Virus record (IMG/VR): IMGVR_UViG_3300027801_001565
DNA length: 64,000 bases
DNA from: a virus
Direction: 5' to 3' (one strand)
The notes under the pieces: generated by a model
Database searches by the model: none
The model's input: only the letters and a program-made list of their open reading frames with translations
What the model was told of the DNA's origin: nothing
Part shown: piece after piece, positions 1 to 64,000 of the stretch
Numbering within the stretch: position 1 is the first letter of the stretch
Layout: each line of letters opens with the position of its first letter
Position numbers and translations under genes: made by a program

Positions 1-1
1 A

Positions 2-1609
2 ACAGCAGAACCTGTTGCAGCAGGTACAATAGCAGCTCAACCAACAATGGTAAGTCGCCCAGGTAAAGTAGACAAAAGAACAGGTATTGATAAAGAACCT
101 CTCGCTGAAAAACAACTAAATGTCTTAGAAGAGATCAGAGACATATTAAGAGACGGTGGTGGTGCAGGTGGCGGTAGTGAAAGCGGTGGTGGTATGTTTG
201 ATGGCCTTAATCCGTTTAAGAAAAAAGGATCCAAAGGGCCTAAAAAGGCTGGTAGATTCGGTAAATTTTTGAAAAGTCCCAAAGCTAAATTGGCAGGTAA
301 AGCTCTAGGAGCTGTTGCAGCGGTTGGTATGGGTGTTTATACAGCAGTAAGCGGTGTTAACAATGCTGAAGATATGGCAGACGCAGGTGAGTTAAATGCA
401 GAAGAAGAACAAAAAGCTAAATCAGAGGCAATAGGAGAAGGTACAGGTGGAGCAACCGGAGCATTAGCCGGAATGGCTGCCGGAGCAGCCATTGGTTCTG
501 TTGTTCCTTTTGTAGGAACAGCTATAGGCGGTATAATTGGCGGAGCTCTTGGATGGTGGGGAGGTAGTAAAGCAGGTAAGGCAGCTGGCGGAGCGATAGC
601 AGATGCTATTCCTGTATCAGCTGAAGATCTCGCAGAGTCTAATGCCCAAACAGAAAATGTATTAAGCCAAATAGAAGAAAGAGATTCAGGGTTAGCCGGA
701 CAAATAAGACAAGAGGCAGCGGGTATAGAATCTACATTGTTGGCAGAAGCTGGTGATTCAGTATCCGACAAAGACAAAGCATCTATTAAAAACGCAGCCA
801 TGGTACAGGCATTACTAAATAATCCTGATGCTACAGCAGGCATTGATAGAAACGTATCTGCCATTGATACAACTCTTGAGTCAATAGCTGGTGGAGATAC
901 AGCAACTGAAACAGGTACTGCAATACCTGTCATGAACGCGCCACCCTCTACCGGCAAGACTGATGAAGATCTGATGGCCGAAGCGTTCAGTGTATCTCAG
1001 ACAGGGTTGTCGATGGCTGGATTGAGGACCGGATCTGATATGCGGAGGTTTATCAATGCTCGAGATACAGATTTAGCAAATGGCAGCGCCCAAGTTGGTG
1101 TTAATGTGCGTGGTGAAGATGAACTCATACCAATGGATGCTATAGAAATTGAAAAAGGTATGTTTGATTGGACAATTGAGAAGGGGGAAGGTGCTGCAGC
1201 AATTCGTAAACTGTCAGATGGTTCTTACAACCGGACTAATGCAGCCGGTACTGAAATTGCGGTTAAAGGGTCTTATAAGATGGGCAAGATGACGATGGAA
1301 GAAATTCAAGCAGGGATTCAAGATGGAAGTATTGATCCTGATAATGGCAAAGCAGCAATAGATCAACTAGGAAAACTGTCCAATATTGAAAATCTAGGTG
1401 CGCCAACAGCAGCTGCTATTGATAATACAACTAATGCTTTTCAAGATGCTATGATGGCAAATGCAGATATGCCACCAGTAATAGTAGCCCCTACTACTAA
1501 TGTAGCAAGTGGTGGTGATAGTGGGCCAACAGTAGCAGTGGCAGCTGCTTCGGGTGCACGTATAAACCGTAGCTCGTTATCTAGATGGCAAGATTCAGCG
1601 TACGCTTAA
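2..1609 (+). CDS. 5'-truncated tail tape-measure/baseplate-hub-like protein (T4 gp29-like position)
   Basis: Frame open from the window start; Gly/Ala-rich hydrophobic glycine-zipper segment (GALAGMAAGAAIGSVVPFVGTAIGGIIGG) and a C-terminal PPVIVAPTTNV motif typical of T4-like tape-measure C-termini. Confidence 0.55.
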   Translation, partial: TAEPVAAGTIAAQPTMVSRPGKVDKRTGIDKEPLAEKQLNVLEEIRDILRDGGGAGGGSESGGGMFDGLNPFKKKGSKGPKKAGRFGKFLKSPKAKLAGKALGAVAAVGMGVYTAVSGVNNAEDMADAGELNAEEEQKAKSEAIGEGTGGATGALAGMAAGAAIGSVVPFVGTAIGGIIGGALGWWGGSKAGKAAGGAIADAIPVSAEDLAESNAQTENVLSQIEERDSGLAGQIRQEAAGIESTLLAEAGDSVSDKDKASIKNAAMVQALLNNPDATAGIDRNVSAIDTTLESIAGGDTATETGTAIPVMNAPPSTGKTDEDLMAEAFSVSQTGLSMAGLRTGSDMRRFINARDTDLANGSAQVGVNVRGEDELIPMDAIEIEKGMFDWTIEKGEGAAAIRKLSDGSYNRTNAAGTEIAVKGSYKMGKMTMEEIQAGIQDGSIDPDNGKAAIDQLGKLSNIENLGAPTAAAIDNTTNAFQDAMMANADMPPVIVAPTTNVASGGDSGPTVAVAAASGARINRSSLSRWQDSAYA

Positions 1610-2064
1610 CCGTTAGGAATTCCCAAACTATAAATTCTAGCTTGTAGTCGTTCCGCTCTAGGTCCGACTTGTTTAAACCAACGACTATCTTCCATTTCTT
1701 CTGAAGCTGTTATAAAATCTTCTGATTCAATAGCTGCTTGAAACTTCTTAAACTTGGAAAGCCTAGGACGTCCCATATTAAACATCATATTAACTAGAAC
1801 TTCTTGTACAGTACCTTGGAACTTATCCCAATCATCTCCGTACAGTGCAACACATTCTGAAATTGAAGTGTCTAAATCCTTTTCAAAACAAGCTTTAACT
1901 CTTTCTTCTGATACTAATGTACCTACTTCCTTTTCAAACTCTTCGTCTGATTCTAGTATTAAATGTCCAACTCCAAAAGTAGGATATCCTAGGTGATCTT
2001 TGTATACTTCATATACAACACCCTCGTCTACTTTTAACTGTTCAAATATATTATCTCTATTCAT
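1606..2064 (-). CDS. Phage lysozyme (GH24, T4 e-like)
   Basis: DEG..YEVYKDHLGYPTFGVGH catalytic E-D-T motif; NMMFNMG; DSRWFKQVGPRAERL. Confidence 0.92.
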   Translation of the reverse strand: MNRDNIFEQLKVDEGVVYEVYKDHLGYPTFGVGHLILESDEEFEKEVGTLVSEERVKACFEKDLDTSISECVALYGDDWDKFQGTVQEVLVNMMFNMGRPRLSKFKKFQAAIESEDFITASEEMEDSRWFKQVGPRAERLQARIYSLGIPNG

Positions 2065-2067
2065 CTT

Positions 2068-2799
2068 TTATTCCTCTTTATTCTTTTGCATATCATACAA
2101 AAATTGTGTATGTGGTTTAACGAAACAGTTTGTTATACTGATTCTATTATCTTTATATTTATTAACTTCTTTAATACTACTATGGTTTAAAATAATAGTA
2201 TCTGTGGATGGGATCTGATGTTCCAGCCATGCAGGCCATATTATTAAGTCGCCCGTCTTTGGTTGTATTACGGTTTCTAAATTTGTATTCTTTGTACCCA
2301 TTGACCAACTAGTGTACATGTCTGATAATGGAGATTTAAATTGTAATGGTGCATGTTCTTCATCAGCTCTAACATAATATGTAGCTACTAGATAATATTG
2401 TCCATGTGAATGCCAAGGGTAAGAGTCAGTCTCATCAAAGTATGTATACCAAGCATAGTTGTGCCAAAAAGAATTAAGCTCGTTTCGTAATTGAGTACCC
2501 AGTTCTGATTGCAACTCATAATCTATAGGTTGGGTCTCATCTAAGTAGGACATTACATGAGTCTTTATACTCCTTCGTAAGTCTTGCCAACCGTCAACTC
2601 CTTTCATTGGATCTTGCTTTAGATTAAATTTGTGTTCACCAGACTCTGTATAAATGCTAAGCTTACTCTTGTGTTTATTATCCCAATTAGATTTTAGTAA
2701 TTGCATGACTTCAATCGATGCTTGTAAGTCAGGGATTAAATCTGTTCTTACATTGTGAGCATGATATATAGGTAGGCCTAGTATCTGTTTGTTATTCAT
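2068..2799 (-). CDS. Putative 2OG-Fe(II) oxygenase (TIGR02466-like)
   Basis: HSH...ATYYV, GDLIIWPAWLEH and RISI motifs. Confidence 0.75.
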   Translation of the reverse strand: MNNKQILGLPIYHAHNVRTDLIPDLQASIEVMQLLKSNWDNKHKSKLSIYTESGEHKFNLKQDPMKGVDGWQDLRRSIKTHVMSYLDETQPIDYELQSELGTQLRNELNSFWHNYAWYTYFDETDSYPWHSHGQYYLVATYYVRADEEHAPLQFKSPLSDMYTSWSMGTKNTNLETVIQPKTGDLIIWPAWLEHQIPSTDTIILNHSSIKEVNKYKDNRISITNCFVKPHTQFLYDMQKNKEE

Positions 2800-3521
2800 T
2801 TAGAGAGTAACCAAGGTACTATAAATTTACCTGTCGTATCCCATCTACCCATTACAAGTTGGCCAGGTTTGTCGTGATGATTTGCATGATAATCTTCTCC
2901 GCCCATAAAGATATTACAAAACCAATTCAAGTTTGTAGGTGTTGCCTTAGTGCCACCGTGCCCGCCCCAGTTTATAACAAGAAACCAAATCCAACTCCAA
3001 GCAAACATAAATGCTAACCATACTACAAGCCATTTGCTTATAAGACCTAATACAATCATATTGCCGAGGTACAACCTCCAGTAATGTTTTGTAACAAACT
3101 GTGCGTCTTTTTGTTTAGAGTAGTATCTAAGAAATCCTACCTTAGGTTTTACTTCATCGTATTGTCCGAAGAATAATCTTTTAAAACCTATTTGTAATGG
3201 ACCATGAGGATCTCCCTCTTTATCTGTGTTGGCGTGATGTTGTAAATGAGATACAACATAATGTCCAGGTGGTGCTTCAGCTGTCATCACCATGAACCAC
3301 AACATTATCTTTCTACCTATCCAAGTGGGTTGGAATTGCGCGTGTGTTAACCAACGATGATACCCAGCGTTTGCTATTCGTGAAACTAGCGCTGCCACTA
3401 CAAACCACAATACAACTTGTCCTAGTGTAGGCTGTGCGTATACAAACCACAAAGGAACCCCTATTAATGCTACTGCATATAATATTACTATTTTTGCTGA
3501 TACTTTTTCTGTATATGTCAT
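2796..3521 (-). CDS. Membrane fatty-acid desaturase (delta9/DesC-like)
   Basis: His boxes HRWLTH, HLQHH..D...DPH, HANHH; TM helices; start placed at the ATG 5 nt after a late promoter. Confidence 0.85.
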   Translation of the reverse strand: MTYTEKVSAKIVILYAVALIGVPLWFVYAQPTLGQVVLWFVVAALVSRIANAGYHRWLTHAQFQPTWIGRKIMLWFMVMTAEAPPGHYVVSHLQHHANTDKEGDPHGPLQIGFKRLFFGQYDEVKPKVGFLRYYSKQKDAQFVTKHYWRLYLGNMIVLGLISKWLVVWLAFMFAWSWIWFLVINWGGHGGTKATPTNLNWFCNIFMGGEDYHANHHDKPGQLVMGRWDTTGKFIVPWLLSK

Positions 3522-3526
3522 ACTAT

Positions 3527-3534
3527 TATTTATA
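3527..3534 (-). promoter_or_regulatory. T4-type late promoter TATAAATA
   Basis: Exact consensus upstream of the desaturase ATG. Confidence 0.75.
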
Positions 3535-3538
3535 GTCA

Positions 3539-3570
3539 AAAAGAAGGCCCCGTTAGGAGCCTTCAAAAAA
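3539..3570. terminator. Intrinsic terminator after gp32
   Basis: GAAGGC-ccc gtta gga-GCCTTC hairpin; an A tract on its left gives a U tail on the minus strand. Confidence 0.7.
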
Positions 3571-3581
3571 ACTAATAGTTT

Positions 3582-4508
3582 TTAGTTATCTTCTGCAAGG
3601 GATTTGAAGTAAGATAATGTATCGTCCTCATCATCAGCCGAAACTGTTGGTGTGGATTCTACTGCTGGTGCTGCTTGGACAGATTTAACTTTTTCCATAA
3701 AGTTATCGTCTTCTGCGTCATCAGTCTGAGATGAAATCGACTCTGCCGATCTAGCTGTCTTTCCGCCTAGGACCATGTCCAATTTGGATTTAAGCTCTTC
3801 GTAGGTCTTGAATTGTTCTGGAGCGACTACGCCAGCTAAGCTGTGTTGTCTAGCCCAAACCTTTTCAATTTCATCATCATTATCAGATATAGAAGAAGGA
3901 CTTTCAAATTCACTTTTATCATAATTACGATATCCTTCTACTTGTCTGATTTTTAGTTTAAAGTTAGCGCCTTCCCAAAAGTCAAAAGGATTGACTGGGG
4001 ACTCGTCTTCAAACTGAGGTTGCATAACATCTTTAACTTTGTCAAAGATCTTTTTACCAAACTTATAAAGGTATACTTGTCCTTCATTAGCTGGGTTTGC
4101 TTTATCCTCTACTACCATTATATTAGCATAATAACTAAGACGTCTCTTTTGCTTACGAGCAATTTCCTTCTGCGACTCAATACCCGAGTTCCATAATTCA
4201 GAGTTTAATTCTGAAACTGGATCTTGTTTATTAAGTGTAGTAAGAGAGTTCTCAATATACCACTTACCGCCAGGTCCTTGAAATCCATGATTCCAGATCC
4301 TAACCCATGGCATATCCTCGCCTTGAGGTGCAGGTAAAAACCTGATAACGGCATAACCGTTTCCTGCTTTATCTACTGTTGGTTTCCATTCCCTGTCATC
4401 ACCCTTTGAAAAGTTAGATGTTGGGTTTGATATTTTTTCGACTTCCTTCATTAGGTTGTCAAATTTGCCTCGTGAATTCCGAAGCTCCGAAAGTGTACTA
4501 AACGACAT
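3582..4508 (-). CDS. 32: Single-stranded DNA-binding protein gp32
   Basis: DDREWKP..DKAGNGYAVIRFLPAP, GKWYIENSLTTL, NPFDFWEGANFKLKIR; acidic tail. Confidence 0.97.
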   Translation of the reverse strand: MSFSTLSELRNSRGKFDNLMKEVEKISNPTSNFSKGDDREWKPTVDKAGNGYAVIRFLPAPQGEDMPWVRIWNHGFQGPGGKWYIENSLTTLNKQDPVSELNSELWNSGIESQKEIARKQKRRLSYYANIMVVEDKANPANEGQVYLYKFGKKIFDKVKDVMQPQFEDESPVNPFDFWEGANFKLKIRQVEGYRNYDKSEFESPSSISDNDDEIEKVWARQHSLAGVVAPEQFKTYEELKSKLDMVLGGKTARSAESISSQTDDAEDDNFMEKVKSVQAAPAVESTPTVSADDEDDTLSYFKSLAEDN

Positions 4509-4535
4509 ATGTATTCTCCTGTATTTGCGTTGTAT

Positions 4536-5144
4536 TTACGTTGTATAAGAACTATTTCTAGTTCTTGCAATTATATTTATAAGGCCTAGATGCTTTAAAT
4601 GAAGGTTATTGGTATTCTTTCCCATAAAGGGAGTATACTTGTTCACCATAAGAACTGTATCTTTTAGTATAAGATCGTCCTTATATTCATTAACAAACTG
4701 TAATCCTTTATTCAGTATAACTACGGTTTCTATTGCTATTTGTTTACCAAGTAGCAGTTTAAATATAAGAGGGTGTCCACTTGCCACAGTGGAGTCTTCT
4801 ATATTATCTTGTTCCATTCTTAATTGAATGGTGTTCAGATCCTGTTCAAATGTATATGCTAACTTCTGTTTGTTAGCTTTCCAAATGTTGTATGTTTCCA
4901 TTGCCTCGGAATCAAACATTCCGTGCCAACGTTTGCCACTAACAAAGTTAGCGACTAATATGTCTATTATGTCCTTCCTGTCGTAATCCCTAGCCATCTT
5001 ACGAAGTACCAATAAGTCTTTACGCTTAAGAAAAGTTTCTCGCTTTCCTCTTGTAGCAAACTTGTGTTTGGTAATATCATAAGACTCTGTAGTAAAGTGC
5101 AACTTCACAGCGAGGTAGATTTTATATACGTCAAAAGGATCCAT
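4536..5144 (-). CDS. 59: Helicase loader gp59
   Basis: FDVYKIYLAVKLHFT..YD..K N-terminus; located between gp33 and gp32 as in T4. Confidence 0.9.
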   Translation of the reverse strand: MDPFDVYKIYLAVKLHFTTESYDITKHKFATRGKRETFLKRKDLLVLRKMARDYDRKDIIDILVANFVSGKRWHGMFDSEAMETYNIWKANKQKLAYTFEQDLNTIQLRMEQDNIEDSTVASGHPLIFKLLLGKQIAIETVVILNKGLQFVNEYKDDLILKDTVLMVNKYTPFMGKNTNNLHLKHLGLINIIARTRNSSYTT

Positions 5145-5145
5145 T

Positions 5146-5448
5146 TTATAAAGGTAGCTTAGCGCGTTTCTTTTCTTTTAGAAGATTTAATTCTAATGCT
5201 TCTTCTTTAATTTTGTTTTTTAAGTTGGATGTGAGGAACTTTCCTATACTCTCAATTTCAATTTCTTTTTTAATACAGTAATCACATACAGCATCCATAT
5301 TAGATATTTTACTATTAAAAGCCATTCGCTCCATGTATTGTGAAAATTCTGTAGGAGTATGAAACTCCTTTGTAACTAAAAATATATCTGATATTTTTTC
5401 TTTTGTCATTTCTATCGTGTTATCCACGATTATTCTGGGTGGCATCAT
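5146..5448 (-). CDS. 33: Late-promoter transcription coactivator gp33
   Basis: MDAVCDYC...EIE..GK.L...LKNKIKEEALELNLL motif; T4 33-59-32 synteny. Confidence 0.88.
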   Translation of the reverse strand: MMPPRIIVDNTIEMTKEKISDIFLVTKEFHTPTEFSQYMERMAFNSKISNMDAVCDYCIKKEIEIESIGKFLTSNLKNKIKEEALELNLLKEKKRAKLPL

Positions 5449-6304
5449 AAGTTTTATTCCTGTCTATCCATTCATTAATATAATTGTGTACATTATGTGT
5501 TGCACCAATGTAAGGGTGTTCGCAAAACGTTCTCTGAGCTTCACCTTGCCTATCGAAAGAATGTACCATAGGGTGATCGAAGCATTTTGCTATTGATAAG
5601 ATTGTTTGAGGATCTCCAGAGCCAAAGTGTGCCGTATTAGGAACGCCTGGATCTGCTAATAACTCTAACATACCTTGTACAACATCGTCTACATGAGTGA
5701 AGTCTCTTTCCTTCTTACCTGTTCCGTATATTGTTAAAGGTTGTCCTTTCAAATAATCTTGTTTAAATTTTCTAACAACTGTGCTATACTCACCGTAGTC
5801 TGCTTCACCAGGCCCATACACGTTGTAGAAAAACATTAAAACATAATCTAATGAATAGAGTCTCTTATATAAGTCTAATGTAGATTCACACACCACCTTA
5901 CTAAATGTATATGGATTTGATTGTGACTCTACATACTGTGTACTAGAAGATGTAGCAAAATATAATTTACAATTAAATACTCTTGCCCAATCTGCTACTG
6001 CACATGTTGTGCTAACATTATTTGTTATTGTTTCTGTAGGATACTCTAAAGCTCTACGAACTCTAGGGCTATTTGCTAAATGAAAAATACAGACGGGTGG
6101 CTCTATAAAACTTTGATGAGGATTAAAATCCTTCACATCACAGTTATGGTATTCGACGTTGTTATGAGTAACGAATACTTTTCCTGTTCTGTTATCATCA
6201 ACTACGGTTACAAAGAACCCTTGTTCTGATAGTCTACGAACTAGGTGGGAACCAATAAATCCACACCCGCCTGTTACAATTACATTTGGTTTATCTGTTA
6301 ACAT
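5420..6304 (-). CDS. NAD-dependent epimerase/dehydratase (extended SDR)
   Basis: VTGGCGFIGSH, PYTFSK (YxxxK), FYNVYGP, RDFTHVDD. Confidence 0.92.
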   Translation of the reverse strand: MLTDKPNVIVTGGCGFIGSHLVRRLSEQGFFVTVVDDNRTGKVFVTHNNVEYHNCDVKDFNPHQSFIEPPVCIFHLANSPRVRRALEYPTETITNNVSTTCAVADWARVFNCKLYFATSSSTQYVESQSNPYTFSKVVCESTLDLYKRLYSLDYVLMFFYNVYGPGEADYGEYSTVVRKFKQDYLKGQPLTIYGTGKKERDFTHVDDVVQGMLELLADPGVPNTAHFGSGDPQTILSIAKCFDHPMVHSFDRQGEAQRTFCEHPYIGATHNVHNYINEWIDRNKTYDATQNNRG

Positions 6305-6310
6305 GTGCTT

Positions 6311-6339
6311 ATTATACGACCTTTAACTGCTTTAGTCAA
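6311..6339 (-). promoter_or_regulatory. Sigma70-like promoter TTGACT-17-TATAAT with AGGTCG extension
   Basis: Shares AGGTCGTATAAT with promoters at 48524-48552 and 58212-58240. Confidence 0.7.
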
Positions 6340-6841
6340 CATCTTTATAGAAGATATGGTTATCTATCTTTACTGTTTTATTATAAACCATAGACCATTT
6401 GGGTTTAACCGCAGGACTATGATACCATAGTGCTCCTTGTGTGACGTCTACTGACTCGTATTCATACATTACTTCTGCTATTAAATGTATGTCTTCCCAC
6501 ACCTTGTAGTCTCTTACTTTGTCAGATTTTCCATCACAATACCAACTGAATTGGCACGAATGTAAATCTATCTTCCCGCTAGGGTAATACTTGGTTTGTT
6601 TAACTACTGCACAAACTGTGTCTGGAAATCTATTATCCTTTACTCTGTTTAATGTAACAAGAGCGACAGCCATTCTGCCTGGTGTTGATTCTCCTCTAGC
6701 TTCAAAATATATATTTTCAGCTAAACAATTTACCTCTTCTTGTGTTGTAGTTACAATCTTTTCTTTATTCTTCATTGTAGCATTTACTTCTTCTGCTATC
6801 ATCATAAACAATATCATCGGTACTGTTATCCATAACTTCAT
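6332..6841 (-). CDS. Cell wall hydrolase (SleB/Hydrolase_2)
   Basis: CLAENIYFEARGE, LNRV...FPDTVCAVV, CQFSWYCDG, IDNHIFY; N-terminal signal/TM. Confidence 0.92.
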   Translation of the reverse strand: MKLWITVPMILFMMIAEEVNATMKNKEKIVTTTQEEVNCLAENIYFEARGESTPGRMAVALVTLNRVKDNRFPDTVCAVVKQTKYYPSGKIDLHSCQFSWYCDGKSDKVRDYKVWEDIHLIAEVMYEYESVDVTQGALWYHSPAVKPKWSMVYNKTVKIDNHIFYKDVD

Positions 6842-6859
6842 ATGGTTCCTCCTTTAATA

Positions 6860-7110
6860 GTGGGCCCTATTGTAACAGGGTGGTGCCCATACCCCGACTA
6901 GCTTATGCCGCTAGTGCGTAACCATTTGCTTCTGCATTTAGTTTGTTTGCTTCTGCGTTGGAAAATACCAACAAGTCTTCCGCCTTGACTTATTCTCCAC
7001 TTACCTTATTATTCCCTGTCGATCCTAATTCTCCCCCTCATTTTTTATTGGTGGAGGAGCCGGGAATTGCACCCGGGTCCAGAAAACTTTATTCGTAAGT
7101 ATCAACGAAC
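6860..7110 (-). ncRNA. ssrA: Circularly permuted (two-piece) tmRNA
   Basis: On the minus strand the T-arm/acceptor 3' half ending CTCCTCC-A-CCA (7080-7049) precedes an 11-nt spacer and the 5' half GGGGGAGAATTAGGATCGAC (from 7037); G3-U70 pair; tag frame 6935-6903 = AEANGYALAA*. Outer ends approximate. Confidence 0.92.
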
Positions 7111-7179
7111 AATAGTATTTATTATACTTTAAAAGCATGTATTTGTAAAGAGTGAAGAACACCATAAAAGCTAGATAAA

Positions 7180-7200
7180 GAAAAGGTGCCTTACGACACC
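7180..7200 (-). terminator. Intrinsic terminator
   Basis: AGGTGTC-gtaa-GGCACCT followed by TTTCTTT on the minus strand. Confidence 0.6.
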
Positions 7201-7221
7201 TATTCAGTCTACGTTCTGAAT

Positions 7222-7395
7222 TTAAATACCCGTACTTGTAGCGTATATGATACCTATGGGCAATAGTAACGGAGCCGCCATAATCGCTACTAATTGAACC
7301 GCATCACAGATAAGACAAACCTTGTCATTCTCCCTAAGCCTTTCAACGTTGGTTTTCATGTGCTTCGCTACATTGCTGAATGTGGCAGTAGTCAT
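7222..7395 (-). CDS. Small membrane protein (57 aa), not in the ORF track
   Basis: MTTATFSNVAKHMKTNVERLRENDKVCLICDAVQLVAIMAAPLLLPIGIIYATSTGI; AGGAGAGG RBS; late promoter at 7470-7477. Confidence 0.7.
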   Translation of the reverse strand: MTTATFSNVAKHMKTNVERLRENDKVCLICDAVQLVAIMAAPLLLPIGIIYATSTGI

Positions 7396-7536
7396 GAAAC
7401 CTCTCCTATTGTTTTAGATGTTTATATTAATTTGTTATAATGTAGTATAGAACCACGTTATAACACTCTTATTTATACAAAGTGACTCTATTTACGATAA
7501 TGTATTTGTAACTTTTATGTATTTATGGTGTAGGAC

Positions 7537-8088
7537 CTAATCCCAAAGTGATTCGAAGTACTTTCCAAACAATCGAAATCCATTAGTAATACGATCTTGG
7601 TATGCCTTACGCCCTTCCCAATCAACTTCATATGTGTCGTTAGGACCTTTGGTCATTTCACTATGACCTTTGAGTTTACCTTCGGTTATTTCAATCCACA
7701 CAACATCGTGTTCGCCTGATTGAAACTGTTCTTCCCAGTCGTTATGTTTGCTCTCAAAGGCAAATATCATTTCGTCCATCACCCAATCCCAACGCTCAAA
7801 GAACTTGCTATCAGTCTCACCATTTTTAGTGTATGCTGTTAGTTCTTTCTTAGTAGGACGCAACTCTGCAGGTACATCTTCAGGGTACACATACGGAGCA
7901 CCATGCTTGGTTAGTTTGAGTTGCTTGAGCATTGGCTCAATAATATATGCAAGGGTATGATCCATGCTCCACGTATCATAGTTGTCAATACGAACTGACA
8001 CAGACTGTTCGTTGCATATACCGAACTTCTCGTACAAAAAGTTGTGGTACCAACGATGTTTTGGATACGGGCCTATTTTAATTTTCAT
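7537..8088 (-). CDS. Hypothetical phage protein
   Basis: 183-aa ORF with DTWSMDHTLA.II.PMLKQLK and GFRLFGKY motifs of a recurrent phage family. Confidence 0.7.
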   Translation of the reverse strand: MKIKIGPYPKHRWYHNFLYEKFGICNEQSVSVRIDNYDTWSMDHTLAYIIEPMLKQLKLTKHGAPYVYPEDVPAELRPTKKELTAYTKNGETDSKFFERWDWVMDEMIFAFESKHNDWEEQFQSGEHDVVWIEITEGKLKGHSEMTKGPNDTYEVDWEGRKAYQDRITNGFRLFGKYFESLWD

Positions 8089-8151
8089 TCTTTACGCCAC
8101 CCTTTAATGGTATCCTGTCTTTCTTAGGCATTATAATCCTTTGTTGTATAT

Positions 8152-8228
8152 TGGTACGCCCTAGTGGATTCGAACCACTGACCCACAGCTTAGAAGGCTG
8201 TTGCTCTATCCAGCTGAGCTAAGAGCGT
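8152..8228 (-). tRNA. tRNA-Arg (anticodon TCT)
   Basis: ACGCTCTTAGCTCAGCTGGATAGAGCAACAGCCTTCTAAGCTGTGGGTCAGTGGTTCGAATCCACTAGGGCGTACCA; full cloverleaf with encoded CCA. Confidence 0.96.
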
Positions 8229-8236
8229 CTTGACTT

Positions 8237-8947
8237 TTATGAAGCAGAGTTAGCTAAGTGTGCCATCATATCGTTATTGATCTCTACCACTTCTTTGTTT
8301 TCATTTTCGTACGCATCTCTAGTCTCAATTAACTGTGGTACGAAATCATCTCTCTTTTCAACCCATATTGCTGGGCCATCATCTTCCTGAGCCATTAGTA
8401 TTACTGTTTGACTTACAGGGATTCCTGTTCTTTCTTCAAACATAATGGCATAAGCAGCACACTGCATAAAATAACTATAGCATTGTGAACGGGTTTTCTT
8501 CTTCTTAGATGTTTTAAAATCTATTACAGAAAGCTTACCCTTGTACTCAGCGATGCAATCTACTTGCCCACCTAGTCTTAGGTGATCTGAATATAAGGTG
8601 CCTTCTAAACAATGTATATTATCTATATCATTTAATAGTGGGCGGAACTCCCTGTACATCTCTTGATCGAGAATACTAAGTTTAGATACATCCTCATCTT
8701 TATTGTTGAGTGCATCCTCACATAGGGTATGTATTTTTGTTCCTCTTGTAGAAGCAACATTACTTATACGATTAGCTTCTGCCTCACCTACACGCTGACG
8801 CCAAGCTTGTATAAATGGCTTGGATTTGTGTGATAGTATTGTGGTTACAGAAGGATATAATACACCAGAAGGTGTTTCATACCGCCTTCCGTTTTCTGTA
8901 TTCTTTCGTTTAAGTTGTGCTACTTCAACGGGTATATGATTAAACAA
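8237..8947 (-). CDS. PD-(D/E)XK exonuclease (Cas4-like, common in T4-like phages)
   Basis: YPSVTTIL, RGTKIH, GQVDCIAE..GKLSVIDFKTS, YFMQCAAYA. Confidence 0.88.
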   Translation of the reverse strand: MFNHIPVEVAQLKRKNTENGRRYETPSGVLYPSVTTILSHKSKPFIQAWRQRVGEAEANRISNVASTRGTKIHTLCEDALNNKDEDVSKLSILDQEMYREFRPLLNDIDNIHCLEGTLYSDHLRLGGQVDCIAEYKGKLSVIDFKTSKKKKTRSQCYSYFMQCAAYAIMFEERTGIPVSQTVILMAQEDDGPAIWVEKRDDFVPQLIETRDAYENENKEVVEINNDMMAHLANSAS

Positions 8948-9107
8948 TATCTTCTTCCTCTTCTTTATTCAACGAAGAAGCAGCCCAGCCCATTAACAAC
9001 AAGCCTAGGGTACTCCATAATAACATTTGGGATATGTCCATGGTGTCTTTTTCCAGCCCACCGGCAGCGCCCATGATAATCACAAATCCTAACATAAATC
9101 TAATCAT
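8940..9107 (-). CDS. Small two-TM membrane protein (55 aa), not in the ORF track
   Basis: MIRFMLGFVIIMGAAGGLEKDTMDISQMLLWSTLGLLLMGWAASSLNKEEEEDIV; fills the gap between neighbours. Confidence 0.65.
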   Translation of the reverse strand: MIRFMLGFVIIMGAAGGLEKDTMDISQMLLWSTLGLLLMGWAASSLNKEEEEDIV

Positions 9108-9108
9108 T

Positions 9109-9309
9109 CTAATATCCTTTCGTCATATGTGAGTAACAGTCTGGGCCTGAATTGTCTAGTGGCAAGCCACATAAACAATCGGTATCACCTTCATCTTGAA
9201 GGCCAGGGAAGTTTGTAACCTTCCCTGCCTGTTCTAAGAATTTCCACTCTCTGTCAAAAGCTTCGTCCAACTTCTGTTGGGGGGATTTGTTAGTATCAAA
9301 TATATTCAT
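9109..9309 (-). CDS. Hypothetical protein with C-terminal Cys/His motif
   Basis: Likely start MNIFD; ends CLCG...CYSHMTKGY. Confidence 0.6.
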   Translation of the reverse strand: MNIFDTNKSPQQKLDEAFDREWKFLEQAGKVTNFPGLQDEGDTDCLCGLPLDNSGPDCYSHMTKGY

Positions 9310-9310
9310 A

Positions 9311-9742
9311 TTAATTACTCTCTCTAAATGTGTAGCTTGGACCGTATTGGTTCGAGCCATCAATTGCATAATTACCTAGGATGTTACCTCTAGGTGTATT
9401 CAATGCTGGAGTATTCCAACCTGCTGCTAATAAAACATCACCTTCTTTAAAAGTAACTTTCTTAATACCATTTGCCATTTTACGTTCTTTGACAAATTCG
9501 TTAATATTAACAAATCCCCAAACACTCTGGCTTTCACAACCACCAGCTGATACGTTAAACGTGTCTGCTGATATAATTTTAATGTATTTTTTACCTACAC
9601 TAAAAGTATATGATCTATACTTCGCCAAATTTGGGTGACGTAAATCCCCTTCCATCTTCAGATCTGCACATAACTGCTCAACCTTGTTTACTAGTTCTTC
9701 TTTTAACATATTAGTCCTCACTATTTTAGTTTGTTTCTTCAT
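9311..9742 (-). CDS. Conserved hypothetical early phage protein
   Basis: GKKYIKI...SVWGFVN...FKEGDVLLAAGWNTPALN.PRGNI family motif; directly after an early promoter. Confidence 0.75.
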   Translation of the reverse strand: MKKQTKIVRTNMLKEELVNKVEQLCADLKMEGDLRHPNLAKYRSYTFSVGKKYIKIISADTFNVSAGGCESQSVWGFVNINEFVKERKMANGIKKVTFKEGDVLLAAGWNTPALNTPRGNILGNYAIDGSNQYGPSYTFRESN

Positions 9743-9753
9743 TATATACCGTA

Positions 9754-9782
9754 AGTATACAGGGTTTTGGACCATATGTCAA
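9754..9782 (-). promoter_or_regulatory. Early promoter TTGACA-17-TATACT, GGTCC spacer class
   Basis: Same architecture as 33665-33693 and 40765-40793. Confidence 0.75.
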
Positions 9783-9831
9783 GCATTATTTTAAAAAGAT
9801 TTCAACTCTTTTTGCTAGTAAAATCAATAGG

Positions 9832-10581
9832 TTAGGTGTTTTCGTGTAAATCTTCCCATGCTACCCGTGCCAAAATGTACTCTTTTACCAGTTCTGAGCG
9901 TACAATATCCTCAGGGCCGAACTCTACTGTGTCAAATGATGGCATACTCTCAGCTATTTGTATGAATTTCTTAAGTCCGGACTTGTCGTTGCTCTTGTAT
10001 AAGTCAGTCTGTCTGAAATCCCCACAAAATATGATCTTAGAATTGTGGCCAATCCTTGTCATAATACTGTTAATCTCCATGTCGCTCATATTCTGACATT
10101 CGTCAACTACCACAATAGAGTTATCTAATGTAATACCTCTAACAAATGATGTACACATAAAGTAGATCTTCTTTTGTTCCATTAGCCGATCGTATGGCTT
10201 CTCTTTGTCTGCGAACAACTCGTCCATCATATTCTGATATGGTATAGAGTACACGTCTATCTTTTCACCGTAATCGCCTGGCAAGTGGCCTATCTCTCTT
10301 GAAGGAACAGCAGATCTAACAATTATTAGTTTACTGTATGGGCCGCCTCTGTGCATAACATCTTCCATCGCCTTGTATAACGCAATAAAAGTTTTACCGG
10401 TTCCTGCTGAACCGTGTAATAGTAATGCTTGTTTTCTTTTGTATTTTTGCCAGAACTGGTTTTGTGTATCTGTAATTGGATCGAACCGTTTAAGGTCGTG
10501 TTCTGTAACTTTGAGTGGAGTTGATCTCCGTGAATTTTGCTTTTGTTGGTCTTGAACTAGTTGAAGGTTTCTTCTAGCCAT
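9832..10581 (-). CDS. phoH: PhoH-like ATPase
   Basis: GSAGTGKT Walker A, IGHLPG, RGITLD, DECQN, GDFRQTDL, DIVRS. Confidence 0.95.
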   Translation of the reverse strand: MARRNLQLVQDQQKQNSRRSTPLKVTEHDLKRFDPITDTQNQFWQKYKRKQALLLHGSAGTGKTFIALYKAMEDVMHRGGPYSKLIIVRSAVPSREIGHLPGDYGEKIDVYSIPYQNMMDELFADKEKPYDRLMEQKKIYFMCTSFVRGITLDNSIVVVDECQNMSDMEINSIMTRIGHNSKIIFCGDFRQTDLYKSNDKSGLKKFIQIAESMPSFDTVEFGPEDIVRSELVKEYILARVAWEDLHENT

Positions 10582-10648
10582 TTGGGTTATCTCCTGTTAG
10601 TTTAAAATCTATTCAGTCCACTGTGGACTGCTCCTAACATAATATATT

Positions 10649-10990
10649 TTATACCGGTGGTGCCTCCTTTGTTGTCACTCCGTAAAGATCTCCTACTTTC
10701 TTTTTGACACCCTTTACCGTTTCTCTTAGCTTAACGTTTGTTGGGTCCTTTTTGCCGTAATCATCTGCCATATTAGAATATGGGTTAGCGTCTGCTACTC
10801 TTGATAACACGTCTTGAAATCCTGCAGGGGGTTTAGTTCTATCACCGCCGCGTGAGCTTGCGATAGCTGGAGCTTTAGTTATGATTGAAATTATATCTGG
10901 GTTTGCTTCGAGGTATATTAGCTTGTCGGCATACGACATCATGTCGTCCCAAACTACACCTTGTTTATCTTGAAAACTATATATTGGCAT
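10649..10990 (-). CDS. Conserved T4-like hypothetical protein (FmdB-like N-terminus)
   Basis: MPIYSF start and GFQDVL motif; typical position upstream of phoH. Confidence 0.6.
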   Translation of the reverse strand: MPIYSFQDKQGVVWDDMMSYADKLIYLEANPDIISIITKAPAIASSRGGDRTKPPAGFQDVLSRVADANPYSNMADDYGKKDPTNVKLRETVKGVKKKVGDLYGVTTKEAPPV

Positions 10991-11004
10991 TATCTATCCT
11001 GTAA

Positions 11005-11301
11005 TCACATTTTTCTGGATGGTACTTCAATAGCTTCCATCCCGTCTATAATCTTATTTATAAGCTTCTTACCTGGTAATGCTATGAGATCGGAGTTATA
11101 GCCCCGTATCAAACATTCTTTTATGTACAATGGGTCTATAGAAGATAAGTCTCTTCTTGTGTAACCTTTCTGTTGAAAGCCCCATGTATTTACACATAGG
11201 AGGGCTAAATCTATTTCGGTTTCAGAATAGAATGACATCCGGTACCCTTGTATTACTACGGGTAAAAGTGTCTTTTCTGGGAACTGTAGTATGTTAGCCA
11301 T
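11005..11301 (-). CDS. Hypothetical protein
   Basis: 98-aa ORF after the late promoter at 11310-11317. Confidence 0.65.
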   Translation of the reverse strand: MANILQFPEKTLLPVVIQGYRMSFYSETEIDLALLCVNTWGFQQKGYTRRDLSSIDPLYIKECLIRGYNSDLIALPGKKLINKIIDGMEAIEVPSRKM

Positions 11302-11319
11302 CTTATTTTTATTTATACT

Positions 11320-12279
11320 TTATATCGAATCTAGACGGAGTTTTCTTAACTCTTTTTTGTACGTTAATAAGAATGCAGATACACAATCATCAGTCATATG
11401 ATTTGGGCTCTTGGTAGCATCAAATAGATTAAAATCTATAACATTTTTCTGAGCAAACGTCCATAAAGGATACAGATCTTCTATGCTACTTGGTATGTCT
11501 ATACGGTGATGTCGGTGTGTGAGTCGCTTATTTAAACTGTATTCAAAGCAAGAAAATCTTGAAACAAAGGGAGTTACTAAGTTAGGTATAATTACGGACT
11601 CTATTGATGTTACAATAGCGTGCCATCTAAGAGAGTCTCCGTGTTTCCACTTTACGTTGTTTACATATGAGGTATAGTCTTTCAGGACTTTGGCACGCAA
11701 ATCTTTATCCTCGTATGAGGCGGAGGTTTTTGTTTCCCACCCCTCTTCCCACATGTAGTTATTGTCCTCAGATTTGCTAATTGTACAGATACCGTCTGTA
11801 ATTGAACCTGCTTTGTCGATTCCCTGAGAAATGGGATCGAGGCTATATCTTCCTCTATGTCCACTAGCTAGTACATCTCGACTGGGGTGACTATAACAAA
11901 TTACAACTCTATCTTCTGGTTCCATGTATTCTTTACACACCATTAAAGAGTGATACAATTTTACTATACCCCCACCACCTGAGCCTGTGTGAACACAATT
12001 AAGTCTCTTAGTTATATGACTCCAAATATTTTCACTAGGGAATTGTACAAAGCTATCTCCGAAAAACCATACTCTTGGTACCTTGTTTGATATAGGCAAC
12101 ACCCTATTTACTTGAGAAGGCTGTACGCCTGGATCGCCGTCTTTACGTTTGTTGGGGTAAATATCAGGATCTGATTGCCACTTGCGATGTTGGAATTGAT
12201 AAGCTACATCGTTTTCTCTCCAATACTCGATGGGAATATTTGGAAATTTAAAAAACTTTGACATTATACAGCTCCTCAA
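11320..12279 (-). CDS. SGNH/GDSL-like protein
   Basis: WFFGDSF block I, G.GG block II, C-terminal NH. Confidence 0.55.
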   Translation of the reverse strand: MRSCIMSKFFKFPNIPIEYWRENDVAYQFQHRKWQSDPDIYPNKRKDGDPGVQPSQVNRVLPISNKVPRVWFFGDSFVQFPSENIWSHITKRLNCVHTGSGGGGIVKLYHSLMVCKEYMEPEDRVVICYSHPSRDVLASGHRGRYSLDPISQGIDKAGSITDGICTISKSEDNNYMWEEGWETKTSASYEDKDLRAKVLKDYTSYVNNVKWKHGDSLRWHAIVTSIESVIIPNLVTPFVSRFSCFEYSLNKRLTHRHHRIDIPSSIEDLYPLWTFAQKNVIDFNLFDATKSPNHMTDDCVSAFLLTYKKELRKLRLDSI

Positions 12280-13657
12280 ATCTATTACCGTCTTCTATCG
12301 TATTTATCATAGGGCGACCTTTGATGTTTAAACTTGTATTAAGTAACATAGGACACCCTGTTTTTATATAGAACGTTTTTAGGAGCTTATATAACCCTGG
12401 ATGTTGTTCTTTGTTAACAGTTTGAACCCTAGACGTGCCGTCAGCGTGCAATATTGCTGGGTACAGTTCTTTCTTTGTACATTGTATAACGTACTGCATA
12501 TAAGGCGAGTCGCTTACTGGCATATTAAAACATGTTCCAGCATACTCCTCCATTATAACAGGTGCAAACGGCCTAAACTCTTGTCGTCTTTTTATTGCGT
12601 TAACCTTGTCCTTAATGTCTTCGCCTCTAGGGTCTGCAAACAAACTTCTATTACCCAATGCTCGTGGCCCAAACTCTGCTCGTCCATTTGCTACTCCAAC
12701 CATGTTGCCTTGTAACAACTCACCTAAAGCTTTTTGCACAGGATATTCACCTTCAATATTGTGGCCGAGATAAGGGCCTCTCCAATTAACGTGTTCTTGT
12801 GTGGATGCTAGTACTGCTCCTAACGAAGAACCAGAGTCTCCAGGAGCTGGCATTATCCAAATGTTATCGTAATGCTTTAATGCTAAATTATTAGCCACAC
12901 AATTTAATGCACACCCTCCCATAATTACTAAGTTTTCATTGTGGGGTAACATTAATTTTGCTTTGACAACTAACTTCTCAAATTCTTCTTCATATATTTT
13001 CTGCGCTGAGGCTGCAAAGTCATAATAGTCTTTAACATGAGGTAGAAAATTGCGACAACCTTTATGTAGGTTAGTGTCTAATAAATCTCTCATCGGTTTA
13101 TAATATCTGTTAGGGTCGCCGTACGCAGCCATACCCATTAAAATATATTCTTCTTCATTTGGCTTTAGGTAGCATCTATGTGTAATAGCAGAGTAAAACA
13201 ATCCCAACGATGTCGGGTATCGTTGACTCCATATTTTATGTAAGCCGTGATGAGGAACTCCGTCCCATATGCTTGTAGTAGTAAACTCTCCAATAGCATC
13301 TATAACGAGAACTGTTGCGTTTTGATATGGACTAGTATAAAATCCTGCCGCTGCGTGTGTAGTATGGTGTGTATGAAAGTTTATTTTGCGTTTCTTTAAA
13401 TATGGGTGTAGAGGGAGGCGCTTAAGTTTTTGTCCTGCGTATAATCGCCTAAGGTTTTTTAGTTTATTATTCTCATACCAATTAATATCTTCTGGTTCGC
13501 CGAATTTTAATGCTGCTTGTATTAACTCATCAGGTAAGTTTGCATCGTTCTTTATTCCACTATATCGTTCAGACTCAGATGCGAACAGTATCTCGTCTCC
13601 ATCAACAACGGAAAGGGCTGCGTTATGGTTGTATGCTGATATGCCCCACCTAATCAT
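12248..13657 (-). CDS. O-carbamoyltransferase (NodU/CmcH/TobZ family)
   Basis: ESERYS..K, HHTTHAA, IDAIGE, GGCALNC, PGDSG, EFGPRALGNRS, RPFAP, HADGTSRVQTV, LNTSLN. Confidence 0.95.
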   Translation of the reverse strand: MIRWGISAYNHNAALSVVDGDEILFASESERYSGIKNDANLPDELIQAALKFGEPEDINWYENNKLKNLRRLYAGQKLKRLPLHPYLKKRKINFHTHHTTHAAAGFYTSPYQNATVLVIDAIGEFTTTSIWDGVPHHGLHKIWSQRYPTSLGLFYSAITHRCYLKPNEEEYILMGMAAYGDPNRYYKPMRDLLDTNLHKGCRNFLPHVKDYYDFAASAQKIYEEEFEKLVVKAKLMLPHNENLVIMGGCALNCVANNLALKHYDNIWIMPAPGDSGSSLGAVLASTQEHVNWRGPYLGHNIEGEYPVQKALGELLQGNMVGVANGRAEFGPRALGNRSLFADPRGEDIKDKVNAIKRRQEFRPFAPVIMEEYAGTCFNMPVSDSPYMQYVIQCTKKELYPAILHADGTSRVQTVNKEQHPGLYKLLKTFYIKTGCPMLLNTSLNIKGRPMINTIEDGNRFEELYNVKVF

Positions 13658-14345
13658 ATATAAAAGGATCGCTGTGTGGTAAGTCTTTTGGTTTCCCTGT
13701 TCTCTTTTTAGGATTATGTTTCACGTTTACCCATTGAAGTTGTTCATTCATTTCTGGGGGTTTCCCAAGTCGAGTTTTATACATGTCTCGACCCTGTACA
13801 TCTTTCAACATGTAGTCTGCTAACTTCATAACTTCTTGTTTAACTTCACCTGCGGTCCATTGAGAAGGCTCTGCTGGATCTACTGTAAAGAATACACCTT
13901 CATGTAACCAGGAGTTAAATTCACAAAGATAAATCCTACTATGTTTATTATTAAAGTATGGTGAAAATTCGGGTTGGTTCATATGAGATCCAACACCAGC
14001 TGTTATCATCCAACCTACTTTTAAATTTTTATGACAGCCAACCTTTTCAAGTACTTCTTGTGTCCACAACACATCAACATAATAACTCTCTGCGTTGATT
14101 CGTTGTGGTTTTGAATTATGATTAAAAAATACTAAGTCATATTTCTGCCTTTCAAGTAAATGTATTTGTCTCTCTAGAGATGTCTTACTTCTCCAGTCTA
14201 TGTAAATGGCATTAACATTATCTGGTTTGTCTTCCCAATCCTTGTTAGAACTTATAACGTCTATTTCATCATATCTATATGATAATTGGCGTAGCAATAC
14301 CTTACCGTATTTAGAACCACACCCTGTTAATAAGACCTTACTCAT
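13650..14345 (-). CDS. Divergent short-chain dehydrogenase-like protein
   Basis: KVLLTGCGSKYG Rossmann motif; DLVFFN; Y...K. Confidence 0.5.
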   Translation of the reverse strand: MSKVLLTGCGSKYGKVLLRQLSYRYDEIDVISSNKDWEDKPDNVNAIYIDWRSKTSLERQIHLLERQKYDLVFFNHNSKPQRINAESYYVDVLWTQEVLEKVGCHKNLKVGWMITAGVGSHMNQPEFSPYFNNKHSRIYLCEFNSWLHEGVFFTVDPAEPSQWTAGEVKQEVMKLADYMLKDVQGRDMYKTRLGKPPEMNEQLQWVNVKHNPKKRTGKPKDLPHSDPFIYD

Positions 14346-15444
14346 GTATCTTTATCTCCATTATTTTGTTTCCGCCGTTGTGTCCGTCCCAAAAGTCTTT
14401 CATATGCTCTTTCCCGTTTATTATACGCCCTAGTGGCCATCCAAAAGGTATTTTATTATCATCAAAGTCTTTACTTTTAGATATTATCTGTCTATCCTCT
14501 CTATCAGAAAATTCAAATCCAAAGTTTACTTGGTGTCCATTATTTATATCAAATTGTTTTGCGTCGTCTTCGTCTATGTATGCTAAACTTGGGCCCTTAC
14601 CTAATATACAATCTTGTGGTGCCCACACATCATAATCATCTGATGATTGATACTCGTATAAATGAGGAGGAATGTCTATATATTCCATTGATTTCCATTG
14701 AATCAGAAATTTCTTTTCTGTCCAGATACCAGGTACCTTGCAGTTCGTTTGTTTCCAGTAATCGGTAGGCATAGGTTGAATTTGTATTGTCTGAATTTTT
14801 GGAAGTTTTGCAACTCTTTTAGACTTTGAATATAATATAGGTTCTACATCATGCACAATATTATTTAAAGCAAGGACAGCATCTTTAAAAGGCACTCTCA
14901 TGTTTTCAGTAATTATAAAGTCTCCTTCAAGTTTAACTGTGGGATCGCCATTTGTCCTTTGTATCTTTTCTCTGTCTATGCAATCCACTTCCCAATTATA
15001 TATAAATGAGAAATCATATCTTCTGGGATCCCAGCATTGCCTTCTAGTACTCCATGGGCCTGCTGGATACGCTACTCTCACAAAATATCTATGTACAGTA
15101 TTTAATAACTCTCGTGTTTTCTTCTTAGACCTTTTAAAAGATACCTGTTTGGGTGATACGGGAAAATAATTTTCAGGATCTAAAAATGTGTTTATGTTAT
15201 CTATTGCATCCTTGAGTTTTTTTTCTTGTAGTCCAAGAAACTTAGATATATTTTCTGAACCATGAATGTCATTATCGGGGGAAAGCAAATTAAGTCTTTT
15301 TGAAATAAATGGTTCTGCGAACAGTAACTTGTCAACATACCAAGAAACCCACCATTGTACGAAGTCATTATTCAGATCGGGCTCCCAAACAATAGAAGCT
15401 TTCTTTCCAAACGTTTTAGGATTTAATACTACTTCTATTTTCAT
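14338..15444 (-). CDS. Hypothetical protein
   Basis: 368-aa ORF coupled to neighbours in the operon. Confidence 0.7.
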   Translation of the reverse strand: MKIEVVLNPKTFGKKASIVWEPDLNNDFVQWWVSWYVDKLLFAEPFISKRLNLLSPDNDIHGSENISKFLGLQEKKLKDAIDNINTFLDPENYFPVSPKQVSFKRSKKKTRELLNTVHRYFVRVAYPAGPWSTRRQCWDPRRYDFSFIYNWEVDCIDREKIQRTNGDPTVKLEGDFIITENMRVPFKDAVLALNNIVHDVEPILYSKSKRVAKLPKIQTIQIQPMPTDYWKQTNCKVPGIWTEKKFLIQWKSMEYIDIPPHLYEYQSSDDYDVWAPQDCILGKGPSLAYIDEDDAKQFDINNGHQVNFGFEFSDREDRQIISKSKDFDDNKIPFGWPLGRIINGKEHMKDFWDGHNGGNKIMEIKIHE

Positions 15445-16001
15445 ATCATATCAATATGTAATATTTGATAACCAATAAGTCGAGAGCCAGGACCTGGGTT
15501 GGTTATTGCATGTGTTGTATTCCAGTTGTTTAACATAAACACTCCGGTTCCTTTTAATACAGGGCCCTCGTATCCTAGCTCTAAAAATCTAGTACCGGAG
15601 CCTTGTGGATTGTCTTGTAGGTTTATAATTAATACACCAAAGACATGTCTGTTGTCTATGTGTGGGGACATATCAAAACCTTCGCCGTCTTGTATAACTA
15701 CTCCAATGTCTTTAAACTTTGGCATTCTAAATTTAGATAAAGACTTCATCCACATCTGCCTTACCTCTTCTATATTACTTATATCACCTTGTATATACTT
15801 TTCTAATATTGTTGTATGTGCGTCCCACGCATCACAAAAGTCTAATTTGTCTATTCCTGGTTTACTTTCTTTTCTTAAATGTACAGTATCTGACTCATAC
15901 CCTTGATCATATGTATCGTCTCCTGTAAACAAATATTGGGGAACATGAAACCCCGTTACTTCCCAAACAGGAAAGTCATTGTCTATTAAATCTAATCTCA
16001 T
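15441..16001 (-). CDS. 2OG-Fe(II) oxygenase-like protein
   Basis: HID...H facial triad and distal R; GTRF motif. Confidence 0.65.
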   Translation of the reverse strand: MRLDLIDNDFPVWEVTGFHVPQYLFTGDDTYDQGYESDTVHLRKESKPGIDKLDFCDAWDAHTTILEKYIQGDISNIEEVRQMWMKSLSKFRMPKFKDIGVVIQDGEGFDMSPHIDNRHVFGVLIINLQDNPQGSGTRFLELGYEGPVLKGTGVFMLNNWNTTHAITNPGPGSRLIGYQILHIDMI

Positions 16002-17251
16002 GCTAAATGTTCTCTGTGGTCTGTAGATTTCCGTATCTTTTTGTATGGGTTGTCTTCGTGAGACATTGTGTCGTCTAATACATTCGCCTTACCACATGTC
16101 TCAGTACATAATGCTAGTTTTCCATTAGCAGTGGTTTTATCCCAATCATCTGAATACACTTTGTTTAACAGGCCGGTGTCTAGTAATTCTTTTAACGATA
16201 TGTTGTGTAGATTAAAATTGTCTAATCCTAACTTTAACATTTTTTCTTTTAATTGGTGGGTTTTAAATGTTATAGATGTTTTTTCTGATTTATCAATAAA
16301 GGGGATAATAATTCCTATCCAACAACAGGGGGTAACAAAACCACTGGCGGATACATATACCTCTCTGTAGCACCTTGGACGAATTGGTGTGTTGTCCCAC
16401 TCTTCTAGATGATGCTGTTTAACACGAGTCAAACCGACTGTGCCTTCTATGTATCTATGCCTGTGTGTATTGTCTGGCATTGTAACTTTGTCAAACTCTT
16501 TATTCTTTGTTATAATAATATCTGTGTTAGTTGTTTTAATATAGTTTACTTTGTCTTTTTGCTCTGTAGGAGGATATATTTGATATTCAGTTTTACCTTC
16601 TTTGTTTAGAGCTGGCATGGTTGCGTGATTATTTCCATCGTCTAATCCATGAGCTTTTTTAGGTGAAAACTGTTTGATGCCTAACTGTATTGACATCTCT
16701 TTAGCAGCTTTGACTTGTAGTTCGTTGTGTTTAAAAATTAAAAACTCCCAGTCACTATTACCTTCATGTTTAGTATATGCTTTAACATTAGCCATCAACT
16801 TATCCCAATTTACATTCCTTCTGTATATGTGGTTTGTGTCTTCTAGGCCGTCTATTGAGAATATCATTTTCCATGATTCAGGTCTTTTTGCAAACAGCAT
16901 TCCGATCTTATCCCAAATTTTGGGTTGCTTCATGCCTCCGTTTGTGTGCATCTGTACGCCACAATAGTACTTTGTATTATCAAAAACATACTCTAGTATA
17001 GGGACTAAGTCTTTACATGAACCCGGATCGCCGTGATTGCCACAGAATAAAATCTGTTTCATCTTCATTAAAGTCTCTCTTGGAAACCACTCTTTAAACT
17101 TTTCTATAGTTATTGACTGTGGGTAAAGTTCAGGAATAACATTGGGGCTATTTTGAAAGTACCGTGGACAGTTAGGACAAATAGAGTTACATACACTAGA
17201 TAACTCAACGTGCATCTTGTTTATATTGTCGTATGAAAAATAGCCGCTCAT
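15998..17251 (-). CDS. Radical SAM protein with C-terminal SPASM/twitch-like Cys region
   Basis: CNSICPNC; GNHGDP; FSIDG; YVSASG.VTPCCW...CTETC. Confidence 0.9.
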   Translation of the reverse strand: MSGYFSYDNINKMHVELSSVCNSICPNCPRYFQNSPNVIPELYPQSITIEKFKEWFPRETLMKMKQILFCGNHGDPGSCKDLVPILEYVFDNTKYYCGVQMHTNGGMKQPKIWDKIGMLFAKRPESWKMIFSIDGLEDTNHIYRRNVNWDKLMANVKAYTKHEGNSDWEFLIFKHNELQVKAAKEMSIQLGIKQFSPKKAHGLDDGNNHATMPALNKEGKTEYQIYPPTEQKDKVNYIKTTNTDIIITKNKEFDKVTMPDNTHRHRYIEGTVGLTRVKQHHLEEWDNTPIRPRCYREVYVSASGFVTPCCWIGIIIPFIDKSEKTSITFKTHQLKEKMLKLGLDNFNLHNISLKELLDTGLLNKVYSDDWDKTTANGKLALCTETCGKANVLDDTMSHEDNPYKKIRKSTDHREHLA

Positions 17252-18642
17252 AATTGTCTCACGGGAATATTTTTTTCTTTTAACGCATCTTGAACTTCGT
17301 TTTGGTGATATCCATAATAGTCAACCATATTATATGGCAAATCCATAAACCATTTATGTGCGTCTGGGTTTGTTAGCTTGTACAAGTCAGGGAGTTTAAT
17401 TGTTTTTTGGTATTCGTCCCTGTGTAGCGTCTTACTTTTAATTGCACTTAAATACTCTGGACTATCTAATACATCTACATTCTCCTCTTTAGAACGTAAA
17501 TAATATTTTAAAATATCAATTGTTTTTTCTTTGTTTACAAAAGAAGAGTTTTCAAAAGCTTGTATTGCGTGTTCCATTGCTGGTTTAAATATATGTGTAG
17601 GATAAACACATATATCTAAAATACATTGTTGCGCTTTATCTCTTTGGTTGATCATATATAGATGATTTGCCACTCTCATACCTGGCCACTGCTCGAAGAA
17701 TTTTATATATCTATCAATGTCAAATATAACAGGAGCTGTTAACACACTTGCTACTTCCATTGTAATACCTGCTTCGTGGAACTCTCTCCAATTCTCCTCA
17801 ATAATATCCCACTTGGCACCGTCCCTTGTATACTCCAAGGTTTCATGTGTTCCATCTAAACTTGCCTCAATGCGCAAGTGTTTAAACTTATTTAATATCT
17901 GGGCGACAGGTTTACCTTTCCACATTCTTCGTGTAAGGTTTGTATTATAATGTACTCTAATGTTATCAATATAATCTGTATATTCCGGATCGTCTCTCAG
18001 TTCTAACATCTTTTCCATTACAGTCCAATGTACAGGTGACATAAATGGCTCACCGCCTGCCCAATAGAAACCTGTTATTCTTTTTTCTACTAAACCTCTA
18101 ACCATTTCATCGGCAGTAGCCTTCTCATGTTTCTTATCAACTTTGAAAGGGTTGTTGTATGTACCACCGTTTCCAGGAGAGGCGTTTAAAGCTTGCTCAC
18201 TAAACATATCTTTAAATAGTTCTATATGCTGAGAACTGTACACTATTCCACACGATACACATTGTAGATTACAATGTATTGTTCTAGAGTCGTAATAAGA
18301 TGGCTCACTTACTAAAGCACCACTCTCATTTGTTTCTTCTAATATACTTTTATATACATCTTTTATTTGTCCATCATTTTCAAATGTAGACTCTTGTCGT
18401 AACGATAGTATTCCGTTTTCTTCGTTCTGATAACATGCGTGGCATTCTTTTCGCTTAACACCGTTTAACATATCTAAACGTGTACGTCTCATATACCCCG
18501 AGTTCCAAAACTCTTTTTCTGTTGTTTTTTGTTGTCCCTTTAGGTCGTCAGATATACAGCAATATTTTCTTTCGTAACGACTACCTTGATAGTTTTCTAT
18601 CCACGGGAAAATACATAGCGATTTATTAGAATTTGAATTCAT
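17248..18642 (-). CDS. Radical SAM protein with N-terminal twitch-like domain
   Basis: CIFPW...YCC...CHACY N-terminal region; CNLQCVSC; AGGEPF; YNTN; SLDG. Confidence 0.9.
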   Translation of the reverse strand: MNSNSNKSLCIFPWIENYQGSRYERKYCCISDDLKGQQKTTEKEFWNSGYMRRTRLDMLNGVKRKECHACYQNEENGILSLRQESTFENDGQIKDVYKSILEETNESGALVSEPSYYDSRTIHCNLQCVSCGIVYSSQHIELFKDMFSEQALNASPGNGGTYNNPFKVDKKHEKATADEMVRGLVEKRITGFYWAGGEPFMSPVHWTVMEKMLELRDDPEYTDYIDNIRVHYNTNLTRRMWKGKPVAQILNKFKHLRIEASLDGTHETLEYTRDGAKWDIIEENWREFHEAGITMEVASVLTAPVIFDIDRYIKFFEQWPGMRVANHLYMINQRDKAQQCILDICVYPTHIFKPAMEHAIQAFENSSFVNKEKTIDILKYYLRSKEENVDVLDSPEYLSAIKSKTLHRDEYQKTIKLPDLYKLTNPDAHKWFMDLPYNMVDYYGYHQNEVQDALKEKNIPVRQL

Positions 18643-19882
18643 AATTAAATATATCCTTCCATGGGCCCATTTTACGAGTTTTCTCTACCTCATTAAGAAA
18701 AGTCATTCCTTGATCCCATAGGAATTTCGACTCTTCTTTTGCGTCCAAATAACTTGTTAGGGTAGGGGTTAGTATTTGATGTTTGTATTCTGATTGTTCT
18801 AAATGTGTTTTTACTTTTTGTTTCCACTCTATAGATGCACAATTTAAAGATAGATAATGAGGAAACACTAACATGTTCTGATTAATTGTTGCTATTCCTA
18901 AATCAGGATTTGCATTTCGTTTATCCACAATAGGCTGTGCCCACTTGTAGTAATCATCCAAGTATGGTGCATTAAGAAACTGTACTGTGTTAGTTATGTT
19001 GACTGCGTATAAAGACGGAGTTTCAAAAAAGAACTTATGTATGTTCTCATCTATTTGTTCCCAGGTGTTACCTTTAACAGGTTTTCTTATCCACTCGTTA
19101 ACTTTATCTACACCATCAACAGACATACCTAGAGATACATGTTTAAAGTGTTTCCATATATCCTCATACCAAGTCTCGTATTGAGAACAGTTTGTATTGT
19201 AACTTATATGAATGTTCTTAGCAACACCCTCTTCAATTAGTCGCTCTAAAAACTTCCAATGGAATGGCATCATAAACGGTTCGCCACCATTGATGTACAT
19301 ATACTTTAACGTGTCTTTGTGTTCTAATATTTCTTCAATTTTATCGTTGTTGAACCACTGATATTCTTTATATGTCTTGGGATCTGCAACAACAAAATCT
19401 AATGCATCGTCCCACTGCTTGTATTCAGATGCAAGAGATGAACTAGAGTCTGGGTTACACATCATACATTTTGAGTTACATAAATTAGACATTCTTAGAT
19501 CTAGAAACTCTAGTCTAGGTTTTGTTATGTTTTGTCCCCATCGTTCTCTTTCAACTAAACGTCTGGACTTCCCACCTCTCTTTTCTATCTTGTAACAGTT
19601 GTGGCAAGCAGGTGGCTCGACTCCGGATAACATCTGTTCTCTTGCCCTTATTACATTACTCTTATCCCATAATGTATTTACTGAATCTGTTGCAAGGTTT
19701 AACATTTTGTTTGTTTCCATATCTCTATAGAAACCATCTGAATTGGGGTTCATCATTTCTGATACACAGCACAATCCTACATTTCCGTTAGGGTGTAGGT
19801 TCATGTGGTTAAAGGGTAGAGGGCAATACACGTCTGACATGTTTTTATCTGATATGTTTTTAACTTGTATTTTATTAGACAT
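18626..19882 (-). CDS. Radical SAM protein with N-terminal twitch-like domain
   Basis: CPLPF...LCC...CHNCY; CNSKCMMC; NGGEPF; YNTN; SVDG. Confidence 0.92.
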   Translation of the reverse strand: MSNKIQVKNISDKNMSDVYCPLPFNHMNLHPNGNVGLCCVSEMMNPNSDGFYRDMETNKMLNLATDSVNTLWDKSNVIRAREQMLSGVEPPACHNCYKIEKRGGKSRRLVERERWGQNITKPRLEFLDLRMSNLCNSKCMMCNPDSSSSLASEYKQWDDALDFVVADPKTYKEYQWFNNDKIEEILEHKDTLKYMYINGGEPFMMPFHWKFLERLIEEGVAKNIHISYNTNCSQYETWYEDIWKHFKHVSLGMSVDGVDKVNEWIRKPVKGNTWEQIDENIHKFFFETPSLYAVNITNTVQFLNAPYLDDYYKWAQPIVDKRNANPDLGIATINQNMLVFPHYLSLNCASIEWKQKVKTHLEQSEYKHQILTPTLTSYLDAKEESKFLWDQGMTFLNEVEKTRKMGPWKDIFNYEFKF

Positions 19883-21296
19883 TTACTGCTCCAATCCTTT
19901 CTGGTATTTCTGTGTCTATACTGTTATACCAATCTAAAAAATATTGTGGAAATACATCTATAGTTCTATCTCGACGCATATCGTATTGTGTATAGAATCG
20001 TTTAAAGTCTCTAATGTTTGCCTTCATATCTGGATCTGCAAAATCATGTCCACGTTCAACTGTTCTAATATAATTAATTAATCTTTCTATATCGCCTTTT
20101 TCCATCGCGTTAAGAAACCTGTCATCTTTATTTATTAGATACCAATCTTCAATTTCTTGGGCTAGTCTGTGTCGTATGTCCATCGGCAATACCATCATTG
20201 ATTGACAAGCAGGGAAACGTAAAAAGTTAATACTAATACCTATGCTCTTGTTTGGATACTGGTGTTTCCATGTAATAACTTGTGTTAGAAACTTTGTTAT
20301 ATTAAATAAACATAAAGCATTAATAGTCATCATTACTACTGTTCGTTTAATATTAGATTCGGTGAAAACTCGTTCCATGTTTTCTTTCCAGTAATCATAT
20401 TTAAGTCCCCATCTAATATACTCTGCTTCTTTACCTACTGTCTCATTACTAGAGAATAAAGTAAGGTTAGGCATTCCGTGTGACTCTTCAATTAGTCTAT
20501 TAATTAATGCTGGCTTAGCACCTAGGTTGGAGTTTAGTCCTACTTCAAATGTGTGGCCTTCTTCTTTAACTTTAGCAAACAACTTCCAAACATCATTAGA
20601 CATCAATGGTTCGCCACCTGTAATCCTTAGTGTTCGTAATCCTTTACTGAGCTCCGGCCACCATTCCCACCACGCTTTGGTGTATGGGTTATCTTCTTCA
20701 GGAAGTCTTTCGTATGGATTGTTTTCATCTCCATCTATCATAAAGACTTTACCTCCATGAGTTTCCATGTCGTAACCGCCGTTTTTACGAATGTCCTTAC
20801 GCCACTCTGTACTGAAGTCTGCGTTACAGTAAGTACAAGCAAAGTTACATGTTCTAGAAAACGATACTTCTATTGTAGGTGGTACCACTCTTTCTGTATG
20901 AGGAGCATCGTACCACTTTGACATTTCCTCTTCTGAAAATTGTAAAGACTTATAAATTCTATCTGAGACATAATCCTTACCCATGTCTTCTACTTTCCAG
21001 CAGTACTGACATTCTCTAGGACGTTTACCGACTTGCATCTCAAGACGGCGCTCCATTTTTTCTCTTGTATTGTGTAACATAGACGGATCTTTTGCAATGT
21101 CGTCTATATTAATATCATGTGGTGAGGGGTGATGGCAACTAGTTGTTTTACCACTATGTAACCATATAGTACTGTTGCCCCACTTAGCCCCGCAGAAAGA
21201 TTCGCTCTTACTGTTTAGCGTATCGTCTCTATACTTAATTAAGTTAGACGGCTCGCCTATAGTTAATTGTGGTTTATCCGCCATAGTAATTATCAT
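19875..21296 (-). CDS. Radical SAM protein with N-terminal twitch-like domain
   Basis: CGAKW...SCHH...CQYCW; CNFACTYC; TGGEPL. Confidence 0.92.
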   Translation of the reverse strand: MIITMADKPQLTIGEPSNLIKYRDDTLNSKSESFCGAKWGNSTIWLHSGKTTSCHHPSPHDINIDDIAKDPSMLHNTREKMERRLEMQVGKRPRECQYCWKVEDMGKDYVSDRIYKSLQFSEEEMSKWYDAPHTERVVPPTIEVSFSRTCNFACTYCNADFSTEWRKDIRKNGGYDMETHGGKVFMIDGDENNPYERLPEEDNPYTKAWWEWWPELSKGLRTLRITGGEPLMSNDVWKLFAKVKEEGHTFEVGLNSNLGAKPALINRLIEESHGMPNLTLFSSNETVGKEAEYIRWGLKYDYWKENMERVFTESNIKRTVVMMTINALCLFNITKFLTQVITWKHQYPNKSIGISINFLRFPACQSMMVLPMDIRHRLAQEIEDWYLINKDDRFLNAMEKGDIERLINYIRTVERGHDFADPDMKANIRDFKRFYTQYDMRRDRTIDVFPQYFLDWYNSIDTEIPERIGAVNV

Positions 21297-22758
21297 CCAT
21301 TAAATATGCTAGCTCAGGGAAAGTGTTACAGAAATCATTTCCACGTCTTTCGTCTAGTTGTTTTAAATATAACCTCATGTCATCATATACGACTTTTGGT
21401 TGTTTGTCGGTTTGCATAAACTCTACAAGCCTTTCCATTTGATCCACTTCCTCTAAATAAAAACATTCCTCGTCTTTACGTTCGTCTGTTATTTTGTTGG
21501 CGTGCATAAAGTCTAACCACAACTCACCATAATATTTTTTATCCTTTTCATTAATTAATGATAACATTAAAGTTCGAGGCCACCGCAAATAATTTAAATG
21601 TGTTCGTACTCTGAATACATGCTTTTGTGGTTGGTATATAGAACCTTTTGTGCCACGCATGTCTTTTATCTCTTGTAAGAACTCTATCATGCTAGGTGCA
21701 CTAGTTAAATTAATTGTAGTCATAAAATGTATTCTTGTAGACTCGGGGGTTTCATCTAGTATCTTATAACAGTTATCTATAAACTCTCGATACACCATAC
21801 CTTCTCTTGTGTACTCTGCATGTTTACCTGTGTTTTCAAATGAGGTGTATATGTCAAAGTACTTAATGTTACCTTGCATCTCATTTATGTTTTTAATAAG
21901 TCTGTCAGCCATTTTATCGGGAACATTGTTGTTTGTATTAACTGCGAGAATAAGATTGGGATTTGGATTCTCTTTAATATAATCAAATACCTTCCACGTG
22001 TCTTTACTAAGTAAAGGCTCACCACCTGTTATTCTAAATGTTTCTAATTTAGGATACAACTCGGGCCACCATTTCCAAAAAGCCTCTTTGTATGGGTTGT
22101 AGTCTTTTCGGTGTATAGGTAACTTGCCTTCTTTCCTCAACCAATCTAAATTATTTAAATTAAACTCTGTTTGCTTCATGTCTCCGTGCTGACGTATCTC
22201 GTCTTCCCATCTTGAGCTAGCTTCGGGGCTACAGTAAATACATTTGAAGTTACATGTGCTATCAAAAGCAACTTCTACATATGTTGGATCAAAGTTTTCT
22301 CCTTGCCCAGATTCTACAATTTTATCTATGTGAGGTAGCGACCAAGAGTAAGACGACTTGTAAACTCTATCACTTATGTGTTCTGGATTTTGGTTTTCCA
22401 CTCTCCAGCAGTAATCACACTCTTTAGTCTGTATGCCTTGTAGCATTTCTTCTCTAGCAAGCATCTTGTGTTTTGTATTGTGTATTCCCCTTGGGTTGTC
22501 CTTAATATCTGATAACTGTATTTTATGGCGTGAGGGGTGGTGACAGGAATGTGTTTCGCCACTGTATAATAGTATTGTAGACTGTGTCCATTTAGCAGCA
22601 CAAAATGAAGGGCTAACCTCATCTAAGTTTTTTCTAGAATCTTTTAAAAATTCAAAATAAGCATTGGGATCGTGTACATCTAAATTGTGTTGTGCGTGTG
22701 GACTGTCTTTCTCTTCACGGGTCTCGGTAATATTTGTAGTTTCTATAATCTCTGTCAT
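21274..22758 (-). CDS. Radical SAM protein with N-terminal twitch-like domain (paralog of the adjacent gene)
   Basis: CAAKW...SCHH...CDYCW; CNFKCIYC; TGGEPL; WWPEL shared with 19875-21296. Confidence 0.92.
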   Translation of the reverse strand: MTEIIETTNITETREEKDSPHAQHNLDVHDPNAYFEFLKDSRKNLDEVSPSFCAAKWTQSTILLYSGETHSCHHPSRHKIQLSDIKDNPRGIHNTKHKMLAREEMLQGIQTKECDYCWRVENQNPEHISDRVYKSSYSWSLPHIDKIVESGQGENFDPTYVEVAFDSTCNFKCIYCSPEASSRWEDEIRQHGDMKQTEFNLNNLDWLRKEGKLPIHRKDYNPYKEAFWKWWPELYPKLETFRITGGEPLLSKDTWKVFDYIKENPNPNLILAVNTNNNVPDKMADRLIKNINEMQGNIKYFDIYTSFENTGKHAEYTREGMVYREFIDNCYKILDETPESTRIHFMTTINLTSAPSMIEFLQEIKDMRGTKGSIYQPQKHVFRVRTHLNYLRWPRTLMLSLINEKDKKYYGELWLDFMHANKITDERKDEECFYLEEVDQMERLVEFMQTDKQPKVVYDDMRLYLKQLDERRGNDFCNTFPELAYLMDDNYYGG

Positions 22759-23354
22759 TTCTTACCCATCACAGTATACCTTGTATAGACAGTTGGTTCA
22801 TTATCTATATGATTCCAAGGGCCTTCATAATTATCTTGACTTTTTTCTTTAACCATTCGCATCTTGTTCATTTTCAAAAACTCTGTTAAATCCTTTGCCG
22901 GCCTAATATGATCTGGCTCATTAAAATCATTGTTGCCCTGAAGAATTACTGTAGTCCCTAAGGGTATATTGTCATACCAAGCGTCATACTCATCTTGGCT
23001 TATGTGTTCTGTAATAGTATTTATAACTAGTCCAGGGTGATCGTAAGCTCCATGGTATTTGAAATCTACCAAACTACCTTGCCAGGTGTCATGTTCTTCA
23101 GCACACCAATTTAAATATTTTGATTCTAAATCAACACACATTACATTTCTAACTTTAATCATATCTGCTAAAACACCATACCACGATCCAAAGATTACAG
23201 CATGTGTAACAAAAGGAAATACTGCCGAGCTCATCATGTTTGCTATCTTTGACTTGGCTGATATCTGACTAGGCCAAAATGCTTGTATGCCATCAGGATA
23301 TTCTCGTACTAGTTGCATCCACCGTGTTAGTTCTTTCTCTCTAAACTCCATCAC
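22755..23354 (-). CDS. Class I SAM-dependent methyltransferase-like protein
   Basis: IFGSWYG motif I, VDL, VINTITEH, LQGN. Confidence 0.65.
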   Translation of the reverse strand: MMEFREKELTRWMQLVREYPDGIQAFWPSQISAKSKIANMMSSAVFPFVTHAVIFGSWYGVLADMIKVRNVMCVDLESKYLNWCAEEHDTWQGSLVDFKYHGAYDHPGLVINTITEHISQDEYDAWYDNIPLGTTVILQGNNDFNEPDHIRPAKDLTEFLKMNKMRMVKEKSQDNYEGPWNHIDNEPTVYTRYTVMGKK

Positions 23355-23926
23355 TTAAAACTCACTACGTTAGATTTAGGGTTCCAATGAAAATTATCTT
23401 CAAGGGTTATTTGATATATGTTTTGGTAATAGTCAGCTGTCAAGTCAACTTGAAACAAATATTCTTTATTCCATTCTAATCGTTTCCAAGACTCTAACTC
23501 GTAAGGATTTTTTTCTGCACCCTTGAACAACGACATTTTTCGTTTCTGATAAATTGCGTTCATTGCTCTTGCATCAACAGAGTGTGTTATATAAAGCACT
23601 TTGTATTTGTCTTTGCTGTAGTTGTAACAAGCATCAAACAACTGGAAGCCTATTTGTTTAGCTCTGTATTTTTTAAGTACATGTAAACGGCAAGCTCGAG
23701 CAGCTATATCAGGATCGCTGGTGTATTCGCTTGGTTCACATGAAATCATACCTGCTGGCTTATCGTCCCAGAATGCTACGAATGTTTCGCCCGGGGAATC
23801 GTATGGGTGGTACTTGTTTGTAAATGCTTCACCGTTACCTTCTTCATAGGCTTGGTTTATTATAATGTCAATGGAACCTAGTAGTCCAGTAGACTTTAGT
23901 TCTGCCCTGCTTTTAATCTTATACAT
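23351..23926 (-). CDS. GNAT-family acetyltransferase-like protein
   Basis: RLHVLKKYRAKQIG acetyl-CoA-binding motif A. Confidence 0.6.
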   Translation of the reverse strand: MYKIKSRAELKSTGLLGSIDIIINQAYEEGNGEAFTNKYHPYDSPGETFVAFWDDKPAGMISCEPSEYTSDPDIAARACRLHVLKKYRAKQIGFQLFDACYNYSKDKYKVLYITHSVDARAMNAIYQKRKMSLFKGAEKNPYELESWKRLEWNKEYLFQVDLTADYYQNIYQITLEDNFHWNPKSNVVSFK

Positions 23927-24576
23927 TCAAAATCTCTCTGTCCTGCTATTGAGCCCATAAGGTAATAACGTGTGTTGTCGCCATTATGGTACACTGCATG
24001 TTTATATCCAATGTTTAGATGATACACTCTTTTCTCCTTCATTTCAACCTTTATATGTTCTCCATTTACCCAAAAGTGATTTTCAACGCCCTTGTTGCCG
24101 GATAATGGTATAATAAAACGCATAGCATATGTAGTGTTATAATCTATATGAGGTGGAACTTCGCCACCCGGATACATTTTAGAGAAACGAACTCTTATAA
24201 GTTTGTCTTGAAACTTCTCGTTTAGATGTTTTTGTAATTCTGAACCTTCGTAGAAATCAACGGGTTGATCCCAGTTATGCTCGTCCATTGAGAACGGAAT
24301 GTTTCTTCTTAGTTTATCTTTTGTAGAGTACTCTTCTGCGGATTCTAACTCTTCTTCTTTTCTACATTCAGTTAGATGGAAGTGTTCTACATGTTTATAG
24401 GTGTCGTTGGCAATGTTATTACTTGCAACTGCTAAACCTTTGTGTGCAGTAATATTATCTTGCCACTTGTCTTGGTTTGCTTGTAAGAACTTATCAATAA
24501 TATCATAATCTAATTCTATTGGTAACTCAGATATGGCTGGGTAGTTTCGTTTGTTATACTTTAGCATTTCTGTCAA
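23896..24576 (-). CDS. Aspartyl/asparaginyl beta-hydroxylase-like 2OG-Fe(II) oxygenase
   Basis: RFSKMYPGGEVPPHIDY..RFIIPL...LNIGYKHAVYH.G...R. Confidence 0.8.
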   Translation of the reverse strand: MTEMLKYNKRNYPAISELPIELDYDIIDKFLQANQDKWQDNITAHKGLAVASNNIANDTYKHVEHFHLTECRKEEELESAEEYSTKDKLRRNIPFSMDEHNWDQPVDFYEGSELQKHLNEKFQDKLIRVRFSKMYPGGEVPPHIDYNTTYAMRFIIPLSGNKGVENHFWVNGEHIKVEMKEKRVYHLNIGYKHAVYHNGDNTRYYLMGSIAGQRDFECIRLKAGQN

Positions 24577-25297
24577 TCATCCTAATAAGTTGGCCTCCCA
24601 TATCCAACGGATGCCAAAGTATTTTTCTGTTACCTTGTTCGTGGTGGATATCGTGGAAGCCTTCACCTAATGTAATAAGTCCAACCCAGGTATCACTATG
24701 AGGTTGTTTTCCTCTATGTGAGAAAGTAAATACTAATGAGCCAATAAGTTTAGCAAAGCCTGATGGTATTAACCAAGCATATAGTAATGCCATTGGATCT
24801 ATAACTGCTAGTACTCCTGCGTATGCTACTATAACATGCCAATAATATTTAACTTGTAATCTGTGTAACGGTTTCTTTAATAGATCACGTGCGTATTTAA
24901 AATTGATTGTAATAAGTACTTGTCCAAAGTACGCTAACAACCAGCCTCTATAATGAGGACTATGTGGATCTTTATCTGTGTCCACGAATTTATGATGTTC
25001 CCTGTGGTTAGCAGCCCATGTAATTGCTGGTCCTATCATCATTATATGACAGAAGAATAATAGAACATACTCTAGTGGTTTAGGACAGTTCCATGAGTTG
25101 TGAGAGTATAATCTGTGATATCCCATTGTAACGCTAAGCATTATACATATGTATGTTGTAAAAGCAATTGATGCTGTGGCTGTTGTCCATGGAAACATGA
25201 ACAGGGAGCATATGGCGGTTACTTGTGCTATAGTCTGTCCTACTAGTAGTGATAACGGAGCCCAGGATTTGTTTTGTTTAAAAGTTGTTGACGCCAC
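24554..25297 (-). CDS. Membrane fatty-acid desaturase (delta9-like)
   Basis: GYHRLYSH, HREHHKFVDTDKDPHSP, GEGFHDIHH. Confidence 0.9.
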   Translation of the reverse strand: MASTTFKQNKSWAPLSLLVGQTIAQVTAICSLFMFPWTTATASIAFTTYICIMLSVTMGYHRLYSHNSWNCPKPLEYVLLFFCHIMMIGPAITWAANHREHHKFVDTDKDPHSPHYRGWLLAYFGQVLITINFKYARDLLKKPLHRLQVKYYWHVIVAYAGVLAVIDPMALLYAWLIPSGFAKLIGSLVFTFSHRGKQPHSDTWVGLITLGEGFHDIHHEQGNRKILWHPLDMGGQLIRMIDRNAKV

Positions 25298-25605
25298 TAC
25301 TGATCCTTTCTAAAAGATTTAAATTTACGAACTGTTCCATAATAAAATAACATCTTATACCATGGAGTACCTTTATTCATACGAGGTACCGTATACTCCC
25401 ACGCCTGGCTCTGATTGTCTATCCATATAACATGATGCCCAAACCAACGTTTAGAGTTATACCACTTAGCACGGCCGCCTTCGGTGAGTAATCTCTCGAG
25501 TGTCCAGAAGTAGCAATTGTTTTTGTTGGTAAGCAGCCGGACAGGCCATGTCCAAAAAAATACTGCCATTAAGGATATTGTGAACGCTACTCTAAGTGTT
25601 TTCAT
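25297..25605 (-). CDS. Hypothetical membrane-anchored protein
   Basis: Likely start MKTLRV, 5 nt after a CATAAATA late-promoter variant. Confidence 0.6.
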   Translation of the reverse strand: MKTLRVAFTISLMAVFFWTWPVRLLTNKNNCYFWTLERLLTEGGRAKWYNSKRWFGHHVIWIDNQSQAWEYTVPRMNKGTPWYKMLFYYGTVRKFKSFRKDQ

Positions 25606-25714
25606 ATATGTATTTATGCATCTAATAGAGTATGCCTTAATATCCATTACACAGTAATTTATAATACCTAGTCACGAATTAGATAATTAATGGTCCCCTA
25701 TATGTGCCAATTGT

Positions 25715-25722
25715 TATAAATA
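25715..25722 (+). promoter_or_regulatory. T4-type late promoter TATAAATA
   Basis: Exact consensus heading the plus-strand three-gene unit. Confidence 0.75.
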
Positions 25723-25796
25723 TAGCGACAACCACTTTTAATTTACATTATTCTTATATAATCCAGTCGTGACGTGACTAACCTAGGAAAAGAATA

Positions 25797-27179
25797 ATGC
25801 ACAAACTCAAATCAATTATTGCTTGGACAGTCTTCGCGGGGTATTTAGCAATAGCTCTAGTACCGGCCGACGCTTACGCACAGAGCACAGGTACTTGTAC
25901 CGCTGGTACTCAATATTGTGAGACTGTAGATAATACAACCACAACAACGACTACCACCACTGGTACCAACACCAACAATAATACGAACAACAATACCAAC
26001 AATAACACATCAGCTAATACGAATACTAACACTTCGACGAATACGAATACAAATAATAACACATCGGCTAACACAAACACCAATACCAATACTAGCACGA
26101 ACACCAATACCAACAACAATACATCTGCTAATACTAATACAAATAATAATACATCAGCTAATACGAATACCAACACTTCAACAAATACAAACAACAATAC
26201 ATCAAACAATACCAATAATAATACCAACACCAATAACAACACAAACAATAATACTAGCACATCAACTAGTAACAACACCAACAATAATACGAACAACAAC
26301 ACTAGCACCAGTACTAATAACAACACAAATAACTCTACTTCAAACAATACGAACAATAATAATTCAACTGTTAACAGTACTGCTAATAATACGAACAACA
26401 ATAATTCAACAGTAGATCAAACTGTAAATAGCACGTCAAATAATACGAATAACAATAACAACAATACAAAATCTGACAATAACAACACGAACAACAATAA
26501 CAACACCAGCACAAGTGATAGTAAGGTGGAGACTAATAACAAAAACGAAAATACCAACACCAATAACAACACGAACAAGAATATAAACGAAACAACTCAG
26601 AACATTAAACAAGAAATTAAGAGCCCTCCAGCTAGTGCAATTGCACCAAGTATTGGGGCGTCGTATTCTCAGGACCTATGTACAACTGGTGTAAGTGGAG
26701 CTTTCCAAGGACAAATATTTGGTTTAGCTGGAGGTATGTCAATTAACGATTTAAACTGTGAAAGAATTAAACTTTCTAAAACAGTATATGATATGGGCAT
26801 GAAGGTAGCAGCGGTTTCCTTAATGTGCCAAGATGAGAGAGTATTTAAGGCAATGGAAATGGCAGGAACACCTTGTCCTTACCAAGGAGCTATAGGTCAA
26901 GAGGCAGCAGCACAATGGGTTGCTAATCCTACAGAAAGGCCTGACTACTCAGAATACCAAGCAAAGTTAGACAGAATAGAAGAGGAAAAACAGGAAGCTA
27001 TACTTCAGGAAATAAAACTTCAGAAAAGTTTGAAGTCTGATTGGATAAGAGCTTGTAAGAAGACATTACATACTTCCGGCAAATCATCTAGAACCGGCCG
27101 TAATTTAAAAGGCATTAAAAAATCTGGGAGCACTTGTAAAAGAGAATGGAAACTTTTAGAGACTTCATCTACAAACTAG
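25797..27179 (+). CDS. Secreted protein with a long Asn/Thr repeat and Cys-containing C-terminal domain
   Basis: Signal peptide ending AYA; about 220 aa of N/T/S low complexity; PPASAIAPS...DLC...CERIKLSK...MCQD...GTPCP domain. Confidence 0.85.
   Translation: MHKLKSIIAWTVFAGYLAIALVPADAYAQSTGTCTAGTQYCETVDNTTTTTTTTTGTNTNNNTNNNTNNNTSANTNTNTSTNTNTNNNTSANTNTNTNTSTNTNTNNNTSANTNTNNNTSANTNTNTSTNTNNNTSNNTNNNTNTNNNTNNNTSTSTSNNTNNNTNNNTSTSTNNNTNNSTSNNTNNNNSTVNSTANNTNNNNSTVDQTVNSTSNNTNNNNNNTKSDNNNTNNNNNTSTSDSKVETNNKNENTNTNNNTNKNINETTQNIKQEIKSPPASAIAPSIGASYSQDLCTTGVSGAFQGQIFGLAGGMSINDLNCERIKLSKTVYDMGMKVAAVSLMCQDERVFKAMEMAGTPCPYQGAIGQEAAAQWVANPTERPDYSEYQAKLDRIEEEKQEAILQEIKLQKSLKSDWIRACKKTLHTSGKSSRTGRNLKGIKKSGSTCKREWKLLETSSTN
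25930..26600 (+). repeat. Coding low-complexity repeat (NTNTNNNTSA-type units)
   Basis: Imperfect peptide repeats with diversified AAT/AAC/ACN codons. Confidence 0.9.
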
Positions 27180-30049
27180 CAATTGTAGCGTATCTTTGTA
27201 TTGCCTTTATTGGTACTGCTAATGGAGACTCTACATATGATGGTACTGACGGAAGCTGGTCTATGCTCGACGGCTCAGAAAGTGGCGGTCCAGGACTAGG
27301 TAACATACCTCTATTCAACATTTACAATTCAGGCACAAACTGTAACGGATCTGATGATGGTAGATGTAATGAAACACTTTGGGGATTTAACTTTAGCAGA
27401 TGGGGAGAAACATTCGACGGTGGTAGACAAAATACTAATGGGTGTCTTAACTTAATTAATGCAGCCGGTGGATCGCCTTCAGACCAATGTAATGATTACA
27501 CACCCCAAGCACTTCCTTACAGAGACTACACAATATATCCTTTTTGGACAGACCTTATTCGAGGTACTGGAGTTTTACCAAGCGGCGTGAGGGAGACCTC
27601 TAAAATGGCCTATCAAAACTTTGGAGACTATGTTGTATATGGTTGGTACTTTATGAGAGAGTACAACAGAAATTCAAGTAACAGTTTCGAGCTTATAATC
27701 CGTAATGACAATACCTATGGTATGTTGTATGGAGAATTAGATATTCAAAATCATGATGTGTTAATCGGAGCGCAGGGTAAAGGTGCTGACGGAGAAAACG
27801 AAACATTCTTGTATTATGATGACAACACAGGCGGACATACAACTTTTGATAGTTTTGATAATGCTAATGGAAACATAGAAGGAGCAACCTCAAATTCTTC
27901 CGGGCCTGGTTGGACATCAGGTAAAGTTGTATACTCAGATACACATGATAATCAATGTGATAACGATCCTTTATCTTCAGCAGACTGTCCAGGCTACGAT
28001 GACGCATACGCGGCTCAACAATTATTTTTAGAATGTTCTAACGATGCATTGTATTCCTCACAATGTGGAGATTACGAAGAAGCATATACTGACTCAGAGT
28101 GTGATAGAGATCCCTTGTTTAGTTCTACATGTCCAGGCTATTATGCAGAACTCCAGCGTATAGAAGACGAACAAGGAACAATGTGGGACGACTTGAACAG
28201 CATGCAAGGCGATGAATATGGCTATTCCGATGAAGACAGAGAAAACCAACAAGGATATACAGACGGAAATGATTGTGGTGCATGTGGATACGATCCTAGA
28301 GATGACGACTCTATTTCATATGAAAATTTAAATGGCGAACAGCAGATGCTAGTAGATTCAGGTATGAGCTTACAAGACGCAGTCCTTATAACAATGGGAC
28401 AAGATGATTTAATTCGTTTAGGCTTAGATCCTGATATGCAATGGAACGGCACAAACCAAATGGGCAGTCATATAGAAGATGAATATACAGATTTAGCGGA
28501 TATGATGATAGCCGGAGAATTAGACGAAACTTGGGAAGAAGTAGAACACGAACAAAACATAGAACACTTTGGAGATGGCTATGAAGACTTTACCATGGAA
28601 GACTGGTATGAAGTAGACGTTCGAGAGTTTGGACAAGAACAAGTAGATGAATGGATGGGTTCAGACATAGAGTTTGACGACACAGGAACAATAGTATGGG
28701 AATCATATGATTATGCTCTAGATGCTAATATGGCAGAGGACTTATTATATGAAAGTCACATAAGCAATGAGGAATTAGAATACTTAATAGCAATGCCTGG
28801 CGATACACGAGATTGTCCTACATGTGAACACGAAGAATTCCTAGAAGAGTTTGAAGAAGAAAGATTTGAAGAAGAATTTCTAGAAGACTATGAACGAGAA
28901 GCATTAGAGGAACAAGAAGAAGAAATATACGAAGAGTTCATTGAGGAAATTGGAGAAGAAAGACTAGAGGATCTAATCGACGATGAAGCGTTCGAAGAAT
29001 TAATTAGTGAAGAAGAACTAGACGAGTTAACAGAGCCAGAGATGGAAGAAGAGTTTTTTCAAGAAGAGCGTGAACAAGTTGAAGTTAGAGAAGAAGAACA
29101 AAGAGAAGAAGCTAGAGAAGAACAAATAGAAAGAGACGCACCAGCAAGAGATACAAGAAGTCGTAGAGAAAGAAGTGGCGGTGGTAGTAGAAAGGTATCA
29201 GGAAGTCCTATGTCATTAAGTATAGCTGTTAACAAAGCAGACTTTGGTGGTGATAGTAGTACAGCAAGTGTCGTACAAGAAATTATCCAAGACAGTGGTT
29301 CAGCAGGTAGTACAGGCGGAGATTCATCTAACGGTGGACAACAAATGCAATCATCAGATGGTAGCAGTAGTAATTCAGGTGGTTATATAGCACAAGAGAG
29401 TACAACAGGTGACTCTACTATACAACAACAACAAGAACAATCAATGGGGCAGTCCTCAGTACAAGCAGTTACAACAATAGACTCTGGTGTTAGTACATCA
29501 GCGTTTGAAGTAGCACAAGAACAAACACAAACGGGTGGTGAACAATCTCAAGACTTTATACAAAGTTTTGATGACGGACAAGGTATATCCGGTAGTGATC
29601 AGGACTTTGGTACCGGCTTAAACGATGCGATTGCATCTGGGACAGGTATTTCAGACTTCTTAAGCCAAAGTACTCCAGACTATGGGAGGTTCGACATAGC
29701 GCCCCCAACAAACCAAGAACAGCGAGTAGAAGGAGCAGTTGAGTCTTTAGCAGATCAACTAGGCTCCGAAGTTGCCTCAGCTAACCTAGCGGAACAGTTA
29801 GAAGCAGTACAGTCGGGAGATGAAGGTGAATATGGAGATCAAACTATTGCAGTTGCTTACTTAGGCTACACCGCTGGGTTTAGTCAATACACAGGCATGA
29901 CACAGATAGAAGACGCACCAGGATATGGCGCCCAGTCTCAAATACCGGACAAAAAACTAAATGATAATAAAATGGGATTTTATATGATGGCAGGTAACAC
30001 GCAAAACAAGTTGCAGAAAATGATTAACGCACAATACACAAAGGAGTAA
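27146..30049 (+). CDS. Large acidic exported protein (NIDO-like N-terminal domain, Cys repeats, Glu-rich region)
   Basis: Signal peptide; YPFWTDL and NSFELI motifs; three C..D(P/A)L.S..C..Y repeats; very E/D-rich middle. Confidence 0.75.
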   Translation: METFRDFIYKLAIVAYLCIAFIGTANGDSTYDGTDGSWSMLDGSESGGPGLGNIPLFNIYNSGTNCNGSDDGRCNETLWGFNFSRWGETFDGGRQNTNGCLNLINAAGGSPSDQCNDYTPQALPYRDYTIYPFWTDLIRGTGVLPSGVRETSKMAYQNFGDYVVYGWYFMREYNRNSSNSFELIIRNDNTYGMLYGELDIQNHDVLIGAQGKGADGENETFLYYDDNTGGHTTFDSFDNANGNIEGATSNSSGPGWTSGKVVYSDTHDNQCDNDPLSSADCPGYDDAYAAQQLFLECSNDALYSSQCGDYEEAYTDSECDRDPLFSSTCPGYYAELQRIEDEQGTMWDDLNSMQGDEYGYSDEDRENQQGYTDGNDCGACGYDPRDDDSISYENLNGEQQMLVDSGMSLQDAVLITMGQDDLIRLGLDPDMQWNGTNQMGSHIEDEYTDLADMMIAGELDETWEEVEHEQNIEHFGDGYEDFTMEDWYEVDVREFGQEQVDEWMGSDIEFDDTGTIVWESYDYALDANMAEDLLYESHISNEELEYLIAMPGDTRDCPTCEHEEFLEEFEEERFEEEFLEDYEREALEEQEEEIYEEFIEEIGEERLEDLIDDEAFEELISEEELDELTEPEMEEEFFQEEREQVEVREEEQREEAREEQIERDAPARDTRSRRERSGGGSRKVSGSPMSLSIAVNKADFGGDSSTASVVQEIIQDSGSAGSTGGDSSNGGQQMQSSDGSSSNSGGYIAQESTTGDSTIQQQQEQSMGQSSVQAVTTIDSGVSTSAFEVAQEQTQTGGEQSQDFIQSFDDGQGISGSDQDFGTGLNDAIASGTGISDFLSQSTPDYGRFDIAPPTNQEQRVEGAVESLADQLGSEVASANLAEQLEAVQSGDEGEYGDQTIAVAYLGYTAGFSQYTGMTQIEDAPGYGAQSQIPDKKLNDNKMGFYMMAGNTQNKLQKMINAQYTKE

Positions 30050-30053
30050 TAAC

Positions 30054-30518
30054 ATGGCGTCAGTAGAATACGAAGGAATTAAAATGAGTGGTTCTAAACT
30101 ACTATTTATTATTCCATTATTAGGAACGCTTATCGGAGGTTTATGGGGAGGGTTCGAACTCTACAGTAGACTCTTAGAAGCAGAAGAGAAACTAGAACAA
30201 TTAGATCCTGAACAAATAATGAATCAGGTAGAGTTGTTTAAAGAAACAAGTGAACTGGAGTTACAAAACCTTCAGTCCCTTACCACTATACTTAAAGACG
30301 AACTGGGTAAAGACATACAGGAAGCTGTACGTCTGGCAAGAGAAGTAGAAAACACATCATCAACATCTCAGAGAGAAGTTCGTAATGATGTATATGCTAT
30401 TGAGAAAGAACTAATGGCTCGACTTAAAGAGATAGATAGTGATATGCGTACTATGAGAACAGAACTAGAAGATCGCATGAAAGAGATATTAGAAAATCCA
30501 TTAAACGACGTAGAATAA
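30054..30518 (+). CDS. Membrane-anchored coiled-coil protein
   Basis: N-terminal TM (IIPLLGTLIGGLWGGF) then heptad-rich helix ending LENPL. Confidence 0.75.
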   Translation: MASVEYEGIKMSGSKLLFIIPLLGTLIGGLWGGFELYSRLLEAEEKLEQLDPEQIMNQVELFKETSELELQNLQSLTTILKDELGKDIQEAVRLAREVENTSSTSQREVRNDVYAIEKELMARLKEIDSDMRTMRTELEDRMKEILENPLNDVE

Positions 30519-30536
30519 AAGAGTATAAATAATATT

Positions 30537-30797
30537 ATGTTAAAAGGATTAAAAGAATGGTGGTTTAGACTCTTCTATGAGGAGTACCACCTATCGGTTT
30601 GGTTTGAGAAAGATATTAAGGTTGTGGGTACAGGCGATAAACGCATTGAGACTTCGACTAAGGTTAGAAAAGAGTTTAAGCTTAAAGCAATATCTAAATC
30701 AACACCGACACACATCAAAGGAAAAGATCTAAAGGGTAGAGCGTTTGAACTTAAAACTGTTAAGCCCTTTGATTATCAAATAAGAAAGATCTACTAA
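30537..30797 (+). CDS. Hypothetical protein
   Basis: 86 aa; late promoter at 30524-30531. Confidence 0.7.
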   Translation: MLKGLKEWWFRLFYEEYHLSVWFEKDIKVVGTGDKRIETSTKVRKEFKLKAISKSTPTHIKGKDLKGRAFELKTVKPFDYQIRKIY

Positions 30798-31309
30798 GGA
30801 AAGAGGGCTCTAACCCAACCTTCTGTTTGTAGACACTCCATACACTCCTCAAAGCTCTTAGTTCGTATCGTAGTACGGAAGATTGTTCTATTACTAGTAG
30901 TAGCACAGCCGTGTAGCGTTTGTAGATCTACTAGGGCTATTTTATAGCTATAACTGTAGCTGGAATCGTCTATCTTGAACATTACAGGGTCATAAACATC
31001 GTCTAACATTATGTTAACGCTACATTGTATAGGGTTGCCATCACGATGATAGTCTAACCAAGTGTTGGCGGGTTGATTGAAGAATACAGACATACCATCG
31101 TTGTCTGGTAGATCAAACATACGTTGAAAGATATTAGATACATAACGACTGTATGGTAGATTACATGTTACTACCGACATTCCTTTAGCAGCTGTCTTGT
31201 CCATAAAGAAACGTTTATCTGCTTTAACCTTGTTGTAGTCTCGCATTAGTTCTTCATAATTAACAACAATCCCAAAATTAGATGGAGCCACCATCAACGA
31301 AAGATCCAT
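30794..31309 (-). CDS. 2OG-Fe(II) oxygenase-like protein
   Basis: YHRD...CSVN...LHG....R pattern; start uncertain. Confidence 0.5.
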   Translation of the reverse strand: MDLSLMVAPSNFGIVVNYEELMRDYNKVKADKRFFMDKTAAKGMSVVTCNLPYSRYVSNIFQRMFDLPDNDGMSVFFNQPANTWLDYHRDGNPIQCSVNIMLDDVYDPVMFKIDDSSYSYSYKIALVDLQTLHGCATTSNRTIFRTTIRTKSFEECMECLQTEGWVRALFP

Positions 31310-31316
31310 TATGTGT

Positions 31317-31424
31317 TTAGTAATCGTCATCGTCCCAACCTTTGATAACAAGCCAAACCATGAGAAGAGTAGCGAATGTAAGAACGGCTAAAGTCGGAAG
31401 TATTTGTTCTAGAATAGGAATCAT
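31317..31424 (-). CDS. Small TM peptide (35 aa), not in the ORF track
   Basis: MIPILEQILPTLAVLTFATLLMVWLVIKGWDDDDY; AGGAG RBS; ATGA overlap with the upstream gene. Confidence 0.6.
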   Translation of the reverse strand: MIPILEQILPTLAVLTFATLLMVWLVIKGWDDDDY

Positions 31425-31648
31425 GCAATCCAACTCCTTGTGGACAGATTTACATAACTTTTAAGAGTACCCATGTAGTCGTATATATCAACTGAATAAG
31501 TTTTAGTTGTTATTTTATTCTCACCGTCTACTGATGTAGAGGTAACCTCTTGTACGCTGTGACTTCTCGATGATATGTTAGGTATACCAGTTACTCTCGG
31601 TATGCCACCTGGTTCGTGATATCTAACATAGATATTACTCTCATTCAT
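31421..31648 (-). CDS. Hypothetical protein
   Basis: 75-aa ORF in a tightly packed series. Confidence 0.6.
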   Translation of the reverse strand: MNESNIYVRYHEPGGIPRVTGIPNISSRSHSVQEVTSTSVDGENKITTKTYSVDIYDYMGTLKSYVNLSTRSWIA

Positions 31649-31653
31649 AAGAG

Positions 31654-31968
31654 TTATTCTGTGTCTACTTCAGGTAACGAGTTTATTGTTATAGTAGGAG
31701 ATTCTGTTAACGTAGATGTTGTAATTGCATCTAGATTAAGATCTTCTGTAGTAATCGTTATTACATCAGAGAACGTCCCCGTAAGAATATTACCGAACTC
31801 ATTGGTAAAGTCTGATTGTAGTGGCTCGTAGTTAGAGGTGATCGTTGTTGTAAGTCCATCCTCACTGGTTGAGAACACGGTACTGCCAACGGTAATTGTT
31901 TCTGTCTTAGTAGCACTTACTAAATTATCTAGATTAATTTCTTTTAAGGTCTTCATATCTTTAGGCAT
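31654..31968 (-). CDS. Hypothetical Thr-rich protein
   Basis: 104-aa ORF with AGGA RBS. Confidence 0.6.
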   Translation of the reverse strand: MPKDMKTLKEINLDNLVSATKTETITVGSTVFSTSEDGLTTTITSNYEPLQSDFTNEFGNILTGTFSDVITITTEDLNLDAITTSTLTESPTITINSLPEVDTE

Positions 31969-32152
31969 ATCAGTATTTCCTTTCTCGATTAATGGACTAA
32001 CGAAGTTATGACGCAGTCCGTAAGGTTAGTAATATAAGAGTCCATATGCTATACACCACAGTTCTAACAGTAACATATAGATGCTTTCATAAGCTATAAT
32101 ACTCGTTAATAATAGTAAAGGGAATATAACGATACCATATCGCTTAGTTAGA

Positions 32153-32422
32153 TCACGCAACACCGAACATACTCCTTAGAAACGGAATAGGTACCCATTG
32201 TTCACTCGGTGTTGACACCGGAGGGCTTTGCATATTCCGAAAGTCTTCCTGCATGAAAGTATCATGTTCTGTTATAGGATAATTATACGCTCCAGTAACA
32301 GCTATAGTTATAATGAGAACAAGGAATAGAAACCATCCTGTAATCTTCATAGCTTCGTATGCTTTGTTTTTCGGTATAAGTCCAAGTTGTTTTAAATCTT
32401 TCACTATGTTAGGTTTCTTCAT
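32153..32422 (-). CDS. Hypothetical membrane protein
   Basis: One TM; late promoter at 32444-32451. Confidence 0.6.
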   Translation of the reverse strand: MKKPNIVKDLKQLGLIPKNKAYEAMKITGWFLFLVLIITIAVTGAYNYPITEHDTFMQEDFRNMQSPPVSTPSEQWVPIPFLRSMFGVA

Positions 32423-32598
32423 GTATATTTCTCTTTACAATTTTATTTATACACACTATAGCATACACGAGAGCGTAAGTAAAGCATACATAGTACCAAA
32501 AGTACAGATGTTTCATTAACTGTACAAAACAACGTATATGTATACTTTATGAAACATAATACACATGTATGTATACTCATGTTTAAATTTACGTCATA

Positions 32599-32629
32599 AT
32601 TACACACGATTACATACGATTACACACGA
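32599..32629. repeat. Three tandem 10-bp repeats ATTACAYACG
   Basis: attacacacg attacatacg attacacacg in non-coding DNA. Confidence 0.85.
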
Positions 32630-32927
32630 ACAGAAGTGGTGCTAACATAGTGCTATGGTATCGTTATATCGCCTTTTTCAGAAAGATCTATTTTGGACGG
32701 TTTTTTGGCCGTACTTTTTCTGGGAAAGATTTCTCACAAGAAAGATCGATAGGGGCTATATACCTCGGTATGGGCGAGTACCTTGCTGCTTTTCCATAGC
32801 TCACCTCACGCATCTTGTCAAGCATTCTTTTTGCTAGCACACACGCACGCACGCGTCAAGCATTTCTTTTGCTTGACATTTCAGATAGCACGAAGCCAGC
32901 AATTACGCTGGCCCTCGATGCTTTAGA

Positions 32928-33068
32928 CTAGCTTGCTTTTAAATCCGCTAACTCAGCTTCTAACTTAGCAATTCGCTTAGCAGCTCCTAGCCCCGCCTCT
33001 TCGCCTAGAATTAAATAATCTTCAGCAATAGACTCATCATCAACGCTACAGTTTTCAATAGCACACAT
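32928..33068 (-). CDS. Small hypothetical protein (46 aa) or gene remnant
   Basis: MCAIENCSVDDESIAEDYLILGEEAGLGAAKRIAKLEAELADLKAS; followed by hairpin GCCAGC-aattac-GCTGGC. Confidence 0.4.
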   Translation of the reverse strand: MCAIENCSVDDESIAEDYLILGEEAGLGAAKRIAKLEAELADLKAS

Positions 33069-33104
33069 TACGCATCGTCGCTCCGAGTACTTCACACATA
33101 TAAA

Positions 33105-33124
33105 AGGGGCTGTATAAGCCCCCT
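33105..33124 (-). terminator. Intrinsic terminator of the 33143-33526 unit
   Basis: AGGGGCT-tatac-AGCCCCT followed by TTTAT on the minus strand. Confidence 0.7.
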
Positions 33125-33142
33125 GTGTGTAACCCCTATATG

Positions 33143-33526
33143 TTAAACAGTTATATTACTGTTTGCTATTACTTCCTTTTTACATAATGCCCAATCACAT
33201 TCAACATCATGTTCCTCAAAGTAATCCTCAAACACTATGTTTGTGCAAAAGTCAATTGCCTCAGTTTTGTTAAAAAACACATTACTCATGCTACTATTAC
33301 TGTATAAGTAATCCCCGTCCTCCTCAATTATGTACAAGTTCACAAAGTCATTAACCCTGTGTGTTTCGCCTTTCTCAGTATTTTGTAAATCCCTCAAAAG
33401 TGCTTCAATTTCCACAGTTACTTGTTCAATTTGTACTCCCTCCTCCTCAATGTATAATGTTATGTGTGTTTCCCCTAACGCCAAAGTGTTGTTAAGTGTT
33501 TGTAAAGCCGTTGTAAAGTTTTTCAT
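33143..33526 (-). CDS. Acidic early protein (127 aa) in a dinucleotide-depleted transcription unit
   Basis: Own promoter, AAGGAAG RBS and terminator; 25 D/E versus 7 K/R; no Pro. Confidence 0.8.
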   Translation of the reverse strand: MKNFTTALQTLNNTLALGETHITLYIEEEGVQIEQVTVEIEALLRDLQNTEKGETHRVNDFVNLYIIEEDGDYLYSNSSMSNVFFNKTEAIDFCTNIVFEDYFEEHDVECDWALCKKEVIANSNITV

Positions 33527-33569
33527 TTTGTACTTCCTTTTTAGTTTTTCATTTTGTTAATATGTACAT

Positions 33570-33598
33570 ATTATACTGTTTTTGGGAGTACATGTAAA
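33570..33598 (-). promoter_or_regulatory. Sigma70 promoter TTTACA-17-TATAAT
   Basis: Near-consensus with exact 17-nt spacer, upstream of 33526. Confidence 0.8.
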
Positions 33599-33664
33599 CC
33601 TTTTTATAGTACTATAACTGAGGTTTATGAGGGGCTATAGGGCGAAATCTTTTAAAAAGAATGC

Positions 33665-33693
33665 TTGACAAATGGTCCTAAAGAGTGCATAAT
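33665..33693 (+). promoter_or_regulatory. Early promoter TTGACA-17-CATAAT, GGTCC spacer class
   Basis: Followed by AACGGTATAAT as at 40765-40793. Confidence 0.8.
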
Positions 33694-33723
33694 AACGGTA
33701 TAATACAGTAATGGAGAGAACAT

Positions 33724-33999
33724 ATGAGATTATACTTTAACTTAGATACCAACAGAACAATAAGATTCAGAGATATGGATGCCCCTAAGGGTGCCACTAC
33801 ATATAGCGCCGGACAGGACTGTGGCGAAGGTGAGCAGATACTGGAGCTAGCAGCAGATCTACGTGGTGTAGGTGTTGATGAGACAGGCTATACGTTTTCA
33901 TCAGATTTAGACTTCCCTAAGGAGTACGGTTTTATGGCAGATGATGATGCTCACCGTATAGTAGCGAAGGCATTAACAATCGCGGTTGGTGGTGTTTAA
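33724..33999 (+). CDS. Acidic hypothetical early protein
   Basis: GGAGA RBS after the early promoter. Confidence 0.75.
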   Translation: MRLYFNLDTNRTIRFRDMDAPKGATTYSAGQDCGEGEQILELAADLRGVGVDETGYTFSSDLDFPKEYGFMADDDAHRIVAKALTIAVGGV

Positions 34000-34000
34000 G

Positions 34001-34252
34001 ATGAGTAACTATTACATAGACGCAACGAGAGACAACTTAGAGATGAAGGCGACACAGATGTCAACTACAGAGCTAGCAGGAGAGCTTGGACTAGAAGTAG
34101 ACGCACTAAGCGAGAAGGCATTCGGTGATACCCCTGGTACACATGATGCCCCGAATGAGATTCTATTCACTGGTTATGATATCTTCACTTTTGATGAGCT
34201 AGTAGATATGTACGTCACGGCCCAATTCGATGGACTGGCGAGGCAATACTAG
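34001..34252 (+). CDS. Acidic hypothetical early protein
   Basis: Likely start MSNYY just after the upstream stop. Confidence 0.7.
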   Translation: MSNYYIDATRDNLEMKATQMSTTELAGELGLEVDALSEKAFGDTPGTHDAPNEILFTGYDIFTFDELVDMYVTAQFDGLARQY

Positions 34253-34256
34253 AATC

Positions 34257-34383
34257 CGCTTGTAAAGAAGTTATACGGGGTGTGCACCTTCCCCCTTGTA
34301 AAGAAGTATTCTCCCCCATGGTGCCATCCCCCTTGTAAAGAAATATCCGCTACCCTGTACCTAGTCGCTTGTAAAGAAGTATT
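34257..34383. repeat. Four interspaced direct repeats CTTGTAAAGAA(G/A)T at 36-37-bp period
   Basis: Core starts at 34259, 34295, 34332 and 34368, with non-identical intervening sequences. Confidence 0.88.
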
Positions 34384-34733
34384 AGGGTGGGTGGTGGCAA
34401 CTATCCAGAGTACCAAACGCGCCAATCTCCAGGGCTTGACAAAAGCTTCTGAGTGTGTTAAGACCTGGGCTGAGGGTGGTAGAATCTTTTGGGCGAATAG
34501 CTCTGGTACCCTAGCTGCTTGACATTCAAGGCGCGTTAGGTTAGATCTACCCATATACTATACCAGCGCTACCTAGCTATTCAAGTATAGACGGTGGGTG
34601 GTTGGGTGGTGGTTAGATTAAAGTGGTGGGGTGGTGGTGGCAATACAGAAGTATTCTACTACGGCTGGGGGTGGTAACTAACGATTATTGCTAAGGCGTG
34701 TGGCACCACGCTCTAGCCATCAAGTGCTCTTAT

Positions 34734-35117
34734 CTATTCGTTAAAAGGATCGTTATCTTCTGCTGTGTATGTGGGTACTCTACTACTCGTGCCAATAGAT
34801 TCTACTTCTCTCTCTACGTTATCTACTATTAACTGTGCCTCTCTCATCATACTATCTATGTCTCCGAATGTCTCTAACTCAGACGTAATAGGCTCTTTAT
34901 TAATCTCTTCAAACAAATCGGCTTGTATAGGTAATTCGTGAGTATTTACAGCATTGGTGCGAATCTCTGTGTATCCTATATCTCCCATGCGTCCCATCTT
35001 CTCTAAATCTGCCATCACTCTCTCTCGCGTAGGCTCTGGAAATCTCATGTTCTCATATTTTATATTAAATGTTACCAGTACATCTTGTATTCTCTGCTCT
35101 TGTGTCTTATCTGTCAT
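34734..35117 (-). CDS. Hypothetical protein
   Basis: 127-aa ORF, AGGAG RBS. Confidence 0.7.
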   Translation of the reverse strand: MTDKTQEQRIQDVLVTFNIKYENMRFPEPTRERVMADLEKMGRMGDIGYTEIRTNAVNTHELPIQADLFEEINKEPITSELETFGDIDSMMREAQLIVDNVEREVESIGTSSRVPTYTAEDNDPFNE

Positions 35118-35367
35118 CGTTATCTCCTGGGTGGAACATGCCGTCTACATAGTTTTCTGCTACGTTCTCAGCATACTGTTCGCTGTGATTATACACTTCT
35201 CTGCGTTCTATTAGTTTATTATTCTCAAACAGATTTACATAGAAGCCTGATTTAGGCTTGTATAGAACTACAGCCATTCGTCCGTTCTCTTCCATTCGGG
35301 AATAGGTGTGCATTGCCTTAGCATCCTGTTCCTTATCATATTCCTCTGCCATTATTGTCATGTACAT
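35107..35367 (-). CDS. Conserved T4-like hypothetical protein
   Basis: HSEQYAENVAENYV motif; start uncertain. Confidence 0.65.
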   Translation of the reverse strand: MYMTIMAEEYDKEQDAKAMHTYSRMEENGRMAVVLYKPKSGFYVNLFENNKLIERREVYNHSEQYAENVAENYVDGMFHPGDNDDR

Positions 35368-35464
35368 ATCCAACCTCGTTCGTGCTTACTTCGTAAGCTT
35401 TTAAATATACTCTGTGCGTTAGAGTAGTTTGTTTATCGTTACTATATTTATTTATACTATGTTA

Positions 35465-35674
35465 TTAGCTATCGTTTTGTAAACGATTAAGTGCCAAGCG
35501 ATTGATCTCTATACGACGGCAATCATCAGCATTGTAAAACTCTGTTATCTCTGACATCGTTCGTCCACATCCTATGCACATATCTTCTACGCCATTGTCC
35601 TCAATCATACATATGCTGATACATGTAGACTCAACGGTTGGAATACCCAATAGCTTCTTTACTCGGTGTACCAT
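35465..35674 (-). CDS. DUF1289-family Cys-rich protein
   Basis: STCISIC......CIGCGRT..EI pattern. Confidence 0.75.
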   Translation of the reverse strand: MVHRVKKLLGIPTVESTCISICMIEDNGVEDMCIGCGRTMSEITEFYNADDCRRIEINRLALNRLQNDS

Positions 35675-36279
35675 CTATCAAACTCCTTCTTAAACGCATC
35701 GTAATTAGTCATAACAGCAATCTTATCTTGTTTACTGGCTATTTTACGATACAACTGTGGCATATAATTATAATCTTTACTAGGATCTATCCAATCAGCA
35801 AAGTCTGTTCGCCAATCGCCTGTTAAGTCCTCATATCGTATAGTTTTATCAAAATGGTATGTATCTCGTATAGCCATGTCTCTCATGTCGTCACCAATAA
35901 AGCGTTGTATAGGATCGTTGTCTTTGTCCCAAGTGAATGGCTCTAACGCTATATCTGTTGATTGTGAATAATATCTATTAGACGCTTGGGCTAATAGATG
36001 TGATAGAATCCTATCCTCTTTATCATCACGATACAGATATATTGAACACACATCCTTTCTTATTGAAAACTCTCTAAATGCTTTGCTTATGTTTGGGTGT
36101 TGTAAATGTGCGTCATGGATCTTACATGTCCATGGATCTGAGTTTACACCCATATCATTAAACATCATCTGCTCAATCAACCAACGATTCTGTATTATTT
36201 GACTTAGTGTGTGAAATACATAGGTACTACCAGCTCGTGGCTGGCTATATCCTAGTATACTTAGAATGTGTTTTTCCAT
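35659..36279 (-). CDS. Sulfotransferase-like P-loop protein
   Basis: QPRAGST 5'-PAPS loop, YLYRD...RILS 3'-PAPS motif, IRYEDL. Confidence 0.65.
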   Translation of the reverse strand: MEKHILSILGYSQPRAGSTYVFHTLSQIIQNRWLIEQMMFNDMGVNSDPWTCKIHDAHLQHPNISKAFREFSIRKDVCSIYLYRDDKEDRILSHLLAQASNRYYSQSTDIALEPFTWDKDNDPIQRFIGDDMRDMAIRDTYHFDKTIRYEDLTGDWRTDFADWIDPSKDYNYMPQLYRKIASKQDKIAVMTNYDAFKKEFDRWYTE

Positions 36280-36956
36280 GTAGCCTTTCCTGGAACGCCT
36301 TGGATGCGTCTATTATATACTAATCCTGCGCTGTACTGTGGACTTAATCCACCTTTCTCTAAGCCATCGATCCATTGCTCGTGATCGAATATATCTTTTG
36401 TTGGTTCACCGTTGATGATAAGTTCATTTTCTTCAGTCCAAGTCAAATCAAATGCTGGATTGAAACGTGTAAAGATAGGCGAGCCGTAACCAATCAATAC
36501 TGGTGGTGGGTTCTCTGTCATGCCATACCAGACTCTAACTGTTGCTCCTTTCCTTCTTAAAAGGTCACACATATCTTGCGTAACAATATCTGCACCAAGT
36601 ACACAATACTCCACACATGTCATGTCCAAGTCTGTGAACGTTGGTTCTGCCTCAAGTAATGGTAAATGTGCTGGTACTAGGTATATGTGTGTGGGCTGTA
36701 TCCTTATAAAGTTCCTTACATAGGTTTTAGCATCGAACTTCATGCAACTGTAATCACATCCGCTCAATACTGCTGGGTATGCTGATATTGTCCAATGGGC
36801 AATGGTGTTCGAGGGGTAAACATCTAATACTCTGCTGTCTTTGGTTAGCTTCATTTCAGCTATAGTATACTCAGCACATTGCTTGAGATACTCCCATGAG
36901 TGTTCAATTACCTTTGGCTCTTTAGTTGTTCCTGATGTGTATAATGTAATACTCAT
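36261..36956 (-). CDS. Compact AMP-binding (acyl-CoA ligase-like) adenylation protein
   Basis: LYTSGTTKEPK P-loop at the extreme N-terminus; WYGMTE; T.D. Confidence 0.75.
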   Translation of the reverse strand: MSITLYTSGTTKEPKVIEHSWEYLKQCAEYTIAEMKLTKDSRVLDVYPSNTIAHWTISAYPAVLSGCDYSCMKFDAKTYVRNFIRIQPTHIYLVPAHLPLLEAEPTFTDLDMTCVEYCVLGADIVTQDMCDLLRRKGATVRVWYGMTENPPPVLIGYGSPIFTRFNPAFDLTWTEENELIINGEPTKDIFDHEQWIDGLEKGGLSPQYSAGLVYNRRIQGVPGKATWKNTF

Positions 36957-38566
36957 GCTAGTTTCATCTCCTTATATTGGTTTATAATATTTATGTGTGT
37001 ATTAATTAATCTAGCTCCTAACGGTTCTATTTCATTAAAACTCTTCTTCATGTCTTCTAGAGTATAATGTCCGCCTGTGAGATATCTGTGATAATAGAAT
37101 ATGCCAGGAGCGAGCTGGTTCATCTCTACAGGATCTGATGCTATATCTGAGAATAGCTTCCAGGCCTCCCAGACGTTCATAGTTTCATGCTCCCAATTTG
37201 CTACACCGCTAGCGTTCATATAGAATTCTACTATCTCTTTATGCTTGTCAGGTATCTCATTAATATCATAGCCTAACTCCTCATGCGTTCTCTTTATAAA
37301 GACTCCTGATGTCCAGGCTGTTCTATCAAACTCTGAAGGATTAGTTGCCATTGCGTTCATCTCGCCATCAGCTACCATTAATGGTGCATAACTATATGAC
37401 TGGCCTTGCATGTTCTCCATTACCCAATTCTTACCGTCGATGAATGTCTCGCGTGTCTCATAAGGCAAGCCCACTATCATTGATATCGTACATCTGTATG
37501 CTCCCTTTGCCTCGAACCAATCCTTAACCTTTAATAGTCCTTCTTTTAGTCGTTCAGGCTTCATGCCTTTGCCTACATACTTCGCTGCTTTGTGATTGAA
37601 ACTCTCAAGACCATAGAACTGACTCCACAATCCCATATCCCAGATGTCCTGCCAAGTATCAGGATTAGCGACTAATAGATCAGCTCGTATATATCCTGCT
37701 AAATGTATTTTAAATGGTAATGATCTAATCACATCAGCAATCTTCTTTAGCTTGGCTGGGCTATCGTTTATTGTCTCATCTGATATCGTATAAGTTCGTA
37801 TTCCCCAGCGTTCGTAATTATCTAATAGCTCTGCTCTTAGGCTCTCTCCACATCGTGAATGATCTCCCTTTACTCCTAGCACTGTAAAGGAACAGAACTT
37901 ACATGAGAATATACACCCACGACCTAATTCAATCGTTGGGATCTCGTCATCTCTCATATAGTCTCGATCTTCATATTTAATACAGGCTTGAGGCATAGGC
38001 CACGCTGGATAGTCTGTTCTACATTGTACTATATTTCTCTCGGCTCCCCAGAATGTTTCTTTGTGTATTTTGATGTCATTAGGCTCCCCTTTGATGTATT
38101 TGAGGAGCTCTAGTATGCCATATTCAGCGAAACCACCTACATAATAGTCTAGGGGATATGCTAGGGTAGCTGAAATATTTTGAGATCCACCAATGAAGGT
38201 TAATTGAGGATATAATGATTTGATGTGTGCTAGGTTTGTAACAATCTCTTTTACTTTCTCCTGGTTCTTCTTGCCTGCTCCTCCTAATGGAAACATAGCG
38301 GAGAGTCCTACAAATATTGTCTCGTCTGTTACTCGTTGTTCAAATAGTTTAACAAGTTCTTCTCTTGTCCACGCAGGCCAGAAGTCTATTACTTCTACAT
38401 CATAGTCGTGTTCTCGTAACCAAGTAGCAATTCTATGTCCACCAGCAGTTCGTTTAATGCTAGGCCAGAAGTCTGGCTTATCCGCTTCATCTTGCGAACT
38501 GATTTGGTTTCGTGTTTCACTGGTGTCCTCTCTTTCGAGTATACCACCAAGTATTATGCCGTGCAT
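36953..38566 (-). CDS. B12-binding radical SAM enzyme
   Basis: N-terminal cobalamin-binding-like region; ELGRGCIFSCKFC; DETIND; GLESF; IVGLPYET. Confidence 0.88.
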   Translation of the reverse strand: MHGIILGGILEREDTSETRNQISSQDEADKPDFWPSIKRTAGGHRIATWLREHDYDVEVIDFWPAWTREELVKLFEQRVTDETIFVGLSAMFPLGGAGKKNQEKVKEIVTNLAHIKSLYPQLTFIGGSQNISATLAYPLDYYVGGFAEYGILELLKYIKGEPNDIKIHKETFWGAERNIVQCRTDYPAWPMPQACIKYEDRDYMRDDEIPTIELGRGCIFSCKFCSFTVLGVKGDHSRCGESLRAELLDNYERWGIRTYTISDETINDSPAKLKKIADVIRSLPFKIHLAGYIRADLLVANPDTWQDIWDMGLWSQFYGLESFNHKAAKYVGKGMKPERLKEGLLKVKDWFEAKGAYRCTISMIVGLPYETRETFIDGKNWVMENMQGQSYSYAPLMVADGEMNAMATNPSEFDRTAWTSGVFIKRTHEELGYDINEIPDKHKEIVEFYMNASGVANWEHETMNVWEAWKLFSDIASDPVEMNQLAPGIFYYHRYLTGGHYTLEDMKKSFNEIEPLGARLINTHINIINQYKEMKLA

Positions 38567-39139
38567 TTATATCTCTCCGAGTTGACCTGTTATGAGGAGC
38601 TGCCGCCACTGTGTCATGTTTAATTCCATTTTGTTATCTGTAATATACTTATAAGCCATTCGTTCCTCTTCTATATCAAACATGATAGGGCCTTCATATG
38701 CCTCACCAAATAACTCTTTAGTAGTCTTTGGTGTTTCGTATGATAATAGAAACTTAGATAGTTTGTCAAAGGGAATGTAAAAGTCAAAGTCTGCATCTGC
38801 TAATGTGCTGAGATATGGTTGTAAATGTGTCTGATAAAACATGTTCTCACGTTTTGCGTGTACTTCACGCATGCTAGTACCATGGAGATAGGCTGCGTGT
38901 CTGTGTGCTTCCTCAGGATCTCTCAATATGAGGATGTGCGTGTGTTCGATATAATCATTACAAAGCGCTTTCCAATGAAATGGTTTGACATAAGCTAATG
39001 TTGTGCGTGTGCCTAGGTTGTTAAAGAATGGTTCAAATGGTGAAGTACCTATTGGACCATGACAATATATTGTAACGTTCTGTGTCTCAGCATATGTAGA
39101 CAAGACACCATCATCTCTATATCTTTCAGGCCCGTTCAT
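38567..39139 (-). CDS. Hypothetical protein (weak sulfotransferase-like)
   Basis: PIGTS and ILILRDP motifs. Confidence 0.55.
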   Translation of the reverse strand: MNGPERYRDDGVLSTYAETQNVTIYCHGPIGTSPFEPFFNNLGTRTTLAYVKPFHWKALCNDYIEHTHILILRDPEEAHRHAAYLHGTSMREVHAKRENMFYQTHLQPYLSTLADADFDFYIPFDKLSKFLLSYETPKTTKELFGEAYEGPIMFDIEEERMAYKYITDNKMELNMTQWRQLLITGQLGEI

Positions 39140-39380
39140 CTACGTGCGTCACCTTAGCCAACGCATCAAGCACCAGCTTGTTATATTCTAATACATCAAG
39201 AAACTCTATGTTGTCGCCCTCAAACTTCATCAATGTCATGCCATGTTTGTCTCGTTTTGAGGCACAAAACTCTATCATCTTCGTTGTTCCCTCTCGAAAA
39301 CCTAACCTGTATGATGTGTAAGCACACCCAGCTAAGCAAGCAATGTATATAAATGCAAATGTTATTTCTAAATCACTCAT
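39126..39380 (-). CDS. Hypothetical membrane protein
   Basis: N-terminal TM followed by YRLGFREG. Confidence 0.65.
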   Translation of the reverse strand: MSDLEITFAFIYIACLAGCAYTSYRLGFREGTTKMIEFCASKRDKHGMTLMKFEGDNIEFLDVLEYNKLVLDALAKVTHVDERA

Positions 39381-39579
39381 CTTTATCTCCTAATCCAAAT
39401 TGTTTTTCTGTCTCATCAACGATATACTTAGATAACTTGTATGGCGTAACAGCAAACCACCAAGGGAAGAAGGCATGTATAATGCCTGTTACAAATACTG
39501 CCAATGCAACAAAACTAAAGAATATTGCATAGACAAAATGGTTTAAATAGCTTGATTTAACTTCTTTTAAATGTTTCAT
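39373..39579 (-). CDS. DUF6356-like small membrane protein
   Basis: HLKEVKSSYLNHF...IIHAFFPW; late promoter at 39585-39592. Confidence 0.65.
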   Translation of the reverse strand: MKHLKEVKSSYLNHFVYAIFFSFVALAVFVTGIIHAFFPWWFAVTPYKLSKYIVDETEKQFGLGDKDE

Positions 39580-39593
39580 ACCTGTATTTATAC

Positions 39594-39854
39594 CTATAGC
39601 AAACTGATCTGTTTTAGGTAGTCATCTACCTGCTCATCACTTAGATATCCAAGCACATCGTTTGTGATGTCAGTGGTGTAACATAGTTCGTTATCATCAC
39701 CTTCAGTTACTGCTAGCTCCCATTGGCCTTTATCCCAACCATATGAAAACTTGTGTCGTATAACACTTGCACCATAGCCATTAGTAAATTTGTATTGTTT
39801 TGCCACTCCGCCGTTACATTCCTGCTCGGTAACACATAGTAGTTCTGCTATCAT
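39594..39854 (-). CDS. Conserved phage hypothetical protein
   Basis: YKFTNGYGASVI..SYG...WELAV...YTTDITNDV.GYL family motif. Confidence 0.75.
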   Translation of the reverse strand: MIAELLCVTEQECNGGVAKQYKFTNGYGASVIRHKFSYGWDKGQWELAVTEGDDNELCYTTDITNDVLGYLSDEQVDDYLKQISLL

Positions 39855-40162
39855 TATATTAACCTCTCTGCTATTGCTCTCATTAAAAATAATAAACCAA
39901 CACCATTAAGTAGTATTAATGCTCGGTCCTTCCATATCAGTGATACAGTTAACCACAAACTAATGCCAACAAATGATAGATACAAGTCGTATACTTGCAT
40001 ACCTTCTACACCACGAATAGACATTGAGGACAATACAAATGCACTGGCTACCCATTTTAGATACCAATCAAGTGTGTACTTGGGTGTTGCTGATTTGTAG
40101 ATCCTAGTGGAGTTCTTTAACTCCTCTGGTTCAAACTTTTGCTTTGTCTCTTGTGTACTCAT
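39854..40162 (-). CDS. Conserved small membrane protein
   Basis: SATPKYTLDWYLKWVAS...WKDRALILLNG; three TM. Confidence 0.7.
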   Translation of the reverse strand: MSTQETKQKFEPEELKNSTRIYKSATPKYTLDWYLKWVASAFVLSSMSIRGVEGMQVYDLYLSFVGISLWLTVSLIWKDRALILLNGVGLLFLMRAIAERLI

Positions 40163-40736
40163 AAATCTCTTTCCAGTTTTTCATTACTTTGGCATCACCT
40201 ACATAATTTAGAGAGTGGCCGTGTTCCATGAGAATAGCATCGTAACCTATTTCTAAGCCTACCTCAGCATTTACATACTTGTCCTCAACCCACATACTTC
40301 CTTCGAACCTAGTGGATAGTTCAACTAGGATCTCATTCTTATCATCACCACAGCCTAGGTAGTGGTATTCAACAAATGTGTCGTTACCAAATAGTTTCTT
40401 TAAGTTACATGTCCTTAGCTTTTGTGCTGACTCATCAGTTGATAAACTAGTTACAGCAATAAATCTATAACCTAACTCCTCAGCGATTAACTTCATGTAA
40501 TATTGAGCGTCTCTCAAGGGTGGGAGGAATCCCATGGCAGCTGAAGAGTTAAACCTCTCAACATACTCTTTGGACTCTAATTTGGTTATGCCGTAAGTAG
40601 CACCCACATCATACATATGTGGTGTCTTAATCTCCATGCCCATTGTTGACGACATCCAAGTGTGGAAGCCGAACTCCCAATCTAGGCATACGCCATCACA
40701 GTCTGTTAAAATTATCTTATCTTTATTGTACATCAT
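40131..40736 (-). CDS. HAD-superfamily protein (T4 gp30.2 / 5'-nucleotidase-like)
   Basis: ILTDCDGVCLDW, VTS, K, WVEDK HAD motifs. Confidence 0.8.
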   Translation of the reverse strand: MMYNKDKIILTDCDGVCLDWEFGFHTWMSSTMGMEIKTPHMYDVGATYGITKLESKEYVERFNSSAAMGFLPPLRDAQYYMKLIAEELGYRFIAVTSLSTDESAQKLRTCNLKKLFGNDTFVEYHYLGCGDDKNEILVELSTRFEGSMWVEDKYVNAEVGLEIGYDAILMEHGHSLNYVGDAKVMKNWKEIYEYTRDKAKV

Positions 40737-40743
40737 ATATCAG

Positions 40744-41265
40744 TTATTCCTTTATTATACCGTTATTATAGCAGCCTAAGGACCTTTTGTCAAGCATTTT
40801 TATAGCTTTTATCGCCTTTATTGTGTGATTTGTATGATTTTTAATGTAATCATGTGCTAATAGTGTCTCCATATCCCACGCTTCACGTTCCCATGGCTCA
40901 CAACGTCTGTCTGTGTGTTGTTTACCTTTCCACATGTTAACCAAATATGGGGGATATCCGAGGCGTTTATCAGTCAACTCTTTGCGTACATATTGCTTGA
41001 CGTGTACCATTTCGTGGCATGTAGTTCGTATGAGATTGTAATGGTCCTGATGTTTGTCTAGTTTTATTTCACAAATGTTATCGTGTTGGTGCATACAACT
41101 TCCCATTATACCTTCAGTTGTTGTATAATTGCCTATGTGTACGTCTAGATCAAGTGTGCTAAAACGTGGTAGCATTTTGTCTATGCAATATACCATCACA
41201 TCTAATGCTAGTTCTCTTTGATTTTTACGTCCGCCTTCAAGGTGTAACCAGTTACCTGGGTGCAT
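40744..41265 (-). CDS. Zincin-like metallopeptidase
   Basis: CHEMVHVKQ (HExxH) and PWEREA third ligand. Confidence 0.75.
   Translation of the reverse strand: MHPGNWLHLEGGRKNQRELALDVMVYCIDKMLPRFSTLDLDVHIGNYTTTEGIMGSCMHQHDNICEIKLDKHQDHYNLIRTTCHEMVHVKQYVRKELTDKRLGYPPYLVNMWKGKQHTDRRCEPWEREAWDMETLLAHDYIKNHTNHTIKAIKAIKMLDKRSLGCYNNGIIKE
40765..40793 (-). promoter_or_regulatory. Early promoter TTGACA-17-TATAAT, GGTCC spacer class
   Basis: Perfect consensus plus downstream AACGGTATAAT. Confidence 0.8.
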
Positions 41266-41276
41266 AGCGAGTATCC

Positions 41277-41471
41277 TTAACAGTCTATATGTCGTTGCTG
41301 TTCTGGGTTGTGTTTGTCTTGTATTTCACTAGCGATCGCAAACTGTAGCTTATCGCCCATGTTGTCGTTTGTTAGTGCGTCTGCTAATTGACTTATCTCT
41401 ACAGATGTCAGCCGTCTAATAGTCTCTGCTATTTGTACTGGCGACATTAACTTTTCTTTTACATATTTCAT
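41277..41471 (-). CDS. Hypothetical protein
   Basis: 64-aa ORF, ATGA coupling. Confidence 0.6.
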   Translation of the reverse strand: MKYVKEKLMSPVQIAETIRRLTSVEISQLADALTNDNMGDKLQFAIASEIQDKHNPEQQRHIDC

Positions 41472-41722
41472 CTGTTGTTCCTCAACATATCTGCTTCTAC
41501 TGCTCCAAATCCGCCTAGAATTTGATCCCTAGACATCCTAGGTTCTAGTACTTCAGTGGTTCCTTCTTTTGGTCCTCTGTGGTATACTCTAGTAACAAGG
41601 CCTGAGTTATATGCTGTTTCAATATAACCATCTTGTCCTAGTAAATAGTTTACCTCACCGGCCCATTTCTCTGCTAGTATTATATTTTTCTGATTCTCGA
41701 CTACATCATTATATTCTGTCAT
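41468..41722 (-). CDS. Hypothetical early protein
   Basis: MTEYND start with GAGGA RBS, after promoter 41746-41774. Confidence 0.65.
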   Translation of the reverse strand: MTEYNDVVENQKNIILAEKWAGEVNYLLGQDGYIETAYNSGLVTRVYHRGPKEGTTEVLEPRMSRDQILGGFGAVEADMLRNNR

Positions 41723-41745
41723 GTTATTCCTCAATTTCTATATAC

Positions 41746-41799
41746 ATTATAAGTTCTTGTGGAGCTTATGTCAACAGTTATATACATCTTTTGGTCCTA
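41746..41799 (-). promoter_or_regulatory. Promoter TTGACA-17-TATAAT with upstream TAGGACCAAAAGATG box
   Basis: Perfect consensus; the box is identical and equally spaced at 48563-48577. Confidence 0.75.
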
Positions 41800-41806
41800 T
41801 CACAGA

Positions 41807-41841
41807 TAAAAAAACGGGTTACAGATGACTGCAACCCGTTT
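41807..41841 (-). terminator. Intrinsic terminator
   Basis: AAACGGGTTGCAG-tcat-CTGTAACCCGTTT followed by a T tract on the minus strand. Confidence 0.75.
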
Positions 41842-41856
41842 CTCGTCGGATTGTAA

Positions 41857-42024
41857 CTATCCCTTTTCCGCTGTATAAACGGTCCAGATGCCATAAGCCA
41901 ATGCTGGCCAGGCTAATAGTTTAACAATAGGCGCGGCTACAATAACTAACAATGAGATACATACGATGGTTACACCATCCCATGAGGTTCTCTCAAATAA
42001 TCTATCTTTAATATAGTCTACCAT
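41857..42024 (-). CDS. Small two-TM membrane protein (55 aa), not in the ORF track
   Basis: MVDYIKDRLFERTSWDGVTIVCISLLVIVAAPIVKLLAWPALAYGIWTVYTAEKG; AGGAGGAG RBS. Confidence 0.75.
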   Translation of the reverse strand: MVDYIKDRLFERTSWDGVTIVCISLLVIVAAPIVKLLAWPALAYGIWTVYTAEKG

Positions 42025-42040
42025 ATCTCCTCCTAAAGGT

Positions 42041-42226
42041 TTAAAGGCTGTTCTTTTTGTCTTGGATCTCTCCTCGACGGGTTTTAGCTGCTTTGGTTAG
42101 TTCCATAAGAGCTTTACGGGCTCTAGCTGCTGAGGCTTTTACACCTTTTGTTTCAAAGTTTTCAGACTCTGCAATGTAAATAGCAAATGCTTCTACTAAT
42201 ACTTCATGTGTCATATTGTTCTCCAT
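42041..42226 (-). CDS. Histone H1-like (Hc1-family) small basic protein
   Basis: KGVKASAARARKALMEL.K..K.RR.EI motif. Confidence 0.75.
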   Translation of the reverse strand: MENNMTHEVLVEAFAIYIAESENFETKGVKASAARARKALMELTKAAKTRRGEIQDKKNSL

Positions 42227-42235
42227 AATGATAAT

Positions 42236-42685
42236 TTATTGTGTATCTAGATCGACGTTCGGTGTTGTCTCTTCAGCGCCTTCTTGAAATACATACTCTG
42301 GGTTATTAGCAAGTTCTAGGTATTTAGCCTCGTCCCAACCTGCTCTAGGAGCAAAGTTGTTAGACCAATCAGATACACCAGTGTTAGTCCACCCTTCGCC
42401 AGGTAGCCATTCCATGTTTGTATCAGCATTGTAGAATACATCATGTGTATCTTCATGCGTTGGTGAAAGCCATGTTTGAGTAACAGCACTCCAATACGAA
42501 CTAGTACCTTCAAGTTCTACCGGCATTTCGTGTGTTGGTGTTTCTGGATGCTGGTAGTCGCCCGGTGCAGGTGGTGTAAACCCATCTGTTTCCCCTGCTT
42601 CATATAGTGCAAGTTCCAACTCTAGGATTTGTTCCTTGATATTAAAAAGTATCTCAAATACTTCTTTGTTTGATTCAATAGCCAT
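42236..42685 (-). CDS. Acidic hypothetical protein
   Basis: Likely start MAIESNK with AAGGAG RBS. Confidence 0.65.
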   Translation of the reverse strand: MAIESNKEVFEILFNIKEQILELELALYEAGETDGFTPPAPGDYQHPETPTHEMPVELEGTSSYWSAVTQTWLSPTHEDTHDVFYNADTNMEWLPGEGWTNTGVSDWSNNFAPRAGWDEAKYLELANNPEYVFQEGAEETTPNVDLDTQ

Positions 42686-42698
42686 TTCTATCTCCTTG

Positions 42699-43220
42699 TT
42701 ATTTAGATTTTGGTTGTTGTTTGTCATCTTCTCTAGGAATAACACTCCATCTACCAAATAGTCTTACAGACCAATAGGCGGGATATGCTTTCCAATTAGC
42801 TGTTGGAACATCTGCTTCCAACATAGCCTCTAAGAAGACTTTATCAGCTACAAGCTTTGCTTGCTTTGCTGATTGTTTAGATTCGACTGTTTCATCTTTA
42901 CCATCAGAACCAATGGGGTATCCATTTTTAATTCTGTTTTGTCGTATTGCTGAGTATAAAGCGTCGTGTATAACAGCAGCTCTCGCTACGTCAAACGGTG
43001 CTATTACTACCCAAGCAATTCTAGGTACAGATGCTAAGTCTGTTTTAAATCCTTTTTTAGCTGTGATTTTACCAGCTCTGTTAATGGTGGCGCCAACTGC
43101 TTTTAAGGCAGCTCTGTCATCTTCCGATAACTTATCACTATCAAAAACTAAACTAGAATCTAAAGTCCACGTTTTAGGTGGGGTGAATTTGGCATCTAGT
43201 AGCCTGTTAAATTTAGACAT
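42699..43220 (-). CDS. DUF1353-family protein
   Basis: GFKTDLASVPR...AAVIHDALY...ADKVFLEAM...VRLFG. Confidence 0.85.
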   Translation of the reverse strand: MSKFNRLLDAKFTPPKTWTLDSSLVFDSDKLSEDDRAALKAVGATINRAGKITAKKGFKTDLASVPRIAWVVIAPFDVARAAVIHDALYSAIRQNRIKNGYPIGSDGKDETVESKQSAKQAKLVADKVFLEAMLEADVPTANWKAYPAYWSVRLFGRWSVIPREDDKQQPKSK

Positions 43221-43250
43221 AATCTCTCCTTTTATTAACTGTTCTATTCT

Positions 43251-43262
43251 TATTTATAAATA
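43251..43262. promoter_or_regulatory. Overlapping bidirectional late promoter TATTTATAAATA
   Basis: Palindrome containing TATAAATA on both strands between divergent genes. Confidence 0.65.
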
Positions 43263-43366
43263 CTAATAGGTACACATTACAATATAGGTACTTTAAACAC
43301 ACATATGTTGACAAATGGTTGTTTAGAGTGTATTGTATTGTTTTAAATAATAAAGAGGTAACAGTT

Positions 43367-44704
43367 ATGAGTCAATTAGATTTTAATGTAAATAGATACG
43401 GCGACATGAGAATTGCTATATTTCAATCCAAGTGTAAGAATGGCGCTCCACATGAACGTGTCAAAGGTGCCACACCGATAGTACTAGAGAAGATACAGAC
43501 AAAAACAGCCACCAGGAACATAGGTCGTATGAGTCTATCTGAATTAACCAAAATTTTAAGCATGTCAGCTAAAGAGTACAAATTCATAGACAAGTCTGGC
43601 GGTGAGCATGGGAAAACAACTTTATTCAAGAGTGATGAGTACAAAGGCGGTGAAGGTGAGGGGAAAAAGACATTCAACAAAGGCAACGTTGCTGAATTAA
43701 TATTTGCCGCTGCCATAGCTTGTAGGTTCAAGAGTAAGGAACAAAACGTTACCGAGAACAACATAAAGAGTATGATAAGATCCTTGGGCGCTAGCAATAC
43801 TGGTAAGAAGTCTTGGGAATCTAAGAATAAGGATGTAACAATACTCGATACTGTGTGTCTTCAATATGGACTTGCTCTTAATAACTACAGGGCTGTTAAG
43901 GATATGTCTCTTTGGTCAGCCTTTTCCAGTGAAATTAGCGGCGCTGTAGACTATGCCAACAGCACTATCGTACAAGAGTGGGCGGATTTGTTTTATGTCA
44001 ATAATGTTAAGAATGAGATAACAGTACTAGCAGACGGTGAAACAGACCAAACAGGTACAAAGGTAGACGTAAGAGTTTTAGCAACAGACCATGAAGGAAA
44101 GACTATACCAGTTAACATTAACGTATCACTTAAGATTGGTGGCGTAGGACAGTTTGGACAGATGGGAGGTGTAACATATGAGGTACAAAAGACACTTTGG
44201 AAAGAGTTCTTTAATGTAAGCTTGCCGTTCTCTAAGTCTATGTTCAACTCTAAGCTTGGTAGTTTAGCACACGAAAAGGATGCTGCTGTTGCGCTTATGT
44301 ACAGTTACAAACAAGTAGCTAATAGTGTGGCAACATCACTGTCTGGTAAGGAAGGAAAGAGAGTGTTGGCTAAATCTATAATAAAACACCTTACATTAAA
44401 TGAGGATTATGTTTCACTCGTAGACTTGAAGGGAGGCGCTGCTATTAACTATAATTTTGATAAAATTCATGACATGATGGAAGGCTTAGACTTTTATTCA
44501 GTTATAGGCGTAAGTAAAGGTAGAGGATCTAGTGAAGACTTACCTCTTATGTCTATATATGTTGATAAGAGGAAACGGCCTGATGATCTATTTATTGATA
44601 TAAGAGTTAAACGTGGTGATTATGGGGCTGACGGATTACCTTACTACAGAAACATATTTGAGAAGAAGAAAGCATTTACAAACCTATTAGGTGTTAAACT
44701 CTGA
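43367..44704 (+). CDS. Putative PD-(D/E)XK-fold endonuclease
   Basis: GNVAE...TKVDV...VSLK pattern; opposite strand to its neighbours; GAGG RBS before MSQLD. Confidence 0.5.
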   Translation: MSQLDFNVNRYGDMRIAIFQSKCKNGAPHERVKGATPIVLEKIQTKTATRNIGRMSLSELTKILSMSAKEYKFIDKSGGEHGKTTLFKSDEYKGGEGEGKKTFNKGNVAELIFAAAIACRFKSKEQNVTENNIKSMIRSLGASNTGKKSWESKNKDVTILDTVCLQYGLALNNYRAVKDMSLWSAFSSEISGAVDYANSTIVQEWADLFYVNNVKNEITVLADGETDQTGTKVDVRVLATDHEGKTIPVNINVSLKIGGVGQFGQMGGVTYEVQKTLWKEFFNVSLPFSKSMFNSKLGSLAHEKDAAVALMYSYKQVANSVATSLSGKEGKRVLAKSIIKHLTLNEDYVSLVDLKGGAAINYNFDKIHDMMEGLDFYSVIGVSKGRGSSEDLPLMSIYVDKRKRPDDLFIDIRVKRGDYGADGLPYYRNIFEKKKAFTNLLGVKL

Positions 44705-45254
44705 TATGAGTAAAGCTTCGTTATTTTTCTTATTCAATCATAAGAATACATTGTATATCGTGGACAACACCCAAGTCCAGGATGTACCAAAGCCTCGTGA
44801 ACTTATTAGAAGGTTCTCTACTATTGAACAAATAAGACAACACGCGCTACACTTAGGATTAGAGATCGCTAACGATACAGCGAGAGAAAGAACAAAACAT
44901 CACACACCTGAAGGTATAGAAAGGATACGCTTGGCTAAACTGGGCGACAATCATCCTGCTCGTAAGAATGGCAGGGATGCTGAGTTTAGAGATAAGGTAT
45001 CAAGAACGATGACGGGTACTAGGAGAGGCAATAACAATCCAATGTATGGTAAGGCTCATAGAAAAGAGACTAGGATTAAAATGTCCCAAGCCTCTTTCTT
45101 TAAGGAGCGTCGTAGATGGTGTGTATCACCTGAGCAAGTAACAACAACAATCCCTGTTAGTGAACCACTACCAGAAGGCTGGCAATGGGGTAGGTTCTAC
45201 GACAAATACAGGCCTGATCCTATTCAGTTGCCAGATCCACAGGAAATATCTTAA
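44691..45254 (+). CDS. NUMOD3-containing protein (homing-endonuclease-related DNA-binding motif)
   Basis: HTPEGIERIR..KLG and GNNNPMYGKAHRKETRIKMS; EGWQWGR. Confidence 0.7.
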   Translation: MLNSDMSKASLFFLFNHKNTLYIVDNTQVQDVPKPRELIRRFSTIEQIRQHALHLGLEIANDTARERTKHHTPEGIERIRLAKLGDNHPARKNGRDAEFRDKVSRTMTGTRRGNNNPMYGKAHRKETRIKMSQASFFKERRRWCVSPEQVTTTIPVSEPLPEGWQWGRFYDKYRPDPIQLPDPQEIS

Positions 45255-45900
45255 CAATAGCTTCAGCTATACTCTCAGCTAGTTGAATATGTTCTAGCTG
45301 CGTGCCATTAGCCCTACGGAGCTCAATGTAGTGAACCCAACTACGCAACGTTCCATTAACATACAGTCTACTCATTGTATTTCCTTCGGGTAGTACTGCT
45401 CTTGCTTGTTCTTTAGCAATGCCGTTCTCAATAGCCCAGTCGTAAGCCATCTTTGCAGTCTCTATTACTGCTGATTGCTTGTTAGCCCATTCATCATACA
45501 ATACACCATCATCACATACAATAGAATTTTGCCTGTTCTTTGGATCTTGTAAACGTGGTTCTCTAATCTCAAACTCTAAATCCTTTGTAGGATCTGCATA
45601 CCGCTGGCTGAATTCTTGAAAGCTAAAACTCCTGTGTCGTAGAAGTTGTCTTCCTATGTCTCTAGTTGTCTCCACTTCCATGCACACACTAACCATCTCA
45701 AGTGGCGACCAGTGTTTATGTTTAATTAGATATTTAACCAGCTTCTCGTTGGTTGCTGAATTGTTCTGATTGTCTGGGTTACTAACTCTAGCACAATATG
45801 CTACAAGATCTAGCATTGATATTTCCCCTGGCTTTGAGCCTACTTGAAAATCTGTTGGTCCAGGGCGTGCTTGGGTGTAACTAATTAGTTTAGTCTTCAT
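45220..45900 (-). CDS. thyX: FAD-dependent thymidylate synthase
   Basis: ARVSNP, HKHWSPLEM, RHRSFSFQEFSQRY, EQARAVLP. Confidence 0.97.
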   Translation of the reverse strand: MKTKLISYTQARPGPTDFQVGSKPGEISMLDLVAYCARVSNPDNQNNSATNEKLVKYLIKHKHWSPLEMVSVCMEVETTRDIGRQLLRHRSFSFQEFSQRYADPTKDLEFEIREPRLQDPKNRQNSIVCDDGVLYDEWANKQSAVIETAKMAYDWAIENGIAKEQARAVLPEGNTMSRLYVNGTLRSWVHYIELRRANGTQLEHIQLAESIAEAIVKIFPVDLATE

Positions 45901-45916
45901 CGTCGATCCTTTAGGA

Positions 45917-46468
45917 TTACTTGGTGGCTGTTTTCTTTTTAGCTGGGGCGCGTTTCTTCTTAGCTTTAACTGGCTTCACATAGTCTGTGATACCAAGCAG
46001 GCTTAGAATGCCTTCTAGTTTAGGATATATTGTTAACAACTGCACATCTTTAATTGCTGTTATTAAATGAGCTTCCTTAAAATGTAGTCCTTCTAACGTG
46101 GACATCCAATTCATTTCCTGTTTCCATGCTGGAAGATTTTTCATGTTAGACTGTTGATCCATGAATGTTTTAATACGTCTATACTCTAAGGCAATAGTTG
46201 TCTCACCCATACCAGGGGGTGTATCATCTTTGATCTTTACACTATCTGGCATACCATGAGGTAAACCCCAGTCTGCTTTATCAGCGCCTACACCTAATCT
46301 GACTAAAGGAACCACTGTCTGGTTTTTAGCTGCAATAGTTTTAAGACGTTCAACTTGATCTTCTTTCTCATCTATTTCAAAGACCCAATCAAGTGCCTCA
46401 TCTAATTGCCTAAACTTCGTACCGAGGTTATTCAAACCAGGGATCTCATTGCTTTTCTTTGTGCTCAT
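45917..46468 (-). CDS. Conserved T4-like hypothetical protein
   Basis: LP.G.P...LE.LH..EA.L...IKD motif; typical rnh-thy neighbour. Confidence 0.7.
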   Translation of the reverse strand: MSTKKSNEIPGLNNLGTKFRQLDEALDWVFEIDEKEDQVERLKTIAAKNQTVVPLVRLGVGADKADWGLPHGMPDSVKIKDDTPPGMGETTIALEYRRIKTFMDQQSNMKNLPAWKQEMNWMSTLEGLHFKEAHLITAIKDVQLLTIYPKLEGILSLLGITDYVKPVKAKKKRAPAKKKTATK

Positions 46469-46477
46469 ATTGTATTC

Positions 46478-47380
46478 CTAAAATTCGTCGATGACATCAA
46501 TCATATGTTTCATCTTATGCTTAATAAAATAATTCAACAAGTGAGACTTATCTCCACCTTGTTGAGCTGTATAACTATGTATAATACCTTCTTGTATCTC
46601 CTGTGGACATCTGGTTAGATCGACTAGTTCTTTATTACGATTATAGCCATGTGCCATGTCGCCATTAACAAAATGCTCTGGTCTTTGTGTTACCCACTCT
46701 GCTAATAGTTTCTTACGGATAGGAGTTTGTCTAATACCATCTACAAAACAGTTGTCTGGTGATAGCATGTTAGGTACGCCATCTCCCTTGTCACCTATAA
46801 TAATGTGTTCAAGTAGTATCTGCTCTGCTGGTACAGAAATCTTCACCCACTTCTTTTGTGCGGGTGCAAACTGTTTAATGTTGGGCCATTTCTGTAACTG
46901 TTGAAAGTCGTGATCTCCAGATATAATGAGGTAAGGTTCAGACACGTTATCGCCAAAATCTAACATGCCGTTATCCTCTGGTGTGCCACCGCTAGTCTGA
47001 CTATACCTAGCGAGTGTGCCTATAACATCATCAGCCTCAGCACCCTCTACGTTAATCACAGGGTACGGAAACACCTCATCTAACTCGTCTCTTACTAAGT
47101 TAAGAGCATCAAATATAGTACTCCAGTCCATGCCACTGTTATCCCTAGTCTTCTTACGTCCTGCTTTGTACTGAGGGAACACTTCACGTCTCCAGTAATG
47201 TCTGTTATCACAGGCTATTACCATTTCACCAAACTCTTCTCTGTGCTTCTTATTGTAAGCTCGTATGGTATTGAGGATCATGTGTCTAAGTAAAGGTACA
47301 TTAACATCCACATCAGATCTGCCACGGACCTCAGCCATGAAGGCACCAATTGCTACTTGATTATAATCTATAACTATCAT
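46478..47380 (-). CDS. rnh: T4-type RNase H (5'-3' exonuclease)
   Basis: IDYNQ, YWRR..FP.YKA.RK, EADDVIG, ISGDHDF.QL, GDKGDGVPN. Confidence 0.95.
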   Translation of the reverse strand: MIVIDYNQVAIGAFMAEVRGRSDVDVNVPLLRHMILNTIRAYNKKHREEFGEMVIACDNRHYWRREVFPQYKAGRKKTRDNSGMDWSTIFDALNLVRDELDEVFPYPVINVEGAEADDVIGTLARYSQTSGGTPEDNGMLDFGDNVSEPYLIISGDHDFQQLQKWPNIKQFAPAQKKWVKISVPAEQILLEHIIIGDKGDGVPNMLSPDNCFVDGIRQTPIRKKLLAEWVTQRPEHFVNGDMAHGYNRNKELVDLTRCPQEIQEGIIHSYTAQQGGDKSHLLNYFIKHKMKHMIDVIDEF

Positions 47381-48493
47381 TTACTGCACCTTCAATAGTA
47401 GCATGTTAGGATTAATACGAGTCTTAACAGGCATTTGCTTGCCTCGGATCTTACCTACATAATCCTGTATTGCCTTCTTGCTTAGTTTCATAAAGCCTTT
47501 GAGTTGTTCCTCATGCTTCCTTAGAGTCTTTTCATATGAGAGTTTGTCGTCATATCCTTGTATGCTTGTGCCATGTACCGTGAGCCCACCTTTATCTAAA
47601 GACATATACACTCCCAATCTCTTACGCTTAATATCGTAAGTCCATACCTCAGTACTACCTAGTATGTCAACAGGATTTATAGAAGCAATTTTAAGATCCT
47701 TCTCAGCCTTCATGTACCTTAGTCGCGATACTATCTTACGAGGATCCTGAGGCTTCTTACGTCTGACTACTTTCTTAGAAGTCTTAAACGTTTCTAGAGA
47801 TACTAGACCTTCGGCAAACCACTTCAACGTCTTCCTTAGATTGGGTGTATTAATAAAAGCGTATCCTTCTACCAACTGTTCGTCCCAATCACTCCTCGGA
47901 CCTTTAAGTTTACGGACTCTTGCTAACTCATCAAACTCTTGTTTGTTATCAGATAGTTCTTTATGTGCCTCTTCAACTTCCTTAGCATTTAAGCCTATAG
48001 AGTTAAGTAGGGATTCCATCGATTGATACTTTTTGCCAGTCTGTACATTATCCAAACTCTCATCAGTAGCAGTGAGGAACTGTCCAAGGTTAGGCCTTAT
48101 AACAACTACTTTAGGTTTAGATACTGCAACCTCTTTAGATGCTAGTTTCTTATCACCTTGTTCTAGTAAGTATTCAAGCTTCTTTTCAATAAAGTCTCTC
48201 AACTGTTGTGGCATGTATCCTACTTTACTGCTGAACCAAGCATGCTGTCCAATTGAAATGTAAGCATAGTCAGGGGCAGCTAAAACTCTAGTCTGAATGT
48301 CTTTAGTCCAGCCTGAAGTTTTAACCCAATCCCTGAATGCTTTATTAGATTCACGATCAGATATTTCCTGGTGTACAAAGTAGTTCGTACTTCTCCACGC
48401 AGCGTATCGTTCGTCTTCTGTTGTGGCCAGTGAGTGCACTGCCCAATTTGGCTCAGTAGTTAAGTACTGAGATCTGTTTTTAGATTTTGCCAT
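47381..48493 (-). CDS. Conserved T4-like hypothetical protein
   Basis: QLVEGY...SINP.DILG..EVW.Y..K.K.LGVY...KTLRK...RIN...LLLK; typical position upstream of rnh. Confidence 0.75.
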   Translation of the reverse strand: MAKSKNRSQYLTTEPNWAVHSLATTEDERYAAWRSTNYFVHQEISDRESNKAFRDWVKTSGWTKDIQTRVLAAPDYAYISIGQHAWFSSKVGYMPQQLRDFIEKKLEYLLEQGDKKLASKEVAVSKPKVVVIRPNLGQFLTATDESLDNVQTGKKYQSMESLLNSIGLNAKEVEEAHKELSDNKQEFDELARVRKLKGPRSDWDEQLVEGYAFINTPNLRKTLKWFAEGLVSLETFKTSKKVVRRKKPQDPRKIVSRLRYMKAEKDLKIASINPVDILGSTEVWTYDIKRKRLGVYMSLDKGGLTVHGTSIQGYDDKLSYEKTLRKHEEQLKGFMKLSKKAIQDYVGKIRGKQMPVKTRINPNMLLLKVQ

Positions 48494-48523
48494 TTAAGGA
48501 CTCCTTTTGTATTAATAGTAGTA

Positions 48524-48577
48524 ATTATACGACCTATTGAAGTACAAGTCAAGAAATCATTTCATCTTTTGGTCCTA
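48524..48577 (-). promoter_or_regulatory. Promoter TTGACT-17-TATAAT (AGGTCG class) with upstream TAGGACCAAAAGATG box
   Basis: Shared motifs with the sites at 6311, 58212 and 41746. Confidence 0.75.
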
Positions 48578-48919
48578 CTCGGTGTCGCTTAATACAAAAG
48601 TACTAGGATTTTTTGGTTGTTTCCTATTGTCTCCTAGTGACGCAAAGCTTATGACTGAATCATATCTCATTGAGCGCCAGCCATCATTCTCATAGTCGTA
48701 TACCACAAGTATGCCAGGTTTTGCTCTTGACGATAGCTCTTTGTTGTATTCTTCAGGCAATTCTTCCACTCGTAATGTGCAATACATTGTGCGGACATCA
48801 CCGTTAACCTTTTGGAATACAAATCTTCCGTATGTAGTCCTCAGTAGTTCTTCTATATCTCTTCGCCAGTCATCGTTGTTACGTTCTGGGTGGAAATTCA
48901 TTTCTTCTATATTAGCCAT
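48575..48919 (-). CDS. SH3/WYL-like beta-barrel protein (DUF2693-like)
   Basis: FQKVNGDVRTMYCTL...VYDYENDGWRSMR. Confidence 0.75.
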   Translation of the reverse strand: MANIEEMNFHPERNNDDWRRDIEELLRTTYGRFVFQKVNGDVRTMYCTLRVEELPEEYNKELSSRAKPGILVVYDYENDGWRSMRYDSVISFASLGDNRKQPKNPSTFVLSDTE

Positions 48920-50508
48920 TATTTGTTACCTTTCTTTTTGTCTATTAACCATTGTAAGTCTACTTCCTTCTTAGGATCCATAGCAGACTCTTTTCCATAT
49001 TTGTTTGATACCCATTCATCATCGTCATCGTGAGCTAGAATTATAGGACCTTTTAAATGTTCTGGTCCTAAGGTTCCATCTGCTGGTAACTCAATGAGTA
49101 TATCAACATCTTCACGCACTTTTACTTCATCCTTCAGTTTAAAATATTGTTGCCAAGGATCCTTAGTTGTTATGCTACTACTAGCAGCCCAACTACCTTC
49201 TTCTGGTTTCTCTCCTGCTTCAAGTTCCGGTACACTTTCTTGTACGTCTTCTTGTGCAATTTCTACACTTTCTTGCGGTTCATCCTCAACTGCCTCTATT
49301 TCATCATCCATAACCACTGACGTTGCATTGTCAGGCATTACGGCAACTGCGTATATCCGTTCACCACGTCTTTCCTTTAAACTTAAATTAGCTGCTATAA
49401 CTAATATGATCGCTAAAGGATCGAATACAAATATAAGTAGCATTATAACAAATTGTACAGCTTTGTCAACTGCTGCTGTACCACTTTCGCCATATAATAG
49501 TTGTGCTACATATTTAATCGGTCCTATCTCTTGTTCTAACTCTCTAACAACAGAGTTCTTGGCATATAAGTCTGTGCTATAGTCCTCTATTGAGATATAA
49601 ACTGCGTCTATTTGTCCCTGGAGATCATCGATTTGTATGTCTCTATTAGATTGTGCTGAACCCTCATTATCTCTTAGTCTGTTTATCTCAGCATTGGCAT
49701 TGTCTATTGTTGTTTGTGTGGATGTTCTGTATTCTACTATCTGATTACGATATCCTGATATCTGTTGTTCTGCGTATCCTCTGAGCTCTGTCATCTTATC
49801 ATCAATAACACCTCTCTCAGTTTTTTGTTCTTCCCGTACTTCTAAGCCTGTTGCCACATTATCTCTACGATTAAAGGCTCCGCCTGTAGTACCTTGGCTT
49901 GTATAAGATGCTACTATAGCGTCTAAACCGTCTACCTTTGACTGCTGTAGTGCCAAATCAGTGTCCAAACTAGCTCTAATCTTATCTATTTGCTGTTCTG
50001 AGTAGTCTATGTCACCTTGTATTCTTTCCCAGCTCGTATCTCGTATCTCTTCCTGTTGACGTATAGATTCTGTAACATCTAATACACCACCATCTTCTAT
50101 TCTTTGTATCCTGTCTTCTAATGTGGTTATCTTCTCCTTCTCTCTATCAACCAACGATTGTAATCTAACTACCTCAGCTCCTGCGTCTCCAGAGCTAGCT
50201 GCTTGGTCCATGTGTGCCTTACTTAGGAATCCAAATATACCAACAGAGGTTATGATAGATAACACAATGACTGCAAGTATCATGTATGTCTTCATTAGGA
50301 AGCCTATGCGTTCCCAATACTGATACACCCAAGATGCTGTTACTAGTTTAGCTATCTCTAATACTACACCCATTGCCAGTATGGCCATAGGGAGAGCAGA
50401 AAATATTGCAATAAGGCCTGCAATGGAGAAGTACGCAGCCACTACTGATATAGCAAGTGCTGAGAACAGCGTCATTATGATAAATGATAGGTTGGATTGT
50501 TTAACCAT
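48919..50508 (-). CDS. Multi-TM coiled-coil membrane protein
   Basis: AAYFSIAGL, LEIAKLV, ITSVGIFGFLSKAH, IGPIKYVA, IFVFDPLAI; start uncertain. Confidence 0.75.
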   Translation of the reverse strand: MVKQSNLSFIIMTLFSALAISVVAAYFSIAGLIAIFSALPMAILAMGVVLEIAKLVTASWVYQYWERIGFLMKTYMILAVIVLSIITSVGIFGFLSKAHMDQAASSGDAGAEVVRLQSLVDREKEKITTLEDRIQRIEDGGVLDVTESIRQQEEIRDTSWERIQGDIDYSEQQIDKIRASLDTDLALQQSKVDGLDAIVASYTSQGTTGGAFNRRDNVATGLEVREEQKTERGVIDDKMTELRGYAEQQISGYRNQIVEYRTSTQTTIDNANAEINRLRDNEGSAQSNRDIQIDDLQGQIDAVYISIEDYSTDLYAKNSVVRELEQEIGPIKYVAQLLYGESGTAAVDKAVQFVIMLLIFVFDPLAIILVIAANLSLKERRGERIYAVAVMPDNATSVVMDDEIEAVEDEPQESVEIAQEDVQESVPELEAGEKPEEGSWAASSSITTKDPWQQYFKLKDEVKVREDVDILIELPADGTLGPEHLKGPIILAHDDDDEWVSNKYGKESAMDPKKEVDLQWLIDKKKGNK

Positions 50509-50875
50509 CTTGAGGACTCCATTGAATTGGTTCAAAGTCTTTTAAAAAGCTAGCTCTTATTCTTACATGTAACATATCGTTGATACATTTCTCGTCGTGT
50601 CGTTGTTGCCATTGTAATAAGAACTCCTGCATCTTTGCTGGTGCTCTAGTAGGGTATTCAATTATTACTTCTTTTGTAAGTAATGCCTCACCCTCATGTG
50701 GTTTACAATCAGCTGTCGCCTCTGCTAGTACTGCTTTGATCTTAGTTGAGCTACCAAAGTATTTCTCGAACTGTTTATCTGTCTTACAAGAGTATCCAAT
50801 GTAGTATCTTCCGTCTGGGAAATAGGTACAATATACTCTGTGTGTTTGTATTGGTTTCTTTTTTCTTTTTGCCAT
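50501..50875 (-). CDS. GIY-YIG-like small nuclease-domain protein
   Basis: RVYC...YYIG...YFGSS...E...IN; start MAKRKK 5 nt after the late promoter at 50881-50888. Confidence 0.65.
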   Translation of the reverse strand: MAKRKKKPIQTHRVYCTYFPDGRYYIGYSCKTDKQFEKYFGSSTKIKAVLAEATADCKPHEGEALLTKEVIIEYPTRAPAKMQEFLLQWQQRHDEKCINDMLHVRIRASFLKDFEPIQWSPQDG

Positions 50876-50892
50876 AATAGTATTTATATGTG

Positions 50893-51249
50893 TTAATGTG
50901 ATCTCTTTCCGTCGAACACACATACAAAGTACATAGGATCGTCTGTATCGTTAATAACCTTATGGAACTCCCCATCCTTTATTAACACCACATTACCAGG
51001 TTTGACAACATGAAACACCTCATCTATTTGTAATATGCCTGAGCCACTAACAAATTGATAAACTTCTTCTTGGCCTGGATGTTTGTGTCCACTAGTAGAC
51101 TGGCGTGGATTAAGCAACGTGCTGCTTAATACTAAGTTATTTAATGTAGTGTTATCTTTAACAGTATACACTTCACTCTTTTTTGAGACATAACCACCAA
51201 TTTCATCAATAGTCAGTAATCTCTTCTTCTCCTTCAAACGGCTCGTCAT
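50893..51249 (-). CDS. Cupin-domain protein
   Basis: GHKH..QEEVY.F..G and G..VLI..GEFHKV.N; start uncertain. Confidence 0.8.
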   Translation of the reverse strand: MTSRLKEKKRLLTIDEIGGYVSKKSEVYTVKDNTTLNNLVLSSTLLNPRQSTSGHKHPGQEEVYQFVSGSGILQIDEVFHVVKPGNVVLIKDGEFHKVINDTDDPMYFVCVFDGKRSH

Positions 51250-51385
51250 TGACAAACTCCTCTTCCAATTCAAGCTCTTCTCCACAAAATGGACAGAACT
51301 CTACATTATAAAATGTGTGGTCTAAGTCGTGTAAGAATGAACCGACTCCCTCACATGATGAACATTCTACTCTTATCTTCTTCAT
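51206..51385 (-). CDS. Small Zn-ribbon protein with acidic tail (59 aa), not in the ORF track
   Basis: MKKIRVECSSC...FCPFCGEELELEEEF...; ATGA coupling. Confidence 0.75.
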   Translation of the reverse strand: MKKIRVECSSCEGVGSFLHDLDHTFYNVEFCPFCGEELELEEEFVNDEPFEGEEEITDY

Positions 51386-52293
51386 TTAATTACCTGCGAT
51401 AGTTTATCGGCTGCTTCTGTGTGCCACCAATCGCCTGCGTGAAACAAATCTCTTGCGTATTTGTTCACATTGAATAATATGTTTTCTTCCTCATCGTCAG
51501 AGTAGAAAACGCTCTTTAAAAACTGTTGTTTAAATACTTCCATGTCTCTATCGTATGGTCCACTAATATTAAGCCAATCGCAATTTACTTTATCCTTCAT
51601 AGGATCTGGTGAACTAATTTCTAATATAATAAGCTGTATTCCTTTATCCTTACAAATATTTTCAGCAAGTTTAAAATATATATGCTGTTCGAGTTCATCA
51701 ACACCCGTTGCTTCTCTTAAATGTAGTGACTGGATTGCGTTATCAGCCCACTCTTTCCCTCTCGTTCTTTCTATTCCTTCTCGGTACGCCAAAGTCCATG
51801 GTCCTACTGTTACCATCTTATCCTTTTCAGAAGGATCAGGTACTGAAAATAGTTGGGGTAATACTGATTGCATTATAACAGCCTTGGGGGCGTTGTAATT
51901 AGTTACAAGATTAACAAAATTATGCATCTGTTCTAAGTTACTAAACCCTGCCACACCCATATTGTAGACTGGTGTGTTAATAGTTCTTTGTAGTTTTTGT
52001 TGGAAAGTATCCTCATACGCAACACCACCGCCCTCTATGGGGCTGCTACCAAGGGTTACAATGTAGGGTTCGTATTGTATGTCCTGTAATAACTTGTCGT
52101 CTCTGAACCCGTCGCTATTGTATGTATATGTCAACTTGGACTTTGTGTTCGCATAGTTCCAAGCAATACCAAACCTTTCAGTTATTCTATCATACCATGC
52201 CTCATTGTCGGGTTCCATCCAATCATGTGCAACGTTTCTTTCATTATTCTTAACAATGAAACCATTAGGATCTAAGAAACTTTGTTGACTCAT
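51382..52293 (-). CDS. SGNH-like hypothetical protein
   Basis: YNSDGFR...LGSS..EG.GV...NMGVAG.SN...RDLFH.G. Confidence 0.6.
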   Translation of the reverse strand: MSQQSFLDPNGFIVKNNERNVAHDWMEPDNEAWYDRITERFGIAWNYANTKSKLTYTYNSDGFRDDKLLQDIQYEPYIVTLGSSPIEGGGVAYEDTFQQKLQRTINTPVYNMGVAGFSNLEQMHNFVNLVTNYNAPKAVIMQSVLPQLFSVPDPSEKDKMVTVGPWTLAYREGIERTRGKEWADNAIQSLHLREATGVDELEQHIYFKLAENICKDKGIQLIILEISSPDPMKDKVNCDWLNISGPYDRDMEVFKQQFLKSVFYSDDEEENILFNVNKYARDLFHAGDWWHTEAADKLSQVIK

Positions 52294-53276
52294 TTAGCTG
52301 CTCCCCACACCTCACCCCAGTCTCCTGATAAGGCGCCTCTTGCGTAATCTGTAGATCTATTCTCAAAGAAGTTTGTGTGAGTAGGAGCATTAATCATGTC
52401 CTCAACCCACAACAAAGGATTCTTCTTAACTTTAAATATGCCTTTCATCCCCATACTTATAAGTCGTCTATCTGCAATATATCTGATGTATGTCTTTACA
52501 TCTTTAGGTGTTAAGTTTTCCATATCACCCATGCTAAATGCCAAGTCGATAAACTTCTCTTCTAGTTCTACCATCTTCTCGGCTATTGTGTATATAGCAT
52601 TCTTTAGCTCATCATTCCAAAGCTCTTGGTTCTCTTCAATATAAGTTCTAAACAATTTAATCATTGACTCTGAGTGCATTGTCTCATCTACAATACTCCA
52701 TGTAATAATCTGTCCCATGCCTTTCATCTTACCGTGACGTGGGAAGTTTAACAACATAATAAAAGATGAGAACAACTGCATACCTTCTGTAAATGCTGAG
52801 AAGGCTGCAATGTTTGTAGCTACAGAAGCTGGTGTTCCGTTAGCTGCTGACAATTCCATGAAGTAATCATGCTTATCAGCCATTGTCTGATACTCTAGGA
52901 ACTCGCTGTATGTACTATCAGGCATACCCAATGTCTCAATTAAATGTGCGTAAGCAGCTACATGGAGAGCCTCTCTGGCTGCAAACCCTGACAACATCAT
53001 ACGGACTTCTGGTTGTGGGAAGTAGGGTAGGTAGTTGTTTACATACCCGCCTGCTACATCAATATCTCCTTGTACAAAGAATCTAAATATATTTGTAAGG
53101 AAAGACTTCTCAGGATCTGTTAGTCTAGATTTCCAGTCCTTGACATCATCTGCCATAGGTACTTCTGTGTGCAACCAATGTGATTGCTCATGTTTTAACC
53201 ATGCGTCATAAGCCCATGGATAATTGAACGGTTTGAAATAACTACGTTCATCTGTTAATTTTAATTTTGCCACCAT
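52290..53276 (-). CDS. nrdB: Ribonucleotide reductase class Ia beta subunit
   Basis: FFVQGDIDV, EALH..AY, EGMQLFSSF, DETMH, NFFENR. Confidence 0.96.
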   Translation of the reverse strand: MVAKLKLTDERSYFKPFNYPWAYDAWLKHEQSHWLHTEVPMADDVKDWKSRLTDPEKSFLTNIFRFFVQGDIDVAGGYVNNYLPYFPQPEVRMMLSGFAAREALHVAAYAHLIETLGMPDSTYSEFLEYQTMADKHDYFMELSAANGTPASVATNIAAFSAFTEGMQLFSSFIMLLNFPRHGKMKGMGQIITWSIVDETMHSESMIKLFRTYIEENQELWNDELKNAIYTIAEKMVELEEKFIDLAFSMGDMENLTPKDVKTYIRYIADRRLISMGMKGIFKVKKNPLLWVEDMINAPTHTNFFENRSTDYARGALSGDWGEVWGAAK

Positions 53277-53287
53277 ATCTTCCTCTA

Positions 53288-53947
53288 CTAATTTATACCA
53301 TTGTCTATATGTCCTGCTACTGCAAAACCCTGTTCCCTTTCTTTACACCAAAAACACTCACCACATCTGCCTCGTATCATCTCTACACAAGAGTGGGATA
53401 CTTCTGATATGCCTTCTAATATACCAAGACTATATGCTAGTGTAACTATCTCATCTTTTGTCATATCTGCAAATGGTTGTCTTATAATATCTTTTATGGG
53501 TGTTCCTTCGTGCACCGCATCACTATCCCTAGATAAATTCCTATCTCCTGGTGTGTGATAACTGCATAATGTTTTGTAATTGTCTGGATAGGCATTGACG
53601 CCGGTGTAAACTATGTCTGCATATCCATCTAAAATAATCTCTCTAATACCACCCATTAACTGAGCAGCTACTTCATCTCCTTGGTAAGGTTCGTCTCTAT
53701 TCCAATCTACAGAGTCTGCATGTACTACTATTGGGTGTAATTGTTTTGTGCCATAATGATTACAACTACCCTCCAACATTTTAGTAGCATATGTTAATGC
53801 ACCGTCTACTTTAGGAACAGTAAAAGGTATACATTTTTGATTCCGTGTTAAACACTCACCGTATATAATGTGCCACATTATTGAACTGTCAAACCCGCCC
53901 GATACTACGACACCTATTGTCTTATTATGGGGAATTTCTATTCGCAT
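53288..53947 (-). CDS. QueC-like PP-loop ATPase
   Basis: VSGGFDS PP-loop; PF....K..IV; SC......CGECFWC.ER Zn motif. Confidence 0.7.
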   Translation of the reverse strand: MRIEIPHNKTIGVVVSGGFDSSIMWHIIYGECLTRNQKCIPFTVPKVDGALTYATKMLEGSCNHYGTKQLHPIVVHADSVDWNRDEPYQGDEVAAQLMGGIREIILDGYADIVYTGVNAYPDNYKTLCSYHTPGDRNLSRDSDAVHEGTPIKDIIRQPFADMTKDEIVTLAYSLGILEGISEVSHSCVEMIRGRCGECFWCKEREQGFAVAGHIDNGIN

Positions 53948-54606
53948 ATTACCTCTGCTAACCTTTTAATTGACTTTGGCCCTGGGTGCATATTATCAAA
54001 GCCTCTGTCTAAGAATTCGAGATGATATAAACCCTTTGCCCAACTATATTTGTACCAACCTATTTCTAATGCAGTTGGATTTAAAACTCCAGGCGCTCGC
54101 ACCACTGGTTTTATATACCATTCAAATATCTCTGTTCTACCTTTACACATTTCTCTTACTGCCATCATATAGTCTGATGTTCTTACTAATAAAGTCTTTG
54201 GACATAGCGAAATCATATCTTTTCCCACACCCATCTCCGGGGTGATATTCGATGTCCAATGTCCTATTGCCTCTACTGATAAAACATCTGCATTTTGCTC
54301 ATTCACAACACACATTCTCCAAGGAGACGTCCATCCTATTACTACTTTCTTTGGATAACCATGTTCTGTTACATGTCGTACAAACTTTTTAAATATGTGT
54401 TCATTAGACTGTGCTGGATAACCAAAGTTATAAACCTTCTTTGCCTGTATATTTTCTAGTTGTACGTGCAGTCTATCTTCTTCATCTATTGCCTCGCCCC
54501 ATGTACAAGAATCACCGTACAAGGCTACAGAATCTGCCCACTCAACGCCTGGTCCATCGTAATGAGGGCGATGTCCTTTTATAGGAGTGTAATATAGCTT
54601 AATAAT
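53938..54606 (-). CDS. SGNH-like protein, probably with a non-ATG start
   Basis: LYGDSCTWG, NFGYPAQSN, DNMHPG; frame open upstream to 54618 without ATG; AAGGAG 7 nt before ATT. Confidence 0.6.
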   Translation of the reverse strand: MIKLYYTPIKGHRPHYDGPGVEWADSVALYGDSCTWGEAIDEEDRLHVQLENIQAKKVYNFGYPAQSNEHIFKKFVRHVTEHGYPKKVVIGWTSPWRMCVVNEQNADVLSVEAIGHWTSNITPEMGVGKDMISLCPKTLLVRTSDYMMAVREMCKGRTEIFEWYIKPVVRAPGVLNPTALEIGWYKYSWAKGLYHLEFLDRGFDNMHPGPKSIKRLAEVICE

Positions 54607-55186
54607 ATGCGTTCTCCTTTATACTATGATCTGTAACATCTCTTACGCCTTTAAGCTCAGGTATTGCAGCCATCAATTGGCTTTCAACCCCATGCTTTAA
54701 TGTTGCGTCTACTCCAGCACATCCTTGACATCCGCCACCAAAACTTAATACTACTATATTGTCTTCAGTTATCTCTACCAGATTACATTCACCACCATGT
54801 TGAGCGACACCAGGATTTATATCGTTATATAGAATATAATTAACTCTATCTACTAGTGTAGCATCTTCTCCTACCTGAGGCGTGCGTGCCTGTGGAGCTT
54901 TGATAGTAAGTTGTGCGTTGGTATTGTGTGTTGCATAATCTACTATTGCGTCCTCTAAGTAAGGTACACTCTTTTTATCTATGTATACCTTAAAGGTTTT
55001 GTATTGCTCAAACAAATCATCATCTAGTTCTTCACCAGGTGCCGAAAAGGCAAGACAAGTCTCTGCCCGTACCTGGCCTGCATTCTCAATAAATATTCTT
55101 ACTGCAACATCTTTAATAGTGTGTTCTGTAAGTATCTTTGTGAGGAACTCTTGTGCCTCAGCTGTTATGGTTACTGGATTTATCAT
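54599..55186 (-). CDS. nfuA: Fe/S biogenesis protein NfuA
   Basis: A-type N-terminal domain plus NifU-C domain INP..AQHGG...FGGGCQGC...TLKHGVE; VRDVTDH...AYY end typical of gammaproteobacterial NfuA. Confidence 0.92.
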   Translation of the reverse strand: MINPVTITAEAQEFLTKILTEHTIKDVAVRIFIENAGQVRAETCLAFSAPGEELDDDLFEQYKTFKVYIDKKSVPYLEDAIVDYATHNTNAQLTIKAPQARTPQVGEDATLVDRVNYILYNDINPGVAQHGGECNLVEITEDNIVVLSFGGGCQGCAGVDATLKHGVESQLMAAIPELKGVRDVTDHSIKENAYY

Positions 55187-56982
55187 TAGCCTTCACACGC
55201 TAAACATTCGCCATCTGCGATTGCTGCCATATCTAATTCCTGAATAATCTCTCGTTCGATTCGTTTACTTACTCTATCTGCTTTACCTAGTTTCTCAGAA
55301 CGGCAATAGTATAGTGTCTTAACACCTGACTTCCATGCTAGGAAATGTACTGCGTGTAGGTATTGTATATTAACATCTGGCCTGAAGAATAGATTCAAAG
55401 ACTGTGCTTGATCTATAAACTCCTGTCTATCTGCTCCATGTTCTATTAACCAACGTTGATCTATTTCCATAGATGTTTTAAATACTGCTTTCTGTTCGGG
55501 TGTTAGATGTGTTATGTGTTGTACTGATCCATCGTTTCCAATAATAGAGGACCATATTTCGTCATAATTTGTCCTAGGGTTAGCCTCACAATAATCTTTA
55601 ATAATAGCATCTAGATATTTGTTCTTATTAAGGTAAGCGCCTGACAATGTGTCTTGCCTATAGGCATTCGCCCTTAGAGGTTCAATACTAGGTGAAGTGT
55701 TACCCATTATAATACTAGAACTAGCATTAGGGGCAACAGCCATAACATGACTAAACCTTCTACCTGAGCCTTTAACATCAGGAGCCTCTCCTCGTTCTTT
55801 ACCTAGAATCTGATTAGCTTCATCTAGTCTAGTTCTAATGTGTCTGAACATTCTAATGTTAGCGCCCTTTGCTTGAGATGTTTCCCATGCCAGCTTATTC
55901 TTCTGAAGATAGGCATGGAATCCTAATGCCCCAACACCAATACTCCGTTCACGTTTCGCTGAGTATACAGCTCTCCCTACTTCCTTTGGTGCTTTCTTAA
56001 TAAAGAACTCTAATACATTGTCTAACATCTCAGCAACGTCTTTTAAAAATTGTGGTTGTTTACTCCAAGTATCGTAATATTCTAAGTTTACACTGGACAA
56101 GCAACATACTGCTGTTCGTTCCCTGTTTGTAGGTAATATAATCTCTGAACACAAATTACTCTGGTGTATTTTAAGTCCCAATGCCTTTTGCTCTGGGTTC
56201 AATGCTCTATTACTTGTATCAATATAATGGATATAGGGTTCGCCAGTTTCCATTCTTAGTTCTAATATCTTTTGCCATAGATCCTTAGCTGATACGGTGT
56301 CTTTAATCAATCCACTATGAGGATCTGTTAAGTTCCAGCCATCGTCTGCATCAGGATCTACCATACATCTTTCTATTATAGACATGAAAGCATCTGTGAT
56401 GTTTACTCCATGATGAAGGTTAGCGCATCGCATGTTAGGATCGCCTGTTCCCTTCCTCATTTCGAGGAACATCATAATATCCGGATGACTAATATCAAGA
56501 TAAGTAGCATAGCTACCGCGTCTAGTGCGCCCTTGCCTGTACGCCAAGCATGAGGCATCGTAAGTCTTAAGATGAGGCATAACCCCAGTAGACTTATCGT
56601 CGCTTGATCTAATACCAAAGCCGATGCCGACACCACCGCCAAGCATGCTAAGCCAGTTTGTTTCTGATAAATTTTCAACTAATCCCTCCGCTGTATCATC
56701 AATAAAATTTAAAAAACAGGATATCGGCATACCACGTTTAGATCTACCATATGATAAGATAGGTGTGGAGTATGATAACCAATGTTTACTACTGTAATCG
56801 TATAGTCGTTGTGCGTGTGCTTTATCAGAACCGAAAATGCTACTTACATAAGCAAAACGTTCCTGTGGAGATACTTCCTCATCCTTCATATAACTTTCTT
56901 TAAGTCTCTGTATTCCTAATATATCAAAAAGATTGTCTCTATCTAGGTCTACTGTTACTCCATGGTATTCTGCTGTCTTCAT
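55186..56982 (-). CDS. nrdA: Ribonucleotide reductase class Ia alpha subunit (no ATP cone)
   Basis: PISCF, GGGVG, QSNLCSEI, VCCLSS, APNASSS, KTLYY, C-terminal CLACEG. Confidence 0.96.
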   Translation of the reverse strand: MKTAEYHGVTVDLDRDNLFDILGIQRLKESYMKDEEVSPQERFAYVSSIFGSDKAHAQRLYDYSSKHWLSYSTPILSYGRSKRGMPISCFLNFIDDTAEGLVENLSETNWLSMLGGGVGIGFGIRSSDDKSTGVMPHLKTYDASCLAYRQGRTRRGSYATYLDISHPDIMMFLEMRKGTGDPNMRCANLHHGVNITDAFMSIIERCMVDPDADDGWNLTDPHSGLIKDTVSAKDLWQKILELRMETGEPYIHYIDTSNRALNPEQKALGLKIHQSNLCSEIILPTNRERTAVCCLSSVNLEYYDTWSKQPQFLKDVAEMLDNVLEFFIKKAPKEVGRAVYSAKRERSIGVGALGFHAYLQKNKLAWETSQAKGANIRMFRHIRTRLDEANQILGKERGEAPDVKGSGRRFSHVMAVAPNASSSIIMGNTSPSIEPLRANAYRQDTLSGAYLNKNKYLDAIIKDYCEANPRTNYDEIWSSIIGNDGSVQHITHLTPEQKAVFKTSMEIDQRWLIEHGADRQEFIDQAQSLNLFFRPDVNIQYLHAVHFLAWKSGVKTLYYCRSEKLGKADRVSKRIEREIIQELDMAAIADGECLACEG

Positions 56983-57170
56983 TTATCTATCTCTTTGTTA
57001 TCTAATTCTGTTTTTAATTCTTTTATTCTAATATACGCACTTTGTAGTTGTCGCTGTAGCTCGTATACTTCATTTCTCAGGGCTCTTTCTATCATGTCTT
57101 TGGCTAGAATTGCCTGTCTATATGTCTCTTGTTCGCCGCCTAAATTTAATTTATTCAACACTTTCTCCAA
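56979..57170 (-). CDS. Small coiled-coil hypothetical protein
   Basis: ELQRQLQSAYIRIKEL; fills the primase-nrdA gap. Confidence 0.6.
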   Translation of the reverse strand: MEKVLNKLNLGGEQETYRQAILAKDMIERALRNEVYELQRQLQSAYIRIKELKTELDNKEIDK

Positions 57171-58204
57171 GCTGTATATTTTAGTTCTGCCTCTAAATTC
57201 TGGAAGGTATTATTACTTATAACATCTTCAACGTTGACTCCAGCTATAACCATTTCATTAATATCTTTAGCCTCTATACTCTCAGGCCATATAACAACCT
57301 TAATCCCATTGCGTATATGCTTTAGTAAAATATTACATACCTCAACATTATGGGGCTGATTATCTATGATAATAATATCATTATCTCCTGGTGTTATCTT
57401 ACCGAAGGCTGTGCCAGCACATGCAATACTATTTGTTAGAAATAAACTATCTAAAGGACCCTCTACTATTTTTACTGGCGTATCTTTACTTATAACATCT
57501 AAACCGAAGATGGTAGGTGAATCTTCAACTATTTTCACCATTATATATCTCAGGGAGCTGTTGCCGTAATCTCTCAAAGTAAGGCCTGTTAGTTTACCAT
57601 CTTCGCTGAAGAATGGGATAGCCAATCGAGGTTCTGTAGTTTTAATTCTATCTTTGTACTTTGGAGCTAATTGAGATATAGTACTAATATCGTCTATGTG
57701 ATATAGTCTATGCCAAACATCTTCAGGGATTTGCCTCGACTTACAGTACTCTACTGCAATGTGTGTATGTGTAGTACCACATGCCTCAGACAATTTATCT
57801 ACTCTATCCATAATACTGTCTATAAGTTTTTCTTTATTCTGCTTCCTAGCACTGAAGTCAGGAGCTTTAAAGTCAAACTCAAATACTTTCTCTGGATTGT
57901 TGTTGCCTTGTTTGCCTGTGTGGCCTGCATTGCCTTCGGTGTATCTTTCTAAGACATATTGCTTATGTAGTAAAGGATCTATTGTCTTTAAGAGATTACC
58001 AAAAGTTGTCCCTGCATCGCAATTATGGCACTTATAGAACATATCGTTACTCTTCCTATACAAGTAACCACGAGCTTTGTTTTTCTTCTTATCGCTGTCG
58101 CCACACAAGGGACACCGAAAATTAAACAGGTAGTCGTCTTTTCTCGCAAACCGCTGAAAACGGTGGGAAGACATGTTTATATATTTCAAATCTAAGTGTA
58201 ACAT
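57155..58204 (-). CDS. 61: DNA primase gp61
   Basis: NFRCPLCGDS.K.K.KARG...CHNC Zn finger; RL.IPF; VEGPLDSLF; DNQP; KDINEM. Confidence 0.95.
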   Translation of the reverse strand: MLHLDLKYINMSSHRFQRFARKDDYLFNFRCPLCGDSDKKKNKARGYLYRKSNDMFYKCHNCDAGTTFGNLLKTIDPLLHKQYVLERYTEGNAGHTGKQGNNNPEKVFEFDFKAPDFSARKQNKEKLIDSIMDRVDKLSEACGTTHTHIAVEYCKSRQIPEDVWHRLYHIDDISTISQLAPKYKDRIKTTEPRLAIPFFSEDGKLTGLTLRDYGNSSLRYIMVKIVEDSPTIFGLDVISKDTPVKIVEGPLDSLFLTNSIACAGTAFGKITPGDNDIIIIDNQPHNVEVCNILLKHIRNGIKVVIWPESIEAKDINEMVIAGVNVEDVISNNTFQNLEAELKYTAWRKC

Positions 58205-58211
58205 AAGACAT

Positions 58212-58240
58212 ATTATACGACCTTTTAGTGCTTTAGTAAA
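58212..58240 (-). promoter_or_regulatory. Promoter TTTACT-17-TATAAT (AGGTCG class)
   Basis: Near-identical to 6311-6339. Confidence 0.7.
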
Positions 58241-58351
58241 GCACCTTAGGTACCAAAAGGGTTAATTAGTTTTAAACACTATAGGAAAATGTTTGTACTT
58301 ATATGTATACTAGATTCTGTTATCTTGAATAGATAACGGTTGTATTAGTGG

Positions 58352-58837
58352 TTAGCCTGTGAAGAACTCAGAGACTGTTCCTAGTTGTGGAAAAAATATG
58401 GTAGCAGCTATTAATGCTCCAATGAGAATCCATCTCCACTGCTCCAATTTGTCGATACGTTTTTCAAGGTTTCTTTGATCGCCATTAACTTCCTTTCGTA
58501 ACTCTTGTATGGCAGTTAAGATTTTATCTTCTGTTTTCTTAATGCTGTCGCTCATGTTTCTGTGTTGCTCCAAGTTTTCTCGGGTACTGGTTGATATACG
58601 GCTGTGGAGCTCTTTTACGGCGAATTCGCCAGTCCGTACTCTCTCCCGATTTGTAGTTTCGTTTGATATAAGTCTTTCTTCATGTACTGCTAAGATTGCG
58701 CTATTAGACGTAAGCGCCTTACTAATGCTATCCATAGTCTCATCTAATTTCTGAAACAAATGGCCCATTGCAGCAATATCTGCCTTAATGGTTCCTAATT
58801 CTCTTTCAGTTTTTGCTGTAGTATTATTAGTTGTCAT
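58352..58837 (-). CDS. Coiled-coil protein with C-terminal TM
   Basis: LAVHEERL...LHSRI...RIDKLEQWRWILIG family motif. Confidence 0.7.
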   Translation of the reverse strand: MTTNNTTAKTERELGTIKADIAAMGHLFQKLDETMDSISKALTSNSAILAVHEERLISNETTNRERVRTGEFAVKELHSRISTSTRENLEQHRNMSDSIKKTEDKILTAIQELRKEVNGDQRNLEKRIDKLEQWRWILIGALIAATIFFPQLGTVSEFFTG

Positions 58838-59358
58838 GTTTTAAGTCTTTTCTTTTTACGTCTTGTTGCCATTGGCATAAGTCTAGGATCAACACCAGGT
58901 TCCCCTTGAGGACCTATTCCTATACCTGCTATACCACCACCACCAACACTATTCTCGTCTATGAAGCTTCTGAATGAAACAATATTTTGTTCTAATAATT
59001 TAGAATGTAGTATAACATTCTCATCTAGAGAATACAACTCTAACAAAGCACCAATCTCTACCCTATCATCTTCTTCTTTGTATTCCTTTAACAGAGCAAG
59101 AGCTGCTGCAAAAGATAAAAGACGTCTACCTTTAAAGTCTGAAGATTTGGTTAATGCGTATTGTACTTTAAATACAAAACGATTTAGGAATGAGTATGCG
59201 TTTTTTTCGGTTGTAGTAACAGCCTTCTTTAAATTTTTGCCACTGGCGTCGATTATACCGAGCTTATAAGCGGCAGACTGTTCTATTGGTGTAGATAAGA
59301 GTTTAAGTATCTTATATACTACAATAGTATCGAACGCTCTACCTTCCTGCAATGCCAT
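58834..59358 (-). CDS. Conserved T4-like hypothetical protein
   Basis: YKILKLL.TP....AYKLGIID..G...AAAL.LLKE. Confidence 0.75.
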   Translation of the reverse strand: MALQEGRAFDTIVVYKILKLLSTPIEQSAAYKLGIIDASGKNLKKAVTTTEKNAYSFLNRFVFKVQYALTKSSDFKGRRLLSFAAALALLKEYKEEDDRVEIGALLELYSLDENVILHSKLLEQNIVSFRSFIDENSVGGGGIAGIGIGPQGEPGVDPRLMPMATRRKKKRLKT

Positions 59359-59748
59359 TTAAATTTTCCTTAGTACTGTTATTAAGTCTTCATTAAGATG
59401 CACATCATCTTGAACTCTTTTAATTCTAACACCTGCTGTATAACTCTCTGCCAGTGGTAGTCTATTTAAGAATACTAAAAATGTTTTTAAGTTGGACCAA
59501 TATTTTTCTTCTAACTTAAAAAACAACATTTCTGTTGTTGCGTTACCAAATACATTGTATAATAAAACTAAATGATTGATTACTAGTCTTTCATTAGCCT
59601 CGCCTGTTTTAGTATATCTATTTAACAAGCGTTTGAGGTATTTAAACCTCTTTAAATCATCTTCTAATTCTGCCATCCCTGTACATGAGGGATTTCTATA
59701 GTTCTTAATTGCAAATATCAAAAAATTGTCATCATTTAATTCAGTCAT
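59359..59748 (-). CDS. Conserved T4-like hypothetical protein
   Basis: FAIKNY.NP.C...DDLKRFKYLKRLL..Y...ERL..NH...LYNVFG. Confidence 0.8.
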   Translation of the reverse strand: MTELNDDNFLIFAIKNYRNPSCTGMAELEDDLKRFKYLKRLLNRYTKTGEANERLVINHLVLLYNVFGNATTEMLFFKLEEKYWSNLKTFLVFLNRLPLAESYTAGVRIKRVQDDVHLNEDLITVLRKI

Positions 59749-59754
59749 TTATTT

Positions 59755-60201
59755 TTAACTCACCGTTGCGCTTCCTCCAATGAAGAACCACTTGCTAAGG
59801 CCTGTATCGTACAACATTGTTGCCGAGTTACCTGCTGCTGAGAAAGCCACATTGTTCTGTACGTTAGCTCCTTGCAATGTCAAAGTATGTGATCCAGTAT
59901 TGGAAGACATTATAATAATTTTAATTTGTCCGTCGAGACCGGTACCTATTGTAAGGTTGCCGGCGCCGTCGGGATTGTGTATGTAGGTGACGTTTGTTGT
60001 CGTTGCCACAATTCCTATCGTTGTAATAGTATCGTGATCGCCAACTTGGATAGAATTTGTAAACTGAACTGGCGTTGATATATTGCCAAACAGATTTTGG
60101 ACAGTAATAGACTTTGAAGTACTACTCTGTACAAGATATGTTAGATCAGCTGCCGCTGCTGTAGTAGCAGCGGTTAATTCTGAGATCTTAGCGTCTGCCA
60201 T
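59755..60201 (-). CDS. Putative virion structural protein
   Basis: MADAKISEL N-terminus typical of fibre-like proteins; beta-rich body. Confidence 0.55.
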   Translation of the reverse strand: MADAKISELTAATTAAAADLTYLVQSSTSKSITVQNLFGNISTPVQFTNSIQVGDHDTITTIGIVATTTNVTYIHNPDGAGNLTIGTGLDGQIKIIIMSSNTGSHTLTLQGANVQNNVAFSAAGNSATMLYDTGLSKWFFIGGSATVS

Positions 60202-60210
60202 GATTTATCC

Positions 60211-60795
60211 TTACGCTACGACTGTTAATGTACCAGCTGCTGTACCAATACCCGCTACACTTGTGATAGTAGAAACTTGAGCTTTTCCTTTATCTTTAAT
60301 TGTACCTGAGTTTAGTCCAAGAGCATTAGCACCTATGCTTAATACATCGTCTGCGTTTGTAGCTGCGTCTGCTGCTGCTACTACTAGTGAGAATGTAAGT
60401 TCATTTGAACCTGTTCCACTAGCGTATGATAGTAAGTGTGGTCCACGACCTGTGCCTGTACCTTCGTTGCCGTTGGTTACTGATACTTGTGGTGTTCCTG
60501 TTACATCTACTGATTCGTTGAATCTTACTAGAGCTGAAAGCGTAAAGCCTGCTGACTTATCTGCTGCTGTTGTAATCCATTCAATCTGTGTAATATCCGC
60601 TGCGCCTACTTTAGTTGCAAGTGACGACATAGCTACTAAAACCTCAGAGTCGGCAGTTGTTCTACCGTTACCTGTTTGTTTAGAACCTGCTTCCACTTCC
60701 CAACCACGGGCTGTAGCAAATATTTCTTTTTTCTGAGCGGTTGTAAGATACTTAGGCTTACTTTCGTCCGCGTCTGTTGCTCCCCAATTTGACAT
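60211..60795 (-). CDS. Putative virion structural protein (Ig-like)
   Basis: Thr/Gly/Ala-rich; V.F.E.V.VTGTP...YASGTGSNELTF. Confidence 0.6.
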   Translation of the reverse strand: MSNWGATDADESKPKYLTTAQKKEIFATARGWEVEAGSKQTGNGRTTADSEVLVAMSSLATKVGAADITQIEWITTAADKSAGFTLSALVRFNESVDVTGTPQVSVTNGNEGTGTGRGPHLLSYASGTGSNELTFSLVVAAADAATNADDVLSIGANALGLNSGTIKDKGKAQVSTITSVAGIGTAAGTLTVVA

Positions 60796-60807
60796 ATTTT
60801 TCTCCTA

Positions 60808-62601
60808 TTAATCTATATGTGTTTTAAAATTATTGTGTGATGCATGTCCATGAGACTGCATATGTTCTTTATCTACTGGCTTCCCACTCATATATTTATT
60901 AAGAAATTTATGTGCATGTTGAGCAGATACTTTATGTGTTTTTCCATCTTGGAATTTTACACCATCATGTTTGTCACCTAAACTAATAGACTTTCTTAAC
61001 TGAGCCACAATGTGCTCTGGACCTTTATCTTTTGATCCGTCATGTTTATTAGCTTTGCCTTCAGTAGGTTTCTTAGGTTTAGATAAGTCCTTGTCTTTGG
61101 CAATATCTCTCATTGCATCTTCTTTAGCGCCTTCTTGTACATCGTTGTACAGTCTGTCTGTTTCTGCTTGAAGAGCCACATTAGGGTCTACTACTAAAGG
61201 TACTTCTGAAACGTTATTTTTGCCTGTTAAGACATCCATTACAGTTTTGTGTACATCTCTAATCTTATCGCCTTGTGTTCTATAAGTTTGTGTTTCTTCT
61301 GGTGTATCTTCGTTCTCTTTGATATCTTTACCCATAGCCTTTTTAATTGCTTTGTCTTTAGAGCCAAAGTATTCATCTTTTTTAGTTTCTAATTTGCCGT
61401 CACCGTCATGGTCTTTCTTAGCAATTTTAGATTCTGTTTTAAATGTCTTTGTACCATCAGCTCTTTTAGTAACTGTTTTTGCCTTAGATCCTACTTTACC
61501 TGATTTGTTAGGTCCTACGCCATGTTTTTTAGCTTTATCATCTAGCCATTTATGTGGGTCTTTAGGTGGGTTATCAAAATCATAGCCATGATCCATGGCA
61601 AAGTTTTTTAATGATCCCTCTTCTAATCCTAACTCTAGTTCTTCATTCGCTCGTCTAAGTGCGTTTGAAACATCTGGGTGATCTGACAATCCTTTCTTAA
61701 TTTTCTCTGCCTTTTTAGCAGCGCCTGAGTAATCTCCACCTTTATGTCTAGGGTCAAATGCTATGCCCTTGGCCATTTTAATTTGTTTGTCTGAGTAAGT
61801 AGCCTCTTCAACATGCTTAAATAGTGATCCCTTAATAGACTCTGGAATATCTCTTACATTGTCTACTTTATTATTAGCTAATGCTCTTTGTAGATTTTCT
61901 TTGTAAAGATTATTAAACTTGATAAAGTCTTCTGCTACGCCTGCTTTCTCTTTCTCTTTTCTGAGTTCTTTAGGCATATCTTTAAGCTTCATTTCTTTAG
62001 ACCTTCTTCCCATACGAGAAGCTAATCTAGTAGCACGCTTTCGCATACCGTCTGAATCTAGATCTGAAATTAAGCCTTCCTTAATATCTGGTTTAGTCAT
62101 TTGCTTAGGTCCATCTGTTATTTCGGGGTTCTTTTTAGAGCCTCCTTGTACAGGTGATTCCGTATCGCCTTCTGTTTTATCGGCTGGACGATGAGCTACT
62201 GCTTCATCGGTTCTTTCCTTGCCGGGTTCTTTTGGTTCGCCTTTCGTAACGAGGGAGGACTTCGATTGTTTTTTCATTTTCTTCTCTTTTTTAACGTCAT
62301 CTTGGTCTTCCGATCCGTCGTGAACAACGATTTCTATATTATTATCTGCCATTCCTTTCTCCTCGGTTTGATATCTATTTCTTTGAGTATGTAGTTTAGC
62401 TCTGTTATAAGTTATATCGTCTCCGAATTGGAACCCCATCATCTTATCCATAAGCTTTGAAATTGCTTCTCTTTCCATAGGTTGTAAATTCTTACCCATT
62501 TTAAGATTGGCTAACGCTCTATGTAAAACCGGTAATTGACTAGCTGGCATCATGCCTTGTCTTATCAATGTGTCCAGTCTCTTGTGATCTACGCCTGCCA
62601 T
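60808..62601 (-). CDS. Large charged late protein, likely internal head protein
   Basis: Late promoter 62626-62633; K/E/D-rich modules separated by (I/V/L/T)-x-E sites. Confidence 0.55.
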   Translation of the reverse strand: MAGVDHKRLDTLIRQGMMPASQLPVLHRALANLKMGKNLQPMEREAISKLMDKMMGFQFGDDITYNRAKLHTQRNRYQTEEKGMADNNIEIVVHDGSEDQDDVKKEKKMKKQSKSSLVTKGEPKEPGKERTDEAVAHRPADKTEGDTESPVQGGSKKNPEITDGPKQMTKPDIKEGLISDLDSDGMRKRATRLASRMGRRSKEMKLKDMPKELRKEKEKAGVAEDFIKFNNLYKENLQRALANNKVDNVRDIPESIKGSLFKHVEEATYSDKQIKMAKGIAFDPRHKGGDYSGAAKKAEKIKKGLSDHPDVSNALRRANEELELGLEEGSLKNFAMDHGYDFDNPPKDPHKWLDDKAKKHGVGPNKSGKVGSKAKTVTKRADGTKTFKTESKIAKKDHDGDGKLETKKDEYFGSKDKAIKKAMGKDIKENEDTPEETQTYRTQGDKIRDVHKTVMDVLTGKNNVSEVPLVVDPNVALQAETDRLYNDVQEGAKEDAMRDIAKDKDLSKPKKPTEGKANKHDGSKDKGPEHIVAQLRKSISLGDKHDGVKFQDGKTHKVSAQHAHKFLNKYMSGKPVDKEHMQSHGHASHNNFKTHID

Positions 62602-62637
62602 ATACTCTTCTCTTGTTTACTCTTGTATTTATACAAT

Positions 62638-64000
62638 CTATACAGTTGATCTTAATTTTTTAATTTTATAATCTTCAATGAATTTTTTAGCATACTCTAC
62701 GGGTGGTGGTAGTTCAACCATTCGTTTAGACATATCTTCCCATTTATGCTTAGGGTCTATTAACCAGTTGTGATATGAAAATGGTAATGGGGGTTGATTC
62801 CCACCTGTAAAATCGTTATCATACCACTCATGTTCTAAGTATGATAACACTTTATATAAATCTAATGTATCTGACTTCCAGTTCATAAAAGACATTTCTT
62901 CTTGGAATGTGCTGTCTTCTGTATTGTATACTATCTCATCATTGTTTGATTCACGTTTAACTAACCCCTCATACAATTTTCTAAACTGTCCTCTTGGCCC
63001 GTCTTCCCAAGGTGAGTTGTTATTATTACACTCTGCCATTGTAGTTTTGTGATAGCCATACTTCTGAGGGTCCATTGCAAATCTGCTCTGTTCCTCATAC
63101 TGTCTTGTCTTATCTGGAATCCATAAAGGCATAATCTGAGATGTTTGTCCGTCCCAATTATTAACTATCCATCTTTTTGTTTCTCTTAATGAATCTAAAG
63201 TCTCATGTGGCAGGCCTGCTATCAGACTTAAATGCGCCTGGAAGTGGCCTCTTTCTCTAGCCCACTCTTTATATGCTAGTAAACCATCTTGTAGTCTACC
63301 AGAGTGCATACCCTTACCTACAGCTTTTGCGGAAGGTGTGTGAAATGATTCTATACCGTAAAACTGAGAGTTTAACCCTATGTCATGTATCATTTGCCAG
63401 TCTTTAGGTTTACATACTAACAAGTCGCCACGAATATAACCTGCACAATTAGGTTTGAACGGGAGTCTCTTTATAGCTCCTGCAAACCTTTCTAATTTTT
63501 CTGTGTAATCGTTAACCGTCTCATCTGATATAGAGTAATTAGTTGTGCCCCATTTCTCATAGTTCTCTAACATCTCTGTATATAAATTGTCCTCAGACCT
63601 GCTGTGATCTTCCTTAATGTTCCTATATGTGAGGGTACAAAAGTGGCAGTTAAATATACAACCACGCCCAAACTCTACTGTAAGGACCTCCTGTGGCTGT
63701 ATATGATCTCTATCTTCGTAATGCGTGGACAAGTTCTTCATCCTAGCAGCCATGTAGTCATGGGTAGCGTCTACGCGCCTAAAAGAGTTTCCGTTTAGCC
63801 ATTTATGTTCTGTATATTTAACATTACCACTAAGAATAGCACTCATAGCTAACTCTCCATAACCATGTACCATGTAGTCTAATGGAAAACCTTCACAATT
63901 ATGGAATGCTTGAGAGCCACCTATGATTAGAATGTCTGGATATTCTTCTTTAAACCAATAGGTAAATTCATATAATGTTTTAAATCGTATTGAGAATGTA
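62638..64000 (-). CDS. B12-binding radical SAM enzyme (5'-truncated; paralog of 36953-38566)
   Basis: Frame open to the window end; EFGRGCIFNCHFC, DETVND, GYIRGDLL, GIESF, IAGLPHET. Confidence 0.88.
   Translation of the reverse strand, partial: TFSIRFKTLYEFTYWFKEEYPDILIIGGSQAFHNCEGFPLDYMVHGYGELAMSAILSGNVKYTEHKWLNGNSFRRVDATHDYMAARMKNLSTHYEDRDHIQPQEVLTVEFGRGCIFNCHFCTLTYRNIKEDHSRSEDNLYTEMLENYEKWGTTNYSISDETVNDYTEKLERFAGAIKRLPFKPNCAGYIRGDLLVCKPKDWQMIHDIGLNSQFYGIESFHTPSAKAVGKGMHSGRLQDGLLAYKEWARERGHFQAHLSLIAGLPHETLDSLRETKRWIVNNWDGQTSQIMPLWIPDKTRQYEEQSRFAMDPQKYGYHKTTMAECNNNNSPWEDGPRGQFRKLYEGLVKRESNNDEIVYNTEDSTFQEEMSFMNWKSDTLDLYKVLSYLEHEWYDNDFTGGNQPPLPFSYHNWLIDPKHKWEDMSKRMVELPPPVEYAKKFIEDYKIKKLRSTV

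Follow-up and report, generated by a model that had tools for sequence, protein, structure and literature searches.

The unit studied here lies on the minus strand of a stretch of viral DNA of 64,000 nt (IMG/VR record IMGVR_UViG_3300027801_001565), which was analysed at its full length and is called the window below. One gene, a member of a protein family that we call family A, is framed by a promoter and an intrinsic terminator, and a divergent early-promoter cassette lies beside it on the plus strand. The features are as follows.

33570..33598, minus strand: sigma70-type promoter TTTACA-17-TATAAT, matching 11 of 12 consensus positions
33533..33539, minus strand: Shine-Dalgarno-like AAGGAAG, 6 nt before the ATG, read from the sequence
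33143..33526, minus strand: open reading frame of the family A gene, 127 aa, acidic and without proline
33104..33124, minus strand: intrinsic terminator, AGGGGGCT-loop-AGCCCCTT followed by a T-run, identified from the sequence
33109..33584, plus strand as template and minus strand as mRNA strand: GA/GG-free zone, found by a strand-specific run scan
33665..33693, plus strand: divergent early-promoter cassette GCTTGACA-N3-GGTCC...CATAAT, listed for contrast, with normal YC in the unit that it drives

A dinucleotide scan of the 64-kb window showed that the plus strand contains neither GA nor GG from 33109 to 33584 (476 nt), and the base following the 58 G's of this zone is T in 48 cases and C in 10. 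The plus strand is the template, and the absence of GA and GG on it is the absence of UC and CC (a pyrimidine followed by C, hereafter YC) on the mRNA strand. The preliminary description, made by eye from the sequence, had reported no GA or GG across 33110-33583 with about 58 G's, which the scan bears out with exact borders. The runner-up among the GA/GG-free runs of the plus strand is 156 nt long and the longest on the minus strand is 124 nt; the 64-kb window thus does not hold many equally long stretches, the finding that had been named earlier as a sign of chance. At the window-wide frequency of a purine after G (P(R|G) = 0.42), the chance of the zone is 1.8e-14 per site, and when 48 rules of the form "base plus class of neighbour" were tested, the zone was the top outlier, with 4.2 times the expected maximum run. 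Strand-specific statistics against a codon-aware null, which had been proposed as a check, were run over the window. With the protein held fixed and synonymous codons drawn from the window's codon usage, the probability of a gene without any YC was 4e-8 for the family A gene of the window and 7e-9 for a second family A orthologue. The other minus-strand genes of the window use GA and GG freely, as previously described, and contain 0.053-0.096 YC per nt.

The anatomy given in the preliminary description (promoter, reading frame and terminator) was also confirmed, and the reading frame contains no proline codon and no TCN, TTC or ATC codon. On its 5′ side the zone begins in the promoter spacer, 8 nt before the −10 box, and the −35 box TTTACA is without the GA of the consensus TTGACA. 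On its 3′ side the zone stops at the CCCC in the 3′ arm of the terminator, which is the first YC of the transcript. The statement that G runs are required in the terminator stem proved wrong, since YC-free stems are possible, for example with alternating GC.

Conservation of the zone and its edges

Metagenomic contigs carrying homologues of family A, which a sequence search found in marine metagenomes only, were fetched, and YC-free runs were measured on their mRNA strand. At every homologue found, the family A gene sits in a YC-free run of 328-1069 nt, and the second-longest YC-free runs in the homologous loci were 50-130 nt. The zone is kept even between homologues with 28-35% protein identity, which answers in the affirmative the earlier question of whether divergent orthologues share the depletion. 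The units hold one to three small, acidic, proline-free proteins, arranged as follows (the loci other than the window are given by number).

Window and L007: family A alone
L001 and L076: family A and a 76-aa protein, D
L016: a 65-aa protein, B, and family A
L073: B, family A and a 59-aa protein
L012: a 90-aa protein, C, with B and family A
L070: B alone

All genes inside the units have 0 YC and 0 prolines and encode acidic products; the next gene downstream of the units has 17-35 YC and 2-11 prolines. At their 5′ edge the zones open inside a sigma70-type promoter or a little way before it. In the window, L001, L007/9, L011, L012 and L076, the terminators are G-run/C-run hairpins, and the 3′ edge is the C-run of the 3′ arm of the hairpin, where the first YC occurs. 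In L070 and L073 the terminator is absent, and the zone stops 11 nt (L070) and 1 nt (L073) past the final stop codon, at the start of the following early-promoter cassette. These observations show that the edges of the zone track transcription, with the promoter at one end and the last stop codon or the terminator at the other.

Summed over nine lineages, the zones cover 6237 nt, in which the mRNA strand has 0 YC. Their non-coding share, 1354 nt, also contains 0 YC, compared with ~90 expected from the YC density of the window's other intergenic regions. Since the rule also holds outside the coding sequence and is not accounted for by the synonymous null, a codon or amino-acid bias was rejected as its cause. 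In addition, 42 natural substitutions were found inside the zones by comparing near-identical contigs, and none of them makes a YC; C/T differences among these contigs occur inside the zones after a purine only.

As controls, we used five cultured Kyanoviridae genomes (S-H38, S-CREM1, Bellamy, Syn9 and 220 kb of P-SSM2; ~960 kb), in which there was no such zone, the longest YC-free run on either strand being 180 nt, and no family A homologue. In the one IMG/VR relative, a 25-kb fragment whose neighbouring 967-aa protein is 77% identical, no unit of this kind was seen within 8 kb, and the fragment contains neither TGT nor zone. The lineage of IMGVR_UViG_3300017706_001873 is an example of a relative that lacks the unit. 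No relatives of family A or B were detected in INPHARED phages by tblastn, none of family A in IMG/VR, and no DNA-level match of the region in the phage collection. Chance or artefact is far too unlikely and was rejected because of the statistics, the nine independent assemblies and the control genomes, and the observation of the zone is thus confirmed. Taken together, these results show that the rule is absolute, strand-specific and conserved across at least nine related phage lineages, and a rule conserved across lineages is therefore a selected one.

Promoters, contrast units and base composition

The early-promoter cassette GCTTGACA-N3-GGTCC...CATAAT is present in at least three copies in the window, at 33665 (+), 9745-9803 (−) and 40746-40801 (−). 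The units driven by these copies contain 34 YC in 567 nt, 18 in 435 nt and 37 in 615 nt, respectively, and no depletion was seen in the flanking genes and other early promoter units. Since these cassette-driven units have normal YC, the purge belongs to one special unit and not to early genes generally. On the non-template strand inside the unit, 59% of the G's are followed by a purine, compared with 60% in other genes.

In the promoters, GA and GG are avoided on the other strand as well, which is a new observation. In the unit promoters of six non-redundant lineages, the interval from −36 to +16 (with the end of the −10 box as origin) has 37 G's on the top strand, and a purine follows only 5 of them. 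Other early cassettes give 26 of 49 (Fisher 2e-4), and intergenic controls give 60%. From ~30 nt past the −10 box, the top-strand GA/GG share is back to 61-68%. The −35 boxes of the units are TTTACA, TTGTGT or TTGTAA and never TTGACA; each variant drops exactly the GA of TTGACA, whereas the other cassettes keep TTGACA. The promoter statistic suggests a DNA-level cause, and it is suggestive rather than decisive because the lineages are related by descent and only a few motifs are involved. A constraint on both strands in the promoter, and on the template only after it, is the pattern predicted by a DNA-level obstacle to RNA polymerase, whereas a cause in the RNA makes no prediction for the sequence before the start site.

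The zones contain 10.8% C and 21.7% G. The frequency of T after C, P(T|C), is 0.23 in the zones compared with 0.27 outside, with TT up and CT down, and the alanine codon GCT is depleted 5-6 fold. As a side observation, GCU and CGU are 3-5 fold rarer inside the zones. The RNA of the zones folds with −0.15 to −0.19 kcal/mol per nt, compared with −0.217 (SD 0.028) for control gene segments.

Encoded proteins and the source phage

The family A protein has 25 Asp+Glu and 7 Lys+Arg in 127 aa and no proline. It has no match in Pfam, PHROGs or PDB sequences (the last by profile search), and the ESM Atlas gave nothing usable. AlphaFold2 returned an alpha/beta model with a pLDDT of 89 and a pTM of 0.82 when a diverse 7-sequence alignment was supplied, compared with a pLDDT of 53 when only near-identical sequences were used. 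Foldseek searches with the better model found nothing at E<0.1 in PDB and BFVD, and VIA-align found no match among 48,161 chains (best Z 4.4). Six residues are invariant (G18, E27, T37, L44, V83 and C94), and they have no catalytic look. In family B, conservation is 86-100% across nearly all detected variants, and some of these are present on hundreds of contigs. Family A was also compared with the DNA-mimic anti-restriction proteins (Ocr, ArdA, Arn): it is strongly acidic, and the Pfam, PHROG, PDB-sequence, Foldseek and VIA-align searches returned no match. In these searches the protein resembled IPI*, Ugi, Ocr or Arn neither in sequence nor in fold. We infer that the unit proteins may be binding proteins or inhibitors.

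Genes for gp32, gp59, PhoH, a T4-type RNase H, ThyX and the two subunits of ribonucleotide reductase were found in the window, and their order is that of Synechococcus phage S-H38; the gp32 is 56-59% identical to cyanomyophage gp32 (tblastn). Judged by its sequence, the source is an uncultured T4-like marine myovirus outside the cultured groups. Radical-SAM genes number at least seven in the window, alongside a NifU-like gene and further tailoring enzymes. The window also encodes a tmRNA of the permuted type, for which the alphaproteobacterial model gives the best score and whose tag is AEANGYALAA. Phage tmRNA lineages track host lineages (PMC9004378). No avoidance of 4-bp palindromes was seen in the window, the observed/expected ratios of GATC, TCGA, CCGG and GGCC being 0.74-1.12, whereas the five cultured cyanomyophages strongly avoid CCGG, GGCC, AGCT and GTAC. 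Because of the alpha-type tmRNA and of palindromes unlike those of cyanomyophages, the host may be a proteobacterium rather than a cyanobacterium. The same ratios led us to reject the earlier proposal that the purge serves to remove palindromic restriction sites, which are not avoided window-wide.

Possible causes of the purge

In CAjan, DpdA replaces G at GA and GGC and not at GC, GT or GGT (PMC7544227), so that the contexts given for this phage in the preliminary description were correct, and the DpdA of phage iggy acts in a strict GA context (PMC10484667). The dinucleotides missing here match these published target motifs, and the best reading is therefore that the promoter and the template avoid the motif at which the phage itself modifies guanine, to which we assign a probability of roughly 45%. 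In such a phage, guanine at 5′-GA-3′ and 5′-GG-3′ of its DNA would be swapped for a modified base, most plausibly a 7-deazaguanine inserted by a DpdA-type transglycosylase, and this base would hinder transcription or draw attack. In one immediate-early unit, nothing that the host RNA polymerase recognises or reads would carry a modifiable G. Once a fully modified chromosome has been injected, this unit would be the sole stretch that resembles ordinary DNA to the unaltered host polymerase or, alternatively, its template strand would be the sole stretch immune to a host enzyme attacking the modified base; in either case the unit would for that reason be transcribed first. Its one to three very acidic products would presumably adapt the host polymerase or the host defence for the remaining genome. 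In its most specific form, that of a plain-DNA immediate-early cassette within a hypermodified genome, with both strands of the promoter and the whole template exempt, the idea is conceivable and is put forward tentatively.

A "bootstrap" gene whose template is free of a modification at GA and GG had been the preferred explanation in the preliminary description, and it is partly supported. The match to the DpdA motifs and the promoter avoidance on both strands speak for it, and the gene content does not: the search for modification genes that was suggested there found no DpdA/TGT, FolE, QueD or QueE in the 64-kb window when open reading frames of at least 120 aa were compared with Pfam. The "QueC-like protein" mentioned there does correspond to a weak QueC-family match at 53288-53947 (Pfam, 38.5 bits, cut-off 22), but this covers the C-terminal 70 residues only, reaches 31.5 in NCBIfam against a cut-off of 150, and finds solved QueC at E 0.6. 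The absence of palindrome avoidance in the window fits protected DNA and equally a restriction-poor host. It also counts against modification as the cause that major-groove substituents on 7-deazaguanine or hmC are usually tolerated by RNA polymerases, and that the host polymerase transcribes the modified DNA of 9g and CAjan. Moreover, units behind near-consensus sigma70 cassettes, which are GA/GG-rich on both strands, are not depleted, the terminators oblige the polymerase to copy GGGG in the template, and the known DpdA motifs include GGC but not all GG. Past the last stop codon, GA/GG first appears on the template after only 11 nt in L070 and 1 nt in L073. A polymerase arrested at this distance would bury the stop codon, and therefore an absolute block fits poorly; a pause, or nicking or excision of the modified base by a host enzyme with run-off of the polymerase, fits better.

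The main rival places the cause in the RNA: a message without UC and CC would escape an enzyme that acts on pyrimidine-C in single-stranded RNA. This could be an endoribonuclease or a translation-blocking modifier, of host or phage origin, for which a single hit inactivates the message, and the acidic products may inhibit it. The 5′ UTR, the spacers and the coding sequence are purged alike, so that whole messages are free of YC in all nine units, and where the terminator is lacking the rule stops directly past the last stop codon. YC is tolerated only in the base-paired 3′ arm of the terminator, although stems without it could be built. There is precedent in MazF with ACA-less mRNAs (PMC5408214) and in CmdT, which acts on GA in phage mRNA (PMC11618068). 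A phage-borne tmRNA would be useful if many messages were cut. On the other hand, we know of no UC/CC-specific enzyme in bacteria, and none was found in the literature searched. An RNA-directed enzyme also does not predict that the promoter's non-template strand avoids GA and GG or that GA is lost from the −35 box, and it leaves the match to the DpdA motifs as a coincidence; we consider it unlikely, but a rival to be reckoned with. Attack on the displaced non-template DNA strand, by a single-stranded DNA cytidine deaminase or a dC-specific nuclease, with sites lost by mutation or selection, would explain both the strand and the transcription-unit edges, and TC/CC is the classic context of such enzymes (APOBEC3, DddA; T4 endonuclease IV cuts at TC). 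Nevertheless it is improbable: the zones bear no CC-to-CT signature, with P(T|C) lowered and GCT depleted rather than enriched, the read-through DNA downstream of units lacking a terminator has normal YC, and other transcribed early units are untouched.

Rho termination was considered since the primary binding sites of Rho read YC dinucleotides (PMC5314796, PMC6144790), so that a message without YC and with more G than C, as in the zones, could not load Rho. This specificity matches exactly, and the alpha-type tmRNA with its ...YALAA tag suggests a proteobacterial host, hence one that has Rho. Cyanobacteria are without Rho, which would count against this explanation if the host were cyanobacterial. 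Rho needs ~70-80 nt of RNA and time to reach the polymerase, and YC in the last 80 nt would be harmless; however, no relaxation was seen in the last 80-100 nt, and in every lineage the purge runs unbroken to the hairpin or the final stop codon. Zero tolerance is also unnecessary for avoiding Rho loading, and we regard avoidance of Rho as very improbable. Jointly, Rho and attack on the non-template strand carry only a small share of the probability, and the remainder goes to causes not yet conceived. Selection for a message that is unstructured or translates very well agrees with the somewhat weaker folding of the zone RNAs, but the difference is only 1-2 SD, graded selection gives no absolute rule, and the non-coding parts obey the rule too; a by-product of the acidic composition is contradicted by the probability of 0 YC given the protein (~1e-8), and this whole group of explanations is hardly credible. 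Two chemical causes were rejected: for UV photoproducts at TC/CC the purged strand is the wrong one and the template is very TT-rich, and graded chemistry, be it photoproducts or guanine oxidation at GG/GA, yields no absolute rule.

Avoidance of short motifs is a known viral escape from enzymes that read sequence. In DpdA phages (CAjan, 9g and iggy), the short G contexts, GA/GGC or GA, are those missing from the template here, but no motif-free gene or promoter has been reported for these phages, and here every GG is absent and not just GGC. MqsR, an mRNA interferase with the motif GCU, offers a comparison with a motif-free message. In ACA-less mRNA that escapes MazF (PMC5408214), the motif is likewise absent from the whole message, and it is harmless when base-paired. 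The mRNA interferases, however, have motifs of 3-7 nt and the nuclease is known, whereas here the purge removes two dinucleotides (1/8 of all types) from 0.3-1.1 kb and forgoes every proline codon. T7 carries the 6-bp site of the type III restriction enzyme EcoP15I in a strand-biased orientation, genome-wide; this too is a strand-specific phage rule that is explicable only through an enzyme reading the DNA, but the rule described here is tied to one transcription unit. In eukaryotic viruses, depletion of CpG (ZAP), UpA (RNase L) and TC (APOBEC3) is graded and genome-wide, unlike the present purge, which is absolute, local and strand-specific. The sites of Rho belong to the same YC class, and here the purge is absolute and extends to where Rho cannot act. 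Inhibitors needed before any phage gene product exists are known from T4, which packages IPI* and injects it with the DNA, and from PBS2 with Ugi. T4 packages a protein, whereas the solution proposed here would be a gene written so as to be exempt; small acidic products are found in both. We know of no published case in which a phage exempts one transcription unit, strand-specifically and absolutely, from a class of dinucleotides, and an absolute strand-specific dinucleotide purge is not described in the literature searched.

If the purge is due to the phage's own DNA modification, it becomes testable whether hypermodified bases impede host transcription and how phages cope with this. The modified base would then be a real obstacle to host transcription or a target of a host enzyme, the timing of transcription would be encoded by where the modification can and cannot sit, and the acidic proteins would represent factors of a new class, through which the host machinery tolerates or spares modified DNA. 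It would also follow that the modification motif can be read out computationally from the genome sequence. If instead an RNA-directed enzyme is responsible, a new UC/CC-specific nuclease or modifier and its inhibitors are predicted. The purge is the mark of a very strong selective agent of the single-hit type, at work in the first minutes of infection in an abundant group of marine phages; one of the unit-encoded proteins is found on hundreds of metagenomic contigs.

Second depletion and natural variation of the YC-free units

In the YC-free zones, early transcription units without UC or CC on the mRNA strand, a second depletion on the same strand was found, which is not absolute. When the zones of six lineages (the window and the metagenomic loci L001, L007, L011, L012 and L016) were pooled over 4369 nt, GCT was observed 8 times against about 42 expected and CGT 7 times against about 25 expected, and GCT accounted for 3 of 50 Ala codons. 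Three of these 8 GCT lie within terminator stems, namely those of the window, L001 and L007.

The family A gene, which lies inside the zone of the window, has a natural variant in locus L006 (793-1053), with an in-frame 105-nt deletion relative to window 33328-33433. The deletion removes the middle of the protein, approximately one of two similar GETH...LYIEE segments, and the shortened unit remains YC-free. In the IMG/VR relative IMGVR_UViG_3300017706_001873, a neighbour protein of 967 aa is 77% identical to its relative in the window, and the YC-free unit was not found within the 8 kb searched on each side.

Early-promoter cassette and tandem array

A recurrent early-promoter cassette consists of GCTTGACA, 3 nt and GGTCC, followed by CATAAT or TATAAT and often by AACGGTATAATA downstream. 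The spacer GGTCC, conserved in the cassette, is GGTTA, GGTTT or absent in most promoters of YC-free units. Copies were found at:
Window 33656-33714 (+)
Window 9745-9803 (-)
Window 40746-40801 (-)
L012 5237-5265 (-)
L070 about 10210-10245
L073 about 10760-10795

In addition, a tandem array of four units adjoins the early region in two lineages:
Window 34259-34400 (+)
L016 2650-2820

Its units, spaced 36-37 nt apart, each comprise a 15-nt core that is conserved (CTTGTAAAGAARTAT) together with a G+C-rich part that varies; they may be iterons or small RNAs, or may act as an array of terminators.

Palindromes, host and other genes

The observed/expected ratios show no avoidance of 4-bp palindromes in the whole window (CCGG 1.12, GGCC 0.79, AGCT 0.91, GTAC 0.96); five cultured cyanomyophages (S-H38, S-CREM1, Bellamy, Syn9 and P-SSM2) strongly avoid all four (for example, CCGG 0-0.69 and AGCT 0.10-0.36). 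The window also carries a permuted tmRNA gene and a tRNA gene:
6859-7160 (-), permuted (two-piece) tmRNA
8152-8228 (-), tRNA-Arg(TCT)

The top-scoring Rfam model of the tmRNA is alphaproteobacterial (73.7 bits; tmRNA_permuted, 114.5 bits) and its tag peptide is AEANGYALAA, a hint that the host belongs to the proteobacteria and not to the cyanobacteria.

Further genes in the window are:
25797-27179 (+), Asn/Thr-rich protein, 460 aa
53288-53947 (-), QueC-family protein, weak match
54599-55186, 14338-22758, 36953-38566 and 62638-63873 (all -), jointly the NifU-like and tailoring-enzyme regions

The weak QueC-family gene adjoins ribonucleotide reductase genes, with a NifU-like Fe-S scaffold protein close by. 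With at least seven radical-SAM enzymes and with GNAT, hydroxylase, desaturase-like, carbamoyltransferase and AMP-binding enzymes, the window carries a large putative tailoring repertoire. The N terminus of the 460-aa protein resembles a signal peptide, and the protein contains about 250 residues of low-complexity repeats rich in Asn and Thr (NTNNNT...), which account for the long runs free of GG, GT, TG and TT at 25964-26605.

Follow-up and report, generated by a model that had tools for sequence, protein, structure and literature searches.

Several described systems are built from short tandem repeats. Iteron origins such as R6K gamma, P1 and lambda ori carry co-oriented, asymmetric sites of ~17–25 bp, gathered at one locus near promoters; classical iterons are 21–24 bp apart, in helical phase, and lie beside a rep gene and an A/T-rich unwinding element. 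CRISPR arrays consist of near-identical repeats of ~23–50 nt that are separated by unique spacers of similar size. ToxI is made of tandem direct repeats of ~36 nt that are expressed as one RNA, and phages can carry ToxI mimics (pseudo-ToxI). In phage T4, the origin oriE combines evenly spaced direct repeats with dependence on an early promoter and a position at a strand switch, and oriF and oriG are primed by promoter-driven R-loops; the role of the oriE repeats is undefined (PMC3016281). TIGR arrays alternate two repeats of 8–12 nt, edge and loop, with 9-nt spacers over 5–15 units, next to a Nop-domain gene (PMC12045711).

The array described here lies in an early region of a marine phage and shares some features with each of these systems. 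It is a real, conserved and phage-specific non-coding element that stands outside the CRISPR, TIGR and ToxI families, and it most probably consists of protein-binding sites lined up where replication or transcription is controlled. Judged by analogy, its form comes closest to iteron arrays and T4-type origins, and the leading explanation is in that sense ordinary-looking. The element marks one fixed locus in a lineage of globally distributed, uncultured marine T4-like phages of ~170 kb; it has turned up in ocean metagenomes and metatranscriptomes, those of Tara Oceans and many others.

The window, i.e. the whole 64-kb stretch of DNA that was analysed, belongs to a T4-like marine myovirus that encodes a gp32-type SSB, a primase, both RNR subunits and PhoH. 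It also holds several radical-SAM genes, a two-piece (permuted, alpha-type) tmRNA with the tag AEANGYALAA and a tRNA-Arg(TCT) (6859–7160 and 8152–8228, minus strand). Similar tmRNA and tRNA genes have been reported for Melnitz and the pelagimyophages (PMC9004378). The gp32 of the window is only 55–59% identical to that of cyanomyophages and Melnitz, and a comparison of the array locus and the adjacent small protein with cultured phages returned no DNA or protein match; the lineage is thus uncultured. Its near relative G001 (170 kb, 99% complete; the locus is referred to as L137) has a radical-SAM protein that is 95% identical, and at the equivalent place it carries three units, 6 nt after the stop codon of the small early gene, with a period of 49 nt and other fillers.

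In the window, the four copies that a first-pass annotation had reported are borne out: the core CTTGTAAAG opens each of four plus-strand units with periods of 36, 37 and 36 nt (Table 1). A scan of both strands found this exact 9-mer four times in the 64-kb window, always within the array, against a shuffle expectation of 0.78, and none of 100 shuffles reached four; a 15-mer with up to two mismatches gave five matches in the window where 0.65 are expected. The same annotation rightly placed the array directly behind an early gene, the TAG of the plus-strand ORF (34250–34252) lying 6 nt before the first core, and its partial copy downstream agrees with unit 2 at 13 of 14 positions. Its outline of the repeat holds as well, except that the conserved unit of the relatives is longer than stated and has, besides an invariant 13-mer, a tail rich in A/T and a C-rich lead-in, and that the fourth copy leads into a G-rich tract instead of a fourth spacer. 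Most arrays of the family have a last unit that ends in this way and runs into a G-rich tract. The gap that holds the array, between the plus-strand ORF and the convergent minus-strand ORF, measures ~480 bp; neither a tRNA nor an Rfam family was found at the array locus, nor an intrinsic terminator within 34253–34733.

Table 1. Position of the array and of associated features (window coordinates unless a relative is named)
Feature	Position	Strand	Remarks
Sigma-70-type early promoter, TTGACA-17 nt-CATAAT	33665..33693	+	11/12 consensus matches
Small acidic early protein, 83 aa from ATG	34001..34252	+	ORF listed from TTG at 33986
Unit 1, 36 nt	34259..34294	+	core CTTGTAAAG, AAGT, then filler
Unit 2, 37 nt	34295..34331	+	
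Unit 3, 36 nt	34332..34367	+	
Unit 4	34368..34384	+	core and A/T-rich tail only, directly into G-rich tract
First G-rich tract	34385..34398	+	directly 3′ of last unit
Promoter-like box P1, TTGACA-17 nt-TAAGAC (TTGACA ... TGTGCTAAGCCC)	34436..34464	+	both hexamer regions invariant in 16 relatives
Promoter-like box P2, GCTTGACATTC ... GGTTAGATC (aligned: GCTTGACATTC ... GGTTAGATCT)	34519..34547	+	ends invariant, middle variable
Block CTATTCAAGTATAGA	34578..34592	+	first base T or C; next 14 nt TATTCAAGTATAGA invariant
Second G/T-rich zone, several GGTGG-type runs	34593..34676	+	holds degenerate partial unit 34644–34657
Convergent gene, 127 aa, ends ...DPFNE	34734..35117	-	last gene of long minus-strand operon; closes the non-coding module
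Small acidic protein, relatives	L137:13067-13258 and L150:5985-6215	-	

Comparison of the family resolves the unit into an invariant 13-mer (CTTGTAAAGRWWT), an A/T-rich tail and a freely diverging filler. The 9-mer shows an invariance of at least 96% over 92 distinct units. Behind it stands GTTTWTTT or AAATATYT, in which T13 and T15 hardly vary, then a semi-conserved C-rich patch and a filler that ends in ..A.CC ahead of the next core. In orthologous units of related phages positions 1–13 are 100% identical and the remainder is 70–95% identical. A 13-mer that stays identical while the rest of the unit diverges is the signature of a sequence-specific binding site, and an invariant linear 13-mer that shows no covariation points to recognition by a protein. 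Arrays hold two to five units, and the fillers, 20–33 nt in length, fall into two size classes that are both found within single arrays. Relatives differ by point changes and by gain or loss of whole units (L222, for example, does not have the middle unit of L187). Variant cores (GTTG.., ..TATAG, ..AAAC) lie mostly at the 3′ end of an array, and no inverted copy was found within 600 nt of any array. Since the two dominant unit lengths, 37 and 49, each leave a remainder of 1 on division by 3 and TAA is part of the core, any three consecutive units place a stop codon in all three frames.

Genome and metagenome searches define the distribution of the family. A two-copy pattern retrieved three homologous loci from IMG/VR (L137, L150 and L164) and 67 loci from metagenomes, 52 of them homologous and most from marine, Tara Oceans or seawater accessions. 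Including the window, the family comprises 56 arrays with 44 distinct sequences and 195 copies, all of them co-oriented. Applied to 185,579 prokaryote species (one genome each, cores 28–58 nt apart), this pattern yielded no homologous locus. The motif forms a single array per genome; G001 has three of the 9-mers in its array and six more scattered in or next to open reading frames and devoid of the extended motif, which look like chance occurrences. Exact scans of IMG/VR with a single 15-mer and with a two-copy 11-mer pattern gave chance matches only. A triple-core scan gave 22 loci, of which L137 and L150 alone are homologous, the others being mostly coding or otherwise unrelated tandem repeats in a different context, and a scan of IMG/VR for the P2 box gave G001, G003 and four chance matches. 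A literature search for the repeat motif returned primers only.

Two features of the surroundings recur wherever they can be assessed. The 120 nt downstream of the last unit contain more G than C in all 39 arrays whose flank is long enough (mean G 38.5%, C 20%), and all arrays with enough upstream flank lie 1–67 nt after a co-oriented small ORF or the remnant of its 3′ end. The promoter-like boxes P1 and P2 are absent next to the array in the L150-type subfamily, and the more distant lineage L131 keeps P2 and the 16-mer but has no CTTGTAAAG array. Only the array and the G tract are therefore universal, and the array itself is dispensable in L131.

The early promoter drives two small plus-strand genes upstream of the array, and the promoter block recurs in G001. 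The second gene belongs to a family of small acidic early proteins of 64–84 aa that start with MSHF or MSN (19 members in alignment A1) and that are present beside every array with enough flank. They take the form MSHF..D.IADQAID...RPGPxG or, as in the window, MSxFHNEILLEG, and their gene is either the upstream ORF on the array strand or a convergent gene just past the G tract. Searches of Pfam, PHROGs and the ESM Atlas gave no match for the family, and the AF2 model of the protein is poor (pLDDT 63). Homologues of the 127-aa protein on the other side of the gap occur at the equivalent place in relatives; a pattern search of IMG/VR for further relatives of this protein found none.

In the subfamily of the window, a conserved module lies 3′ of the array (alignment A2), consisting in order of the G-rich tract, P1, ATCTTTTGGG and TGGTAC blocks, P2, a 16-mer and G/T-rich DNA. 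The 16-mer CCTATTCAAGTATAGA is invariant save for its first two bases, and the –10-like parts of P1 and P2 presumably resemble the alphaproteobacterial GCTANAWC type. Positions 34436–34592 amount to ~160 nt of non-coding DNA that is nearly invariant across 16 diverged relatives. No compensatory pairs were found in the module (RNAalifold, 0), and given this absence of covariation the cluster looks like a set of DNA-level signals.

The main puzzle of the region is the spacing of its parts. Among distinct arrays unit length is bimodal, with 36 nt (8 units) or 37 nt (22) on one side and 48 (2), 49 (67) or 50 nt (11) on the other, and short and long units are mixed within single arrays. Beyond the array, the distance from the last core to P1 is 42 (2 sequences), 68 (1), 77 (1), 90/91 (16) or 102 nt (3), and that from P1 to P2 is 60 (1), 72 (16) or 83/84 nt (4); from P2 to the 16-mer it is 61 nt in 18 of 18 sequences. 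All length differences are close to multiples of 12 (11–14, 22–23 or 48–49 nt), and the sequence between the fixed motifs drifts freely while the spacings step by ~12 nt. Comparative evidence of this kind indicates that the length of the unit is under selection and the sequence of its filler is not. Autocorrelation detected no 12-nt sub-periodicity inside the units, and the helical repeat of B-DNA is not 12. A spacing rule that is common to the array and the promoter-like boxes ties the array to DNA-level signals, at least in the subfamily of the window. A non-coding stretch of ~0.45 kb in which no spacing changes other than by steps of ~12 nt is under a structural constraint that is unexplained and testable.

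That the array is transcribed is no more than hinted at by metatranscriptome contigs. Co-transcription with the early gene, which the first-pass annotation had considered probable, is weakly supported by contigs that bridge gene and array in three of four runs; other contigs continue beyond the array, with coverage ending at 34522–34551, and depth drops after the early gene. The divergent promoter gap (33522–33643) is not covered by any RNA contig in four of four runs. All of this RNA evidence consists of assembled low-depth contigs that carry no information on strand or ends, and gaps in cover at 34552–34611 and, in run X18, over the array were for the same reason left out as evidence. Hairpins are predicted in some long units only (mean z –0.55 for long units, +0.16 for short ones), and in 24 arrays the array together with its G tract folds no better than shuffled sequence on either strand (mean z –1.05 and –0.94).

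Our preferred, if tentative, explanation is that the units are iteron-like protein-binding sites in an origin that is primed by early transcription, in the manner of T4 oriE and oriF. Iterons, packaging sites and a protein decoy, all named as alternatives in the first-pass annotation, are each compatible with the data, and of these the iteron-like reading is the one we favour. The 13-mers would be direct repeats to which a single sequence-specific protein binds, probably one made early by the phage, and the array and its obligatory G-rich tract would form the assembly site of a protein–DNA complex, which in the subfamily of the window would also include the two promoter-like boxes and the 16-mer. 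Host RNA polymerase would start at the early promoter and transcribe both small genes and the array with its bound protein, going on into the G tract, where the G-rich RNA would stay paired with the C-rich template as an R-loop, the 3′ end of this RNA then priming leading-strand synthesis. In this model, protein binding, R-loop formation and origin function are what we infer. Several co-oriented copies at a single locus are found here as in iteron origins. As regards an R-loop, an early promoter lies upstream, a G-rich non-template tract lies downstream in 39 of 39 arrays and RNA contigs enter the region, a persistent RNA–DNA hybrid there being conjectural. The array shares with iteron origins the layout of asymmetric, co-oriented sites near promoters, and differs from them in its G+C-rich fillers and in its period. 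Unit periods of 36/37 and 48–50 bp, in steps of ~12 bp, replace the helically phased spacing of ~21–24 bp, and periods of 37 and 49 bp are out of helical phase in B-DNA and far above the classical 17–24 bp. No Rep-like gene was recognised as a source of the initiator, and the small protein encoded next to the array is acidic, with no fold that could be recognised. A role at the RNA level would be equally consistent with the strict co-orientation with transcription and the location 1–67 nt behind a stop codon.

The parallel with T4 oriE is only suggestive. Both loci belong to T4-like phages and combine an early-promoter transcript over small ORFs, even direct repeats and a strand switch. The T4 repeats, GTT(A/G)AAGGTAAT, recur every 24 nt (NC_000866 3403–3570; L240); the heptamer TAAAGGT is found both in them and in the G-class units of the present family, and their period is also a multiple of 12, a likeness that may be coincidence. 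The reason for caution is that the T4 repeats lie inside the coding repeat of gene 5 and have no defined role. They are coding and antisense to repEA/repEB, whereas the repeats described here are non-coding, lie 37 or 49 nt apart and are followed by a G-rich tract; homology to repEA/repEB is lacking, and so are MotA and AsiA. Should the element prove to be an origin, marine T4-like phages would for the first time have an origin candidate that is defined by sequence, and iterons would be seen more cleanly here than at oriE, where the coding repeat confounds the picture.

Among the readings that act through RNA, the one closest to the data is an element in the 3′-UTR of the early operon, which would display three to five single-stranded CUUGUAAAG motifs as a sponge or recruiter for an RNA-binding protein of the host or the phage, or as cut decoys. 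It is a possible explanation, to which we give less credence than to an origin. In one version of it the cores would be cut to give units of 37 and 49 nt, in the manner of ToxI or CsrB, with the G tract protecting the 3′ end. The array follows a stop codon at a distance of 1–67 nt and invariably shares the direction of the upstream gene, which fits such an element, as do the common direction of 195 of 195 copies with no inverted copy within 600 nt, and the contigs that bridge gene and array in three of four runs while leaving the promoter gap uncovered in all four. A constrained unit length with free filler is what would be expected of an RNA measured by a protein, and the hairpins of some long units would leave the core single-stranded. 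On the other hand, a conserved fold, covariation and a strand-specific excess of folding are all absent, the RNA support comes from contigs that reveal neither strand nor ends, and promoter-like DNA signals obey the 12-nt spacing rule too. The 99%-complete relative encodes no ToxN, Nop or Cas1, and no such array was found among the 185,579 prokaryote species with cores 28–58 nt apart, a range outside which a mimicked CRISPR repeat with a spacing of ~65–72 nt would fall. If it acts as RNA, the element would be a new early-expressed decoy. A bolder idea, which we regard as improbable, is a new kind of phage RNA element in which the early transcript, cut at the cores into units of 37 and 49 nt or displaying the cores serially, would load onto or trap a ring- or filament-forming protein that measures steps of ~12 nt; this would amount to an RNA-based counter-defence or take-over device that has no known family of protein partners. 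A guide-RNA array (TIGR-like, a mini-CRISPR or an RNA anti-CRISPR), which the first-pass annotation had raised, is the least probable of the readings that we graded and is largely refuted. The period of 36–37 nt is that of a tigRNA, transcription would be from a strong promoter, the last copies are often degenerate, and TIGR arrays too are transcribed tandem arrays in phages with a ~36-nt period and short conserved and variable parts. What sets TIGR-Tas apart, the alternating repeats, 9-nt spacers, 5–15 units and a Nop-domain gene, is missing here: the array has one type of repeat only and lacks UG...CCA box pairs, the fillers are 20–33 nt with two lengths within one array, and the units number two to five, not 5–15. 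Position matrices show no second invariant block, as the annotation itself had observed for an internal repeat, and, again as it had noted, the neighbouring ORFs of the window do not encode a Nop domain. Several checks of the kind it had proposed likewise turned out against guide RNAs. In G001 (99% complete, 170 kb) Nop (PF01798, no match at E≤1) and Cas1 were not found and ToxN (PF13958) is absent; orthologous fillers differ by point mutations only, and arrays change by these and by gain or loss of whole units, with no polar acquisition. No spacer targets were found, the fillers of the window matching the rest of the window over at most 9–11 nt, as shuffled fillers do, and filler 2 having no exact match in IMG/VR. 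The unit is indeed too short for a canonical CRISPR, with only 13–17 nt conserved in a whole unit of 36–50 nt, and neither a Cas1 gene in G001 nor a prokaryote array with cores 28–58 nt apart was found. ToxI shares the tandem direct repeats of ~36 nt; its repeats are near-identical over their whole length and lie beside toxN, whereas here 13–17 nt are conserved and the fillers diverge freely, and no bacterial counterpart array was found among 185,579 species (cores 28–58 nt apart).

At the DNA level, the element could alternatively mark a boundary at which the array and G tract stop or insulate the strong early transcript before it collides with the convergent minus-strand operon, by pause or binding sites, by stop codons in every frame, or by a G-quadruplex or a C-rich rut site on the opposite strand. 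Its location exactly where plus- and minus-strand transcription converge speaks for this, together with the failure to find an intrinsic terminator in 34253–34733, the stop that three units (37 and 49 nt being 1 mod 3, with TAA in the core) put in every frame, and the fall in RNA contig depth past the gene, with cover ending at 34522–34551. A rut site is C-rich, G-poor and unstructured RNA of ~60–90 nt. Such a composition occurs only in the complement of the G/T tracts, which in this respect resembles a Rho entry site for the minus-strand operon; the array itself has C 22% and G 21%, its fillers C 34% and G 26%. Rho or pausing would also leave the invariant 13-mer unexplained, and on its left flank the early island in question has a hairpin terminator of the ordinary kind. 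A boundary function is unlikely in our estimate, if somewhat less so than the ring- or filament-loading RNA considered above. A pac-type packaging site bound by the small terminase is suggested by a marine phage whose array, with a period of 26 nt, repeats the same 13-mer (CTTGTAAAGGTTT), includes a single inverted copy and comes with a G-rich tract; this array (L165, 5244–5450) lies ~350 bp upstream of the small and large terminase genes. L165, L166 and L212 represent one phage, unrelated to the present family, and the position of its array is cos- or pac-like. The shared 13-mer was selected by the search pattern itself, and the resemblance may be chance. T4-type phages package by the headful from permuted concatemers, with no pac-type site involved, and the array of the window lies in an early island, far from structural genes; we consider a packaging site very unlikely, though not as improbable as guide RNAs. 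A minisatellite devoid of function is unlikely as well, since the core is invariant across lineages whose proteins are only ~50% identical.

Several other identities for the motifs were considered and rejected. The units do not qualify as sigma-70, sigma-54, MotA-box middle or T4 late promoters; few units, all of the G001 type, have a –10-like hexamer at the right distance, and neither MotA nor AsiA is present. The core as a mimic of an anticodon loop (CUUGUAA, the tRNA-Thr loop) was dismissed, as the flanking stem is neither conserved nor covarying. The IHF-like site upstream of the array (AATCAAGCACTTAG) probably represents instead what is left of the 3′ end of the small gene next to it.

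The left flank of the early island, the one with the hairpin terminator, has two outward-facing boxes, ATGCTTGAC(G/A)-~14 nt-GCTA, that mirror P1 and P2 (32793–32860, minus strand). One of their spacers is formed by ~20 nt of alternating purine and pyrimidine (GCGTGCGTGCGTGTGTGC), which is Z-DNA-prone, and G/T-rich repeats come next, with no CTTGTAAAG array. Finally, a strain in metatranscriptome X15 has a fifth unit of 37 nt after unit 3 (window 34348) and, in the G/T-rich zone, lacks 12 nt at 34648 and has gained 6 nt behind 34675.
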